Under the pieces are notes generated by a model that did no database searches, was not told where the DNA came from, and saw only the letters and a list, made by a program, of their open reading frames with translations. Source: an uncultured Oscillospiraceae bacterium (GTDB lineage Bacteria > Bacillota > Clostridia > Oscillospirales > CAG-382). From it: 45,365 nucleotides of DNA. A program made the position numbers and the translations under genes. The stretch covers positions 1 to 45,365 of the forward strand of contig CAZYFX010000001.1 in assembly GCA_964646725.1 (NCBI GenBank), read 5' to 3'. This document shows, in pieces, positions 1 to 45,365 of the stretch; positions within the stretch are counted from its first letter, which is position 1, and the number at the start of each line of letters is the position of its first letter.

Positions 1-912
1 GAAATGCGCAAGGCCTTTACCAACGAACCCGAAGCGCACACCGACGTTCGTCCCGACGCGCATCAGTTGGATCGTTTGGGCTACCTCTATCCCAAGGGAC
101 GTTCGCTCATTCGCTGTGAGCAGTATCTCGAAAAGGTGCTTCCCAAGGAACCGGTCGAGGCTCTGCCGCTCGACGTTTCCTATTGGTTACCTCAAAACGG
201 TCTTGTCACGGAAAACCGCGACGGCAAGCTGTGCGGAAGCTCCGACTTCTTCGACCCGCAGATCCTGCACAACGGTTTAAGTGTCGATACGGAAAAGGTG
301 CTCGGACTGCATCTGCGTCTTAAAGCCGCGTCGCTCACGGGCGGCGGTGCCAATATCGGCGTGTTCTTCACCACCGAAGCAGACGGCGCATGGTCGGAAT
401 CCAAAAGTGCCCATCTCTTCCTTAAGCCCGACGAAATGACCGACTGCTATTTCGATCTTTCCAAGTGCCCGACCTGGAACGGAACGGTCACGGGACTGCG
501 CATCGACCCGACCGACACGGCCGGCCGCTTCGAGCTCGAATGCATCGAATGGACGACCGACACCACGTCCGTCATCCTCACCGTGGACGGAGAGAAGCAT
601 GAAACCTCCGTGCCGGTGCGCGTGACCGACAAGGGCGTATTCATTCCGTTTGAGCAAAACAAGCCGTATACGGCGTTAAAATTCTATCACGAATGGTATC
701 GCGACGAACGCACGCTGTATTTACTGCACGGCAACACCGAAATGTACTTTACCGAGGGTAAGGACACCGTGCTCGTGAACGGCAAAAAGCGCAAGCTCCC
801 CGAGCCGCTCACCTTCTGCGACGGACTGCCGATGTTGAGCCTGGATGTGCTGTGCGATATCTGCGGCTTCTCCTACACCGTAGACGGACGAAATGTCCGC
901 ATTTTATCCTAA
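1..912 (+). CDS. C-terminal ~300 aa of a GH99/WbsX-like paralogue (5' end lies outside the window), ending in a copper-amine-oxidase-N-like stalk domain
   Basis: Frame 1 is open from nt 1, so the listed ATG at 4 is probably internal. AFTNEPEAHTDVRPDAHQLDRLGYLYP and the C-terminal FCDGLPMLSLDVLCDICGF align with VYTKEKPHKDDVPTKNQLSRLSYLYP and CCDGLPMLPLEVMSRVFGF of the 27195..30137 protein. The motif TGLRIDP is shared. Confidence 0.6.
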   Translation, partial: EMRKAFTNEPEAHTDVRPDAHQLDRLGYLYPKGRSLIRCEQYLEKVLPKEPVEALPLDVSYWLPQNGLVTENRDGKLCGSSDFFDPQILHNGLSVDTEKVLGLHLRLKAASLTGGGANIGVFFTTEADGAWSESKSAHLFLKPDEMTDCYFDLSKCPTWNGTVTGLRIDPTDTAGRFELECIEWTTDTTSVILTVDGEKHETSVPVRVTDKGVFIPFEQNKPYTALKFYHEWYRDERTLYLLHGNTEMYFTEGKDTVLVNGKKRKLPEPLTFCDGLPMLSLDVLCDICGFSYTVDGRNVRILS

Positions 913-936
913 TAAATCCGACTTTCGTCTGCATGG

Positions 937-981
937 AAAAGAGAGGGCACCCTCGATGGGTACACCCTCTCTTTTTGCGTT
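937..981. terminator. Bidirectional intrinsic terminator between convergent genes
   Basis: AAAAGAGAGGG (937-947) pairs with CCCTCTCTTTT (965-975), with an inner ACCC/GGGT stem. An A-run lies upstream and a T-rich tail downstream. Confidence 0.65.
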
Positions 982-984
982 TTC

Positions 985-2490
985 TTACCGACCGAGCGCC
1001 AGATGTACGCTTTCGCCCGTCAAGCGAAATGCATTTTCGTCCGCTTCGATTTTTCCTTCGACCGCTACGCCGTAGGAAAAGCCGTTGTGCGTGAAACGCA
1101 CCGTCTGTCCGTCAAGTACATGTTCGGTGTGCGTTCCAAAGCGCCAAACAAGCGACGCGCCGTCTAAGGTAATGCCGTTTTCATCCATGCGGATATGCAC
1201 GGTCTTTCCGTCCGCCCGATTCGCCTCAACGTTCAACACACCGTTTTCACCGCTCGAAACGCTTACAAAACGATAGCCTCCCTCGAAATCCAGTCCCGCT
1301 TCATGCGAATCCTTTTCCGCGCTCCAGAGACGTTCGTCCACCACGGGAAGATTGTCGTAGGTGGCCTCCCATTGTAAACACGGAGCATCCAAATACCGTT
1401 CGCGGTAGGCTTCGTCGAATTTTTGGATGTCGCGGAAATACAGAAAATCGTTGTCGAAAAAAACGTTCGCACGGTAGTTTTTACAGGTGTACCAGAACGA
1501 ACGGTAGGGAGACGCGGCATCGGAGCCTTCCGTAGCGCACAGCGCGGCGGGCGGTGTTTCGGCATACGTTTCGGAAAAACGGCGGCCGGCTTCGGCAAGC
1601 TTGACGACCTCGATCTTGCCCGCGTCCGCATACTTTTTCACAAGCTCCATCTGCATGGGAAGCCCCTTGCCGATGCTGTCCCAGCCGAAGCTGTTTTCCT
1701 GACCGATCTGCGTAAAGGCAAGCCCCAGATTTTCGTTGTCGAAATAGGTCTTAAAGAACCACTCCATGTGCTTCCTATCCTGTCCGCCGGCCCAGGCGGG
1801 CTCCATGGTCGCGCAGCCCGAGTGTTCAAACGCCTTGGAATAGCGTTTTTCGTTGTAGCCGCGAATGGGGTCGATGCCGAGCAGACGAAAGACCGGTGCG
1901 TCCAACTGATTATCGGGCGTTTGCGCCGGGCAGAGGATGTTGTTGATCGACGGATAGTAGGGCTGATTGTACGGGCCGCCCCACAGCGTATACGCGTCCA
2001 CCGACAGCTGTTCGCGGCAGATGGCAAAGGAGACAACGCCGTATCGTTTGCGCATGTAGCGCACCGAATCGATGTCAAGAAGCCATGAGCCGACGCTTGC
2101 CGGGTATGTGCCGAAAATCTCGCGGAATTTCTGCATCAGTTCGTCGATGATGCGTGTCTTTTCCTCATAGGTGTACGCAGGCAAAAAGCCGGGATCGACA
2201 TACCAGTCCCAATCGTAGCCCGGGCGGCCGCGCCACTCAATGCCGACCGCCTCGACAAGCGGACGCACGACCTCGATCCACACGCCGAGCTCCATGTGCT
2301 CGTCGCGCTCCGCCAAAAACAGATCGCGGAAGCGCGCGTCGATCATGGCGTCGTATTGCAGAAGAAAGGTATTGTCGAAGCCGTATTTTTTATTCAATTC
2401 GATCTCGCGCACGACCGGTGTCACAAGATCAAGCTTCGGGTCGCGCGGTTCCACGCCGCGCACAAAATTCATGACGGTAACCAGATTCAT
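985..2490 (-). CDS. Conserved hypothetical carbohydrate-processing protein (from memory, resembles the DUF3863 family)
   Basis: 501-aa ORF with AAGGAGA RBS 7 nt upstream of the ATG. No signal peptide. N-terminal MNLVTVMNFVRG...FLLQYDAM and the WGGPYNQPYYPS region recall a polysaccharide-processing TIM/deacetylase-like family. The family name is recollection only. Confidence 0.6.
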   Translation of the reverse strand: MNLVTVMNFVRGVEPRDPKLDLVTPVVREIELNKKYGFDNTFLLQYDAMIDARFRDLFLAERDEHMELGVWIEVVRPLVEAVGIEWRGRPGYDWDWYVDPGFLPAYTYEEKTRIIDELMQKFREIFGTYPASVGSWLLDIDSVRYMRKRYGVVSFAICREQLSVDAYTLWGGPYNQPYYPSINNILCPAQTPDNQLDAPVFRLLGIDPIRGYNEKRYSKAFEHSGCATMEPAWAGGQDRKHMEWFFKTYFDNENLGLAFTQIGQENSFGWDSIGKGLPMQMELVKKYADAGKIEVVKLAEAGRRFSETYAETPPAALCATEGSDAASPYRSFWYTCKNYRANVFFDNDFLYFRDIQKFDEAYRERYLDAPCLQWEATYDNLPVVDERLWSAEKDSHEAGLDFEGGYRFVSVSSGENGVLNVEANRADGKTVHIRMDENGITLDGASLVWRFGTHTEHVLDGQTVRFTHNGFSYGVAVEGKIEADENAFRLTGESVHLALGR

Positions 2491-2778
2491 GAAAACATCT
2501 CCTTTTCACATCGAAATCTCGGAAAAACGATTATCGGGTACAGTATAGCACACAATGCGGGCAAATGCAAGAGAAAAATGTATATTTTGCAAAAAAATGC
2601 AAAGTCTGTGAGCGCTCTATGCAGAACGGCCGCTCTTTGCTCCGAGGAAGCGGAAAATATCGACGGCCGAAAAATTGTTTTGCATAGCAGATACTGTCAA
2701 AAATGCATAAACCGACGGTGCTTTTTTCGTTAAAATGTAAAAAATATCCGTTTTGACGAAGGAATTTCGAAAGAGCTC

Positions 2779-2807
2779 TTGACAGATTCTTTTCTTCCTA
2801 TTATAAT
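2779..2807 (+). promoter_or_regulatory. Consensus sigma-A promoter of the TAXI-TRAP operon
   Basis: TTGACA (2779-2784), 17-nt spacer, TATAAT (2802-2807). The implied transcription start near 2814 excludes the listed ATG at 2813. Confidence 0.65.
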
Positions 2808-2866
2808 AGAAAATGAATTTATCTGTTTTGAAAAATTCAAAATACACATTTACGGAGGAAACCACC

Positions 2867-3868
2867 ATGAAAAAGGGCTTAGCCTTATTGCTCGCCGCCG
2901 CTTTGGCCGGCACCGCACTTCTCTCGTCCTGCGGAAAGGACACCAAGGACACCGATAACAACGACCCCAACGCCGTCGCATCCAAAATCGTTTTGGCTAC
3001 CGGCGGAAACACGGGTACCTACTATGCCTACGGCATGGCCATGGGCAAAATCCTTCAGGATCACACCGGTATCAAGTTCGACGTTCAGTCCACCGGCGCA
3101 TCCAAGGCCAACATTCAGCTTATTCAGACCGGAGAAGCCGACATGGCCGTTGTTCAGAACGACGTTATGTACTACGCCTACACCGGTACCGACCTGTTTG
3201 AGGGCGCACAGACGCAAGACTTCTCGGCTCTCGCCATCCTGTATCCGGAAATTTGCCAGATCATCGCTTCCAAGGACAGCGGCATCACGTCGGTGGCCGA
3301 TATGAAGGGCAAGCGCATTTCGGTCGGTGACGCGGGCAGCGGCGTTGAATTTAACGCCAAGCAGATTCTGGCCGCCTACGGTATCGATATGAACAAGGAC
3401 ATCGACAAGCAGAACCTCGGCTTCGGCCCGTCCGCCGACGCGCTCAAGGACGAAAAGATCGACGCTTTCTTCTGCGTGGCCGGTATCCCCACAACCGCCG
3501 TCACCGAGCTTGCCATGAGCAACGATATCACCGTTGTGCCGGTCGATGACGAAAAGTTTGCCGAGCTCTCTGCCGAATACGGCTTCTATACCCGTCAGAG
3601 CATCCCCGCTTCGACCTACGGCGGCATGACCGAGGACGTTCCGGCCGTGGCGGTTATGGCTACCTATATCATCGACAACGATGTTTCCGAAGAAACCGCT
3701 TATCAGATCACCAAGAACATCTTCGAAAACAAGGAAGAAATCGCTACCGCCTATGCCAAGGGTTCCGAGCTCGATGTGAACAAGGCGATCGACGGTATTC
3801 CATCCGAAGTACCGCTTCATCCGGGTGCCGCGAGATACTATAAGGAAATCGGTGTTTTAGCCGAATAA
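2867..3868 (+). CDS. TRAP transporter solute receptor, TAXI family (lipoprotein)
   Basis: GGAGGA RBS at 2854-2859. Lipoprotein signal MKKGLALLLAAALAGTALLSSCGK. TAXI hallmark LATGGNTGTYYAYG...STGASKANIQLIQTGEADMAVVQNDVMYYAY. Confidence 0.9.
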   Translation: MKKGLALLLAAALAGTALLSSCGKDTKDTDNNDPNAVASKIVLATGGNTGTYYAYGMAMGKILQDHTGIKFDVQSTGASKANIQLIQTGEADMAVVQNDVMYYAYTGTDLFEGAQTQDFSALAILYPEICQIIASKDSGITSVADMKGKRISVGDAGSGVEFNAKQILAAYGIDMNKDIDKQNLGFGPSADALKDEKIDAFFCVAGIPTTAVTELAMSNDITVVPVDDEKFAELSAEYGFYTRQSIPASTYGGMTEDVPAVAVMATYIIDNDVSEETAYQITKNIFENKEEIATAYAKGSELDVNKAIDGIPSEVPLHPGAARYYKEIGVLAE

Positions 3869-3871
3869 TCC

Positions 3872-4342
3872 ATGAAAAAAACGGCCGTCGCAGCCGCATG
3901 CATTCTTGCGGCTGCGGCTTTTCTGTGCATTTTCCGCTTGTTCTTCCCCCGACAGACGCTCGTGCTATACAACACGGAGACGGGTGACGTGATACGCACC
4001 TTTTCCGTATCGGAGGGAAGCGAGTTTTCGGTAAGCTTCGTCCATTCCGTCAATCTCAGTCCGGTGACCGACGTGTTCGTTGTGAGAGACGGACGGCTGT
4101 ATGCCGACCGCACGATCTATTCCGCTTTCGGCGCGGGTGTCCAGTCTACACTTGAGCCGGGGCAGACACTTTCCTACGACGAAAACGGAAACATGGTCGT
4201 ATCCGGTTTCAACACGGTGTTTCCCGAAATCAAATATATCGTGGGAACCGTATATGATCATGTTCTTGTGATCGGGGAGGAGACGTTAAGTCTTACCGAG
4301 CTGTGCGGAAAAAACGCACATATCGCATTCAAACTCAAATAA
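3872..4342 (+). CDS. DUF1850 domain protein (small membrane-tethered protein typical of TAXI-TRAP loci)
   Basis: Starts 3 nt after the receptor stop codon. One N-terminal TM helix. Its position between the TAXI receptor and the fused permease is the classic DUF1850 context. Confidence 0.75.
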   Translation: MKKTAVAAACILAAAAFLCIFRLFFPRQTLVLYNTETGDVIRTFSVSEGSEFSVSFVHSVNLSPVTDVFVVRDGRLYADRTIYSAFGAGVQSTLEPGQTLSYDENGNMVVSGFNTVFPEIKYIVGTVYDHVLVIGEETLSLTELCGKNAHIAFKLK

Positions 4343-4369
4343 CGCACTACTTTTTAAGGAGGAATCCCC

Positions 4370-6505
4370 TTGGCAGACAACAAAACTGCCTCGTCGGTGG
4401 CCGGTGCTCAAATGGGCGCGGGACTCGACGCGGAAGTCAACACCAAAAGCGCCGATGAATTGATGGCGGAGTTTGACCGCGAATCCAACACGCGGCACTT
4501 TACCGGCGTTTTCGGCCTTATCATCAAAATCGCTTTTCTGGCGTTTGCCGCCTTTGCGTTCGGCACGCGCTTCTTCACCCTGCCCGAGCAGGTTCGTATG
4601 ACCGCCTTTTTGGGCATCATCATTTTTTTGGGCTTTTTGATCTATCCGGCTTACAAAAAGCAGTCGCAGCGGATCAACTACATTCCGTGGTATGATTTTC
4701 TTTTCGCCGTAGCCGGATCGGTTCCGTATTTCTACTACGCTTTCAATTTCGAAGCCATCACCCATCGCGCCGTGGCGATCAATATGACCGATAAGATCAT
4801 GGCGATACTCGGCATTCTGTTTTTGTTCGAGCTGTGCCGCAGAGCGGTCGGTGTGCCGATCCTCTTTGTGGCGGGCGGCTTTATTGCGTATGCCTTTATC
4901 TACGGAAAATCCTTAAACTCGGTTCTGTACAATCTGTTCTACACCACCAACGGCATTCCCGGAACGCCGCTCAATGTTTGCTCGACCTTCATTGTGTTCT
5001 TCATCATTCTGGGCGCGTTTTTGGAAAAGACCGGTATCGGCGGCTTCTTTGTAGACCTTGCCAACTCGGTCGCAGGATACGCTTCGGGCGGTCCCGCCAA
5101 GGTGGCAGTCATCTCTTCGGCACTTGAGGGCATGTATTCCGGAAGCTCCGTGGCTAATACCGTCGGAAGCGGAAGCGTGACCATCCCGGTCATGAAGAGC
5201 ATCGGCTACAAGCCGGAGTTTGCCGCAGCCGTTGAGGCGGCTGCTTCGACGGGCGGTCAGATCATGCCGCCGATCATGGGCGCGGCTGCGTTCTTAATGG
5301 CAGAGCTTACGAACATTCCGTACGCCACCATTGCCGTGGCGGCCATCCTGCCGGCTGTTTTGTACTTCACGGGCATTTTCATGATGATCCATTTCGAAGC
5401 GAAGAAATTGGGGCTTAAAGGACTTCCCAAGGAGAGCATTCCGAATTTCTTCAAGCTCCTTGTCAGCAAGGGCTATCTGTTCTTGCCAATCGTCGTGCTT
5501 GTCGTGCTCATGTCCTTCAACCGCACACCGGCGCAGTCGGCCTGCATGGCGATCTTGACCACCATGCTTCTTATGCTGGTGACGGACATCGTTAAGATGC
5601 TTAAAAATCTGAACACGGCGAACAAGATCGATTTGGTGCTTTCGCTGATTCCGATCGTCGCGTTTGTGCTCTGCATGTTCGGTTTCAAGCTTAAAATGGA
5701 AAACGCCGCGATTTTGGCCGGTCTTGTCTACATCGTTGTCTCCTTCTTCGGCAAGGAAACACGCGAATCCGGCAAGATTTCGTTGGAGGCGTTGGAGACC
5801 GGTATGCGCAACACCATGGGCGTTTCGCTTGCCTGCGGTTTGGCCGGTATCGTGGCCGGCGTCGTGACCATGACCAGTCTCGGTTCCACGCTCATCAGCG
5901 TCATTGTTCCGATCGCTCAAAACAATCTGTTCCTCGCACTGTTCTTGACCATGGTGACCTGCATCGTTCTCGGTATGGGCGTTCCGACCACAGCCAACTA
6001 TCTGATCATGGCAACCATCACCGCTCCGATCTTGATCAAAATGGGACTTCCGACGCTGGCGGCGCACATGTTCGTGTTCTATTTCGGTATCGTAGCCGAT
6101 ATCACGCCGCCGGTCGCTTTGGCGGCCTATGCGGGAAGTGCCATTGCGCATTCCAATCCGTTCAAGACGGGCGTGACGGCGACACGTCTTGCCATTACGG
6201 CCTTTATCATCCCGTATATTTTCGCATACAATCCCAAAATGCTGTTTATTAACGCAACGCCTGTGGATATCGTTCTCATCGTCATCACTTCTTTTGTCGG
6301 AGTGTTTGCGTTGTCGGCGGGCTTGGAGGGCTATATGTTCCGCAAGCTTCGCTTCTATGAGATCATTCCGCTCATTATCGGCGGACTTCTTATGATCTAT
6401 CCGGGCGCGGTTTCCGACATCATCGGCGTTCTGCTTGTGGCGGCGGTAACCGGCTTGCAGATTTACCTGACCCGCAAGGATAAAGAGCTTGCCTTAAAGG
6501 AATAA
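4370..6505 (+). CDS. TRAP transporter fused (small+large) permease, TAXI type
   Basis: TTG start with AAGGAGG RBS at 4357-4363. 711 aa, highly hydrophobic with many predicted TM segments. Follows the receptor and DUF1850 genes. Confidence 0.9.
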   Translation: MADNKTASSVAGAQMGAGLDAEVNTKSADELMAEFDRESNTRHFTGVFGLIIKIAFLAFAAFAFGTRFFTLPEQVRMTAFLGIIIFLGFLIYPAYKKQSQRINYIPWYDFLFAVAGSVPYFYYAFNFEAITHRAVAINMTDKIMAILGILFLFELCRRAVGVPILFVAGGFIAYAFIYGKSLNSVLYNLFYTTNGIPGTPLNVCSTFIVFFIILGAFLEKTGIGGFFVDLANSVAGYASGGPAKVAVISSALEGMYSGSSVANTVGSGSVTIPVMKSIGYKPEFAAAVEAAASTGGQIMPPIMGAAAFLMAELTNIPYATIAVAAILPAVLYFTGIFMMIHFEAKKLGLKGLPKESIPNFFKLLVSKGYLFLPIVVLVVLMSFNRTPAQSACMAILTTMLLMLVTDIVKMLKNLNTANKIDLVLSLIPIVAFVLCMFGFKLKMENAAILAGLVYIVVSFFGKETRESGKISLEALETGMRNTMGVSLACGLAGIVAGVVTMTSLGSTLISVIVPIAQNNLFLALFLTMVTCIVLGMGVPTTANYLIMATITAPILIKMGLPTLAAHMFVFYFGIVADITPPVALAAYAGSAIAHSNPFKTGVTATRLAITAFIIPYIFAYNPKMLFINATPVDIVLIVITSFVGVFALSAGLEGYMFRKLRFYEIIPLIIGGLLMIYPGAVSDIIGVLLVAAVTGLQIYLTRKDKELALKE

Positions 6506-6536
6506 TCGAACCTACAGGACAAAAAGTAAGAGTTAA

Positions 6537-6583
6537 AAGCCCCGAAAGAAACGCCGATTCGCGTCTCTTTCGGGGCTTTTTGT
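6537..6583. terminator. Intrinsic terminator (usable from both strands)
   Basis: GCCCCGAAAGA / TCTTTCGGGGC stem followed by TTTTTG. An A-run precedes the stem. Confidence 0.75.
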
Positions 6584-6661
6584 TTGTATTTGCGATTTGC
6601 GCAAATTATATACGTCCCAAAGTCGTGTTGCACATGAAAAATACAAGCTGTAAGTATTCGC

Positions 6662-7285
6662 CTAACAATTGTTTTTTATACATTCCGTAAAGCTGTGCAT
6701 TAACTCAAATCCCAGTCCCTTGACCGTACCGACTTTTTCGGTGCCCAGCATTGCTTTGTTTCGTATCACATCCGAAGGCACTTTTTCGTCTTTGTTAAGC
6801 ATACAGTAATAATATTTATCCTCGGAATCTCCCAAAACAATGCCGATGATTCTTGCCGTATACATTTCGTTGGCAATCGGCATAAAGCAAAGAGCGATTT
6901 TTTCTCCGGACGGCAAACTCATAATATCCGCATTCCAAGTTCCCGGATTCGTGTCGTTTCGTTTCTTATCCACCATGGACTCGGAAAAACCGACAATTTG
7001 CGGTTGATTACAAAACGTAACATATGCATTTGCAAAAAAGCTCTTTAAAGCCATCGCATTGTTTGAATGAACAATATTCGCAAATTGAGCATGATTTTGA
7101 CGACTGATATCAAATACCGCACCCGAAGCAAAATGCTCTGACGGAGTTTTTTGCTTCATATTCTGCATGATCGCTTTTATAATTTCTTCTTTTGACATAG
7201 TTGCATTGATATCTGCCGACATCGTTGAATGAACATCCGCAGCGGGAGCTGTTTTTTTCTTCTTAAAAAAATCAAATAAACCCAT
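6662..7285 (-). CDS. Orphan hypothetical protein (207 aa), AT-rich gene
   Basis: GGAGGGG RBS 6 nt upstream of the ATG at 7285 (MGLFDFFKKKK...). No signal peptide, no TM segment and no motif I recognise. G+C is clearly below that of its neighbours. Confidence 0.6.
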   Translation of the reverse strand: MGLFDFFKKKKTAPAADVHSTMSADINATMSKEEIIKAIMQNMKQKTPSEHFASGAVFDISRQNHAQFANIVHSNNAMALKSFFANAYVTFCNQPQIVGFSESMVDKKRNDTNPGTWNADIMSLPSGEKIALCFMPIANEMYTARIIGIVLGDSEDKYYYCMLNKDEKVPSDVIRNKAMLGTEKVGTVKGLGFELMHSFTECIKNNC

Positions 7286-7437
7286 ATTTTCCCCTCCGAA
7301 AATTAAGATACATATATTATACAACATATATCATCATTTGTCAGCAGATTGCACCTATAAAATCCCGATAACAGCAAACTTTTTCACAAAAGCATACAAA
7401 ATCCTATTTATGTGAAAAGATACGCACAAAAAAGTCT

Positions 7438-7500
7438 CGGAAACAAAGAAAACGGAGCTGCGACAAAACGACAAATTCGGTCGTGATGCCTGCAGCTCCG
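7438..7500 (-). terminator. Intrinsic terminator of the cohesin operon
   Basis: On the minus strand, CGGAGCTGC...GCAGCTCCG (7453-7500) forms a compound hairpin with an inner ACGAC/GTCGT stem, followed by TTTTCTTTGTTT. Confidence 0.6.
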
Positions 7501-7559
7501 ATGTGCGTTACGAGACGATCGAAGCATCTTGATCATGAATCAATCATCCCGATTGATTC

Positions 7560-10500
7560 TCAATATTTGGGAATAGCGGCCGTAAAGGTTTTTGTAAACG
7601 AGGAATCCAATGTAGTGCCGGGATAGTTTGTCTGTCTGTGGTAAACGCTTACCGACACGCTGGTGGTACCCGCCTCAACCGGTACGCTCACCCATGCCGT
7701 CGAAGCGGTTTTGGACGGCTGCGTCTTTATGTTCTCACTCCAGGTTCCCCAGGGAACAACAATCACTTCCGCGCTGCTTACGCCGCCGATGGTTGCCGTA
7801 ATGCGCTGCGAATTGTAGTTGTAGCCATAGTTTTCGGTGATCTGATCCGTCCAGGTGATTCTCATTTCGACGCTCGTCGCCGTTCTGTTTCGATATTCCG
7901 CCACTGCGGTATGAACCGTAATCGGCGATGTGTAGTGCTGTCCGGAAACCGACGTAAAGGCTACCGCCGTCGGCGTGTAATCAAATGTGATCGTTTTTGA
8001 CGTCGAATCCCAGGCAATCGTTTGAGCGGGCGGCGTGTCGTATCCGGAGATGGCCGGAGCCGAAATGGTATTTGTCGTACCGAACGCCCTTGTCGCCGTG
8101 TCCGACCCGAGACTTGTACCGTTGACGGATTTATAGACGATTGAGTATTGGTAGTAATTCACGCTTGCCGTAGCATAAATATCGTTTTCGGTGATGTTTC
8201 GGGTCACGGTTATGCTTGTTGCGCCCTTGGAAGCCAGCGTGTAGCCGGTGTTGGCTCCGTAGGAAACGCTTAAGACGTCACCGTAATACACGGTCGTGCC
8301 CGAGGAAATCGTGCCGGTCGATGCACCTGCAAGCGGCGAGGAGGTGCGCTTTACGGTGATGGAGGTGCCGGTCGATACCGACCAGGAAGCCGTGTAGGCA
8401 TTCACATTCGCCGTAGCATAAATATCGCTTGCGGTAATATTTCGGCTCACAGTTATGCTCGTTGCGCCTTTGGAAGCCAGCGTGTAGCCGGTGTTGGCAC
8501 CGTAGGAAACGCTCAAGACGTCACCGTAGTATAATACGGTCGTGCCCGAGGAGATCGTGCCGGTCGAAGCGCCTGCAAGCGGCGAGGAGGTGCGCTTTAC
8601 GGTGATGGACGTGCCGGTCGAGGATGACCAGGAAGCGGTATAGGAGTTGAGTGTCCAATGCGCGTACAACGTATGACGGCCCGCCACGGTTACTTTCGTT
8701 TCGGCTGTAACCTGCGTACCGCCGGTAGCGGATGTATACCAACCGTTAAAGGTGTAGCCGGTTCGGGTGGGTGTCGGTAAATCGCCGTAAGTGAAACCGC
8801 AGTATACGTTTTTGCTGCCCGTTGCGGTCGAACCGCCGTTTGGATCGAAGGAAACAGCACACACGCCCTTTACATAACCGGAAAACTGATCTTCGGTTAA
8901 CTGTATGATAGAACCGTCATTCACGGTCAAGTGTTGTTCACCCGTTATACTTCCGCAAAGATAAACATTACCGTAAATCTTCATAAAACCGACGGCACCG
9001 TCAACTTTTACGGATTCCAACACAGGGTTCTTTACAACGACTGCTTCTCCGTTTGTCGCCTTGAAAATGTTATCTCTGATCAACGTTATGTGAGGAGCGC
9101 TTGAAGGAAGCAACATAACATAACCATTGTTTTGGATGTTGACCGCATCGAACTTGATGTTGTCCGAAGACAAATCCAAAGGAACACAATCCTGATTTAC
9201 AATGGTAATTTCTTTTAAAGCAGTCAAATCGGCCTCCGATTTGATTTGCACATTTTTATATGTTTTATTGCCACCCTGCAATTCAAAGCTTTCCATTTCG
9301 GGAACGTCAAGCACGATATCTCCGTCCAGAATCGTGTCGGAAATATCGACAACTATGTTCTTTGCGCCGGAAGAAGCCACCGCATTCAAAAGATCAACCG
9401 TAATTGTCTTTGCATACTGCTTTCTTTCCGCCGCACTGCCGTTCGGCAACTGTTCTTTGGCATATTTTAATGCCTTAGCCTCGTTGAGCGCACGCACCGA
9501 CAGCTTCGGAGCACCGGCAAAAGCGTCTTCTCCGACATGCACTACACCGGAGGAAAGATTGAATTTTGTTAAACTCTCACATCCGCTGAACGCCTCGTCG
9601 CCGATCTTGGTAAAGTAACCCGATACGCTTTCGAGTTTTTTGCAATTCCGGAATGTACCGTTCGGGATTTCGTCGATTCCGTCACCCAAAATAACGGCTC
9701 TCACATCCGTTCCCTCAAACGCACCGGCCTTTATACCCGTTACTCTGTAGGAAGTGCCGTTTGATGTCACATACGAAGGAACGATTACATCCGCATCTTC
9801 TCCCGTATAGCCTGTTATTGTGGCTGTTTTATCGGCCGTATTGGTGGTATACTCAATTCCTTCGGTTATAACGGTTTTGCTGTTTACATATTCGTAAACC
9901 GCATACGGAATTTCAAAAGGAAGTACGCCGTTTTCACAATCGTTAAAGGCAAGGTCCGGAGCATAGTCGAGAAATTCGTACGTTTTATCGTCCTGTACAC
10001 TGTATGTATATGTAAAGTACGATTTTGTAGCTACATCGTAGCCCACAATGCCGAAAACATGAAACGTTCCGGCAAGAACAAGCCGATAACAGCCGTCGCT
10101 TTTGCCGTCGGTGGAATACTCCGTTGTGGTTATTGTTTTTTTCGCGGTCGAATAGGTAACGGTCGAAGAGGTATCAACGCTCTTACTGGAGGTGTTACTC
10201 ATTCCAAACGCTTCGCTTCCCGAACCGCCGTATGCATAGGATTGACCATATTCTTTTTCCGTGCTGATTACCTGTGACAAGATCTTGCTGACAGAAGAAC
10301 TCTGGCTTGCCGCTTGGGTGTTTTGCTTTGAAGTCGAGTTATTCCAGGTAGATGTGCTGGAAGATACAGTTGTGTCAACTTTGGTCGTATCGGTCCCCGA
10401 ATGCTCACTTACTGAGTCATTACCATAATTACCGTAACCCACGCTTCCGCTGATTTCAAATTTGCTAGTATTCTTAACGCCTCCGCTAGTTTCCACAATA

Positions 10501-12509
10501 CCCGCGTTTGCTTTTACTTCGGCCGATACTTCAGTTGAATTTGAGTATTTTCCACCAACCTCAACATCGAAATTTTGACCTTTTTCTTCCGTTTTGTTTT
10601 TACTATCGTATGTAAGGGTAGTTGTTCCGTCGGTCGTGCTGGTAGATTCGTTTCCACCTGTAGACGATGTCACCAAATATGTATTGGAAGACGATGTCAC
10701 TAATTCTTCCGCTTCTTCCTTGGTTAATCCGTTTTCTTCTGCCCAGGTTTCGTTCACTTCGGTAACCTGTTCCCAGTCACTGGCCAACGTCCATGTGCTT
10801 GAGTCTGTAGTCGCCGTATTAATGCTTGTACTGATATTTTTCGCGCAGGTCTCCGTTGTGCTTAACTCTACGGTTTCGGATTTTTTCTGTGCCAATCCCG
10901 CTACCGCCTGAATCGTCCACACCGCCTCGGACATCGGAACATTTTCAATCGTTCCGAGTTCATACGCAAAGTAAATAACATTGTTGGTCGTATCTTCGCA
11001 AATGATCGGGTTCTTCAAGGGGACACTCTTGGCTAAATTCCGTTTGCTGGTCCAGTACGCATTCAGCGTAATGTCACCCACCGTTCCGGCCGGAATACTT
11101 GTTACCTCTTTACCGTCATCCGTATACCATCCCAAAAATACATAGTTGTATATTTCCGGATTCGGAAGATCCTTCAAGCCCTTGCTTACGGTAAAATGCA
11201 AATACTTTTCGTCGGTTATTTCTCCGAGAGGCGTTTGATACAGCTTATAGGTGACATCGTAAGATATTTCTTCCCAATGCGCATATAATTTATAGTTTTT
11301 CTTGCTACCTTGCGGAATTTCCGTGATCTTTACAAAATCCTCCGCCGACTGATTTAACGACCAGCCTCGGAATTTATATCCGTCTGCGGAAAGGTCTACC
11401 AGTTCGATCGAGCCATTGGCCGTATCTTCTTCGGTATACGTCTTTTTGTTCGGGTTACTTACGCCGACTGTTTCCAAATAAGCATTATTGATCACATATT
11501 CGATCATATATCCCGTCAAAGGAGCAATCTCCTGCGGTTTAACAAGGATTTCTCCGCAAACAGAGCACCGTTTACCTTCCGTATAGCCGACTTCCGTAGC
11601 CGTAGGCTTCACGGCAGGGATCGTTTCCTCCGTATGCCCCGTTGCCGCAATCACCGTATCCTCTTGTGTGATTTCGTTCTTAGCCGCCATATCGCCGAAC
11701 AGTTTGTTGCAGTCGTCGCACATCCAATAGGCTGTATGCCCTTTTTCCGTACACGTTGCTTTGACGGCCGCAACAGCCGTTAACGAGGTGTGCTTGCATC
11801 GAGGGGTATGCGGAAGCAGTTCCACATTGTACCCGCCCGCTCTGAAACGGCGAATCAAGGAAATATCAACGGTATTGATCTTGTCATCATCGTTTACATC
11901 TGCGGCATCTTCAAAGATTGTCACATCGTAGCCGCCGGCGCGGTATCTTCGCAACCACGTTATGTCGACCGTATTAACCGTGTTGTCCCGATTCACGTCT
12001 CCCGGTTTGTAATCGATTACGTTCACGTAACCGGACAGTACCTTCGGAGAGATCGGCCGGAAGTTTTCGTCCACAATGTCTCCGTCGTCGTACGATATGC
12101 TTACATTCAATTTGTCGTAGCGCTTCGTATCTTCACTGACAGCAAAAGTCAGCTTTAAAATCGTGCCGTCTTCGGTCGCGGGGGTCTCTTGACCGTCCCA
12201 CACAAAATTGCACGGTGACGTCAAGACACCCGGAGCGGTAAATACAAGCTCGGAAAAGGCGTCCCCCGCCGATACTTCGGTCAGTGTTAATTTCGGATCG
12301 TATTCCAATGTCAGAATTGTACCCATAATACCGGGGTTGTTTTCCACATTGATTTCTACTGTGACGCTCTGTCCCGGAGCGCCGTAATGACCGTCAACCG
12401 AAAAGGTCGGAACAGCCGACGTTTCCGTACCTGCGGCCAAAACCTGTACGGGCAGCACGGAAACAATCATCAGGACCGTAAGCAATGCCGCCATGATTCT
12501 TTTTGTCAT
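7560..12509 (-). CDS. Giant secreted cohesin-dockerin surface protein (1649 aa)
   Basis: GAGGAG RBS. Signal peptide MTKRIMAALLTVLMIVSVLPVQVLAAG. Domain order: cohesin, dockerin, Cys-rich module, Listeria-Bacteroides (InlB B) repeats (GYKFRGW, FLGWYT, GYTFNGWYT), a long S/T-rich region, BspA-type LRR (AFEGT..., FRNCKKLESV, AFSGCESLTKF, AFAGAPKL), then two near-identical 81/82-aa repeats. No LPXTG motif. Confidence 0.9.
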   Translation of the reverse strand: MTKRIMAALLTVLMIVSVLPVQVLAAGTETSAVPTFSVDGHYGAPGQSVTVEINVENNPGIMGTILTLEYDPKLTLTEVSAGDAFSELVFTAPGVLTSPCNFVWDGQETPATEDGTILKLTFAVSEDTKRYDKLNVSISYDDGDIVDENFRPISPKVLSGYVNVIDYKPGDVNRDNTVNTVDITWLRRYRAGGYDVTIFEDAADVNDDDKINTVDISLIRRFRAGGYNVELLPHTPRCKHTSLTAVAAVKATCTEKGHTAYWMCDDCNKLFGDMAAKNEITQEDTVIAATGHTEETIPAVKPTATEVGYTEGKRCSVCGEILVKPQEIAPLTGYMIEYVINNAYLETVGVSNPNKKTYTEEDTANGSIELVDLSADGYKFRGWSLNQSAEDFVKITEIPQGSKKNYKLYAHWEEISYDVTYKLYQTPLGEITDEKYLHFTVSKGLKDLPNPEIYNYVFLGWYTDDGKEVTSIPAGTVGDITLNAYWTSKRNLAKSVPLKNPIICEDTTNNVIYFAYELGTIENVPMSEAVWTIQAVAGLAQKKSETVELSTTETCAKNISTSINTATTDSSTWTLASDWEQVTEVNETWAEENGLTKEEAEELVTSSSNTYLVTSSTGGNESTSTTDGTTTLTYDSKNKTEEKGQNFDVEVGGKYSNSTEVSAEVKANAGIVETSGGVKNTSKFEISGSVGYGNYGNDSVSEHSGTDTTKVDTTVSSSTSTWNNSTSKQNTQAASQSSSVSKILSQVISTEKEYGQSYAYGGSGSEAFGMSNTSSKSVDTSSTVTYSTAKKTITTTEYSTDGKSDGCYRLVLAGTFHVFGIVGYDVATKSYFTYTYSVQDDKTYEFLDYAPDLAFNDCENGVLPFEIPYAVYEYVNSKTVITEGIEYTTNTADKTATITGYTGEDADVIVPSYVTSNGTSYRVTGIKAGAFEGTDVRAVILGDGIDEIPNGTFRNCKKLESVSGYFTKIGDEAFSGCESLTKFNLSSGVVHVGEDAFAGAPKLSVRALNEAKALKYAKEQLPNGSAAERKQYAKTITVDLLNAVASSGAKNIVVDISDTILDGDIVLDVPEMESFELQGGNKTYKNVQIKSEADLTALKEITIVNQDCVPLDLSSDNIKFDAVNIQNNGYVMLLPSSAPHITLIRDNIFKATNGEAVVVKNPVLESVKVDGAVGFMKIYGNVYLCGSITGEQHLTVNDGSIIQLTEDQFSGYVKGVCAVSFDPNGGSTATGSKNVYCGFTYGDLPTPTRTGYTFNGWYTSATGGTQVTAETKVTVAGRHTLYAHWTLNSYTASWSSSTGTSITVKRTSSPLAGASTGTISSGTTVLYYGDVLSVSYGANTGYTLASKGATSITVSRNITASDIYATANVNAYTASWSVSTGTSITVKRTSSPLAGASTGTISSGTTVYYGDVLSVSYGANTGYTLASKGATSITVTRNITENDIYATASVNYYQYSIVYKSVNGTSLGSDTATRAFGTTNTISAPAISGYDTPPAQTIAWDSTSKTITFDYTPTAVAFTSVSGQHYTSPITVHTAVAEYRNRTATSVEMRITWTDQITENYGYNYNSQRITATIGGVSSAEVIVVPWGTWSENIKTQPSKTASTAWVSVPVEAGTTSVSVSVYHRQTNYPGTTLDSSFTKTFTAAIPKY
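8157..8645 (-). repeat. Tandem in-frame duplication (243 + 246 nt) inside the giant surface protein
   Basis: YTASWS(S/V)STGTSITVKRTSSPLAGASTGTISSGTTV(L)YYGDVLSVSYGANTGYTLASKGATSITV occurs twice back to back. By hand alignment roughly nine of ten nucleotides are identical, with perfect runs of 27 and 38 nt. Confidence 0.9.
11817..12005 (-). other. Dockerin module (residues ~169-231 of the 1649-aa protein)
   Basis: Duplicated Ca-binding loop plus helix: GDVNRDNTVNTVDITWLRRYRAGG and ADVNDDDKINTVDISLIRRFRAGG. Confidence 0.85.
12018..12413 (-). other. Cohesin module A (residues ~33-164)
   Basis: PTFSVDG..GAPGQSVTVEINVENNPGIMGTILTLEYDPKLTL...GDAFSEL...CNFVWDG...DGTILKLTFAVS...YDDGDIVDENF aligns with the modules at 12535-12933 and 13858-14256 and matches the general cohesin pattern. 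Confidence 0.75.
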
Positions 12510-12531
12510 TATCTTATCTCCTCACTGTTTT

Positions 12532-13824
12532 TTATTGTACGGTGATCCTACCGCCAACAAGTGTAACATCCAATTCTTCAAAGTTTTCATCTACAAGATC
12601 TCCCGGCAAATAAGAGCATTCGATCTCGTATTTGTCTCCCTTGACAGCCTTGTCGGATACGGCAAACGTAAGTGTGAGTATCACTCCGTCTGTTTTCGCA
12701 GGCTCATCCAAACCATCCCAAACAAAATTGCAGTTTGTAACAAATTTTCCGGGCTTGGTCATTTCCAATTCTGAGAAAGCATCCCCTTTTTGCGCATCTG
12801 TCAAAGTCAGTGCTTCATCAAATCGGAAATTCAAAACCGCCCCGAGAATCTTCGGGCTGTTACATATTCTGATCGAAACCTCCACGCTTTCTCCCGCTTT
12901 CGCCGAAGCGCCGTCCACAACGATCGTAGGCTCGCTATAATTCGTGCTTTCCTTTCGATCTTCGGAATTGTTTTTGCCGGTTTCGTCGGTTTTGTCCGAT
13001 TCGCCTTTCACTTCATCCCATTCACCGATGTTTTCATCTTTGTCGATTTCGGTTTTCTGCGCGGGCTCTTTCCCGATATTGCCGCTTTCGCCCGACATTC
13101 CTCCGCCTTGTGTGTCTTCTTCCGAAGCACCACCGTTTTCCGTTTCTTCCGATTCATTCGGTACAACCGCTTCGGATATTTCGAAGAGCTTATCCAAGCG
13201 CATAAAGATCGTTGCCGCCTGCGCTCTTGTGGCTTTTCCCTGCGGTTCGAGCGTCGTTGCGGTCATGCCTCGGAGCAGCCCCTTTTCGTAAGCCCAGGAC
13301 ATCGCTTCCAGAGCATAGGTTCGGATTTTGTCACTGTCTTCAAACACGGATAAATCCGCCGTTTCCGCATTGGCGATCACATCCGATCTTTTGGTCTTCG
13401 CATACCGATACAAAATTGTAGCAAGCTGCTCTCTTGTTATTTCATCATTCGGCGCAAAGATATCTTGACCGTATCCGTTGACAATGCCGTTTTCGAACGC
13501 CCATTGTATCGGAGCATAATAATAATCCGTATTCTTCACATCGGTAAATCCGAGTTCGCCGCTCACCGCGGGACTTCCTTCCGATCGATAGATAACCGTC
13601 ACGATCATCCCTCGGGTGATGCTTCTTTGCGGTTCGAATGTCGTTTCCGTCATTCCGTTCATCAAGCCCTTGTTTCTAACAAACGCCACGCTTTCCGCAA
13701 ACCATTCGGTTGACGGGACATCCGTAAACCGAACCTCTGTACCGTCCGCAAAGCAAAGAAAAGCACTCATGCACACAAGCACGGTCACAACGGAAAATAT
13801 CCGCCGTTTCATTTTCTTTTTCAA
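12532..13824 (-). CDS. Cell-wall anchoring scaffoldin-like protein: signal peptide, 3 x SLH, acidic linker, C-terminal cohesin
   Basis: TTG start (alternative ATG at 13812). The three SLH repeats begin at FTDVPSTEWFAESVAFVRNKGLMNG, FTDVKNTDYYYAPIQWAFENGIVNG and FEDSDKIRTYALEAMSWAYEKGLLRG. A D/E/K/G-rich linker follows, then the cohesin. Confidence 0.9.
   Translation of the reverse strand: MKKKMKRRIFSVVTVLVCMSAFLCFADGTEVRFTDVPSTEWFAESVAFVRNKGLMNGMTETTFEPQRSITRGMIVTVIYRSEGSPAVSGELGFTDVKNTDYYYAPIQWAFENGIVNGYGQDIFAPNDEITREQLATILYRYAKTKRSDVIANAETADLSVFEDSDKIRTYALEAMSWAYEKGLLRGMTATTLEPQGKATRAQAATIFMRLDKLFEISEAVVPNESEETENGGASEEDTQGGGMSGESGNIGKEPAQKTEIDKDENIGEWDEVKGESDKTDETGKNNSEDRKESTNYSEPTIVVDGASAKAGESVEVSIRICNSPKILGAVLNFRFDEALTLTDAQKGDAFSELEMTKPGKFVTNCNFVWDGLDEPAKTDGVILTLTFAVSDKAVKGDKYEIECSYLPGDLVDENFEELDVTLVGGRITVQ
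12535..12933 (-). other. Cohesin module B (residues ~298-430)
   Basis: PTIVVDGASAKAGESVEVSIRICNSPKILGAVLNFRFDEALTL...GDAFSELEMTKPG...NCNFVWDG...DGVILTLTFAVS...GDLVDENF. Confidence 0.75.
13189..13731 (-). other. Triple SLH (S-layer homology) region
   Basis: Three ~55-60 aa repeats with the FxDV...W...(A/V)...G(I/L)(M/V/L)xG...F.P...(I/A)TR(G/E/A)(M/Q) pattern. Confidence 0.85.
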
Positions 13825-13854
13825 GATCGTACCCCCATGTTTTTTTTATCGCTT

Positions 13855-15564
13855 TTACCGAACCGTAACTTTTCCGGCTACCAAATCCAAATCGGTTGCC
13901 GCAAAATTGCTGTCAACAACGTCACCGTCCGCATAAGAACAGCTGATATTCAGTTCATCTCCCACTTCGGCCGTATCGGAAACCTTAAATACAAGCTTTA
14001 AGATTTCGCCGTCTTTGGTTGCGGGCGTTGCCTGCCCGTCCCACAAAAAATTGCAGGGCGACACCAACGAACCGGGCGGTGTCATCACAAATTCATCAAA
14101 CGCACTGCCGGCACTTGATGATACAAGCGTCAACTTGGGATCAAAATTAAAGGTAAGAATAGCACCAAACAGACCGGGATTTTTCTTGATTTCTACCGAA
14201 ACCTCCACCTGCTCGCCGACCCCGGCCGTTGCATTTCCCACAACGAAGGTCGGAGTTGTATATGTCACTTCGTTCTTTTGATACACGGCCGTTACGGTCA
14301 TACTTTCCGTTACGCGGTCAAACGTTTTATCCCAGCCGGTAAAGGTATATCCGTCTCGCGTGGGATTCGAAGGCGCCGTTGCCGTTTTACCCGAAGCGAC
14401 GGTATCCGTACCGAGAACCTTTCCGTCGTGATCTTTAAAGGTCACGGTATAGTAGGTGGTTTTGGCAAAATGAATCTCTGCATTGATAAGGGCATCATTT
14501 CCCGTTCCGATGGCATCCAAAAGGACTTTCCACTCTTCCTCGGAACCTTCATAGTAAACATCGGTCAAAGAGGTGCAGCCGTTAAATGCTTTGCGTCCGA
14601 TTTCCGTAACCGTCACGGGAACGGTTACGGAGGTAATCGCCTCGTTGGCAAAAGCGGAAGAATCGACGGATGTAACGGTGTCTCCGGCAGGAGAAAGTGT
14701 GGGAATGATCAGTTCCGTATCTGTGCAGGTTCCCATTCCTACAAGGCAGCAAGTGCCGTCGCCGTTCGAATCAAAGGAAAGCCCAACGGACTGCTTTTGA
14801 TAAACCGCCGTATAAACTTCATTGCGTGTTCCTACCGTAACGGAAGCTCGGGCGGTACGGGCAACCGTGTCACCGGCCTTATTTACCCAATGAGAAAAAG
14901 AGACACCCTTGTCATCGACGGTCGGAGCAATCAAATTTACCTTTTCGCTTTCGAGGTAAAGCCCATGATCGCATAAATCATCGATTACCCCTCCGACGAC
15001 CTTGACCTGATAAAAATCGTTTGTGGCAAGTCTTGCGGTTTTGTAGTCAAAATACTTTTGTGCATTCGCACCGTATACAAGCATGGAAGAAAGCAAGGTC
15101 TTGAGTGTTTCATCTGTCGAAGCTGTTGCCGTTTTTCCCAACTTGCTGTAAACGTATTCGAGAATACTGTACTTTTCAACCTTACTGTAATACGCTGTGC
15201 CATCTACAACCGTATACGCACGGGCATACACAACATCCGTCATTTGCTTTGCGGCAAGCGACGTATAGTCGTAGATTTTATAGGAAGCATCGTTTATTTG
15301 TTGAGTACCGACAGTTTTCAATTCAGCGACATGTGTTCCGTACAGATATTTATCGGAAGGCGCATCCCACAGCAAAAGAATTGTTTCTTCCGAACTGTCC
15401 GACGAAACGGCATATTTTATGCACACATTGTCTCGGAATGAAAGATTGCAATATTGAATGCTCATTTCGGGAGTTTCGACGGCTGCTTCGGCAAAAATCG
15501 CCACGCCGAGCACGAATACAGCCACAAACGACATTACCGCCAGTCTTTTTAATGTTTTTTTCAT
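13855..15564 (-). CDS. Secreted protein: unknown N-terminal domain, BspA-type LRR, Listeria-Bacteroides repeat, C-terminal cohesin (569 aa)
   Basis: GAAGGAGA RBS. Signal peptide MKKTLKRLAVMSFVAVFVLGVAIFAEA. LRR motifs SSAFANEAITSVTVP and KAFNGCTSLTDVYYEGSEEEW. B-repeat motifs YTVTFKDHDGKVLG and GYTFTGWDK. Cohesin at the C-terminus. Confidence 0.9.
   Translation of the reverse strand: MKKTLKRLAVMSFVAVFVLGVAIFAEAAVETPEMSIQYCNLSFRDNVCIKYAVSSDSSEETILLLWDAPSDKYLYGTHVAELKTVGTQQINDASYKIYDYTSLAAKQMTDVVYARAYTVVDGTAYYSKVEKYSILEYVYSKLGKTATASTDETLKTLLSSMLVYGANAQKYFDYKTARLATNDFYQVKVVGGVIDDLCDHGLYLESEKVNLIAPTVDDKGVSFSHWVNKAGDTVARTARASVTVGTRNEVYTAVYQKQSVGLSFDSNGDGTCCLVGMGTCTDTELIIPTLSPAGDTVTSVDSSAFANEAITSVTVPVTVTEIGRKAFNGCTSLTDVYYEGSEEEWKVLLDAIGTGNDALINAEIHFAKTTYYTVTFKDHDGKVLGTDTVASGKTATAPSNPTRDGYTFTGWDKTFDRVTESMTVTAVYQKNEVTYTTPTFVVGNATAGVGEQVEVSVEIKKNPGLFGAILTFNFDPKLTLVSSSAGSAFDEFVMTPPGSLVSPCNFLWDGQATPATKDGEILKLVFKVSDTAEVGDELNISCSYADGDVVDSNFAATDLDLVAGKVTVR
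13858..14256 (-). other. Cohesin module C (residues 437-569)
   Basis: TPTFVVGNATAGVGEQVEVSVEIKKNPGLFGAILTFNFDPKLTL...GSAFDEF...CNFLWDGQATPATKDGEILKLVFKVS...YADGDVVDSNF. It is closest to module A. Confidence 0.75.
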
Positions 15565-15586
15565 TTAACATTCTCCTTCTTTCGTT

Positions 15587-15718
15587 TTAATTGAACAAAG
15601 ATAATTGATCCCATTCCCCTTGGTTAGGATCCGTGTCAATAGGAGAGATTGCAAGTATATCTTCTTTTACCAATACCTCTATATTCATCTCAGGCTTTTC
15701 ATATTGTTTTTTTTGCAT
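15587..15718 (-). CDS. Small 43-aa acidic ORF at the head of the cohesin operon
   Basis: GGAGGA RBS 8 nt upstream of the ATG at 15718. Sequence MQKKQYEKPEMNIEVLVKEDILAISPIDTDPNQGEWDQLSLFN. Its stop codon lies 22 nt before the next gene's start. The upstream part of the listed 75-aa ORF has no RBS. Confidence 0.5.
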   Translation of the reverse strand: MQKKQYEKPEMNIEVLVKEDILAISPIDTDPNQGEWDQLSLFN

Positions 15719-15935
15719 TATACATTCCTCCTTCCGTCGCATATTCACTTTTTTCGATGTGCCATTTTCGCCTCCGAATTTTCGAATACATTTTTCTCCC
15801 GTACACCTTTTCAAGATGTCTTCTGAATTTGCCTATACTGAATACAGGCAACTGTTTAGCTAATTATCAAAAATTTTACCATCCTTTCACAAACTCCCGA
15901 AAGCGCACTGCTCCCGTATTATTCTTTGCTATCTA

Positions 15936-15961
15936 ACGTTTACATTATATAACGTAAACGT
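15936..15961. promoter_or_regulatory. 26-bp near-perfect palindrome, candidate operator in the divergent intergenic region
   Basis: ACGTTTACATTAT/ATAACGTAAACGT with one mismatched position. The half-site TTTACATTA recurs at 16010-16018, just after a candidate -10 GATAAT (16003-16008; candidate -35 TTCAAG at 15980-15985). Confidence 0.45.
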
Positions 15962-16046
15962 CTATTTGTCAAGCCTTTTTTCAAGATATCATGTATACGT
16001 TAGATAATTTTTACATTAACACCGTCTTTGCAAGGAGGAATGCGCG

Positions 16047-16295
16047 GTGAAGCTTCGTATACTTGACATCTTGGCCGAAAAAGGAAAAACCAAATATTGG
16101 CTTTACATACAATTGGGACTCAGCTACCAAAACTTCAATCATTTGGTCAACAACGAAACCAAGGGCATCAAATTCGAAAACATGGAAGCTCTTTGCGACA
16201 TTCTGGAATGCACCCCCAACGATCTGTTTTACGAATATCACTCCGATTTACCGCCCGATATGCCAAACCGACAAGAGAGCAACAGTCTCTGTTAA
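16047..16295 (+). CDS. XRE/Cro-CI family helix-turn-helix transcriptional regulator (82 aa)
   Basis: GTG start with AAGGAGGA RBS at 16032-16039. LRILDILAEKGKTKYWLYIQLGLSYQNFNHLVNN...IKFENMEALCDILECTPNDLF matches the short Cro/C1-type HTH pattern. Confidence 0.85.
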   Translation: MKLRILDILAEKGKTKYWLYIQLGLSYQNFNHLVNNETKGIKFENMEALCDILECTPNDLFYEYHSDLPPDMPNRQESNSLC

Positions 16296-16482
16296 AGATG
16301 TTTTTCAAGCATCGCGGAAGCTGTTTTTTTGTTATGTAAACAATCGACATTGCACCGACTCGCCTTTCGCCTGTGTTCGACTCTTTCACCGAAGCTCTCC
16401 CCTTTCCCGTTTGCACAAAACCTTTTTGCGCTCCTCGTCCAAGTGCTTTCCCAACCGACCGTTTCATTCATCACTCACAAAA

Positions 16483-16528
16483 AGACCGAAGCAAAATGTC
16501 CTCAAACACCTTGCTTCGGTCTTTTTTT
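16483..16528. terminator. Bidirectional intrinsic terminator
   Basis: AGACCGAAGCAA / TTGCTTCGGTCT stem flanked by an A-run and TTTTTTT. It lies immediately 3' of the minus-strand gene ending at 16541. Confidence 0.75.
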
Positions 16529-16540
16529 ACCTATTTTAAT

Positions 16541-18148
16541 TCAATCGATGACCACACTGAGCGCTCCCGGCACCTCATATTCCGTTCCGGTAAACGTCAG
16601 CGAACCGTCCGCATTTACATCGAACAGCGTGATCGTCCCGCCCTCGTTGGCCGAAATCAACGACCGTCCGTCGGGAGACAGGCAGAAATCACGCGGACGC
16701 TTGCCGTGCACCGACGTGTTGTCCGCATAAGTCAGCGTCGCGCCGTTCACCTTGAAGCGCGTGATCGAGTCGTGCCCGCGCGTCGAAACGTACAGATTGT
16801 CACCGTGCAGACGAATCGCCGCCGCCGTGGTCAGACCATCACAGCCGAACGGAAGCATGTCGTAGGATTCGAGCCGTGTCAAGATTCCGTCGGCGTAGGC
16901 ATACACCGTAACGGTATTGTCCAATTCGTTGGCACAATACGCATACGCGCCGTCCTCCGAAAAGATCAAATGACGTGGGCCCGAGCCGGGAACGGCCGAA
17001 GCGGTCGATACTTCGCACAGATTTTTGTCATACACATGTACGGTATCCGTCCCCAGGTCGCAGACCGTGATATATTTTCCGTCCGGCGTAAAAGCTACCT
17101 GATGCGTATGCTCCTTGTCCTGGCGCGGCTTGGAAACGCCCTCTCCGCAGTGGTACACGATGTGCGTTGCGCCGTTCGGTTCGATTTTGGTCACACTTCC
17201 CGTCAGATAGTTGGCAATATACGCGCTTCCGTCGTCATCCACCGCCACATGGCAGGATGCCTTGCCGCGCGCAGCCGAAATCGGTGTACGCCCCACAAGC
17301 CGATCTTCCCACAAATCGTAGCATACAAGTCCTCCCTCGCGATATCCCATCGGCTCGTTGACAACGGCGTACAGCTTGCCGCGCTTGATCTGCATGTACA
17401 TCACGCCCTCGTCCTCGTACTTTTCTTCGAAGGTCAGCTTGCCGCCGTCGAGCGTGTACCGATAGATACCGCCGTTCTTTTCGGGGCCGGCCGCATAGAC
17501 GGTAAAGCGACGGCGCGTGTGGGAAATGAGCCACTCGTAAACATTGTCCTCCAGATAGGCGCGATTCCAGCTGTCGTGCTCCGTGTTTTCGCAGATCACA
17601 AGCTCAAGCTCCGCATTATCGGGGCAGGCCGCCTTCATGCTTTCGTACATTTCCTTGCTGCGTTCGGGAAGCACCGCGCCGTCCCGATCGCCGTGATACG
17701 CGCGAATGGGAAGTGCCGCGATACGGCCGCTCTTCCACGCCATACCGCCGCCGCAGATGGGGGAAGCCGCCGCGAAGAAATTCGGATAGGTACACAGCAT
17801 ATCCCATGTACCGAAGCCGCCCATGCTGGCGCCGCTGATCGAGACGCGAAGTCGGTCGATCGGGTAAGTGTCGCACACAAGGTCGATGATCTCTTTCAGT
17901 GAGCGAAGCTGTCCGCTCCAGGTGGCAAAACGCGAATGCGGCAGTAAAAGGATCGCCTGCGTAGCAAATTTTCGGTAGCCCAAATAGGACGGATTGGTCA
18001 ACAGAACGCGCGGATCGTTTCCGTAGGTTCCGGCTCCGTGAAGCGCAACGATCAGCGGGTACTTCTTGTTCGGGTCATAGTCCTCGGGGGTGCAGACGTA
18101 ATAGCTGATATCGGTTTGGTTTTGAATGTAACGGTAAAGCTTGTCCAT
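16541..18148 (-). CDS. Fusion protein: N-terminal alpha/beta-hydrolase (esterase/peptidase S9-like) plus C-terminal 7-bladed beta-propeller lactonase (Pgl/YbhE family)
   Basis: AAGGAGA RBS. N-terminal motifs YPLIVALHGAG, GASMGG (GxSxG), HGDRDG and EHDSW. The C-terminal region (GSGPRHLIFSEDGAYAYCANELDNTVTVYAY, RPRDFCLSPDGRSLISANEGGTITLF) is typical of lactonase propellers. Confidence 0.8.
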   Translation of the reverse strand: MDKLYRYIQNQTDISYYVCTPEDYDPNKKYPLIVALHGAGTYGNDPRVLLTNPSYLGYRKFATQAILLLPHSRFATWSGQLRSLKEIIDLVCDTYPIDRLRVSISGASMGGFGTWDMLCTYPNFFAAASPICGGGMAWKSGRIAALPIRAYHGDRDGAVLPERSKEMYESMKAACPDNAELELVICENTEHDSWNRAYLEDNVYEWLISHTRRRFTVYAAGPEKNGGIYRYTLDGGKLTFEEKYEDEGVMYMQIKRGKLYAVVNEPMGYREGGLVCYDLWEDRLVGRTPISAARGKASCHVAVDDDGSAYIANYLTGSVTKIEPNGATHIVYHCGEGVSKPRQDKEHTHQVAFTPDGKYITVCDLGTDTVHVYDKNLCEVSTASAVPGSGPRHLIFSEDGAYAYCANELDNTVTVYAYADGILTRLESYDMLPFGCDGLTTAAAIRLHGDNLYVSTRGHDSITRFKVNGATLTYADNTSVHGKRPRDFCLSPDGRSLISANEGGTITLFDVNADGSLTFTGTEYEVPGALSVVID

Positions 18149-18266
18149 AGCGGTTCTCCTTTTACGTTTTTTTACATTATAACCGATTCACACGCAAAAA
18201 GCAAGAGCTTATCCGAATATTTGCCAAATTCTTTCATCGGTTCGACCCACGCACCGCCCGAAAAAA

Positions 18267-18304
18267 AGCACAGACCGTTTTTTTCAACAGTCTGTGCTTT
18301 TTTC
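18267..18304. terminator. Bidirectional intrinsic terminator after pfkA
   Basis: AGCACAGAC / GTCTGTGCT stem flanked by AAAAAAA and TTTTTT. Confidence 0.75.
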
Positions 18305-18322
18305 ACTTCAATTGTCTTTCGC

Positions 18323-19390
18323 TTACATGGCCATGATCTTGGCGATATCGTAGGTTCTCTGCATACCGTCGCGGATCTCCTTGGCATGTGCAAGCATTTT
18401 CTCGCGAAGCTTCGGCTCGATGGCTGCAATCTCCTCTTCGGTTGCCTTGCCCTTGACGATGCGATCGAGCTCGAACGCATATTCCATCTCGGTCTCGCAC
18501 ACCTTGCCGCCGTTGTAGCAGACCACAAGATTGTACTTTCCTTCCAACAGAAGATCGACCGCCTTGTCGCCCATTTCGCTGGCAACCACGCGATCCATAC
18601 AGGTCGGGCAGCCGCCGCGCTGTACATGTGCCAAACGTGCAAAGCGTGTCTCGATACCGGTCGCCTTTTCGATTTCGACCGCCAATTCCTCCGTGTGCGT
18701 TGCACCCAAGCCCTCGGAAGCGATCACGATAAAGTTGCGCTTGCCCTGAGCCGACAGCGTTTTGATGCGCTCGATCAACTCCTGCTTGTCGAACGGAATT
18801 TCGCGAATGGCGATACCCACAGCGCCTACGGCAATGCCGCAATCCAGCGCTATGTAGCCCGCGTTGCGTCCCATGACCTCGACCACGTTGCAGCGTGCAT
18901 GCGATTCGCAGGTGTCGCGCAGACGGTCAACCATTTCGATGACCGTGTTCTTGGCGGTATCGTAGCCGATGGTATATTCGGAAGCGGAAATATCGTTGTC
19001 GATCGTACCGGGGATACCGATGCACGGAATACCCAGACGGGATAAGTCGGTCGCACCGCGGAACGTACCGTCACCGCCGATGGTCACGATGCCGTCAATG
19101 CCGTTCTTTTTGCAGTTTTCGACGGCCAGAGCCAGTCCCTCGGGGGTCTTGAACTTATCGCAGCGGTCGGAGTACAGCATGGTGCCGCCGTGATTGATGA
19201 TGTTGGACACGTCGCGCGGCGTGAACAGCTTCATATCGTTTTCGAGCAGTCCCTTGTAGCCGCAATAAATCCCCATGACCTCGATGCCTTTATAGGAAGC
19301 GCTTCTGACGACCGAACGAATGGCCGCATTCATGCCGGGCGCGTCTCCGCCGGAGGTCAGAACGCCGATTCTCTTAAATGTCTTTCCCAT
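18323..19390 (-). CDS. pfkA: ATP-dependent 6-phosphofructokinase
   Basis: RIGVLTSGGDAPGMNAAIR, TIGGDGT, GIPGTIDND, MGR and the HVQRGG region are canonical PfkA motifs. An RBS is present. Confidence 0.95.
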   Translation of the reverse strand: MGKTFKRIGVLTSGGDAPGMNAAIRSVVRSASYKGIEVMGIYCGYKGLLENDMKLFTPRDVSNIINHGGTMLYSDRCDKFKTPEGLALAVENCKKNGIDGIVTIGGDGTFRGATDLSRLGIPCIGIPGTIDNDISASEYTIGYDTAKNTVIEMVDRLRDTCESHARCNVVEVMGRNAGYIALDCGIAVGAVGIAIREIPFDKQELIERIKTLSAQGKRNFIVIASEGLGATHTEELAVEIEKATGIETRFARLAHVQRGGCPTCMDRVVASEMGDKAVDLLLEGKYNLVVCYNGGKVCETEMEYAFELDRIVKGKATEEEIAAIEPKLREKMLAHAKEIRDGMQRTYDIAKIMAM

Positions 19391-19634
19391 GATCTATGTC
19401 CTTTCGTCCTTTCTTTTGGTTGCTTTGCACCGTCACGCTTGTTAAAGAATTGACAAGGCGCAAACCGGATTTCCATAATCAAATCATATTATAACACAGG
19501 ATGGTCGGGTTTGGGTGAAAAAAAGATTTCAAATCATTGTGTTATTTGTAAATACAGGCATTTCTCGGTAGAATTCATAATCAACGTCCTGCCGCACATA
19601 CTATAGAAAAATACACGGCAAAAGGAGCGAACCA

Positions 19635-20375
19635 ATGAAAAAGGCATCACAGTTCCGGTCGGACGCCGATGAAACGTCCTCCGAAGAGGAGGAGCTTGCC
19701 AAAAAGCAGGAGTTACAGTTTTCCAACATTTCCGACAGCGGCAGTATCACCACCAAAAAGGACGATATCACCGTTCATTCCTTGGTGATCGCCGGGCAGA
19801 TCGAAGGGCACTATGCCTTGACGGGGCAAAGCAAGACAACCCGCTACGAGCATGTCATCCCACAGTTGGTGGGCGTGGAGGAAAGCGCGGACATCGACGG
19901 ACTGTTGGTGCTTATCAACACCGTCGGCGGTGACGTGGAAGCGGGGCTTGCCATTGCCGAGCTCATCGGCGGCATGAGCAAGCCGACCGTTTCGCTGGTG
20001 CTCGGCGGCGGGCATTCCATCGGTGTGCCGCTGGCCGTATGTGCACGACGGTCGTTCATCGTGCCGAGTGCGACCATGACGATCCATCCGGTGCGTATGA
20101 ACGGACTTGTCATCGGTGTGCCGCAGACCTTTACCTTTTTTCTCCGTATGCAGGAGCGTATCGCAGACTTTATCGTCAAGCATTCGCGTGTGTCCAAGGA
20201 AACGCTCACCGCACTAATGATGGAAACGGACGAGTTGGCGGCCGATATCGGGACCGTCATCGACGGCGTAAAAGCGGTCGAGGTGGGGCTCATCGACGCA
20301 GTGGGCGGATTGTCCGACGCTTTGGGGTGTTTAAAGCAAATGATCCGTGCGGAGCGGGAGGAACGAAAGCGGTAA
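19635..20375 (+). CDS. tepA: TepA-like ClpP-family protein (translocation-enhancing protein homologue)
   Basis: AAGGAG RBS. TTRYEHVIPQLV...INTVGGDVEAGLAIAELI...KPTVSLVLGGGHSIGVPLAV...ATMTIHPVR..GLVIGVPQTF...MQERI closely follows my recollection of Bacillus subtilis TepA. Confidence 0.85.
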   Translation: MKKASQFRSDADETSSEEEELAKKQELQFSNISDSGSITTKKDDITVHSLVIAGQIEGHYALTGQSKTTRYEHVIPQLVGVEESADIDGLLVLINTVGGDVEAGLAIAELIGGMSKPTVSLVLGGGHSIGVPLAVCARRSFIVPSATMTIHPVRMNGLVIGVPQTFTFFLRMQERIADFIVKHSRVSKETLTALMMETDELAADIGTVIDGVKAVEVGLIDAVGGLSDALGCLKQMIRAEREERKR

Positions 20376-20385
20376 ACAAACGGAA

Positions 20386-20420
20386 GGGTCTCCGCCTTAT
20401 AAGACAGAGACCCCGATTTT
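20386..20420. terminator. Hairpin between convergent genes (weak terminator)
   Basis: GGGTCTC / GAGACCC stem, then CGATTTT. Confidence 0.4.
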
Positions 20421-20423
20421 CTA

Positions 20424-21830
20424 TCAATTATCTTTATGAGAAGTGCGCGCTTTTTCGCGATTCTTCTCTTTCTTATCCTTATCTTTATCTTCTTCGGCTT
20501 CCGCGACTTTTTCCTTCTTATCCTTACTCTTATCCTTTTCTTTGTCGTTCTCTCTGTCCGCATCCTCCTGTTCTTCGACGAGCGGATGAATGACAAGCTT
20601 GATTTCCGCGGCGCGGCGGCCGTCCGTCTTTAAGACCTCGACCGAAAGATTTTCAAATTCAAAGGTATCGCCGACCTCGGGAACTTTTCCGAGATTGTCC
20701 ATGACCCAGCCGTTGACGGTGGCGTTTTCGTCCAGCACCTCGTCCGAGAACGGATAGATGTCGGTGATGTCGTTCATGGCGGCACTGCAATTGATCAAAT
20801 AAATATCGTCGTCCAACTGCTTGATGTTCTCGATGACTTCATCGTGTTCGTCCCATATTTCGCCGACAAGACCTTCCAGTACATCCTCCATGGTGACCAG
20901 TCCCGCCGTTCCGCCGTATTCGTCCACGACGATGGCCATATGCGTTTTGGCGGCTTGGAACTCGCGAAGAAGCTTGGAGATCTTCATACCCTCGGTGATA
21001 CACAGTATTTCATGCACCCCCGATTTGAAGTCGGTCTTTCCGTCGTACACAAGACGGTTGAAGTCCTTTTCGTGAATGACGCCGACGATGTTGTCGATGG
21101 TATCGCGGTAGACCGGCAGACGGGAGAAACCGCTGGTGCGGAACAGCTCCACGATCTCATCCATGGGCGTATCGTCCGCAATGGCAACGATATCCACACG
21201 GGGGGTTAAGATGGCGGAAACTTCAAGGTCGTTAAACTCGATGGCGCTCTTGATGAGATCGCCCTCGTGTTCGTCGATGCCGCCCTCGTTCTGGGCTTCC
21301 TCGACCATGGTCATGATCTCGTCCTCGGTGACCGACTGGACATTATCGTTTTTGAAGAGCTTGGAAATAAGCTTTCTCCACAGCGAAAAGAGTGCGGTCA
21401 GCGGGGTGAGTACCGTCATGAGAACGCGCACGATACCGACAACGCGAAGAGTATAGCTGTCGGCGAAATCCTTGCCTAAGAATTTCGGCGTGGTTTCACC
21501 GAAAATGAGCAAGGTCACGGTCATGACGACGGTGGAGACGGTAGCGGACAGGCTGGCATTTCCCTTGATGATCGACGCAAACAAAAGCGTTGCGATGGTG
21601 GAAGCGGAAATGTTTACGATGTTGTTGCCGACAAGCATGGTGGACAGGAATTTTTCGTAGTTTTCCTCCACACGCATGACGGCCTTTGCTTTTTTGTTGC
21701 CATCTGCGGCAAGTGTTTTCATACGAGTTTTGTTAAAGCTCGTAAAGGCGGTTTCGGTTCCTGAGAAAAAAGCGGATAACGACACAAGCACAACAAGCGC
21801 CGCTATCTGCATACTACTGGCAGGATCCAT
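20424..21830 (-). CDS. CNNM/DUF21-CBS-CorC_HlyC family transporter-like protein ('hemolysin family') with a highly charged C-terminal tail
   Basis: AAGGAG RBS 9 nt upstream of the ATG at 21830 (MDPASSMQ...); the listed GTG start overlaps that RBS. N-terminal FFSGTETAFTS plus TM helices, a CBS pair, and a CorC C-terminal domain. The tail is EEQEDADRENDKEKDKSKDKKEKVAEAEEDKDKDKKEKNREK. Confidence 0.9.
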   Translation of the reverse strand: MDPASSMQIAALVVLVSLSAFFSGTETAFTSFNKTRMKTLAADGNKKAKAVMRVEENYEKFLSTMLVGNNIVNISASTIATLLFASIIKGNASLSATVSTVVMTVTLLIFGETTPKFLGKDFADSYTLRVVGIVRVLMTVLTPLTALFSLWRKLISKLFKNDNVQSVTEDEIMTMVEEAQNEGGIDEHEGDLIKSAIEFNDLEVSAILTPRVDIVAIADDTPMDEIVELFRTSGFSRLPVYRDTIDNIVGVIHEKDFNRLVYDGKTDFKSGVHEILCITEGMKISKLLREFQAAKTHMAIVVDEYGGTAGLVTMEDVLEGLVGEIWDEHDEVIENIKQLDDDIYLINCSAAMNDITDIYPFSDEVLDENATVNGWVMDNLGKVPEVGDTFEFENLSVEVLKTDGRRAAEIKLVIHPLVEEQEDADRENDKEKDKSKDKKEKVAEAEEDKDKDKKEKNREKARTSHKDN

Positions 21831-22011
21831 GTAAAAAATCACTCCTTGGGAATATGTATTTTCCGAACTGTACGTTCAGTTCTATATACTCTATCACACT
21901 TTTTTGAAAATTGCAATAGGTTTTGCTGAAAATGTGCAAAAAAGACACAAAAACAAGCTCTTTCGGGACAAATTTTGTGAAAAAGAAAGAGGCGGATTTG
22001 CGTTCAAGGGC

Positions 22012-22040
22012 TTGAAAATTCGAAAAGAATGTGGTACAAT
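22012..22040 (+). promoter_or_regulatory. Sigma-A promoter with extended -10
   Basis: TTGAAA (22012-22017), 17-nt spacer including TG at 22032-22033, TACAAT (22035-22040). Confidence 0.6.
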
Positions 22041-22049
22041 AAATAAAAT

Positions 22050-22265
22050 TAAATATCGTACACAAAGTGTCGGCGATACCGTGCGGGTACCGTCGGTGAA
22101 AAGGGAACCCGGTGAGAATCCGGGACGATACCAGTCGCTGTGTGCACCGAAGAAGCGCGCCTTTCGACGAAAGTCGGTCATTGGGAAACCGAGAAGGCGG
22201 GTGCGCTTCGCCGAGCGTTTTGTTTTCGCTCGATACGGGTGTGAGTCAAAAGACCTGCTTTGATG
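22050..22265 (+). promoter_or_regulatory. Cobalamin (B12) riboswitch aptamer
   Basis: GGTGAAAAGGGAACCCGGTGAGAATCCGGGAC...AGTCGCTGT core. The central CATTGGGAAACCGAGAAGGCGG corresponds to the consensus GCCACTG...GGGAAGGC. B12 box GAGTCAAAAGACCTGC at 22243-22258. Boundaries are approximate. Confidence 0.8.
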
Positions 22266-22378
22266 TCCGAGCCTGGGTGGAGATGTTTTTTCATATGGCA
22301 CGGACAGATTCGGCGCCCCCGCAAAAATCTTTTTTGTAAGGGCTTATTTGTTATGCCGTTTTGTACATGCACGGGAAT

Positions 22379-22426
22379 AGCTGCCGTGGAGAGAAAAAGA
22401 AAACTCGCCGCGGCAGCTTTCGTTTT
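22379..22426 (+). terminator. Terminator-like hairpin in the riboswitch leader (candidate expression platform)
   Basis: AGCTGCCGTGGAGAG (22379-22393) pairs with CTCGCCGCGGCAGCT (22404-22418) with one mismatch and one G-U pair, followed by TTCGTTTT. Confidence 0.5.
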
Positions 22427-22491
22427 GCGCGAAAAAGCCGCGCCTGTTGATAAAAAGCCGTGCCTGTGCGCGGAAAAGAAAGGAAATCCAT

Positions 22492-25400
22492 ATGAAACAC
22501 ACAAACCGTTTGTCCGTTTGGGCGGCACTGCTTGTCTTATGCGGACTGTTTGCCGTATCGGTAAGCGCCGCAGGAGGCGTGCTCGGCGGAACGGGTACCC
22601 CATCCGACCCGTACACCATCGAGGACGCCGCCGATCTTGCGGCTTTCCGCGATCTGGTCAACGCCACGCCCTCCAGCACGGCACATGCCGTATTGACCTC
22701 GGACATCGATCTGGAAAACGAACCGTGGAAACGCATTTACCCCGATTCCGGCTACATCACCGAAGCGTATGCCGGGACGTTTGACGGCGACGGTCACACC
22801 GTCAAGGGTCTGTACATCAACGAAACGACCGCCGATCAGGGTCTGTTCGGCGCGATCGGTCTTGCAAATCTCGACGGCGAGACGGTCACGGCGGTCATCA
22901 AAAATCTGAAGGTTGAGGGCCGGGTTTCGTCGGAGGGCAACTACGTCGGCGGCATCGTCGGACGTGTGAACGCCGGCTCGGTCATCAACTGCTCGTTTGA
23001 CGGCTCGGTCACGTCCTCCAAAAAGAATGCGAACCTCGGCGGTATCGTCGGCTACATCAACGGCGATAAGCCCGAAAAGAAGCCGACCGTCGTGCTTTCG
23101 GGCTGCGTCAACCGCGCGGACGTTTCCTCGGCCGCAAGCGGTTCGGTGGCGGGAGGCCTTGTCGGATACGCCAAGTACACCGAAATATCCGACTGCTACA
23201 ATCTCGGAAGCGTTTCGGGTGCGAACCGAACCGGCGGACTCGGCGGTCAGTTGCAAAACAACGTCACCGCGCGTAACTGCTACACCGCAAACGGTTCCGA
23301 AGCGCTCGTCGGATTTCTGTACAGCTCTTCGTCGCTCACCTCCTGCTACGGACCGGGTGCTTTTAACGCCGGCGGTACGGGAACCGTCACCGACTGCGCC
23401 GTCATCGACCCCGATGGCATGGCGGGGCTTCTTTCCGCACTCGGAAGCGCCTACGTTTCGGATGAGCTCGGGGTCAACGGCGGCTATCCGCTTCTTGCGT
23501 GGGAAAGCGGCGCGGAGCCGACCCACAAAGAGCCGGAGCTTCTGCTGTCGGGCGCGGTCTTACGTTTGACCGCAGGTGAGCCGCATCCCACGACCACGCT
23601 GTCGGTCACCTATAAGGACATGGAGCCGACCGAGGTCGAATGGACGGTAACGGACGGCAAAGACGTTATCGAGCTGGTCGTTCCCGAAAATCCGAGCGAG
23701 ACGGATAGTACACGCATCGTCCGTGCGCTTGCTCCCGGAAAGGCAAATATTCTCGTACAAACCGCCGACGGTGCGTACAGCGCCGCTTGTGAGATTGTCT
23801 GCTATGCGCAGTTGACCGGTCGGCAGATCGCGGGCACGGCGGCGGTCGGCTTCACGGTCGAGGCCGATATCACGGTGCTCGGCGGAAAAAAGTACGACTA
23901 TGACAACTACCCGACGCTCGAATTTCAGTGGAAATATCTGACCGAAGAAGAATATTTGGGCGGTCAGACGGGCGCAAATTCCTATCACATCATCGAAAAC
24001 GCCGTGGGACGCACCTTTACCGTTCCCGCGTCGCTCGAAGGCTGCTATCTGTCCTACACCGTTTTTGTCGGCGGCACGACCGACTCTCCCTCCTCTCCGA
24101 TTCGCGTAAAATCGAATGCCGTCGGAAGCGTGGAGGCCGACAAAGCCGCGCTGAATCTCGACGCTTCGCTTCCCATCAAGGAAGAAACCGTTTTAATTCT
24201 CCCGACAGTGGGAGAAAACGGCTCGAAGATCGTTTGGAGCAGTGACAACGCTTCGGTCATCGACCCGACAAGCGGCGAGGTGACGCTTCCGAAAAAAGGC
24301 ATTGCCGCCGTCACCTTGACAGCGACCCTCTCCAAAGAGGACGCAAGCGCGGAAAAGACGTTTGTGTTCACCGTGTATTCGAAAGCGGCGATTGAGGACG
24401 AAAAGGCCGACAAGGCATCGCGTCTCGATAAGGTCATTCGTTCGCTCCGCAAAAACAAGACCTTCAAGCCGACTTACGGCAAGGATGTCAATGTAACGGA
24501 CATGCTCCTTTCCAAAATCGCCCTGCTTGACGAGCCGAGTATCACCGCCCGTATCACCGATATCGAAACAGTTTACGACGGTGCTTCGATCGACGAAAAC
24601 GGCGCGATCACTTATTTCTATGCCGACCCGCGCACCGCGCCCGCCCGTCACAGCGCGACGATTCGCGTGACCTTTGAGCTGTCGCTCGACGAGGTAAGCG
24701 ACACCTTTACCGCCACGGCCGTAATTCCGTGGGATGTCGAACGTGTCAAGACGCTCATGCGCGAGGAGCTTGTTGACAACACGCACATCGATGTCGATTC
24801 TCCTCTCACGGAAGCCGTCACGCTTCCCGCAAAAATCGACGAAAACGCCTGGGCACTTGTCTCCTGGACGTCCTCCGACCCGTCCGCGCTGTCGGTGGTC
24901 GAAGGAGCGGACAAGACACAGCCGATGAGTGCCGTTCCCCATCGCACCACGACCGCACGGCCTGCCACGCTGACGGCGGCGTATACCTTCGGCTTCACTT
25001 CGACCGACGAGCCGGAGATCGTGCTCTACAAGACCTTTGACTGCACGGTCGCCCCGCTCGACGAAGCGGACGCGGAACGTATTCGCGAAACGCTTGCCCG
25101 GAAACTGGAAAACGGCTTTGAAAAGGCGGGACTTCGCGATGCCTTCGGTACGTCTCTTACCGAAACGGACGGCGTGTACACCGTGAGCGGCGATATTCTG
25201 TACCCGACCACCGCCGATTTCGGTGTGGACGGCAAGGTCACGCCGGTCACCATTACGTCATCGAACGAAGCGCTCATCCTTTCGCCCGATGTGGCCAATG
25301 CGGCGCGCACCGAAGTGTACCGTCCCGCCGTCGGAGAAGATACGGCGCCGGTCACCGTCACCGTGACCTTGACCGACAAAGAAAGCGGACTGTCCGCTTC

Positions 25401-26991
25401 GAAAGAGTTGTCATTCGCCGTTCTGCCGTTGACCGAGGAGGAGATAGATGCCGAACGTGCGCTTCTTTCTCGCGTGTGCGAAGCCTACTTTGACGGCATT
25501 CGCGGCAAAAACAAGACGGCGGAAAACATTCGCTACGACCTTGCGCCCTTTAAAGAGATTTACGAACGGGACGGTGAACTCGTTTGGGTATACGACGCGA
25601 AAAACACGGTCGGTTACGGTGTAGTTCCGACGGCACTCGACGGTTGGGAAGAACTCGAAGCCTGGCGTTTGTTCCGCTCGTCCAATCCGAGCGTAATCAC
25701 CCACGAAAACCTGTTGGTCAGCTTACAAAACAAGGCCAAGTCCGTCACAATCGATTCGGTTCTGTCGAGTGAAACACTCGGACGCTACGGAAAGCTGTAC
25801 CGTGACGATCCCGAAACGTATGCAAAATATGCGGCACTTGCCGATTTGTACGCACGTCCCGTTTCGGCGGAACTTGTCGTGCGCGGAAAATACACTTCCG
25901 CAAGCAACACCGCCCCCACGCCGGTTGTCGAAACGGCGACCGTCACCTTTAACCTGAAAAACGGCAAAAAATCGCTTCTTTCCGAAACGGTGAAGGAATT
26001 GCCCGAGGGCACGACCGTGTTCGACGTGTTTAAAAAGGTATTGGAAGAAAACGGCTACACCTATGTCAACCGCGGCGGCTATCTGGCTTCGGTCACGACG
26101 GCCGACGGAACGGTGCTCGAGGAAATGGGCGCAGGGCCTTATTCGGGCTGGATGTTCAAGGTCAACGGCGAATTTCCGGACACCTATATGAGCGGCTGCG
26201 GCATCGAAAACGGCGATAAGATTCTCGTGTTCTACACCGAGGACTACAACAAGGAATTTGAACCGACCTCCTCCGACACTTCCACGCCGCGCCCGAGTAC
26301 CTCGACCGATGACGGTGCTTCGACCGACGGTAACGACAAAACCGAAGCCGACGAAAAAAACGAAACGGAAGATACGAAAAAGACGGAAGAAACGGACGAT
26401 TCGCAGAAAACCGACGAAACCGAAGCAACCGAAAGCGGACTTGACATTGCGAACTTTACCGACATAACGGAAGAACATTGGGCATTTGCCGCCGTTCGCA
26501 CAGCCTTGCAAAAGGGTCTGATGAACGGAATAAGCGACACGCTTTTCGCACCGGATGACACCTTGACGCGCGCCATGTTCGTCACGATCTTACACCGTGC
26601 CGAAGGAGCACCGAGCGCCGAAGCGGCCGTCACATTCACGGACGTTCCGAAAGACGCATGGTATGCGGACGCACTTACTTGGGCGATCGAACGCGGTGTG
26701 GTCAAAGGGGTGAGCGAAACGGAGTTTGCCCCGGAGGAATCGGTCACGCGCGAGCAGATGGCGTTGATGCTGTACCGCCATGCCGCCGAAAAAGCGGAGT
26801 CCGACGTGTCCGCACTTCCGTTCACCGACCTTGCGGACTGCACGGAGGAAGCGAAATGCGCGATTGCGTGGGCGTATGAAAAAGGCATCCTTCGCGGCAT
26901 GAGCGAGACGGTTTTTGCACCGAAGGAAACGGCAACGCGTGCACAGGCGGCAAAGGTGTTGACCGATTTAACGGAGCGGACACCTGCATAA
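22492..26991 (+). CDS. 1499-aa secreted S-layer-anchored protein: GLUG-type repeats, Ig-like modules, DUF4430 (transcobalamin-beta-like) module, 3 x SLH; putative surface corrinoid-binding protein
   Basis: Start chosen at MKHTNRLSVWAALLVLCGLFAVSVSA (signal peptide, AAAGGA RBS). GLUG-like repeats GLFGAIG, GGIVGRV, LGGIVGY, AGGLVGY and TGGLGGQ. Big_2-like VRALAPGKANILV. The DUF4430 and SLH modules are listed as separate features. Confidence 0.9.
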   Translation: MKHTNRLSVWAALLVLCGLFAVSVSAAGGVLGGTGTPSDPYTIEDAADLAAFRDLVNATPSSTAHAVLTSDIDLENEPWKRIYPDSGYITEAYAGTFDGDGHTVKGLYINETTADQGLFGAIGLANLDGETVTAVIKNLKVEGRVSSEGNYVGGIVGRVNAGSVINCSFDGSVTSSKKNANLGGIVGYINGDKPEKKPTVVLSGCVNRADVSSAASGSVAGGLVGYAKYTEISDCYNLGSVSGANRTGGLGGQLQNNVTARNCYTANGSEALVGFLYSSSSLTSCYGPGAFNAGGTGTVTDCAVIDPDGMAGLLSALGSAYVSDELGVNGGYPLLAWESGAEPTHKEPELLLSGAVLRLTAGEPHPTTTLSVTYKDMEPTEVEWTVTDGKDVIELVVPENPSETDSTRIVRALAPGKANILVQTADGAYSAACEIVCYAQLTGRQIAGTAAVGFTVEADITVLGGKKYDYDNYPTLEFQWKYLTEEEYLGGQTGANSYHIIENAVGRTFTVPASLEGCYLSYTVFVGGTTDSPSSPIRVKSNAVGSVEADKAALNLDASLPIKEETVLILPTVGENGSKIVWSSDNASVIDPTSGEVTLPKKGIAAVTLTATLSKEDASAEKTFVFTVYSKAAIEDEKADKASRLDKVIRSLRKNKTFKPTYGKDVNVTDMLLSKIALLDEPSITARITDIETVYDGASIDENGAITYFYADPRTAPARHSATIRVTFELSLDEVSDTFTATAVIPWDVERVKTLMREELVDNTHIDVDSPLTEAVTLPAKIDENAWALVSWTSSDPSALSVVEGADKTQPMSAVPHRTTTARPATLTAAYTFGFTSTDEPEIVLYKTFDCTVAPLDEADAERIRETLARKLENGFEKAGLRDAFGTSLTETDGVYTVSGDILYPTTADFGVDGKVTPVTITSSNEALILSPDVANAARTEVYRPAVGEDTAPVTVTVTLTDKESGLSASKELSFAVLPLTEEEIDAERALLSRVCEAYFDGIRGKNKTAENIRYDLAPFKEIYERDGELVWVYDAKNTVGYGVVPTALDGWEELEAWRLFRSSNPSVITHENLLVSLQNKAKSVTIDSVLSSETLGRYGKLYRDDPETYAKYAALADLYARPVSAELVVRGKYTSASNTAPTPVVETATVTFNLKNGKKSLLSETVKELPEGTTVFDVFKKVLEENGYTYVNRGGYLASVTTADGTVLEEMGAGPYSGWMFKVNGEFPDTYMSGCGIENGDKILVFYTEDYNKEFEPTSSDTSTPRPSTSTDDGASTDGNDKTEADEKNETEDTKKTEETDDSQKTDETEATESGLDIANFTDITEEHWAFAAVRTALQKGLMNGISDTLFAPDDTLTRAMFVTILHRAEGAPSAEAAVTFTDVPKDAWYADALTWAIERGVVKGVSETEFAPEESVTREQMALMLYRHAAEKAESDVSALPFTDLADCTEEAKCAIAWAYEKGILRGMSETVFAPKETATRAQAAKVLTDLTERTPA
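25936..26250 (+). other. DUF4430 module
   Basis: TVTFNLKNGKKSLLSETVKELPEGTTVFDVFKKVLEENGYTY...GGYLASV...YSGWMFKVNGEFPDTYMSGCGIENGDKILVFYTEDY matches the family pattern (...GW.y.VNG......g...y.l.dGD.i.w.Y). Confidence 0.75.
26455..26975 (+). other. Triple SLH region
   Basis: The three repeats begin at FTDITEEHWAFAAVRTALQKGLMNG, FTDVPKDAWYADALTWAIERGVVKG and FTDLADCTEEAKCAIAWAYEKGILRG, each followed by F.P....TR. Confidence 0.85.
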
Positions 26992-27002
26992 AAGAACACA
27001 AA

Positions 27003-27031
27003 ACGGAGCGGCAATGTGTCGCTCCGTTTTT
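27003..27031 (+). terminator. Intrinsic terminator
   Basis: ACGGAGCG / CGCTCCGT stem, 9-nt loop, TTTTT tail. Confidence 0.75.
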
Positions 27032-27124
27032 ACGGAGAAACCGTCGGTGCAATCGGCAGAATGCACAAATCGTTTGTGCATTCTGCCAAAAAACGGAAAA
27101 TCCGTTGCGAAAACGGGTATTCTA

Positions 27125-27133
27125 TGCTACAAT
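27125..27133 (+). promoter_or_regulatory. Extended -10 element (TGcTACAAT)
   Basis: TGCTACAAT lies ~60 nt upstream of the preferred ATG at 27195. I did not identify a good -35. Confidence 0.4.
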
Positions 27134-27194
27134 GACCTTGTATCGGAAATGCTTTCCGTACATACAAAAAAAGATAAGTAAGGATGAAGTCTTT

Positions 27195-30137
27195 ATGGAA
27201 AAGAAACCTTTGGAAGCGTATATGCTTGCCGACGACGGCTGCTACGGCATGACCTGGCATGAAGCGCCCGGCACCTGCTGGTGGTACGACGGACGCGGCG
27301 CGAAAGAAACGGAGCGCAACTTCGCTCCCTACTCCATCAGCAACGTCAAGGGCGAAGCCCCGACCGGCATGGTGCGCGAGCTTCGCAAAACGTCGGAAGG
27401 CGTGGTCACCGTGTTGGCAAGCGTCAACATTCGCGACGGTTTCGACGGATTGTTCGTGCGCCTGTACGACACCGACAAAAACGACGCCGCCTGCCTGTAT
27501 ACCAAAAACGGCGCTTACTATGCACTCGGCCGCAATCAAAAGGAAAAGCTCCTTTTTGAAGAAAAACGCCCGCTCGGCAAGCACATTTTCAAGCTCGTGC
27601 TCAATTTCGAAACGCACAAGGTTCGCTACTACGTGGACGATGTGTTCGGTGCGGAGCTTCCCATGACCGCGCGTCATATCAAATTCTATAAGATCGGCAC
27701 ATTCGCCGGCCACGTGATCGATGTAACGATGGGCGAAACGCGCATTCAGGCAAACTACGCCTTGCGCGAACGCTTTTCGCTCTATCTGCCCGGCACCGTT
27801 CCCGCCGGCTGGCAGAGCGACTGCACGGAGGACGCTTCCGTCGCAACCGACGGTGAAAACCTCGTTCTGACCGCCGAAAACGGCGCAAAGGCTTCCGTAT
27901 GCGCACCCGTCAAGCCGTGCACGGGCAAATACGCCTTCGAATCCTTCTTCTTCATGCCCGAGCTCGTCAAGGGCGCGGGGGTGGCGCTTCTCTCCGGAGG
28001 AAAGACCGCCTTTGAATTGACCACCGCCGACGGCTTCTTCTGTGTGGACGGAAAGACCGTCCGCTATGCACTTAACGAAATGTGGTACCGTCTGCGCTTT
28101 GAATTTGATACCGCCAAAAAGCAGGTGCTGTTGCGCATCAACGGCAAAAACATCGACACCTTCAAGCTTTCCGGCTCCGTCATCGACGGGATTCGTTTGT
28201 CGCTTGCTTCCGAAAACGCCGTTTTGAAGTGCGACCACATCCACCTGTTCCCCTTGATCGAATACGACGACTACTGCCCCAAGCCCAAGATTCCCAAGGG
28301 CATGAACGACTATGTGATCGGCATGAACATGTGCTCTCTGTGGCACACCGGTTCGCACATCGGTTGGGACTGCATTTCGGCCTACCCCGAGATCAAGCCG
28401 GTCATCGGCTACTATGACGAGGGGCTTCCGGAGGTAGCGGACTGGGAGATCAAGTTCATGCTCGAAAACGGTGTGGACTTCCAGCTGTATTGCTGGTATG
28501 CCAGCGAAAGCAACGCTCCCATGAAAACCACCGTGCTGTCCGAAGCCATCCACGACGGCTACTTCAACTGCAAATACAGCGACATGAGCCGCTTTGCTCT
28601 GCTGTGGGAGGCCGCCAATGCCGCACGTCCCGCAAGCAGTGAGGCGTTCCGCCGCTACTATGTGCCGTACTGGATCGAACAGTTCTTCAGCGATAAGCGC
28701 TACATGACCATCGACAACAAGGCGGTCATGGCCGTGTTCGGTACCTATCAGCTCATTCAGTCGTTGGGCGGCCCCGAAAACGTGCGCAAAGAGTTCGATT
28801 ACCTTGAGAGCGAGCTGAAAAAACTCGGCTACGATGGACTGATCGTCATGGGCTGCGGCGGCCCGAGCCAGGAACTGAAGGATTGCCGTTTTGATGCGGC
28901 GTATGCCTACAACTGGGCGAAGCAGGGCTACGATGCCGACTATACGGCGAACGCCATCCGCGTCCAACAGTCGCTCGACTATGTACACGTCGTGCCCACC
29001 GCGTCCACCGGTTTCAACAACGTGGCGTGGGCGGGAACCCGAAGCCCGAACATGACGGCCGAGGACTTCAAAAAGCTGCACACCGTTTTCCGCGACGAAA
29101 TGCTGCCGTCCTTCAAGGATAAGCCGTCATGGACGCACCGCTTCGTCATGATGTCCAACTGGAACGAATACGGAGAGGGCACCTACATCATGCCGTGCGA
29201 GGGCTTGAACGGCTTCGGCTATCTGAATGCCGTGCGCGACGTTTATACCAAGGAAAAGCCGCACAAGGACGATGTACCCACCAAAAATCAGCTGTCGCGT
29301 CTGTCCTATCTGTATCCGCAAGAGCGTCATATGCTCCGCACCGACGGCCGACTTCCCGCACGTGTGCCCGACAAGGTGCTGCGCACCGTTTCGCTCGGCA
29401 AGGGAAATTTGGAAGAGCATTGGAAAGCGCTCGGTTGCGACGCGGCCTACGAAAAGGGTGCCCTCAAGGGCGTAACGCATATTGCCGACGCCAACCTGTA
29501 TTCCACCGAACCGCTTGCCGTCTCCATGAAGAATGTAACGCATGTGCGCCTTCGCGCCAAGGTTTCCGTGCCGACGACCGTCGAGGTCTTTTATGTAACG
29601 GCCGAGCATCCGGACTTCGTTCAGCACCAGTCGTTCGGCGTAAGCTTAAAGCCGGGCGTGGAGGAAGCGATCTGCGCCGTTCGTCCGATCGACGAAACGA
29701 TCACGGGACTGCGTATCGACCCGGCCAGCGCTCCGAACGTCGAATACGAATTTTACGGAATCGATCTTATGCAGGACACCGGACGGCCGCTGTTTGAGTT
29801 AAACGGCGTCGAACAGCCCATCAATTCGCCGGTACAGCTCAAAGACGGCTACACGCTGTTCCCGTTCAATCCGTACCATGTGTTGGTGTATAAGTTGGGG
29901 CTTTATTACGAATACACGGCAACCGACAAGAAGCTGGCGTTCTATTCGAAGGACGCAAGCATCGTCTTTACGCTCGGTTCACGCAATGTCGTCATCAACG
30001 GTGAAAAGACGCTTTTGAACGCGCCGCTCGAATGCTGTGACGGACTGCCCATGCTGCCGCTCGAGGTCATGAGCCGCGTCTTCGGATTTACGTTTAAGTA
30101 TAAAGCGCCGAAGTTAACGATCACGACAAAAAAATAA
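27195..30137 (+). CDS. GH99/WbsX-like glycoside-hydrolase-family protein (980 aa) with unknown N-terminal beta-rich region and C-terminal copper-amine-oxidase-N-like domain; cytoplasmic
   Basis: Start chosen at MEKKPLEAY, downstream of the -10 element. IGYYDEGLPEVADWEIKFMLENGVDFQLYCWY and MSNWNEYGEGTYIMP resemble WbsX/GH99-like hallmarks (GYYD..., NEWGEG). No signal peptide. Confidence 0.7.
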   Translation: MEKKPLEAYMLADDGCYGMTWHEAPGTCWWYDGRGAKETERNFAPYSISNVKGEAPTGMVRELRKTSEGVVTVLASVNIRDGFDGLFVRLYDTDKNDAACLYTKNGAYYALGRNQKEKLLFEEKRPLGKHIFKLVLNFETHKVRYYVDDVFGAELPMTARHIKFYKIGTFAGHVIDVTMGETRIQANYALRERFSLYLPGTVPAGWQSDCTEDASVATDGENLVLTAENGAKASVCAPVKPCTGKYAFESFFFMPELVKGAGVALLSGGKTAFELTTADGFFCVDGKTVRYALNEMWYRLRFEFDTAKKQVLLRINGKNIDTFKLSGSVIDGIRLSLASENAVLKCDHIHLFPLIEYDDYCPKPKIPKGMNDYVIGMNMCSLWHTGSHIGWDCISAYPEIKPVIGYYDEGLPEVADWEIKFMLENGVDFQLYCWYASESNAPMKTTVLSEAIHDGYFNCKYSDMSRFALLWEAANAARPASSEAFRRYYVPYWIEQFFSDKRYMTIDNKAVMAVFGTYQLIQSLGGPENVRKEFDYLESELKKLGYDGLIVMGCGGPSQELKDCRFDAAYAYNWAKQGYDADYTANAIRVQQSLDYVHVVPTASTGFNNVAWAGTRSPNMTAEDFKKLHTVFRDEMLPSFKDKPSWTHRFVMMSNWNEYGEGTYIMPCEGLNGFGYLNAVRDVYTKEKPHKDDVPTKNQLSRLSYLYPQERHMLRTDGRLPARVPDKVLRTVSLGKGNLEEHWKALGCDAAYEKGALKGVTHIADANLYSTEPLAVSMKNVTHVRLRAKVSVPTTVEVFYVTAEHPDFVQHQSFGVSLKPGVEEAICAVRPIDETITGLRIDPASAPNVEYEFYGIDLMQDTGRPLFELNGVEQPINSPVQLKDGYTLFPFNPYHVLVYKLGLYYEYTATDKKLAFYSKDASIVFTLGSRNVVINGEKTLLNAPLECCDGLPMLPLEVMSRVFGFTFKYKAPKLTITTKK

Positions 30138-30173
30138 GCCGACAAAAGCAACTCGCAAATAAAGGAACAGTCA

Positions 30174-30217
30174 AAGGAGACTGCGGCAGAACGATCTGTT
30201 GCAGTCTCCTTATTTTT
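30174..30217. terminator. Bidirectional intrinsic terminator between convergent genes
   Basis: AAGGAGACTGC / GCAGTCTCCTT stem followed by ATTTTT. It abuts the araC-family stop codon. Confidence 0.7.
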
Positions 30218-31005
30218 CAAATAATGATCTGTTTCCGATCTCGATAGGTTTTGGGCGTCTGCCCGGTCTGCTTCTTGAACACATAGTTGAAATAGCCCTG
30301 ACTGCCGAAACCGCACCGTATCGCGATTTCCACCAACGGAAGATTGCTTTTTCGAAGAAGCTCCTTGGCGCGGCGTACACGCTGTTCGGTCAAATATCCC
30401 GTCGGGGTCACGCCCTTGATGTCCTTGAACACCGTATGAAAAAATCCCGGGCTCAAATGCGCTTGCATGGCCATGTCGGTTAGACTCACCGAGCAGTCTA
30501 ACCGTTTTTTTATATATTCGCAGGCCGCGGAAATGTTGGGCTCGTAGCGAACATACCGTCCGCTGTAAGCCTCGTTGTCCTCGCCGACGAGTATCCCGAC
30601 CAGCTGCATGAGCGCCCCTTGCGTTTCAAGCATACCCGAAAGACGCATGTTTTTCCATGCTTCGGACAAACGGCGAAACAGACGCTCCAAACTCTCCGCA
30701 TCCCGCGTATGCGTAAGCGGGGGCAGCTTGTTCAGCTGTTCGCAGATTGCACGGTCGTTGCACAGAAAATGCACACAGTGGCATTCGAACGCACCCCGAC
30801 TGTAGCGCAGATCACCCGGCTTTGCGACCAGTACGTTTCCCGCCGTCTGCCCATAAGGTGTATCGTTGATAACACTTGTGTTGCCGGAGGTGGTGTACAG
30901 CTCGATCTCGTATTCGTTCACACGGCGAAGCGGCGTTTGAAACGCGGTGAACACGTTGACCGAAATATAATACTCCGCTTTCCGAATTTCAAAAACAGGC
31001 TCCAT
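30217..31005 (-). CDS. AraC/XylS-family transcriptional regulator (262 aa)
   Basis: GGAGG RBS 6 nt upstream of the ATG at 31005 (MEPVFEIRK...). N-terminal cupin-like sensor. C-terminal double HTH: LTDMAMQAHLSPGFFHTVFKDIKGVTPTGYLTEQRVRRAKELL...IAIRCGFGSQGYFNYVFKKQTGQTPKTYR. The listed 392-aa ORF extends upstream without support. Confidence 0.9.
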   Translation of the reverse strand: MEPVFEIRKAEYYISVNVFTAFQTPLRRVNEYEIELYTTSGNTSVINDTPYGQTAGNVLVAKPGDLRYSRGAFECHCVHFLCNDRAICEQLNKLPPLTHTRDAESLERLFRRLSEAWKNMRLSGMLETQGALMQLVGILVGEDNEAYSGRYVRYEPNISAACEYIKKRLDCSVSLTDMAMQAHLSPGFFHTVFKDIKGVTPTGYLTEQRVRRAKELLRKSNLPLVEIAIRCGFGSQGYFNYVFKKQTGQTPKTYRDRKQIII

Positions 31006-31022
31006 GACGACCTCCGCGTAAG

Positions 31023-31169
31023 ATTTCGAAAAAAGCAAGTACGATATCGAAAGACAAATCCTTTTTTTCGTAGCATAATTATAGCATAGTCCTTTGATTT
31101 TGTAAAGACTTATTTCCGCATGGCGGCAAAAAACAAACAGCGAAACAAGAGGAATATTTCGAAAAAAGC
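31023..31169. promoter_or_regulatory. Divergent control region bounded by two identical 14-mers
   Basis: ATTTCGAAAAAAGC at 31023-31036 and again at 31156-31169. AGCATA is repeated at 31072-31077 and 31083-31088. Confidence 0.4.
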
Positions 31170-31191
31170 TTATAGGAAAGGATGAAACGGT

Positions 31192-32352
31192 ATGAAGGTT
31201 ACGGACATAAAGCCCTTCGTGGTGGACTGCTTCCGCACAAACTGGGTCTTTATCAAGGTGTATACCGATGATGGGATCGACGGCGTGGGCGAAGCGACGC
31301 TCGAATACAAGGAAAAAGCGCTTCTCGGCGCGGTGGAACACATTAAGGAATATCTGGTGGGCAAAAATCCGTTCGAAATCGAAAAGCACTGGCACGCGAT
31401 CTACCGCGACGCCTATTGGCGCGGCGGCCCCGTGCTCATGTCGGCTCTGTCGGCGGTGGAATGCGCTCTGTGGGATATTCTGGGCAAGAGCTTAAACGTC
31501 CCGGTATATCAGCTCCTCGGCGGCAAGGTGAACGAAAAGGCGCGTATCTACGTCAACGGATGGTTTGCCGGAGCGAAAACGCCCAAGGAATTCGGAGAAA
31601 AAGCAAAGGCGGCGGTCGCACGCGGTGTGACGGCCATGAAATGGGATCCGTTCGGCAAAAACTATTTGGAAATCTCGAACAGGGATTTAAACACGGCGCT
31701 CGAATGCGTCGGCGAGGTACGCGCGGCTGTCGGAAACGACGTCGAGCTTCTCATCGAGGGACACGGACGCTTCAATATTCCGACCGGCATACAAATCGCC
31801 AAGGAACTGGAGCCGTTCAAGCCGAAATTCTTCGAAGAACCCGTTCCGCCGGACAATTTGGACGCTTTAAAGGCGGTGCGCGACAAATCGCCCGTAGCCA
31901 TCGCAGCGGGTGAACGACTGTACACGCGTTGGGACTACAAGCGCATGTTCGACCTTGCGGCGGCCGATTACATCCAACCCGACATCTCCCATGCCGGCGG
32001 CATCATGGAGCTTAAAAAAATCGCCGCCGAAGCCGAGTGCCGCTACATCGGCTTTGCGCCGCACAATCCGAGCGGCCCGGTTGCCAATGCCGCCACGCTT
32101 CAGCTGGCAGCGGCCTGCCCGAATTTCACCGTTTTGGAAATCATGTATTCGGACGTGGTGTGGCGAAGCGACGTGACAAACGAGCATTTGGAATACACGG
32201 ACGGCTGTATCACCATTCCCGACAAGCCCGGTCTGGGCATTGAAATCGACGAAGAAGCATGCTTAAAGCACCCCTACACACCGCATACCCTGCGCCATTA
32301 CACAGGGGCTCTCACCGACATACGCCCGGCGGAAACAAAATTTTATTTTTAA
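31192..32352 (+). CDS. Enolase-superfamily sugar-acid dehydratase/cycloisomerase (galactonate/mannonate dehydratase-like)
   Basis: MKVTDIKPFVVD...WVFIKVYTDDGIDGVGEAT...YWRGGPVLMSALSAVECALWDILGK..NVPVYQLLGG is typical of the DgoD/ManD branch of the mandelate racemase/muconate lactonizing family. Confidence 0.85.
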   Translation: MKVTDIKPFVVDCFRTNWVFIKVYTDDGIDGVGEATLEYKEKALLGAVEHIKEYLVGKNPFEIEKHWHAIYRDAYWRGGPVLMSALSAVECALWDILGKSLNVPVYQLLGGKVNEKARIYVNGWFAGAKTPKEFGEKAKAAVARGVTAMKWDPFGKNYLEISNRDLNTALECVGEVRAAVGNDVELLIEGHGRFNIPTGIQIAKELEPFKPKFFEEPVPPDNLDALKAVRDKSPVAIAAGERLYTRWDYKRMFDLAAADYIQPDISHAGGIMELKKIAAEAECRYIGFAPHNPSGPVANAATLQLAAACPNFTVLEIMYSDVVWRSDVTNEHLEYTDGCITIPDKPGLGIEIDEEACLKHPYTPHTLRHYTGALTDIRPAETKFYF

Positions 32353-32364
32353 AAAGGTAAGGGT

Positions 32365-33192
32365 ATGAACAACATGCAAAAATACGAAATCAAGGATCAC
32401 GCTCCCAGCCTTTTGCCGGAGGGCGAATGGAAGCTTGTGTGGAACGACGAATTCGACGGAACGGAGCTTGACACCTCCAAATGGGGCTTCCGCTTAAATT
32501 ACTGGGGCTCACCCTGCGACGCCTACACCGACGCAGGTGTGGTTTTGGACGGCAACAGCCATATCGAGCTGCATCGAACCGAACGCAACGGCTGTTATGT
32601 TTCGCCACAGCTGCAAACCGGCTCCAATTCCTTCGATATCCCCAAAAGCGGCACGGATAATCCGTGGGGACAGAATGAGTTCTGGCCGCTCGGCGTGTTG
32701 GAAAAGCCGAAGTTCGTCCATCGGTACGGCTACTACGAATGCCGCTGCAAATTCCAAAAGCACCCCGAGGTCATGTGGAGTGCCTTCTGGACACAGTCGC
32801 CCACCATCGGCGCACGCTTTGAACCGGAATGGTGCGGCGTGGAGTCGGATATCATGGAATGCTTCGGCGCGGGCACGGCCACAACCGGCAACATCATGGG
32901 CGGCTACGGCATCCAGTTCCGCGAAGAAGGCCGCGTGAATTACGCGCTTGACGAAACCGAGGACGGCTGGCATTATTTCGGCATGAACTGGCAGCCCGAC
33001 GGCTATGATTTCTACTGCGACGGCAAGCTCGTTTCGCATTCCGACGGCCCGGTATCACATGTGCCGCAGTTCATTCTGCTGACCACCGAGGTGCAGGGCT
33101 ATCGCTCCTCCAAGCCCTACAAAATCGAGGGTGAGTTTGAGGACGATGCGTTCATCGCCGACCATGTGCGCGTATTCGATAAATTGAACTGA
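32365..33192 (+). CDS. Glycoside hydrolase family 16 protein, cytoplasmic
   Basis: WKLVWNDEFDG..LDTSKW, YGYYECRCKF and the catalytic ESDIMECF (ExDxxE) motif. No signal peptide. Confidence 0.85.
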   Translation: MNNMQKYEIKDHAPSLLPEGEWKLVWNDEFDGTELDTSKWGFRLNYWGSPCDAYTDAGVVLDGNSHIELHRTERNGCYVSPQLQTGSNSFDIPKSGTDNPWGQNEFWPLGVLEKPKFVHRYGYYECRCKFQKHPEVMWSAFWTQSPTIGARFEPEWCGVESDIMECFGAGTATTGNIMGGYGIQFREEGRVNYALDETEDGWHYFGMNWQPDGYDFYCDGKLVSHSDGPVSHVPQFILLTTEVQGYRSSKPYKIEGEFEDDAFIADHVRVFDKLN

Positions 33193-33226
33193 AAAAGTAT
33201 TTTTATAAAGAAAAGAGGAACCGAAA

Positions 33227-34033
33227 ATGAAAAAAGCGGTTTTTGTGACCGGCGGTACTGTGGGAAGCGGCCTTGCCATCGCGTCGCGGTTCGCGTCGGA
33301 GGGCTATGCGGCGGTCATCACCAGTCGAAGCGCCGAACGCGCCGAAGCGGCGGCCAAGGATGTTTCGGAAAAATACGGCGTGCCCGCCTACGGCTATGCG
33401 TTGGACATTCGCGACGAACAGCGCGTCAAGGATATTTTTGCCGATATCGACAAAAACGGTCTGTTTGTCGAAACGGTATGCTTAAATTCCGCCGACATGG
33501 GCTTCGGAAACGACCCCGCCAAAGGTATGCCGTTCTTTGAATGCACGGTCGAGGAATTCGGTCGCGTGTTCGAGACGAATTTGGTTTGGAATTTCACCAT
33601 CATTCGTCAGGCGGCGCTTCGCATGAAAGAACACGGCAAGGGCGCGATCGTTTTCATCAGCTCCAACACGGCCTACCGCGCCATTCCCAACCGTATCGCC
33701 TACAGTGCCTCCAAGGGCGGCATCAACGCCATGAGCCGCGCCTTAGCGGTCGATTTGGGACAATACGGCATTCGCTCCAACGTGGTGCTTCCCGGCACGA
33801 TCAAAACCGAACGCTGGGTGAAAATGGGCTCGAAGCAGATCGTCAACGGAACATTGACGCCCATCGGCGACATCTCGGATTTCGAGGATATCGCCAATGC
33901 CGCGTGGTATTTGGGCAGTGACGAATCCAAAAACGTCACCGGAACGGAACTTACGGTGGACGGCGGCATGAGCTGTCAGCTGTATCCGCAGATTTTGGCG
34001 GAGTATAAGAAAAAAGCTCTCGGAATCGAATAG
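33227..34033 (+). CDS. SDR-family oxidoreductase
   Basis: AGAGGAA RBS. VTGGTVGSGLA Rossmann motif, NSAD, and YSASKGG (YxxxK). Confidence 0.9.
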   Translation: MKKAVFVTGGTVGSGLAIASRFASEGYAAVITSRSAERAEAAAKDVSEKYGVPAYGYALDIRDEQRVKDIFADIDKNGLFVETVCLNSADMGFGNDPAKGMPFFECTVEEFGRVFETNLVWNFTIIRQAALRMKEHGKGAIVFISSNTAYRAIPNRIAYSASKGGINAMSRALAVDLGQYGIRSNVVLPGTIKTERWVKMGSKQIVNGTLTPIGDISDFEDIANAAWYLGSDESKNVTGTELTVDGGMSCQLYPQILAEYKKKALGIE

Positions 34034-34062
34034 AGCGCAAAAGAAAGCGATAGGTGAAGCAA

Positions 34063-36051
34063 ATGCATGTAAAATTGGAAAAACACGGCGGTGCGGTCAA
34101 AATCAACATCGACGGCAAGCTGTTGGAGCCGCTGTCCTTTAAATCTTTCCGTCCGTCGGCGCGGAACATAAGCGATTTCTACAAGGCAGGTGTGCGCGTT
34201 TTTGACATTCTGACCGGCAGTATCAAATGTATGTTGGGCGTTCCGTATTCGCTGTACGGCGAAACATGGACGGACGACGGCGTGTTCGATTTCGAGCCCA
34301 TCGACCGTCAGATCGAGCTGTTTCTCGAAAACGCACCGGAAGGCTACTTTGCCTTGATGATACAGTTGGATACACGGGAATGGTATTGCAGGAAGCACGG
34401 CGTTCCGTATACCTTCACGAATCTGTCGCAGGAAATATGCGACCGTGCATGGCGCGACGCGGCCGGCGAATATCTCCGCAAGGTCATTCGTCACACCGAA
34501 GAAAAATACGGTGAGCGCTTCTACGGCTATTTTCTTCTCTGCGGCTATACGACCGAATGGTTCAGCCAATGCGATGACGAGGAAAGCCACCCGATTAAGC
34601 TTGCGGCATACCGTGAATACAAGAACGACCCGACGGCCGTCATTCCCGACAAGGCCGCGCGTGACATTCCGCGCGAACGCGTGTATCTCGACCCGACGGA
34701 AGAAAAGAATCTGGTGGAGTACCGCCGATTCCATTCCGATATCATCGCCGACGCCATCATCGAATTTGCACACATCGTCAAAGAGGAGACAGACTATCAC
34801 AAACTCTGCGGCGTGTACTACGGCTATCTGTTCGAATTGGAGGGCAAGCGTCTGTGGGATGCGGGGACGTTGAGCTACGAGAGAGTATACACCTGTCCGT
34901 ATATCGACATGATCTCCAGTCCGTCCTCCTATGCGCACCGCGCTTACGATGATGTAAGTGCCGTCATGGTTCCGAGCGATACGCTCGACCGTCACAACAA
35001 ACTGTACTTTTTGGAATTTGACCACATCACCCATGCGGCCCCCGCGTTCGTTCCCGACGGAAACGGCGTGCCCATCCCCGGCGCGGACAGTCGTTTCAAA
35101 TCGGAAGCCGAGACAATCGACGTTATGCGGCGCGACTTTATGTTATGCTGTGCAAGACGTTTGGCACTCTGGTGGTTCGACATGTTCGAGGGTTGGTTCT
35201 ATTCCGAATCCATGATGAACGAGATTGCGCATTTCATCCGCATTGCAAAGGACGTCACCGCGCGCGACGCGACCTCAAACGCCGAGGTCTGTGTCATTGC
35301 CGAGGGTGCATCACTGCTCTACGTCAACAAGCATTCCGGGGTCAACAATGCGTTGTTCTGCCGTCAGCGTGAGGGCTTGGGTCGCATGGGAGCTCCCTAC
35401 GACCTCTATTCGGTCTGCGATATCGAAAAAATCGATTTTGACCGCTACAAGCTTGTACTTCTGTTGGACGAATACAAGACCGACGAGACGGTGCGAAGCA
35501 TCATCATAGAGCGCGTCAAGCCCGGAAAAACGGTGGTCTTTTTCGGCCCGACGGACGGCATAACCGACGAAAAACTCGATTTGGCAAGAGCCGCCGAAAC
35601 GGTGGGAATGCATCTTTCGCAGGACAGCGGCGAAAACCGTGCGTCGGCATTCGGACGCACCTACGGAGACGGGCAGGTGCAAACGCGCATATTCTGCGAC
35701 GACACGAAAGCGGTCGCACTCGGACGCTTCGCGGACGGAAAAATCAGTCTGGCGCTCAGAGAAACAGACGGTTGCAAATGTATTTATTCGGCCATCGGCG
35801 ATTTGGACGGCGCGATTTTACGAGAGCTTGCGCGTCTTGCGGGAGTACACATTTACACGGAAACGTGTCCCGTGTACGTCAACACCGACATGATCGGCTT
35901 GTACATGAATCTCGAAGAAGCCGTGACGGTCACGCTTCCGCAGGACGGAACGTATTACGATGCGTTTACGGGCAAAGAGTACCGTTCGGAAAACAAAACG
36001 GTGGTTGTTCCGGTCGGAGAATATCGGTCGGTTCTGCTGTTAAGAAAATAA
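34063..36051 (+). CDS. Uncharacterised 662-aa cytoplasmic protein, possibly a GH42-like clan GH-A glycosidase
   Basis: AGGTGA RBS 6 nt upstream of the ATG at 34063 (the listed GTG at 34054 lies inside that RBS). YGETWTDDGVFDFEPIDRQIELFLENAP loosely resembles the GH42/GH-A N-terminal pattern. The family call is weak. Confidence 0.55.
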   Translation: MHVKLEKHGGAVKINIDGKLLEPLSFKSFRPSARNISDFYKAGVRVFDILTGSIKCMLGVPYSLYGETWTDDGVFDFEPIDRQIELFLENAPEGYFALMIQLDTREWYCRKHGVPYTFTNLSQEICDRAWRDAAGEYLRKVIRHTEEKYGERFYGYFLLCGYTTEWFSQCDDEESHPIKLAAYREYKNDPTAVIPDKAARDIPRERVYLDPTEEKNLVEYRRFHSDIIADAIIEFAHIVKEETDYHKLCGVYYGYLFELEGKRLWDAGTLSYERVYTCPYIDMISSPSSYAHRAYDDVSAVMVPSDTLDRHNKLYFLEFDHITHAAPAFVPDGNGVPIPGADSRFKSEAETIDVMRRDFMLCCARRLALWWFDMFEGWFYSESMMNEIAHFIRIAKDVTARDATSNAEVCVIAEGASLLYVNKHSGVNNALFCRQREGLGRMGAPYDLYSVCDIEKIDFDRYKLVLLLDEYKTDETVRSIIIERVKPGKTVVFFGPTDGITDEKLDLARAAETVGMHLSQDSGENRASAFGRTYGDGQVQTRIFCDDTKAVALGRFADGKISLALRETDGCKCIYSAIGDLDGAILRELARLAGVHIYTETCPVYVNTDMIGLYMNLEEAVTVTLPQDGTYYDAFTGKEYRSENKTVVVPVGEYRSVLLLRK

Positions 36052-36064
36052 GTTGAATACAAAA

Positions 36065-36100
36065 AGTCGCAGGCTTCCTTTGGGAGGCACTGCGACTTTT
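36065..36100 (+). terminator. Intrinsic terminator after the 662-aa gene
   Basis: AGTCGCAG...CTGCGACT outer stem with an inner GCTTCC/GGAGGC stem, then TTT. Confidence 0.55.
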
Positions 36101-36373
36101 AAATTACGGCGAACAGTAACATCCGCTTTCACACCGAACCGTCCGTCCCGAAGACGGACGGTGGAGTACAAATGCGCGGACGAAACTATATCGTTTTATG
36201 CAAATTCGGACGCGAATATCGGAGCGGCGCTTCGCCGTATGAGCTTGTAAACGCAAAATCCGCACTGAGCCGTAAGCCCCGTTGGGCGCACGGCAGGGTA
36301 AAAAACGCGTCCGAAGAGTAACGATTTCATCGATAACTGTGCCCGCGAAAATTGCAGCGCGGCTTCCGCGCGC

Positions 36374-37111
36374 CTATTTGACGGACATGCCGCCGTCAAC
36401 AAATAAGTTCTGACCGGTCATGTAGGCTCCCGCATCCGAACACAGAAACGCAAATACACCCGCCAAATCCTCCGGCTCGGCACAGTACCCGAGCGGGATC
36501 TTGGCCAATACCGTCTTGCGGTATTCCTCGTCCGCAAGCGCTTCGGCATTGCGGTCGGTGGCCACCACACCCGGCGCCACACTGTTGACCGTCACACCCG
36601 TTCCCGCAAGCTGAAGAGCAAGCGAACGCGCCATGAGCGTCAGTGCCGCCTTGCTCGAAGAATAAACCAACATGTCCGGATGCGGCTTGGCTTCTTGGAC
36701 ACTTCCCACCGTGATAATGCGCCCGAAGCCGTTTGCAACCATGCCCGGCGCGTATTTTTGAATCAAAAGAAGCGACGCGCGGAAATTGCAGTTCATTTGC
36801 TCGTCGTATTCCGCAAGCGTGATCTCGCTCCACTTTTTGCGGTGCTGGACAGACGCATTGAGAATCAATACATCCACATCCCCCGTCATGGCATACAGCT
36901 TGTCCGCACAATCGCTTTGGCATAAGTCGTACTTGACAAGCGTACATACCCCACCCGCCGCCTCAATGTCTGCGCGCGTTTTCTCGGCGGCGGAAGTGTT
37001 GCCCGCATAGTTTGCGAACATCTCATAGCCCATGGATGCCAGCTTTACGGCGGCGGCACGGCCGATTCCGCGCCCCGCACCCGTGATGAGAGCCTTTTTT
37101 CTCTGTTCCAT
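36374..37111 (-). CDS. SDR-family oxidoreductase (FabG-like)
   Basis: ITGAGRGIGRAAA, NASV and YSSSKAA motifs. A GC hairpin plus AATTTT follows it on the minus strand (36340-36372). Confidence 0.9.
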   Translation of the reverse strand: MEQRKKALITGAGRGIGRAAAVKLASMGYEMFANYAGNTSAAEKTRADIEAAGGVCTLVKYDLCQSDCADKLYAMTGDVDVLILNASVQHRKKWSEITLAEYDEQMNCNFRASLLLIQKYAPGMVANGFGRIITVGSVQEAKPHPDMLVYSSSKAALTLMARSLALQLAGTGVTVNSVAPGVVATDRNAEALADEEYRKTVLAKIPLGYCAEPEDLAGVFAFLCSDAGAYMTGQNLFVDGGMSVK

Positions 37112-37125
37112 AACTCCGTTTCTCC

Positions 37126-38484
37126 TTACGCAAGCGTGATCGAATACGGACGCTCGTAGTGCGTATCCAGCTTGAAGGTGTGTACGCTCTCGCCCTTTTC
37201 GGTGGTAACAACTGCCTCGTAGTCACCGTAGAAGCCCTTGAATACCGCTTCGCCGTCGCAGTTCGTAACAACGGAAGCGTCGGTGTGCCAGCCGTCGATG
37301 AGCGCTTTGTAGGCACGCAAAATCGGCTTTTCGGTCATGTCGTAGCGATACATACCGCCGCAGAAATAGTTCTCACCTTCCAACGTTCCCTGCGGAGCCC
37401 AGGCGGCATAGCCGTCCACCAGATTCCAGTAAACGATCCCCTCCATGCCCTCTGCGGCAAACCACAAACGGTACATGAGCGTGAGAAGTTCGGCCTGCAC
37501 CTCCTCGTCCTGCGGATCAAGTCCATAGGCAGGGAGCGTCACTTCGGAAATCTGCATGGGAAGCTTGAAATCGCGATATAAACGCATCTGCTCGATCTCG
37601 GTCATGGGATTGTAACGGAAGCCCGCAAAGCCCGGCTCGTCCTCAAGCCGCACAAACGAATGCGCCTGCCAGCTGACCTTGTTGCAGGGTGCGCCGTTGC
37701 GTAACATCCGCTCGATCATCATGTAATACGGCGTGCGGTTGACATTGTTGTCGCTGTCCCCCAACTGGGCGGCTTCGTTGATGATACGTCCGTTGTAGGG
37801 GAAGTATTTCTTGGCTGTCTCAAAGACCCATTCCAGATAATCGTATTCGTTGATGAGTGCCGGCTGCGAGAAGTGGAAAAAGCGGCGGCAGAGCAGCTCA
37901 TTGGTCACGTCCCAGTCCTCGATTACGTCCGCATAGCGCGCACCGACCTCGGCAAAGTGCTTGTCGTACATAATCTTTGCTTCACGCACATCGCGCGGCA
38001 AATAGCTCGGCGTAAAGGACGAGGTGTCGTAGGCAAGGCAGTGACCCTTCATGCGGATTCCGTGCTCCTTGCAGTACTCCACGCAAAGGTCGGGCGCGGG
38101 ACGGCGGTAGACCTTGAAAGAATCCTTATCGTAGCGCGGCTTTCCGTATTCCGGCTCAAGGTCGCTCCAGTAGAACGGAACGGTGGCATAGTTGAAATAC
38201 TTGTGAAACACGTCGCGGTAAGCGGCGTTCTTTTCGTCGTTTTCAAATTCGTCCAACATGAAAATGTTACAGCCGAATTTGAACGTGTGGCTTTTCTGCG
38301 TCAGCTTGACCGACGCCCCTTTGACGGGCTTGCCCTCGGCATCCTTGACAACGATGCGCCCGAAACCCTTGCGATTGGATTCGATACCGTTACGAATGAA
38401 ATCCTCGGCGTAGTCCTTATGACGGTTATAGGCCGCAAAAACCTTTTCGCGTCTTTGCGAAGCGTTTGAAGTGTTGACTTCCAT
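37126..38484 (-). CDS. Glycoside hydrolase family 10-like protein, cytoplasmic
   Basis: GGAGGT RBS. FNYATVPFYWSDLEPEYGKPRY, GIRMKGHCLAYD, WDVTNE (acid/base) and QISEVTL (nucleophile) follow the GH10 pattern. No signal peptide. Confidence 0.8.
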   Translation of the reverse strand: MEVNTSNASQRREKVFAAYNRHKDYAEDFIRNGIESNRKGFGRIVVKDAEGKPVKGASVKLTQKSHTFKFGCNIFMLDEFENDEKNAAYRDVFHKYFNYATVPFYWSDLEPEYGKPRYDKDSFKVYRRPAPDLCVEYCKEHGIRMKGHCLAYDTSSFTPSYLPRDVREAKIMYDKHFAEVGARYADVIEDWDVTNELLCRRFFHFSQPALINEYDYLEWVFETAKKYFPYNGRIINEAAQLGDSDNNVNRTPYYMMIERMLRNGAPCNKVSWQAHSFVRLEDEPGFAGFRYNPMTEIEQMRLYRDFKLPMQISEVTLPAYGLDPQDEEVQAELLTLMYRLWFAAEGMEGIVYWNLVDGYAAWAPQGTLEGENYFCGGMYRYDMTEKPILRAYKALIDGWHTDASVVTNCDGEAVFKGFYGDYEAVVTTEKGESVHTFKLDTHYERPYSITLA

Positions 38485-38549
38485 GATGTACCTCCATCGG
38501 CGGTTCGGCCGCCATTGTTTTTTATGTTTTGTTTTTTTATGTTTGTTTT

Positions 38550-39833
38550 TTACGAACGGAGAACGAAATAGCCGTAGCCGTCCAAAACGGTCACGTCCGA
38601 AAGCTCCGCGCCGTGCGAAAGTACCGTCTCGCCGCTCGGTGCAAACGGAATCTCACAGCGCTCGGCGCTCAAATTCACCCCAACCGTCAGGCCGTGCGTA
38701 TCGTCGCCTCTTGCGAAGATCAGCGTGTTTTCGCCGACATGAAGAAAACGGTTCGGTGCGGCCGCGTCCGTCGGATATTCCTTGCGCAGAGCGGTCAGCG
38801 TTCGGAGCAAGGCGCGGCGTTCGGTCGTTTTCTCCGCGTCTCCGCTTCGATCGACCGTGCAGTCAAGCCCGCCGTTATGCTCCCGACTGTAAAAAATGCT
38901 GTGGCGGTGCGTGTCGCAATCTTCTATGCCGTTGTACAGGAAAAACACACCGTTTGTGAGCGCGTTGAGCACCAGCGCGGCATTCACACCCTCCGAGCCG
39001 GGTTTTGTGTCGAAACGCGCGTCGCAGTCGTTGGCGATGTCGTGATTGTCGAGCGTGCGAAGAATGGGCGAGGGAACGTCGGTCTGTCGATAGTGATCGT
39101 TTCGGCTCAAAATCGAAGCCTTTTCTTGTCCGTACAGCACCTTTTGCAGGTCGTCGCTCCAGAAAAAGCTGTAGTATGCGTCAAATCCTTCGACTTTCGC
39201 ATCGACCTTGTGCCCCTCGTCGAGCATAAAGAGGTCGGGCTTCAGCTTGCGGCACCTGCGAATGCCCTCCTCCCAAAAGTCCATGGGAATCGAGGAGCCG
39301 ACGTCACAGCGATAGCCGTCCGCGTCGCATGTCCGAATCCAGTACAGCATGTTCTCGTACAGATATTCGCGCAAGGACGGATTTTCGAAGTTCAAACGCG
39401 GAAACGCCCATTCACCCATGTTCGGCGAGCCGTCGGCGTTTTGCAGAACAAAATCCGGATGCTCCTTTAAAAAGACAGCTTTCGGGCCGCAGTGATAGTA
39501 AACCAGATCCAAAAGCACCTTTAGCCCGAGCGCATGAGCGTGTGTGACAAAGCGCTTCAGATCGTCCTCGGTGCCGTATTCGGAATCGACCGCGAAATAA
39601 TCCTTCATGCGATACGGATTTTTCGGATTGTCGAAGCCGGAGCGGATTTGACGCGGACTCCAAAATTCTCTGTTTTCATCGTCATCTGCCGAAAACATCG
39701 GACAAAGATAGACAAAATCCGCGCCGAGAGCGGCAATATCTTCCAAATGCTCCTCGGCCGCCGCCAGCGTTCCCTCTTTGGTGAAGGAACGCAGAAACAG
39801 CTGATAAACGGTCGCGTGGGATGTGATTTTCAT
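38550..39833 (-). CDS. GH13 alpha-amylase-family protein, cytoplasmic
   Basis: GAGGTG RBS 6 nt upstream of the ATG at 39833. VLLDLVYYHCGP, DGYRCDVGSSIP, FMLDEG and TLDNHD correspond to GH13 conserved regions I-IV. Confidence 0.85.
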   Translation of the reverse strand: MKITSHATVYQLFLRSFTKEGTLAAAEEHLEDIAALGADFVYLCPMFSADDDENREFWSPRQIRSGFDNPKNPYRMKDYFAVDSEYGTEDDLKRFVTHAHALGLKVLLDLVYYHCGPKAVFLKEHPDFVLQNADGSPNMGEWAFPRLNFENPSLREYLYENMLYWIRTCDADGYRCDVGSSIPMDFWEEGIRRCRKLKPDLFMLDEGHKVDAKVEGFDAYYSFFWSDDLQKVLYGQEKASILSRNDHYRQTDVPSPILRTLDNHDIANDCDARFDTKPGSEGVNAALVLNALTNGVFFLYNGIEDCDTHRHSIFYSREHNGGLDCTVDRSGDAEKTTERRALLRTLTALRKEYPTDAAAPNRFLHVGENTLIFARGDDTHGLTVGVNLSAERCEIPFAPSGETVLSHGAELSDVTVLDGYGYFVLRS

Positions 39834-39865
39834 ACCGATCACCTCGTTCGTTTCGTTTTTTGTTT

Positions 39866-40768
39866 TTACAGTGCCGTTTGCGTATCGTTCGGGTCACCGT
39901 GAAGCGCCAGATCGTATTCGACCGACCAGTCGAGGTCGCGATAGGCCGCGGCGCGTTCATCCTTTTCGATGAAATCCATGAGCATGTCGAGCATATCCTT
40001 TGTCCAGGTGTTCTTATCGATCTGCGCGGTGGTGAATTTGTTCTGCGCGATCATTTCGAAGCCGAACAGATCCTTGACCTGCGTCTTGGACGCGCCGTCC
40101 ACCACCTCGGCCACCAGATGCGACGGAATGAACAGCACACCGCCGCCCGCGCCGAACACGATATCGCCCGGCAGAACGGTCGCATTTCCGATACGGGTCA
40201 CGGAGTTGAAGCCGGTCATGACAAAATCGCGGATGGGGGTCGGGTCGATGCCGCGATAATATACCTGTACGCCTTCCACACCCTTCATCTGCTCCACGTC
40301 GCGCACGCCGCCCCAGATGACGCCGCCGCCCGTTTTGGTTTTGGTCTTGATGGCGGTGGTCAGATTACCGCCCAAAAAAGTGCCCTTGTAGATTTTGTCG
40401 TACATGTCGGCCACCACCACGTCGCCCTCGACCAGACTGTCGATGACCCATTGGTTATAGTTGCCCTTTCTCCCTTCCTCCATGCCGACGGCAAACATGG
40501 TTTCATGAAGGTCGGGACGTGTGGGCGCAAAGGTGGCGGTGACGGCGCGACCGATGAGCTTTCTTCCGTCGTCGTGCAGTGTCTTGAGCCGTCCCTCGAA
40601 CTGGCTTTCGTAGCCCTTGACGAAGATGGGCTTCCATACCTCCTCCAAGGTCAGACTGCGCAAGGCCGTTAAATATTTGTCGGCCACGCGCGGCCGTCCG
40701 TCGGGAAAACGCTCCCCCTTCCACTGCGGCGTTAAAGCAATGATTTCTTCTTTTACATTAAAATGCAT
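39866..40768 (-). CDS. RraA-family (HMG/oxaloacetate aldolase-decarboxylase-like) protein, long 300-aa form
   Basis: GGAGGA RBS 9 nt upstream of the ATG at 40768. GRAVTATF...GDVVVAD...GGNLTTAIKTKTKTGGGVIWGGVRD...ATVLPGDIVFGAGGGVLFIP matches the RraA-like fold pattern. Confidence 0.75.
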   Translation of the reverse strand: MHFNVKEEIIALTPQWKGERFPDGRPRVADKYLTALRSLTLEEVWKPIFVKGYESQFEGRLKTLHDDGRKLIGRAVTATFAPTRPDLHETMFAVGMEEGRKGNYNQWVIDSLVEGDVVVADMYDKIYKGTFLGGNLTTAIKTKTKTGGGVIWGGVRDVEQMKGVEGVQVYYRGIDPTPIRDFVMTGFNSVTRIGNATVLPGDIVFGAGGGVLFIPSHLVAEVVDGASKTQVKDLFGFEMIAQNKFTTAQIDKNTWTKDMLDMLMDFIEKDERAAAYRDLDWSVEYDLALHGDPNDTQTAL

Positions 40769-40978
40769 AACGATTTTCCTCCTCGTATGACGTTTGCGGT
40801 GTTTCATCTTAATTGTACCGCCTTCGTTCTGTTTTTTCTACAACTTTTTCACTCAAGTAAGTCAACTTTTTCACGCGCTTTGCTTCGAAAAAGCCGTAAC
40901 CGATTGACAAGCGGCGGAAAATGTGCTATACTTTTACAAAATGAGAGCTTCCTTAACGATTCCGAACGGAGACACGGC

Positions 40979-42568
40979 ATGAGCAAACGCACGAAAAAAA
41001 CGCGCGGAGACAATGAGCTTTGGCGCAAAAGCAGACGAGGTTTTTTTCATATTTTATTCGGCCGAACCACAGTGATTCTACTGCTGTTGGTTTTGCAGTT
41101 TGCGGCGCTGTTCTGCGCGTTCGCCTATTTCGAGCGCTATCTGTCGGTCGCCTACGGAAGCTTGACGTTACTTTCGATTTTCATGGCGCTTACCGTCACA
41201 AGCACACGCATCCATCCCACCATCAAGCTGTCATGGATCGTGTTGATCTTTGCTCTGCCGGTGTTCGGTTCGCTGTTGTATCTGTTCGTGGAAAAGGATA
41301 TCGGACATGCCTTCATGCACCGCCGTCTCGAACGGATTCTTGACGAAACAAGCGTTTTTGCGCACTCCGACCCGACTCTGCTCGAAGAAATCAAGGAGCG
41401 GTGTCCCTCACTTTCGGGCATGGCGCACTATGCCGACAAGCTTGCCGGTTATCCGGTCTGCCGCAACGGAGACGGCCGGTATTTTTCGGACGCCGAGGAT
41501 TTTTGGCTCGACCTGTTAAAGGAACTCGAAACGGCCGAACACTTCATCTTTCTCGAATATTTCATCATCGACGAAGGCGAAATGTGGGGACGCATTCTCG
41601 AAATCTTAAAACGCAAGGCCGCCGAGGGCGTGGAGGTGCGTGTCCTGTACGACGGAACCTGCGCCGTGACGCTTCTTCCCTACGGATATCCGAAGAAGTT
41701 AGCGGCCATGGGCATACGCTGTCGCATGTTCGCACCGCTTCGTCCGTTCGTCTCGACGCATTACAACAACCGCGACCATCGAAAGATCGCCGTCATTGAC
41801 GGAAGGATCGCCTACACGGGCGGAACAAATTTAGCCGACGAATACATCAACCGCAAGGAGCGCTTCGGGCATTGGAAGGACTGTGCGGTACGCATGCGGG
41901 GCGAGGCGGTACGCAGCTTCACGCTCATGTTTTTGCAGATGTGGAACGCCGCCGGGAAAACGACGGATACGGAAAACTATGAGAGTTATCTTTCCGTATC
42001 GACGAACGTCGAACCGAGCGACGGCTATGTAATTCCCTACGCAGACAGTCCGCTCGACGGCGAAAAGGTGGGCGAAACGGTATATATGGATATCATCGCC
42101 ACGGCCGAGCGCTACGTTTATATCATGACGCCTTACCTGATCTTAGACAACGAAATGACCACGGCGATTCGAAATGCCGCCAAGCGCGGCGTGGAGGTGC
42201 GCATTATCCTGCCGCATATTCCCGACCATAAGATCGCCTTTGCATTGGCGCGTTCGCATTACGGCGAACTGCTCCCGAGCGGTGTGCGGATATACGAATA
42301 CACGCCCGGCTTTGTGCATTCCAAGCTGTTTGTCAGCGACGACCGCAAAGCGGTGGTCGGAACGGTCAATTTGGACTACCGAAGCCTGTATCTGCATTTT
42401 GAATGCGCCGCCTATTTTTGCGATACACCGCTTACCGCCGATGTGCTCGACGATTTCGAAAAAACCTTTCCCGTTTGTCATGAGATACAGCCGACGGAAT
42501 TAAAGAAAAAAACGCCCGTTCGACGGCTGTACGACGGATTTCTCAAGCTGCTTGCTCCGCTCATGTAG
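40979..42568 (+). CDS. cls: Cardiolipin synthase
   Basis: Start chosen at MSKRTKKTR (GGAGA RBS). Two N-terminal TM helices. Two PLD HKD motifs (HRKIAVIDG and HSKLFVSDD). Confidence 0.9.
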   Translation: MSKRTKKTRGDNELWRKSRRGFFHILFGRTTVILLLLVLQFAALFCAFAYFERYLSVAYGSLTLLSIFMALTVTSTRIHPTIKLSWIVLIFALPVFGSLLYLFVEKDIGHAFMHRRLERILDETSVFAHSDPTLLEEIKERCPSLSGMAHYADKLAGYPVCRNGDGRYFSDAEDFWLDLLKELETAEHFIFLEYFIIDEGEMWGRILEILKRKAAEGVEVRVLYDGTCAVTLLPYGYPKKLAAMGIRCRMFAPLRPFVSTHYNNRDHRKIAVIDGRIAYTGGTNLADEYINRKERFGHWKDCAVRMRGEAVRSFTLMFLQMWNAAGKTTDTENYESYLSVSTNVEPSDGYVIPYADSPLDGEKVGETVYMDIIATAERYVYIMTPYLILDNEMTTAIRNAAKRGVEVRIILPHIPDHKIAFALARSHYGELLPSGVRIYEYTPGFVHSKLFVSDDRKAVVGTVNLDYRSLYLHFECAAYFCDTPLTADVLDDFEKTFPVCHEIQPTELKKKTPVRRLYDGFLKLLAPLM

Positions 42569-42600
42569 ACGGCCGTTCCAAACGATTCGGAGAAATGAAT

Positions 42601-43173
42601 ATGCCAAAATACGAAGCCGATTCTTTACAGGCCGGCTATTGCGAATACCTAACCCCGACCGACGCGACACCGACAATTCGCCTTGCGCGTGTCGGGATCG
42701 TCGCATCCGCCGTTGTTCTCACGCTTGCCATGCTCGTTTTGACGTTGAATACCATCCCCGCCGTCAGCTTTATGCTCGGCGTGATCTTCGCGTTCTGTGC
42801 GTGGTTTGCCTTTCAGTTCACCAAGATCGAATACGAATACACGGTCGCGACCGGTGTGTTCGAGCTTTCCAAAATATACGGTGCGCGGATGCGCAAAAAG
42901 GTGACGGAGTTCAAGACGTCCGAAATCGTTTCGGTCTTTCCGACCGAACGTCTGGCGGAATATGCCGATCGGGCGGATGTTCTGTACACCTGCCGCAAAA
43001 ACGACCCGTATGCCGTCGGACTTCTGTACACCGTCGGTTCCGCTCATCATGTTTTGGTGCTGTCCGCGCCCGACAAAACAATCAAGTGTCTGAAGCATTA
43101 CCGCCGCAGTGCCTTTGATGCCGCCGTACTCTCAAACGCAAAAACGAACGACGGGGACAAGGAGAGCCTATGA
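42601..43173 (+). CDS. Hypothetical two-TM membrane protein
   Basis: GGAGA RBS 7 nt upstream of the ATG at 42601. Two hydrophobic helices (VGIVASAVVLTLAMLVLTL, VSFMLGVIFAFCAWFAFQF). Its stop codon overlaps the next gene's start (ATGA at 43170-43173). Confidence 0.65.
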   Translation: MPKYEADSLQAGYCEYLTPTDATPTIRLARVGIVASAVVLTLAMLVLTLNTIPAVSFMLGVIFAFCAWFAFQFTKIEYEYTVATGVFELSKIYGARMRKKVTEFKTSEIVSVFPTERLAEYADRADVLYTCRKNDPYAVGLLYTVGSAHHVLVLSAPDKTIKCLKHYRRSAFDAAVLSNAKTNDGDKESL

Positions 43174-43970
43174 TCATCGATTTTCACACACACGCCTTTC
43201 CCGATACGCTTGCGCCGCGCGCCATGGAAAAGTTAGCCGCCGCCTGCGGTCTTACACCGCAACATGACGGCTCGACGTGTTCGCTTTTGAAGCTCATGGA
43301 TGTCTGCGGCGCAGAGCGCTCGGTCGTGCTGTCCATCGCCACAAACGCGCACCAGGAGCCGTCGGTCAACCGCTTTGCCGTCGGGCTTCTTTCCGAAAAG
43401 CGGCTCATCCCCTTCGGCTCGGTCTTTCCCGGCTCGGAAACATGGGAAGAACAGCTTCGCTTTTTATCCGAAAGCGGCATAAAGGGCATCAAGCTGCATC
43501 CCGAATATCAGAATTTCGATTTGGACAGCGACAAGGCTCTTCCCATCTACGCGCTTTGCGGCGAACTGGGGCTGATCGTTTCCTTCCATTCCGGGCACGA
43601 CGCCGCTTTCGACACGCCCATCCGCACCGGCCCCCGACGCATCAACCGCGTATGCGCGATGTTTCCGCAAACGACCTTTATCGCCGCGCATTTCGGCGGC
43701 TACGATCTGTGGGAAGAAACAGCCGATGAATTAAACTTTCACGAGAATCTGTATCTCGATACCTCCATGACGCGCACGGCGGCCAAGGCACAGCCGACAA
43801 CGCTTCGCAGACTGGTCGGAAAACACGGAGTCGAGCATATTCTGTTCGGAAGCGACGCGCCGTGGGAAAATCCGCGCGATTCGCTTGAGGGACTTAGGTC
43901 GTTGGAGCTTTCCGAAGCAAGCATGAGAAAAATTTTATGCGAAAACGCCATTCGACTGTTAAAACTGTAA
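43170..43970 (+). CDS. Amidohydrolase-family (metal-dependent TIM-barrel hydrolase) protein
   Basis: MIIDFHTHAFPD N-terminus, HPEYQ and later AAHFGG / GSDAPW motifs. Confidence 0.85.
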   Translation: MIIDFHTHAFPDTLAPRAMEKLAAACGLTPQHDGSTCSLLKLMDVCGAERSVVLSIATNAHQEPSVNRFAVGLLSEKRLIPFGSVFPGSETWEEQLRFLSESGIKGIKLHPEYQNFDLDSDKALPIYALCGELGLIVSFHSGHDAAFDTPIRTGPRRINRVCAMFPQTTFIAAHFGGYDLWEETADELNFHENLYLDTSMTRTAAKAQPTTLRRLVGKHGVEHILFGSDAPWENPRDSLEGLRSLELSEASMRKILCENAIRLLKL

Positions 43971-44073
43971 AAAGCCGCGTGTTTACGAATTGTTTCTTGC
44001 AAAACGAACGCATACGGTTTATAATAACAAAAGAAATCATTTATCACCATATACAACGAAAGGAATCCGAACC

Positions 44074-44340
44074 ATGAAAGCAGTTATTACCGTTACCGCC
44101 AAGGACGCCAAGGGCATCATTGCCAAGGTCAGCACCCGATGCAGTGAATACGGCGCGAATATTGTCGATATCTCACAGTCGGTCGTGGGCGAATATTTTG
44201 CCATGATCATGCTGGTAGCCTTCGATGAGGGTGTAAACTTCGGCGAATTTGTGGATGCCATGAACACGCTCGGCAAAGAAAACAATCTTATTATCCAGGC
44301 CATGCATGAAGATATTTTCAACTCCATGCACCGCATATAA
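44074..44340 (+). CDS. ACT-domain protein (UPF0237 family)
   Basis: AAAGGAA RBS. MKAVITVTAKDAKGIIAKVSTRCSEYGANIVDISQSVVGEYFAMIMLV is the typical small ACT protein found upstream of UPF0210 genes. Confidence 0.85.
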   Translation: MKAVITVTAKDAKGIIAKVSTRCSEYGANIVDISQSVVGEYFAMIMLVAFDEGVNFGEFVDAMNTLGKENNLIIQAMHEDIFNSMHRI

Positions 44341-44358
44341 CGACAGGACGGGCTTGCT

Positions 44359-45365
44359 ATGATCAACATAAAAGATATCATGGAAACCATCAATATGATC
44401 CGTGAGGAGCATTTGGACGTTCGCACCATCACCATGGGCATTTCGCTTTTGGACTGTGCGTCGAGCACGGCCGATGAGACTTGCGAAAAAATCTATGCCA
44501 AAATCACCGATTACGCCAAGAATCTGGTCAAAACCGGCGAGGACATCGAAAAGGAATACGGCATTCCGATCATCCATAAGCGCATTTCCGTGACCCCCAT
44601 TTCTCAGGTCGGCGGTCTTATCACCAAAGACGATTACATTTTGGCGGCCAAAACGCTCGACCGTGCCGGAAAAGCGGTCGGGGTAAACTTCATCGGCGGC
44701 TTTTCGGCACTCGTGCAAAAGGGCATGACCAAGAAGGAGCTTGCGTTTTTCGACGCGGTGCCCGAGGCATTGGCCTGCACCGACATCGTGTGCTCCAGCG
44801 TCAATGTCGGCTCGACACGCTGCGGTATCGATGTGGACGCCATCAACAAATGCGGCTCGATCATCAAGAAGCTTGCCTTTTTGACCAAGGACGACTGTTC
44901 GATCGGCTGTGCGAAATTCGTCGTATTCGCCAATGCACCGGAGGACAACCCCTTTATGGCGGGAGCATTCCACGGCGTGGGCGAACCGGAATGTGAGATC
45001 AACGTGGGCGTATCCGGCCCGGGTGTGGTGCGCAGTGCGGTGGAACGTGCGGGAGATTGCTCGTTCTCGGAACTCGCCGATGTGATCAAAAAGACGGCAT
45101 TCAAGGTCACGCGCATGGGACAGATGGTCGCGTGCCTGGCTTCGGAGCGTTTGGGCGTACCCTTCGGCATCGTGGATCTGTCGCTTGCTCCGACACCGGC
45201 GATCGGCGATTCGGTCGCGCACATTCTGGAAGCCATGGGGCTTGAAAAATGCGGCACGCACGGCACGACGGCGGCCCTTGCCATGCTCAACGACGCGGTG
45301 AAAAAGGGCGGCGCGATGGCGTCCTCCCATGTCGGCGGGCTTTCGGGCGCGTTCATCCCCGTGTC
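44359..45365 (+). CDS. UPF0210/DUF711 ('PFL-like') family protein, 3' end outside the window
   Basis: Not in the supplied ORF track because it has no stop codon in the window. My own translation from the ATG at 44359 gives [33 protein letters not shown]...[16 protein letters not shown]...[20 protein letters not shown]...GLSGAFIPV, open to the last base. Confidence 0.85.

Follow-up and report, generated by a model that had tools for sequence, protein, structure and literature searches.

A four-gene operon of an uncultured Oscillospiraceae bacterium is predicted to encode a wall-anchored, non-enzymatic cohesin-dockerin assembly

The window analysed here is a whole 45,365-nt stretch of DNA from an uncultured Oscillospiraceae bacterium (contig CAZYFX010000001.1 of assembly GCA_964646725.1). 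It contains four co-oriented minus-strand genes, encoding proteins of 43, 569, 430 and 1649 residues (the last is called the giant below), which are located between one promoter and one terminator (Table 1). The intergenic spacings were 22, 30 and 22 nt, and a purine-rich ribosome-binding site (RBS) was present in every gap. In the public record P0001, the 430-aa gene starts at an ATG at 13812, resulting in a protein of 426 residues. A promoter scan revealed a single strong promoter 5' of the four genes. The 5' leader that follows it showed zero Rfam matches at E <= 1 and an unremarkable folding z-score of merely -1.9, and a riboswitch or other leader RNA was ruled out by these two results. 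The terminator had a folding energy of -39.4 kcal/mol (z = -6.1), with equally good folds in none of 200 shuffles. At the gene junctions, a simple terminator scan, which overall performed at chance level (16 sites versus 11.6 expected), found zero terminator-like sites. As evident from these results, the head-to-tail organization, gaps and RBSs were as described in the initial annotation, as was the strong hairpin with a U-tract after the last gene only, and the gene order was kept in other species. From these sequence features we infer that the four genes form one promoter-to-terminator unit that is probably expressed as a single transcript. The GC content dipped to 45-49% along the operon compared with 52-57% in the flanks. 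In a DNA alignment of the window with a related locus (L085), homology stopped exactly at the stop codon of the giant, but no insertion scars were found, so that the idea of an island rests on the GC dip.

Table 1. Positions of the operon, its protein modules and its control elements in the 45,365-nt window
Feature	Position	Strand	Details
Cro/C1-type (XRE family) regulator gene, 82 aa	16047..16295	+	divergent; Pfam HTH_26, 51 bits
Operator-like 21-nt inverted pair	15930-15950 / 15986-16006		repeat search; brackets and overlaps promoter
Operator-like palindrome	15936-15961		ACGTTTAC-N10-GTAAACGT; repeat search; overlaps promoter
Sigma-70 promoter	15944..15972	-	TTGACA-17-TATAAT; promoter scan, 12/12 matches
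5' leader, about 225 nt	15719..15943	-	between promoter and 43-aa gene
43-aa gene, small acidic protein	15718-15587	-	strong RBS (AAGGAGG, 8 nt upstream); no signal peptide; presumably cytoplasmic
569-aa gene, secreted protein	15564-13855	-	signal peptide, N-terminal domain without a family match, Flg_new_2, LRR_5, Flg_new, C-terminal cohesin (Pfam)
Cohesin of 569-aa protein	13858-14259	-	residues 439-565; PF00963, 36.5 bits
430-aa gene, putative wall anchor	13824-12532	-	TTG start; signal peptide, three SLH repeats, acidic linker, C-terminal cohesin
SLH triplet of 430-aa protein	about 13180-13734	-	Pfam PF00395, three matched stretches, 117 bits
Cohesin of 430-aa protein	12535-12936	-	residues 300-428; PF00963, 34.9 bits
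1649-aa gene (giant)	12509-7560	-	ORF
Cohesin of giant	12015..12416	-	residues 32-165; PF00963, 41.9 bits
Dockerin of giant	11814..12014	-	residues 166-232; Dockerin_1, 41 bits at 169-221
Cys-rich zinc-ribbon-like segment (residues 233-335), then Flg_new repeats (to 490)	11040..11813	-	Pfam Flg_new
Middle domain of giant	9855..11039	-	residues 491-885; beta-rich core and Ser/Thr/Gly-rich insert
C-terminal passenger of giant	7560..9854	-	LRR_5, Flg_new, two 81-aa repeats, 197-aa end domain without a family match
Intrinsic terminator	7440..7497	-	GGAGCUGC…GCAGCUCC stem, then U-tract; end of operon

The three large proteins, all predicted to be Sec-exported, each carry one module that had been proposed to be a cohesin, and all three modules exceeded the PF00963 gathering score of 24.1 bits; the match in the giant was found by scanning the module alone and was missed by the full-length Pfam scan. 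The modules aligned with one another without gaps (46-52% identity), and BLASTP between pairs of them gave E-values from 1e-43 to 1e-49. A profile of this cohesin family matched 36 PDB cohesins, of which OlpA (3ul4_A) was the best match (E = 8.7e-11), with ScaC and ScaB at ~1e-10, and the sequence identity to solved cohesins was merely 16-24%. The AF2 model of the head of the giant (pLDDT 92.3, pTM 0.78) was compared with the PDB using Foldseek, which revealed that the top 50 matches were all cohesins with a probability of 1.00; against single-module cohesin chains, the target-normalised TM score was 0.74-0.83. The nine-stranded jelly-roll beta-sandwich of the cohesin fold was thereby confirmed on the module of the giant, the sole module modelled. 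The proposal that the CNF(V/L)WDG core marks a distinct cohesin subtype stood only in part: the motif was missing from the best-matching solved cohesins, but it was present in only about half of the modules of the family itself. As a whole, the family is a divergent type-I-like clade, with type I cohesins from anchoring proteins as its nearest neighbours, rather than a demonstrated new type.

The dockerin of the giant scored well above the Dockerin_1 (PF00404) cut-off of 22.9 bits and showed the expected internal repeat, a duplicated 22-residue segment consisting of an EF-hand-like Ca loop (D-x-N/D-x-D…D) and a helix, with the loops DVNRDNTVNTVD and DVNDDDKINTVD and two helices in the AF2 model. 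At the putative contact sites the two repeats are identical, having TV at positions 10/11 and RR at positions 17/18. The best PDB matches were type I dockerins (CelS, E = 1.7e-6), and the single dockerin of the initial annotation was therefore upheld. Cohesin and dockerin are joined in the giant by only 2-3 residues (IDYKPGDVN), such that both reside on one secreted polypeptide in a ScaC-like adaptor arrangement. This head arrangement was kept in dozens of proteins of 1300-1900 residues. Across the whole window, we found one dockerin, that of the giant, and three cohesins.

Behind the head, the Cys-rich segment, whose C..C motifs are kept in homologous giants, and the Flg_new repeats precede a middle domain of about 400 residues that was conserved in all giants at 28-41% identity. 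The profile of this domain had no match among PDB sequences, and relaxed Pfam scans of five sub-regions of the giant revealed nothing new. In the C-terminal passenger, Pfam identified a BspA-type LRR_5 region at residues about 886-1215 (48 bits) and Flg_new (79 bits). The passenger also contains two tandem repeats of 81 residues, which derive from a 243-bp tandem duplication at 8167-8644 and matched no Pfam family; about 800 residues of the giant were without a match in Pfam or PDB sequences. Consequently, the BspA-type LRR and Flg_new passengers of the initial annotation were recovered in Pfam, but its Ig-like repeats correspond to the 81-aa copies without a family match. No recognisable catalytic domain was found in the operon proteins by the Pfam scans, including the relaxed sub-region scans, as had been claimed.

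The 430-aa protein has the organization of a wall anchor. SLH repeats bind the secondary cell-wall polymer in its pyruvylated, CsaB-dependent form, and the claimed three repeats were each matched above the Pfam threshold. More than 1200 homologues were found, most of them combining SLH repeats and a cohesin. A second SLH protein is encoded in the window at 22447-26991, which suggests that SLH anchoring is in use by the organism. The 569-aa protein contains neither an anchor nor a dockerin; its passenger was 66-67% identical to the counterparts in two related loci (L005/L006), where the cohesins were merely 32-38% identical. The 43-aa protein, treated as incidental in the initial annotation, instead proved to be the most strictly linked part of the cassette. 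Its 62 homologues, all lacking both an informative name and a Pfam assignment, form a family with the motif YE(K)PE…(E/D)D(I/V)LT.S…(D/P)NQGEWD. The small gene was located directly 5' of an LRR/Flg_new(-cohesin) gene in every context examined, and its changes relative to the L085 copy were mainly at third codon positions. The NQGEWD motif was not found in a literature search, and the small protein was absent from IMG/VR viral contigs. This conserved, unnamed family would be an obligatory partner of the 569-aa gene.

We found that the cassette recurs across gut and rumen Oscillospiraceae/Clostridia, in many species, in the order small peptide (YEKPE…NQGEWD), LRR/Flg_new-cohesin protein, optional SLH-cohesin anchor and giant with the cohesin-dockerin head. 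In all full-length loci examined (L001, L005-L010 and L085-L089), the SLH-cohesin gene, the head-bearing giant and the third cohesin protein co-occurred. As regards the searches, a scan of genome contigs with SLH-derived patterns gave generic SLH proteins in 74 of 80 loci, with L005-L010 alone being informative; the head search gave only proteins of <600 residues, mostly fragments, whereas searching with the dockerin yielded giants of full length. Neither the cassette nor its regulation was found described in the searched literature.

A regulatory layer absent from the initial annotation was also observed, namely, in the window, a gene for an XRE-type HTH protein together with repeats that resemble operators and, in relatives, an inverton. 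A matching divergent HTH gene was present in L085-L087, an XRE HTH gene in L103/L104, and L085 has equivalent operator-like repeats at 2219-2295. The 21-nt repeats at 15930-16006 are spaced by just 35 nt and hence have the look of an operator, not of an inverton. Transcription would start at the one strong promoter, and the HTH protein, presumably by binding the operator-like repeats that overlap it, is probably the repressor of the operon. In four relatives (L005, L006, L088 and L091), the promoter lies on a segment of ~270-310 bp between inverted repeats of 22-27 nt, beside a tyrosine recombinase gene, and this segment occurs in both orientations across loci. Flipping inside one species was not seen, as eight contigs from different samples shared one orientation. 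An inverton was ruled out in the window, which has no matching repeats and no recombinase gene, and the upstream inverted repeats of L001, L090 and L101 were shorter and too weak to call. Thus, some lineages apparently switch the operon by DNA inversion, and others use a repressor. Such invertible-promoter phase variation of a gut-bacterial surface structure is exemplified by cwpV and RecV of Clostridioides difficile; the invertible promoter and adjoining tyrosine recombinase of the relatives resemble it, whereas the window has neither.

Taken together, we consider it fairly probable that the operon encodes a non-enzymatic, wall-anchored cohesin-dockerin assembly for display or oligomerisation. 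The SLH triplet would hold the 430-aa protein on the secondary cell-wall polymer, and the Ca-dependent, internally symmetric dockerin of the giant would plug into its cohesin. The docked giant would then extend some 1400 residues, made up of LRR, Flg_new and other modules, away from the cell as an adhesin-type arm. Because the three cohesins are closely paralogous and the head junction is too short for folding back, the dockerin probably also reaches the cohesin of a second giant, which would create head-to-tail chains, or that of the 569-aa protein, which would create an unanchored or alternative complex. Within four-gene loci, cohesins grouped by locus and not by role, which fits recognition of the single local dockerin by all three, including giant-to-giant chaining, although the grouping could also reflect gene conversion and not common specificity. 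In the L001/L007-L010 loci, the cohesins grouped by role. Given the locus-wise grouping, there is no need for the earlier deduction that other parts of the genome must encode additional dockerin partners. The modules, the operon and the lack of an enzyme in the previously proposed wall-anchored machine were thus supported; its adhesive role is probable as well, but what points to it is the type of domain, LRR_5 and Flg_new.

The same set of modules could belong to a scaffoldin fragment of an ordinary cellulosome or amylosome, whose spare cohesins would take dockerin-bearing glycoside hydrolases encoded elsewhere and for which the giant would be one accessory. The ratio of three cohesins to one dockerin in the window is in line with this explanation, as is the fact that SLH-cohesin proteins are classic anchoring scaffoldins and also the best PDB matches, and LRR-dockerin proteins coexist with enzymes in the systems of Ruminococcus flavefaciens and R. 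bromii. However, many species, and also mobile elements, carry the cassette as a closed, recurrent unit that has no CAZyme gene beside it, and the GH10-, GH16- and amylase-like genes of the window carry no dockerin, so that no dockerin-bearing CAZyme was found within the window. The 40 nearest dockerin carriers contained LRR_5 (17/40), cohesin (14/40) or Flg_new (9/40), and also LRR_8 and Big_3, and included no cellulase, xylanase or amylase family; likewise, there was no GH family among 231 relatives of the head. The claim that the operon is free of enzymes was supported, the close dockerin relatives were mostly on LRR/Flg_new/Ig-type proteins, and we regard an ordinary cellulosome as quite unlikely. 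The dockerin subtype, represented by 376 cluster representatives at E <= 1e-10, is nevertheless not exclusively non-enzymatic, since some carriers are NlpC/P60, M23 and CHAP hydrolases, a GDSL lipase or a SASA esterase, in addition to MACPF proteins.

These latter carriers are relevant to an unlikely alternative in which the assembly is a contact-dependent attack rack, with the middle domain as an aerolysin- or haemolysin-like pore module that is aimed by LRR/Flg_new and concentrated by cohesin-dockerin oligomerisation. AF2 modelled the Ser/Thr/Gly-rich insert as a single very long beta-hairpin, in 13 of 25 giants the amphipathic period-2 strands of this insert exceeded the controls obtained by shuffling, and the same cohesin-dockerin unit is fused to MACPF proteins (P0324). 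The Foldseek list of the middle domain consisted almost entirely of beta-pore-forming toxins in the pore state, but none of its entries was significant: at a best E-value of 0.01 and TM <= 0.13 the matches carry no meaning, and the model had an overall pLDDT of 56.9 (core, 70-84; hairpin, 30-45). Sequence and profile comparisons revealed no match to solved toxins or MACPF (hhalign with P0324, probability 0.3%), and adhesins of Gram-positive bacteria, too, often have beta-stalks rich in Ser/Thr. Thus, the amphipathic hairpin was the one feature shared with beta-barrel pore-forming toxins, and significant similarity to them was not found; the middle domain may nonetheless be something other than a simple part of an adhesin. 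Equally doubtful is an elaboration in which a self-stacking head that builds chains of giants on the wall and a beta-barrel pore-forming or oligomerising middle domain would make up a contact-dependent attack device under phase-variable or repressor control, with the MACPF and hydrolase carriers as its kin and the NQGEWD protein (40-60 residues) as a cytoplasmic immunity, chaperone or regulatory partner. The assembly might instead be mobile-element cargo, serving as an adhesin for mating or aggregation that brings cells together for conjugation, similar to enterococcal aggregation substance. Loci L001-L004 adjoin resolvase, DUF6076, AAA_25, NikA/MobC-like, RepA_N and ParB genes in differing chromosomal contexts, the SLH-cohesin protein of this type is identical in >1000 assembly blocks, and the operon shows the GC dip described above. 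Against this, no transfer, replication or integrase genes were found near the operon in the window or in L085, the cassette of L093/L094 is located among core sugar-metabolism genes with one small recombinase only, and the IMG/VR viral contigs lacked the cassette, making a conjugation adhesin very improbable.

Cohesin-dockerin pairs have been studied almost wholly as the glue of fibre- or starch-degrading enzyme complexes. The locus presents this glue packed as a closed, enzyme-free cassette that occurs widely among uncultured Oscillospiraceae/Clostridia of the gut and rumen. Should the predicted display assembly attach cells to the host, to other microbes or to food particles, abundant gut anaerobes would have in it a major determinant of colonisation that has so far gone unrecognised. 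Additionally, protein engineers could be interested in the fused cohesin-dockerin head, which would be a connector that self-assembles naturally.

To place the display assembly among known systems, we compared it with those of R. flavefaciens, R. bromii, human ruminococci and Acetivibrio thermocellus. In R. flavefaciens, ScaC is an adaptor with one cohesin and one dockerin, and the cellulose-binding adhesin CttA, part of a fibre-degrading system, is docked on the wall anchor ScaE, which is covalently attached by sortase and has no SLH repeats. The present cassette shares with it an adaptor-like cohesin-dockerin unit and a non-catalytic binder, in the present case a predicted one, that docks on the surface and is encoded beside its anchor; the differences are the SLH anchor and the almost linker-free cohesin-dockerin unit at the N-terminus of the passenger. 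R. flavefaciens is known to have LRR proteins with a dockerin as well (PMC2930009). In R. bromii, the cohesin and the dockerin of Amy4 bind each other, and Sca2, a wall anchor, binds a dockerin protein that has LRRs (PMC4611034). Amy4 resembles the giant in having a cohesin and a dockerin on one protein, for which binding in trans predicts multimers (PMC4611034). In contrast to the enzyme-free giant with its SLH anchor, Amy4 is a GH13 amylase of a starch-degrading system with a sortase-dependent anchor, and no small-peptide gene, XRE regulator or inverton such as those of the present cassette and its relatives is described in that system. The 'adhesion-type' scaffoldins of human ruminococci are cohesin proteins with LRR, Ig-like or mucin-binding domains that are proposed to promote adhesion, and their cellulosome-like Ruminococcus systems also contain enzymes (bioRxiv 10.64898/2026.02.05.704116), whereas the present cassette has none. 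The 430-aa protein resembles OlpA, OlpC, SdbA and OlpB/Orf2p of A. thermocellus, which combine a cohesin and an SLH triplet for non-covalent wall attachment of dockerin proteins, and the OlpA cohesin was both the best PDB profile match and a top structural match to the present cohesins. The module order is reversed compared with the A. thermocellus anchors, with the SLH repeats N-terminal and the cohesin C-terminal. Additionally, the ligand of those anchors is a scaffoldin or an enzyme, whereas the predicted ligand here is an enzyme-free giant, and the present anchor gene, unlike theirs, is located in a dedicated four-gene cassette.

The initial annotation had described a four-gene, enzyme-free cohesin-dockerin/SLH operon, and its core claim of an anchored display system was supported. 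The four genes, which encode a 43-aa small protein, a 569-aa LRR/Flg_new-cohesin protein, a 430-aa SLH-cohesin protein (the anchor) and a 1649-aa protein (the giant), were confirmed to lie head to tail, with intergenic gaps of 22, 30 and 22 nt and a purine-rich ribosome-binding site in each. In the public record of the anchor (P0001), the start is four codons downstream, giving a protein of 426 aa. The terminator folded at -39.4 kcal/mol (z = -6.1). Generic terminator and promoter scans were at chance level overall and placed no sites within the gene junctions. With one promoter upstream, one terminator downstream and no junction sites, a single transcription unit is the simplest reading.

Positions of the operon features, neighbouring genes and related regions in the comparison loci
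Feature	Location	Strand or direction	Remark
Small ORF	15718-15587	minus	43 aa
569-aa gene	15564-13855	minus	
430-aa gene	13824-12532	minus	TTG start
Giant	12509-7560	minus	1649 aa
Middle domain of giant	9855-11039		residues 491-885
Tandem duplication in giant	8167-8644		243 bp
Sigma-70 promoter	15972-15944		upstream of operon; TTGACA-17-TATAAT, perfect
Terminator	~7497-7440		downstream of operon; GC-rich stem and U-tract
Inverted pair, 21 nt	15930-15950 / 15986-16006		
HTH_26 (XRE-type) gene	16047-16295	divergent from operon	82 aa
221-aa ORF	6662-7327	minus	
Promoter of 221-aa ORF	7344-7316		11/12
535-aa protein	16541-18148	minus	
1514-aa protein	22447-26991	plus	
1010-aa protein	27105-30137	plus	
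501-aa ORF	985-2490	minus	
665-aa ORF	34054-36051	plus	
Candidate invertible-promoter region	L005:8421-8689; L006:795-1066; L088:753-1038; L091:1007-1319		
Three-gene variant	about 7600-21000 in each of L001-L004		

All of the proposed cohesin, dockerin and SLH modules were recovered by Pfam. Cohesins scored above the gathering score of 24.1 bits in the three large proteins (36.5, 34.9 and 41.9 bits), that of the giant being detected only when the module was scanned alone, and three SLH repeats (117 bits) were found in the anchor and one Dockerin_1 (residues 169-221, 41 bits) in the giant. The passenger domains were LRR_5, Flg_new and Flg_new_2, and no catalytic family was found in the operon proteins by Pfam, including relaxed scans of sub-regions. 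HMM scanning of all six frames across the 45-kb window gave no cohesins or dockerins beyond the three cohesins and the single dockerin of the operon. Additionally, the C-terminal part of the giant contained two 81-aa repeats (2.0 copies, 89% matches at the DNA level), which belong to no Pfam family.

Gapless alignment of the three cohesins showed 46-52% identity. The AF2 model of giant residues 27-240, which cover the fused cohesin-dockerin head, was built from 24 sequences and had a pLDDT of 92.3 and a pTM of 0.78. When this model was compared with the PDB using Foldseek, every one of the best 50 matches was a cohesin, so the modelled module has the predicted fold of a cohesin and not an unrelated one; target-normalised TM-scores for single-module cohesin chains (OlpA, ScaB, CaCohA2, CipA, ScaC and the archaeal cohesin 2xdh) were 0.74-0.83 at 16-24% identity. 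A profile of 14 family cohesins matched 36 PDB cohesins, and the best matches were cohesins of anchoring proteins, namely OlpA 3ul4 (8.7e-11), ScaC 4uyp and ScaB 4ums. The proposal that a CNFxWDG motif defines a distinct subtype needs correction: the cohesins form a divergent, type-I-like clade, and the motif is present in only part of it. The dockerin was closest to type I dockerins (CelS, E = 1.7e-6), and its two halves, DVNRDNTVNTVDITWLRRYRAGGYDV and DVNDDDKINTVDISLIRRFRAGGYNV, carried identical residues at the classical contact positions. In type I dockerins, such agreement between the two halves is the hallmark of dual-mode binding.

Gut and rumen metagenomes, together with Oscillospiraceae/Clostridia MAGs, yielded more than 1200 homologues of the anchor, nearly all of which combined SLH and cohesin in 370-460 aa. 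Every locus with a full-length anchor homologue also contained a giant and a third cohesin protein nearby. These giants shared the layout found in the window (signal peptide, cohesin, dockerin, Cys-rich, Flg_new, 400-aa middle domain, LRR_5 and Flg_new), and the third component was a cohesin-bearing protein without a dockerin. As judged from these comparisons, the cassette is conserved and not a chance neighbourhood. The exact four-gene order was also present in the comparison loci L085-L087, L088/L089, L005 and L006 and in a 190-kb JGI contig; L085-L087 have an anchor 69% identical to that of the window and share its lactonase and HTH flank. The DNA homology between the window and L085 stopped exactly at the stop codon of the giant (7560), and the downstream genes differed between the two loci. 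The GC content of the window dips to 45-49% at ~6000-17000, compared with 52-57% in the flanks, and no mobility genes were found near the operon. In loci L001-L004, a variant order of anchor, giant and a protein with three cohesins was observed, neighboured by resolvase (small serine recombinase), DUF6076, AAA_25, NikA/MobC-like, RepA_N and ParB genes. Because of these mobility-type neighbours, the differing chromosomal contexts of the four loci and the identical copies of the L001-type anchor in more than 1000 assembly blocks, the L001-L004 version is judged to be mobile, and the number of identical anchors suggests a very successful mobile element.

The small ORF, which we add to the earlier account as an integral component of the cassette, has a strong ribosome-binding site, is acidic (nine D/E against four K/R) and lacks a hydrophobic segment. 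Its 62 homologues are 40-68 aa long and share the motif Y-E-x-P-…-(E/D)D(I/V)(L/I)T-x-S…(D/P)NQGEWD, and none was informatively named or assigned to a Pfam family. All contexts inspected, also those of members only 36-40% identical, had the small ORF abutting or overlapping the start of a ~570-700-aa LRR_5/Flg_new(_2) gene, which usually has a cohesin at its end and is usually followed by dockerin-bearing giants; the SLH anchor was present in some of these contexts and absent from others. From this linkage, the 43-aa ORF is judged to be a real gene and the tightest-linked member of the cassette. Neither the viral contig collection nor the literature searched contained it.

A regulatory layer was also found, which is a further addition to the initial annotation. 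In the window, operator-like repeats occupy 15930-16006: the inverted pair brackets the promoter, and a palindrome, ACGTTTAC-N10-GTAAACGT (15936-15961), overlaps its -10 box. L085 has the same operator-like repeats and divergent HTH arrangement, and L103/L104 have an XRE HTH gene. We infer that the HTH_26 protein and the repeats are a repressor and its operator. L005, L006, L088, L091 and the JGI contig have a tyrosine recombinase gene immediately upstream in place of the HTH/operator. Between the recombinase and the small ORF, a strong promoter and a hairpin are enclosed by inverted repeats of 22-27 nt that lie 218-269 bp apart and have the core CATAATT-N3-ATTATG. In L005 this promoter points toward the operon; in L006 and L088 it points the other way, with a mirrored internal layout, and 62 internal nt of L005 match the opposite strand of L088 with colinear flanks. 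At the sequence level, this upstream region has the anatomy of an invertible promoter. Within one species, all eight contigs compared faced the same way. The window contained neither such inverted repeats nor a recombinase.

Several other genes surround the operon. The 221-aa ORF, just past the terminator, has its own promoter, matched no Pfam family and was missing from L085. The 535-aa protein has an esterase/peptidase_S9-like N-terminus fused to a 7-bladed lactonase beta-propeller, and L085 and L087 keep this fusion beside the HTH gene. A second SLH protein (1514 aa) carries its SLH triplet at the C-terminus, besides aBig_2, DUF4430 and Glug domains; SLH anchoring thus serves other surface proteins of the organism too. 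It adjoins the 1010-aa protein, which has a WbsX-like glycosyltransferase region and a C-terminal copper-amine-oxidase-N1 (stalk-like) domain. No Pfam family was found for the 501-aa ORF at E <= 1e-3 or, at E <= 1e-4, for the 665-aa ORF, which has sugar-acid and GH-like genes as neighbours.

When 41 family cohesins were placed in a neighbour-joining tree, the three from each four-gene locus clustered by locus and not by role (window with L085; L006; L088; L005 with L091), and those of the L001/L007-L010 type clustered by role. The locus-wise clustering is consistent with all local cohesins having co-evolved with one local dockerin, and gene conversion is an alternative explanation for the same pattern. 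Dockerin partners encoded elsewhere, which had been thought obligatory, are not required, since the clustering fits the sharing of one local dockerin. The cohesin-dockerin junction of the giant comprises 2-3 residues and the head is one rigid unit in the AF2 model, so binding would necessarily occur in trans. In R. bromii Amy4, the cohesin binds the protein's own dockerin, and multimerisation was proposed from that (PMC4611034). Considering the clustering, the rigid head and this precedent, we favour a model in which one dockerin can enter any of the three local cohesin types. Entry into the anchor's cohesin would attach the giant to the wall, entry into the cohesin of another giant would form chains, and entry into that of the 569-aa protein would add a second LRR/Flg_new arm.

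When the dockerin was used in a full HMMER scan, 2667 cluster representatives passed E <= 1e-3 and 376 passed E <= 1e-10; the best 150 matches included dozens of 1300-1900-aa proteins with the dockerin at residues ~165-236, that is, the same cohesin-dockerin head. Among 40 carriers, Pfam identified LRR_5 (17), Cohesin (14), Flg_new (9), LRR_8 (7), Big_3 (4) and Flg_new_2 (4), with a minority of NlpC/P60 (3) and MACPF (2) and single cases of M23, CHAP, GDSL, SASA, transglutaminase and others, and no cellulase, xylanase or amylase. In the MACPF protein P0324, the same cohesin-dockerin unit is C-terminal and has an identical IDYKPGDVN junction. These carriers indicate that the dockerin subtype and connector serve mainly binding-type passengers, with a lytic or membrane-attack minority. 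Some carriers of the subtype consist of 4-11 tandem dockerin-like stretches (seven in P0299).

The middle domain, kept in all giants at 28-41% identity, had no match to Pfam families or to PDB sequences. Its AF2 model (26 sequences) had a pLDDT of 56.9, with a core at 70-84 and a Ser/Thr/Gly-rich insert modelled at 30-45 as a single hairpin with ~36 residues per strand. Period-2 amphipathic stretches in this insert, such as EVSAEVKANAGIVET, exceeded composition-matched shuffles (p <= 0.05) in 13 of the 25 giants. Foldseek returned nothing significant (best E = 0.01, TM <= 0.13); the non-significant list consisted almost entirely of pore-state beta-pore-forming toxins, which probably reflects hairpin geometry only. 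The hairpin, the toxin-type list and the amphipathic stretches are our reason for considering a beta-barrel pore-forming module, and thus an attack device, instead of plain adhesion; this pore-forming character is a lead, not a finding.

The cassette, its cohesin-dockerin head, the small protein and the putative inverton had no description in the literature searched. Similar ideas have been put forward for LRR-bearing dockerin proteins and the self-binding Amy4 (PMC4611034), and adhesion-type scaffoldins were reported in a 2026 preprint (bioRxiv 10.64898/2026.02.05.704116).

Follow-up and report, generated by a model that had tools for sequence, protein, structure and literature searches.

A cobalamin riboswitch-controlled, SLH-anchored protein with a transcobalamin-like module as a candidate for extracellular B12 capture by Gram-positive gut bacteria

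The gene and its leader

The window, that is, the whole stretch of 45,365 nucleotides of Oscillospiraceae DNA analysed here, carries on its forward strand a gene for a 1499-residue protein, which is preceded by a long regulatory leader and followed by a terminator. The elements are as follows:

22012 to 22040, + strand: sigma-70-like promoter, TTGAAA-17-TACAAT with an extended -10 TG (10/12 matches, a consensus match only)
22048 to 22277, + strand: cobalamin riboswitch aptamer RF00174, located with the Rfam covariance model
22278 to 22491, + strand: expression platform, comprising terminator hairpin, U-run and RBS
22380 to 22417, + strand: intrinsic terminator hairpin, GCUGCCGUGG...CCGCGGCAGC, -23 kcal/mol, z = -4.75
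22418 to 22426, + strand: U-run directly 3' of the terminator hairpin
22479 to 22486, + strand: RBS, AAAGGAAA
22492 to 26991, + strand: coding sequence (ORF 22447 to 26991, ATG at 22492), 1499 aa plus stop codon
27003 to 27031, + strand: intrinsic terminator 3' of the stop codon, ACGGAGCG...CGCUCCGU plus UUUUU, -19.8 kcal/mol

Transcription is predicted to begin where the aptamer begins, and the aptamer lies on the gene's own strand, 214 nt 5' of the ATG and separated from it by the expression platform. The aptamer is the only Rfam match in the whole window, scoring 69.8 bits (gathering score 31.5, E 2.5e-15) and spanning the full model (1-189 of 189). The control by a B12 riboswitch that a sequence-only reading of this DNA had proposed is thus supported computationally, both by this score and by pairing conserved across the orthologues. 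That reading had also described the riboswitch as the sole element between promoter and start codon; the riboswitch is indeed there, but so are the terminator hairpin, the U-run and the RBS. Neither single-sequence folding nor a comparative duplex test gave an antiterminator pairing above shuffled controls, and the OFF direction therefore rests on general knowledge of cobalamin riboswitches: at high intracellular cobalamin the switch would most likely stop transcription before the coding sequence is reached, and the 1499-residue protein would be made when cobalamin is scarce. Since a second terminator lies past the stop codon, the gene is monocistronic, and promoter, riboswitch with terminator, single ORF and final terminator form a self-contained unit.

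This arrangement is not confined to the window. RF00174 was found at the same place in 13 of about 18 distinct orthologous loci, and matches at the gathering score stand directly 5' of the orthologues in L001-L005, L007, L008, L010, L011, L013, L014, L020, L055 and L081. Two more loci (L085 and L021) have sub-threshold matches at the right position, and in three (L006, L009 and L083) no riboswitch was detected, even at a permissive threshold. The riboswitch-bearing orthologues are 34-61% identical to the window protein over the best tblastn segment (protein P0007 of L081 is 60% identical), and their flanking genes are unrelated among loci. A GC-rich hairpin followed by a U-run also recurs in the orthologous leaders, with stems of differing sequence. 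The recurrence of the riboswitch-gene pairing in 13 further loci excludes chance, and the linkage is a family trait.

Domain architecture and predicted wall anchoring

Protein domains were assigned by Pfam profile search with curated cut-offs, complemented by AF2 models where indicated. From the N- to the C-terminus, all on the + strand, the protein comprises:

22492 to 22569, + strand: signal peptide, residues 1-26, cleavage between VSA and AG, read from the sequence by eye
22570 to 23526, + strand: Glug-repeat beta-solenoid head, residues 27-345 (Pfam Glug and AF2 model)
23536 to 25413, + strand: rod of two Ig-like beta-sandwiches (residues 349-541) and four helix plus beta-sandwich units (542-974)
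25414 to 25905, + strand: alpha/beta pre-domain, residues 975-1138, conserved in A1/A2 and a marker of the family
25933 to 26250, + strand: DUF4430, a transcobalamin-like SLBB beta-grasp module and candidate corrinoid-binding domain, residues 1148-1253
26251 to 26451, + strand: low-complexity acidic linker of 67 aa, residues 1254-1320, T/E/D/S/K-rich by composition
26452 to 26988, + strand: three SLH repeats, residues 1322-1362, 1382-1422 and 1444-1485 (Pfam, 118.2 bits)

The N-terminus (MKHTNRLSVW...) carries an AXA-type signal peptide and the protein has no lipobox, so that ORF, signal peptide and Pfam matches agree with the secreted Glug/Ig/DUF4430/SLH protein of 1499 residues first described from the sequence. 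No curated family was found in an NCBIfam search, the sole match being that of the SLH region to the NEAT-LRR model NF033190. The SLH triplet, together with the signal peptide, also argues for the proposed wall-anchored surface protein, and a second protein of the window with SLH repeats, combined with a cohesin domain (12532-13824), indicates that this organism uses SLH anchoring; csaB, the gene for pyruvylation of the secondary cell-wall polymer, does not lie in the window. From these features we infer retention on the wall, where the secreted protein would be held non-covalently by its C-terminal triplet.

The orientation differs from that first imagined, in which a long stalk held the B12-like module at or beyond the S-layer. 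As the SLH anchor is C-terminal, and only the linker lies between it and the folded DUF4430 domain, the module would be wall-proximal and the Glug/Ig rod would project outward; judged by this order of domains, the Glug head would be the outermost part, with the ~1100 N-terminal residues pointing away from the cell. A comparable solution reportedly exists in the Bacillus cereus group, whose heme-binding NEAT surface proteins, such as BslK, likewise use an SLH triplet to display a small cofactor domain at the wall, where it serves the supply of a scarce tetrapyrrole to a membrane transporter. Those proteins differ in having a NEAT/heme domain, in their iron/Fur control instead of a riboswitch, and in being much smaller.

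The two Glug repeats score marginally (21.5 bits, cut-off 20.5), and PF07581 is precomputed in many family members; in the AF2 model of the head, short strands are stacked over model residues ~70-275, with pLDDT mostly 69-96 by 10-residue block. In the rod, two aBig_2 matches (73.7 bits) correspond to two of the four helix plus beta-sandwich units. The several Ig-like modules of the earlier description thus stand as beta-sandwiches, either aBig_2 or unassigned, while the Big_2 family named for checking was not matched. Foldseek searches with residues 27-974 gave generic multi-Ig, cadherin, S-layer SbsC and phage-tail matches, and neither these nor Pfam revealed a second corrinoid-binding domain in that region. 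The most plausible role of head and rod is that of a spacer or adhesin.

These distal parts raise the question of whether the whole protein is an adhesin or S-layer structural protein induced by B12 starvation, attaching through head and rod to, for example, mucus, particles or B12-producing neighbours, with DUF4430 binding a wall or capsule glycan or being structural. In favour of this, about 950 of the 1499 residues make up a rod tipped by a beta-solenoid, an arrangement typical of adhesins and of S-layer proteins; the structural matches include the S-layer protein SbsC, cadherins and a phage tail protein; and Glug plus SLH proteins lacking DUF4430 exist (for instance in L022). Nevertheless, the rod matches have very low TM-scores (0.08-0.13), and this explanation is considered quite unlikely, mainly on account of the module itself and of its other genomic contexts, both treated below.

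The DUF4430 module and its pre-domain

Pfam assigns residues 1173-1249 to PF14478 (DUF4430) with 35.9 bits, against a gathering cut-off of 23.8. The module had initially been delimited at 25936-26250, that is, residues 1149-1253, and the stretch quoted as its end, ...YSGWMFKVNGEFPDTYMSGCGIENGDKILVFYTEDY, corresponds to residues 1217-1252. It is preceded by a pre-domain of ~160 aa with a mixed alpha/beta fold and without a PDB match, which is present in 342 representative clusters and lies directly 5' of DUF4430 in 95 of 146 representatives. The AF2 model of the two domains together (residues 975-1262) has a pLDDT of 94.2 and a pTM of 0.88, and predicts that the pre-domain packs rigidly against DUF4430.

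When this model was compared with the PDB by Foldseek, the top 18 matches were all transcobalamin (TC), haptocorrin (HC), intrinsic factor (IF) or the bacterial structure 3u7z, at probability 1.0 and with TM-scores of 0.64-0.70, normalised to the isolated beta-domain or single-domain targets; the TC-beta structures 5no0 and 5np4 gave 0.64-0.65, normalised to them. The identification of the module as DUF4430 and transcobalamin-like was therefore correct, as both the Pfam score and the fold attest. Sequence comparisons reach less far: over the stretches aligned by Foldseek, identity to TC/IF/HC amounts to no more than about 12-25%, profiles A2 and A4 searched against the PDB did not reach TC significantly, and the single module sequence gave only noise against PDB sequences. 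The link to TC accordingly rests on the Pfam model and the fold. A single-sequence search of a collection of 5.8 billion proteins returned one match, owing to the word index, and a look-up of contigs encoding exactly the window protein returned none.

The invariant residues of the module are Y1197, S1218-G1219-W1220 and V1224. As in the TC, IF and HC beta domains, which are extracellular members of the same Pfam family and fold, there is a hairpin insert with a conserved aromatic residue; it follows a helix (model residues 202-212) and consists of strands 216-220 and 223-228. The hairpin residue Y1197 is invariant in 32 of 32 and 14 of 14 sequences and aligns with the TC segment 'SGPYLTSV' (a sequence alignment, and a comparison at the level of the fold only), and a conserved hydrophobic or aromatic residue at this hairpin position has been described as stacking on the nucleotide base of cobalamin (PMC1796856). 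These features bear on the adhesin explanation too. The wider SLBB superfamily does have sugar- or polysaccharide-associated members (PMC1796856), as that explanation would require, but the present module falls in the transcobalamin-like clade, matches TC/IF/HC rather than polysaccharide-export proteins, and possesses the hairpin insert with its invariant aromatic residue.

The resemblance to the animal carriers has limits. There, the beta domain is accompanied by a prenyltransferase-like alpha6/alpha6 toroid, the two holding the corrin between them, whereas here the alpha/beta pre-domain precedes the beta-grasp, and the module, a candidate binder, is set in a large wall-anchored bacterial protein. 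A Pfam search found no Prenyltrans or SQHop_cyclase match in the protein; since the toroid is the source of the picomolar affinity of TC, the affinity of the module may be modest. Toroid-type domains of these families do occur in the relative P0021 and in neighbours in L081, L089 and L090. Even in the absence of the alpha domain, the isolated TC beta domain keeps cobalamin and also binds cobinamide (PMC5599065), and the most favourable interface in TC is that between cobalamin and the beta domain (PMC11107200).

The closest solved bacterial structure is 3u7z (RUMGNA_00854), from the gut Firmicute Ruminococcus gnavus (TM 0.69-0.70, rmsd 3.8 A), which differs in being a stand-alone 96-aa domain, deposited without an assigned ligand under the name 'putative metal binding protein'. 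In the literature searched, no measured ligand was found for any bacterial DUF4430 protein. The name given to 3u7z provides some ground for supposing that the module binds heme or a metal, the riboswitch then reflecting a metabolic link other than corrinoid uptake. A preprint also models heme in a TC-like alpha/beta pair from a Lactobacillus sakei ECF operon (10.1101/864751), and ECF-type heme uptake is known in Staphylococcus lugdunensis (PMC7299338). However, the L. sakei proposal comes from docking only, cobalamin and cobinamide are the only experimentally defined ligands of the fold (PMC5599065), and a cobalamin-specific riboswitch is conserved before this family and before other DUF4430 genes, all of which makes heme or metal binding very improbable.

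Proposed role in corrinoid uptake

Taken together, the protein is a strong candidate for B12 capture outside the cell in Gram-positive gut bacteria, and the explanation that we favour, and hold to be probable, is that the SLH-anchored cassette captures corrinoids at the surface under B12 limitation and passes them to a transporter. According to this explanation, the acidic linker of ~67 aa would separate the anchor from the rigid pre-domain plus DUF4430 cassette, situated beside the wall, while the ~950-residue rod of beta-sandwich modules and the Glug head would project outward. The cassette would bind corrinoids, raising their concentration at the wall surface, and these would presumably be handed over to a membrane transporter of the ECF-CbrT or BtuFCD type, encoded elsewhere.

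No transporter or B12-dependent gene was found in the 45-kb window or adjoining the orthologues, which, like the window gene, are monocistronic, with unrelated neighbours, and stand in no operon with ECF T/A/S components or another B12 transporter. Independent DUF4430 architectures are riboswitch-controlled as well. In L017, RF00174 (124 bits) lies 5' of a 183-aa membrane-anchored DUF4430 protein; in L087 it precedes an operon in which genes for ABC ATPases and an ECF S-component accompany two DUF4430 genes, one for a surface protein of 1341 aa and one for a small protein, a layout that L088 shares, with CbiQ. The DUF4430 proteins of L087 and L088 are more distant relatives. Such riboswitch-controlled or ECF-operonic proteins, consisting of anchor plus DUF4430 only, are hard to reconcile with an adhesin. 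Moreover, a minimal protein of signal peptide, DUF4430 and SLH repeats adjoins the orthologue in L085, so that DUF4430 on the wall looks like the core function.

The same genomic contexts bear on another possibility, namely that the protein is a surface reservoir or competitive sink, hoarding corrinoids for storage or denying them to competitors, with no dedicated feed to a transporter. The monocistronic gene, without a transporter gene nearby in the window or in most orthologous loci, would suit this role, and an extracellular reservoir has been proposed for BtuJ and BtuJ1 of Bacteroides (bioRxiv 10.1101/2025.07.01.662609; PMC13616437). Nevertheless, relatives sharing the module are encoded in operons together with ECF transporters, and in L008, L017 and L021 a giant protein lacking SLH repeats is followed by a small, membrane-anchored DUF4430 partner; both suggest a relay toward the membrane and leave the reservoir or sink an unlikely alternative. 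It may be observed that such a sink overlaps with capture for uptake, differing from it in the last step only.

The idea of surface capture is not new in general terms. Burroughs, Balaji, Iyer and Aravind predicted in 2007 that transcobalamin-like SLBB surface proteins of low-GC Gram-positives, carrying a signal peptide and an anchor, scavenge B12 (PMC1796856), so that the general concept of the sequence-only reading had already been put forward. No experimental characterisation of proteins of this predicted type was found in the literature searched. The window protein and its family share with them the signal peptide, surface anchoring, Ig-type fusion and paralogous small SLBB partners, as well as the predicted scavenging of B12 or its precursors, and the CbiQ/CbiO-type operons described there correspond to the relatives L087 and L088. 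That prediction did not extend to anchoring by SLH repeats, a Glug head, the cassette with the pre-domain, riboswitch control or a stand-alone monocistronic gene remote from any transporter.

The analogy originally drawn with BtuG of Bacteroides holds at the functional level but not as homology. BtuG, BtuH and BtuJ are likewise accessory binders exposed at the surface and regulated in response to B12, which form an extracellular relay and bind cobamides before these reach the transporter (PMC10404256, PMC8941943, PMC13616437), whereas they are lipid-anchored on the outer membrane and feed the TonB-dependent BtuB. Their folds (a beta-propeller in BtuG, a novel fold in the BtuH C-terminal domain and DUF4465 in BtuJ) are unrelated to the window protein, and none of the three was found in it by Pfam or by Foldseek of residues 27-974 and 975-1262. 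BtuH was considered separately as a homologue and rejected, its B12 domain being a novel fold without DUF4430 (PMC8941943). A more elaborate version of the capture hypothesis would have pre-domain and DUF4430 form a two-domain corrinoid clamp in place of the alpha-toroid, with the Glug head docking on external B12 sources (B12-producing cells, host haptocorrin or intrinsic factor), the whole acting as a contact-dependent corrinoid-piracy device and the monoderm counterpart of the BtuG/H/J relay; we regard it as rather improbable.

B12 and the other cobamides are the object of a competition that shapes communities in the gut. The machinery of extracellular capture is understood in Bacteroides only, and a review of 2026 describes such capture of cobamides by Gram-positive Firmicutes as "entirely uncharacterized" (PMC13616437). 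The family offers a concrete, riboswitch-flagged candidate for Gram-positive corrinoid capture, with a domain of about 105-280 aa. Corrinoid binding, if true, would be the first experimentally tested bacterial function for DUF4430, would support the proposed bacterial origin of the animal B12 carriers and would define the outer step of monoderm corrinoid uptake. The DUF4430 collection comprises 4,833 clusters, with thousands of bacterial proteins without names, and the family described here occurs widely among the Oscillospiraceae and other Clostridia of the gut. Among cultured organisms, Pseudoflavonifractor phocaeensis (L026) has a partial relative only, in which the DUF4430 module and the riboswitch were not detected, and Flintibacter muris DSM 110149 (L011) carries a confirmed orthologue with the riboswitch.

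Gene organization and riboswitch linkage

The sequence-only reading had described a secreted 1499-aa protein with several domains, an SLH anchor and a cobalamin riboswitch in its leader, and this was confirmed in all material points. The elements of the gene are the following:

22012-22040, +: promoter-like site with extended -10 (sequence match)
22048-22277, +: cobalamin riboswitch aptamer RF00174 (Rfam 69.8 bits vs gathering score 31.5)
22380-22417, +: GC-rich leader hairpin of 10 bp, -23 kcal/mol by folding, then UUUCGUUUU
22447..26991, +: ORF of the giant protein, with the ATG at 22492 giving 1499 aa
22479-22486, +: RBS, between leader hairpin and ATG
27003-27031, +: second terminator, 3' of the stop codon

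The aptamer is the sole Rfam element across the whole 45-kb window, and no B12 transport, biosynthesis or B12-dependent genes were found anywhere in it. Since the flanking genes are unrelated (CNNM/CorC on the opposite strand, and a WbsX-like gene that has a promoter-like site of its own) and a terminator follows the stop codon, the giant gene is a monocistron, composed of promoter, riboswitch, terminator, ORF and terminator.

About 90 clusters at 90% identity make up the protein's family, which has no name, and the architecture Glug, aBig_2, DUF4430, SLH (1430-1600 aa) is common to its members down to 35% identity. Among species-representative genomes, those of gut Clostridia, mostly Oscillospiraceae, encode full-length orthologues, the cultured Flintibacter muris being one of the carriers; the match in Pseudoflavonifractor phocaeensis was only partial and came with neither DUF4430 module nor riboswitch. 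A riboswitch census covered ~18 distinct orthologous loci (here designated by L-numbers). RF00174 was found at gathering score, on the same strand and immediately upstream in L001, L002, L003, L004, L005, L007, L008, L010/L011, L013, L014, L020, L055 and L081, and below threshold at exactly the expected position in L085 and L021, while three orthologues (L006, L009 and L083) gave no hit at all. As the flanking genes vary among these loci, the riboswitch travels with the gene. Moreover, the orthologous leaders carry a strong hairpin and U-run (-17 to -31 kcal/mol) with lineage-specific stem sequences, an arrangement that fits transcription attenuation. Since no antiterminator rose above shuffled controls, the presumed OFF direction of the switch is taken from how cobalamin riboswitches generally behave. 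A short conserved motif, YRYGGRAAWA (e.g. CACGGGAAUAGCUGCCGUGG), lies directly 5' of the terminator's 5' arm at ~22366-22392 and recurs in the leaders of L001, L002, L003, L005, L007, L010 and L013; it may be part of a switching helix or of a kissing loop.

Domain anatomy and the transcobalamin-type module

The domains of the protein, from the N-terminus, are:

N-terminus, +: signal peptide, cleavage read from the sequence between MKHTNRLSVWAALLVLCGLFAVSVSA and AG
Glug, two copies: Pfam 21.5 bits vs cut-off 20.5, marginal
aBig_2, two copies: Pfam 73.7 bits
Residues 1173-1249: DUF4430, Pfam 35.9 bits vs cut-off 23.8
C-terminal: SLH, three copies, Pfam 118.2 bits

Both the triple SLH anchor and the DUF4430 module proposed earlier were thus upheld by Pfam, the latter also by its fold. 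Residues 975-1262 were modelled with AlphaFold2 from a 32-sequence family alignment (pLDDT 94.2, pTM 0.88). The 18 PDB entries that matched this model best were human, bovine and rat transcobalamin (TC), along with haptocorrin, intrinsic factor and the Ruminococcus gnavus structure 3u7z, a DUF4430 protein of 96 aa; TM-scores, normalised to single-domain targets, were 0.64-0.70. Sequence profiles of the module alone did not reach TC. Burroughs et al. (2007, PMC1796856) define the transcobalamin-like SLBB clade by a beta-hairpin that follows the helix and contributes a conserved hydrophobic residue for stacking against the cobalamin base. This hairpin is present in the model; Tyr1197, aligned with TC 'SGPYLTSV', does not vary across 32/32 family members or 14/14 diverse modules, and S1218-G1219-W1220 and V1224 are likewise invariant. 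Cobalamin and cobinamide are retained by the isolated TC beta domain even when the alpha domain is absent (PMC5599065), and the most favourable interface in TC is that between Cbl and beta domain (PMC11107200); a lone beta-type module is therefore a credible candidate for the primary corrinoid site, its affinity probably being below that of TC. Heme handling has been suggested for some TC-like bacterial proteins from docking alone (10.1101/864751).

The best-conserved part of the protein is the adjoining alpha/beta pre-domain (residues 975-1138), which had no PDB match and is predicted by the same model to pack rigidly against DUF4430. A search of 1.84 billion representatives with it as the marker retrieved 342 clusters, 255 of them at E <= 1e-10; nearly all are proteins of 1000-4500 aa, and some have a duplicated pre-domain. 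Among 146 listed representatives, DUF4430 follows in 95, usually <=10 residues away, and SLH is present in 56. Speculatively, the pre-domain may aid ligand binding, standing in for the TC alpha domain.

For residues 27-974 (pLDDT 86.2, pTM 0.45) the AlphaFold2 model contains a beta-solenoid head (~residues 96-301), two Ig-like sandwiches and four helix plus beta-sandwich units. The only Foldseek matches of this part were rod-like ectodomains of a generic kind, namely protocadherins, the S-layer protein SbsC and a phage tail protein, all with very low TM-scores, and no likeness to BtuG, BtuH or BtuJ was among the matches. As read from the sequence, the wall-outward order is SLH, a 67-aa T/E/D-rich linker, DUF4430, pre-domain, rod and Glug head. 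The earlier picture, in which a stalk carries the module out to the S-layer or beyond, had therefore to be reversed: with the SLH anchor C-terminal, DUF4430 sits at the base, near wall and membrane, and rod and head project past the putative B12 module.

Interpretation and related systems

The proposal of corrinoid capture is sustained in part, by the riboswitch linkage and the TC-beta fold, and corrected in its topology; the chief reservations are the three orthologues that gave no riboswitch hit, the lack of a linked transporter and the docking-based suggestion of heme. The best explanation, which we consider reasonably probable, is a B12-repressed, wall-anchored corrinoid-capture protein of a kind already predicted. 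The protein falls within the DUF4430/SLBB transcobalamin-like clade and fits the 2007 prediction of surface proteins scavenging B12 in Gram-positives (Burroughs et al., PMC1796856). It resembles the Bacteroides surface cobamide binders in proposed function, but is unrelated by descent; the lack of an alpha-toroid sets it apart from two-domain binders of the TC type; and, unlike ECF operon systems, its gene lies outside such an operon, with no linked transporter. The literature searched yielded no experimental studies of DUF4430 proteins from bacteria, and a 2026 review describes Gram-positive extracellular cobamide capture as uncharacterised (PMC13616437). What is new is the conserved riboswitch control of a stand-alone gene, the SLH anchoring, the cassette of pre-domain and DUF4430, the giant Glug/Ig superstructure and the wall-proximal position of the module.

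Other DUF4430 genes lend independent support to this reading. In L017 (10532-11486), RF00174 (124.5 bits) stands right before a 183-aa protein with an N-terminal membrane anchor and DUF4430 of a distinct subtype (SGWMYxVNxxxPNxx...GDxIxWxY), adjoining an SLH-less giant homologue; small anchored paralogues of this subtype also lie behind SLH-less giants in L008 (6321-7394) and L021 (10171-11079). RF00174 heads an operon in L087 whose genes encode a 1341-aa surface protein with Big_3 and DUF4430, a second, small protein with DUF4430, ABC ATPases and an ECF S-component, a layout repeated, with CbiQ, in L088. In L089 and L090 the partners of DUF4430 are prenyltransferase-like (TC-alpha-like) proteins. 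Just 5' of its giant orthologue, L085 encodes a minimal 328-aa protein of signal peptide, DUF4430 and three SLH repeats (6676-7662), the short sub-threshold RF00174 hit (7761-7891, 131 nt, 22.2 bits) falling between the two genes. The module profile retrieved 4,833 clusters, most of them small; they are unnamed or bear just the label 'DUF4430 domain-containing protein'.

Surface-display context

The 1010-aa protein directly downstream of the giant gene (27105-30137, +) has a WbsX-like glycosyltransferase region and, at its C-terminus, Cu_amine_oxidN1, a domain like the N-terminal one of copper amine oxidase, which also occurs at the C-terminus of the window's first ORF (4-912, +); in L083, a giant protein with WbsX, Cu_amine_oxidN1 and SLH is encoded near the orthologue. 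A cellulosome-like cluster at 7560-15564 (-) encodes a 1648-aa dockerin, BspA-LRR and Listeria-Bacteroides-repeat protein, an anchoring protein that joins SLH to cohesin (12532-13824, -) and a further protein with cohesin, LRR and Flg_new (13855-15564, -), and shows that the organism displays proteins through SLH and cohesin-dockerin pairs. Three sizeable ORFs, 985-2490 (-, 500 aa), 34054-36051 (+, 665 aa) and 44173-45330 (-, 384 aa), had no Pfam match at E <= 1e-4.

Elsewhere, L046 (1695-10683) carries RF00174 (54.9 bits) before an SLH protein of 2796 aa that has three Glug heads together with CHB_HEX_C_1, Fn3_assoc and Flg_new domains; Pfam found no DUF4430 in it, and the family HMM matched residues 1742-1840 weakly (E 6e-4). 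In L022 (3401-8228, Oscillospiraceae MAG JAISLF010000075.1), two surface proteins with Glug repeats are transcribed divergently; the minus-strand protein contains Big_2-like modules, the plus-strand protein has three SLH repeats but lacks DUF4430, and a hit to the Moco/tungsten riboswitch RF01055 precedes each of them (5372-5520, -, 38 bits; 5657-5803, +, 58.8 bits). The presence of a second cofactor riboswitch before Glug/SLH proteins hints that this scaffold may serve more generally as a surface platform under riboswitch control.
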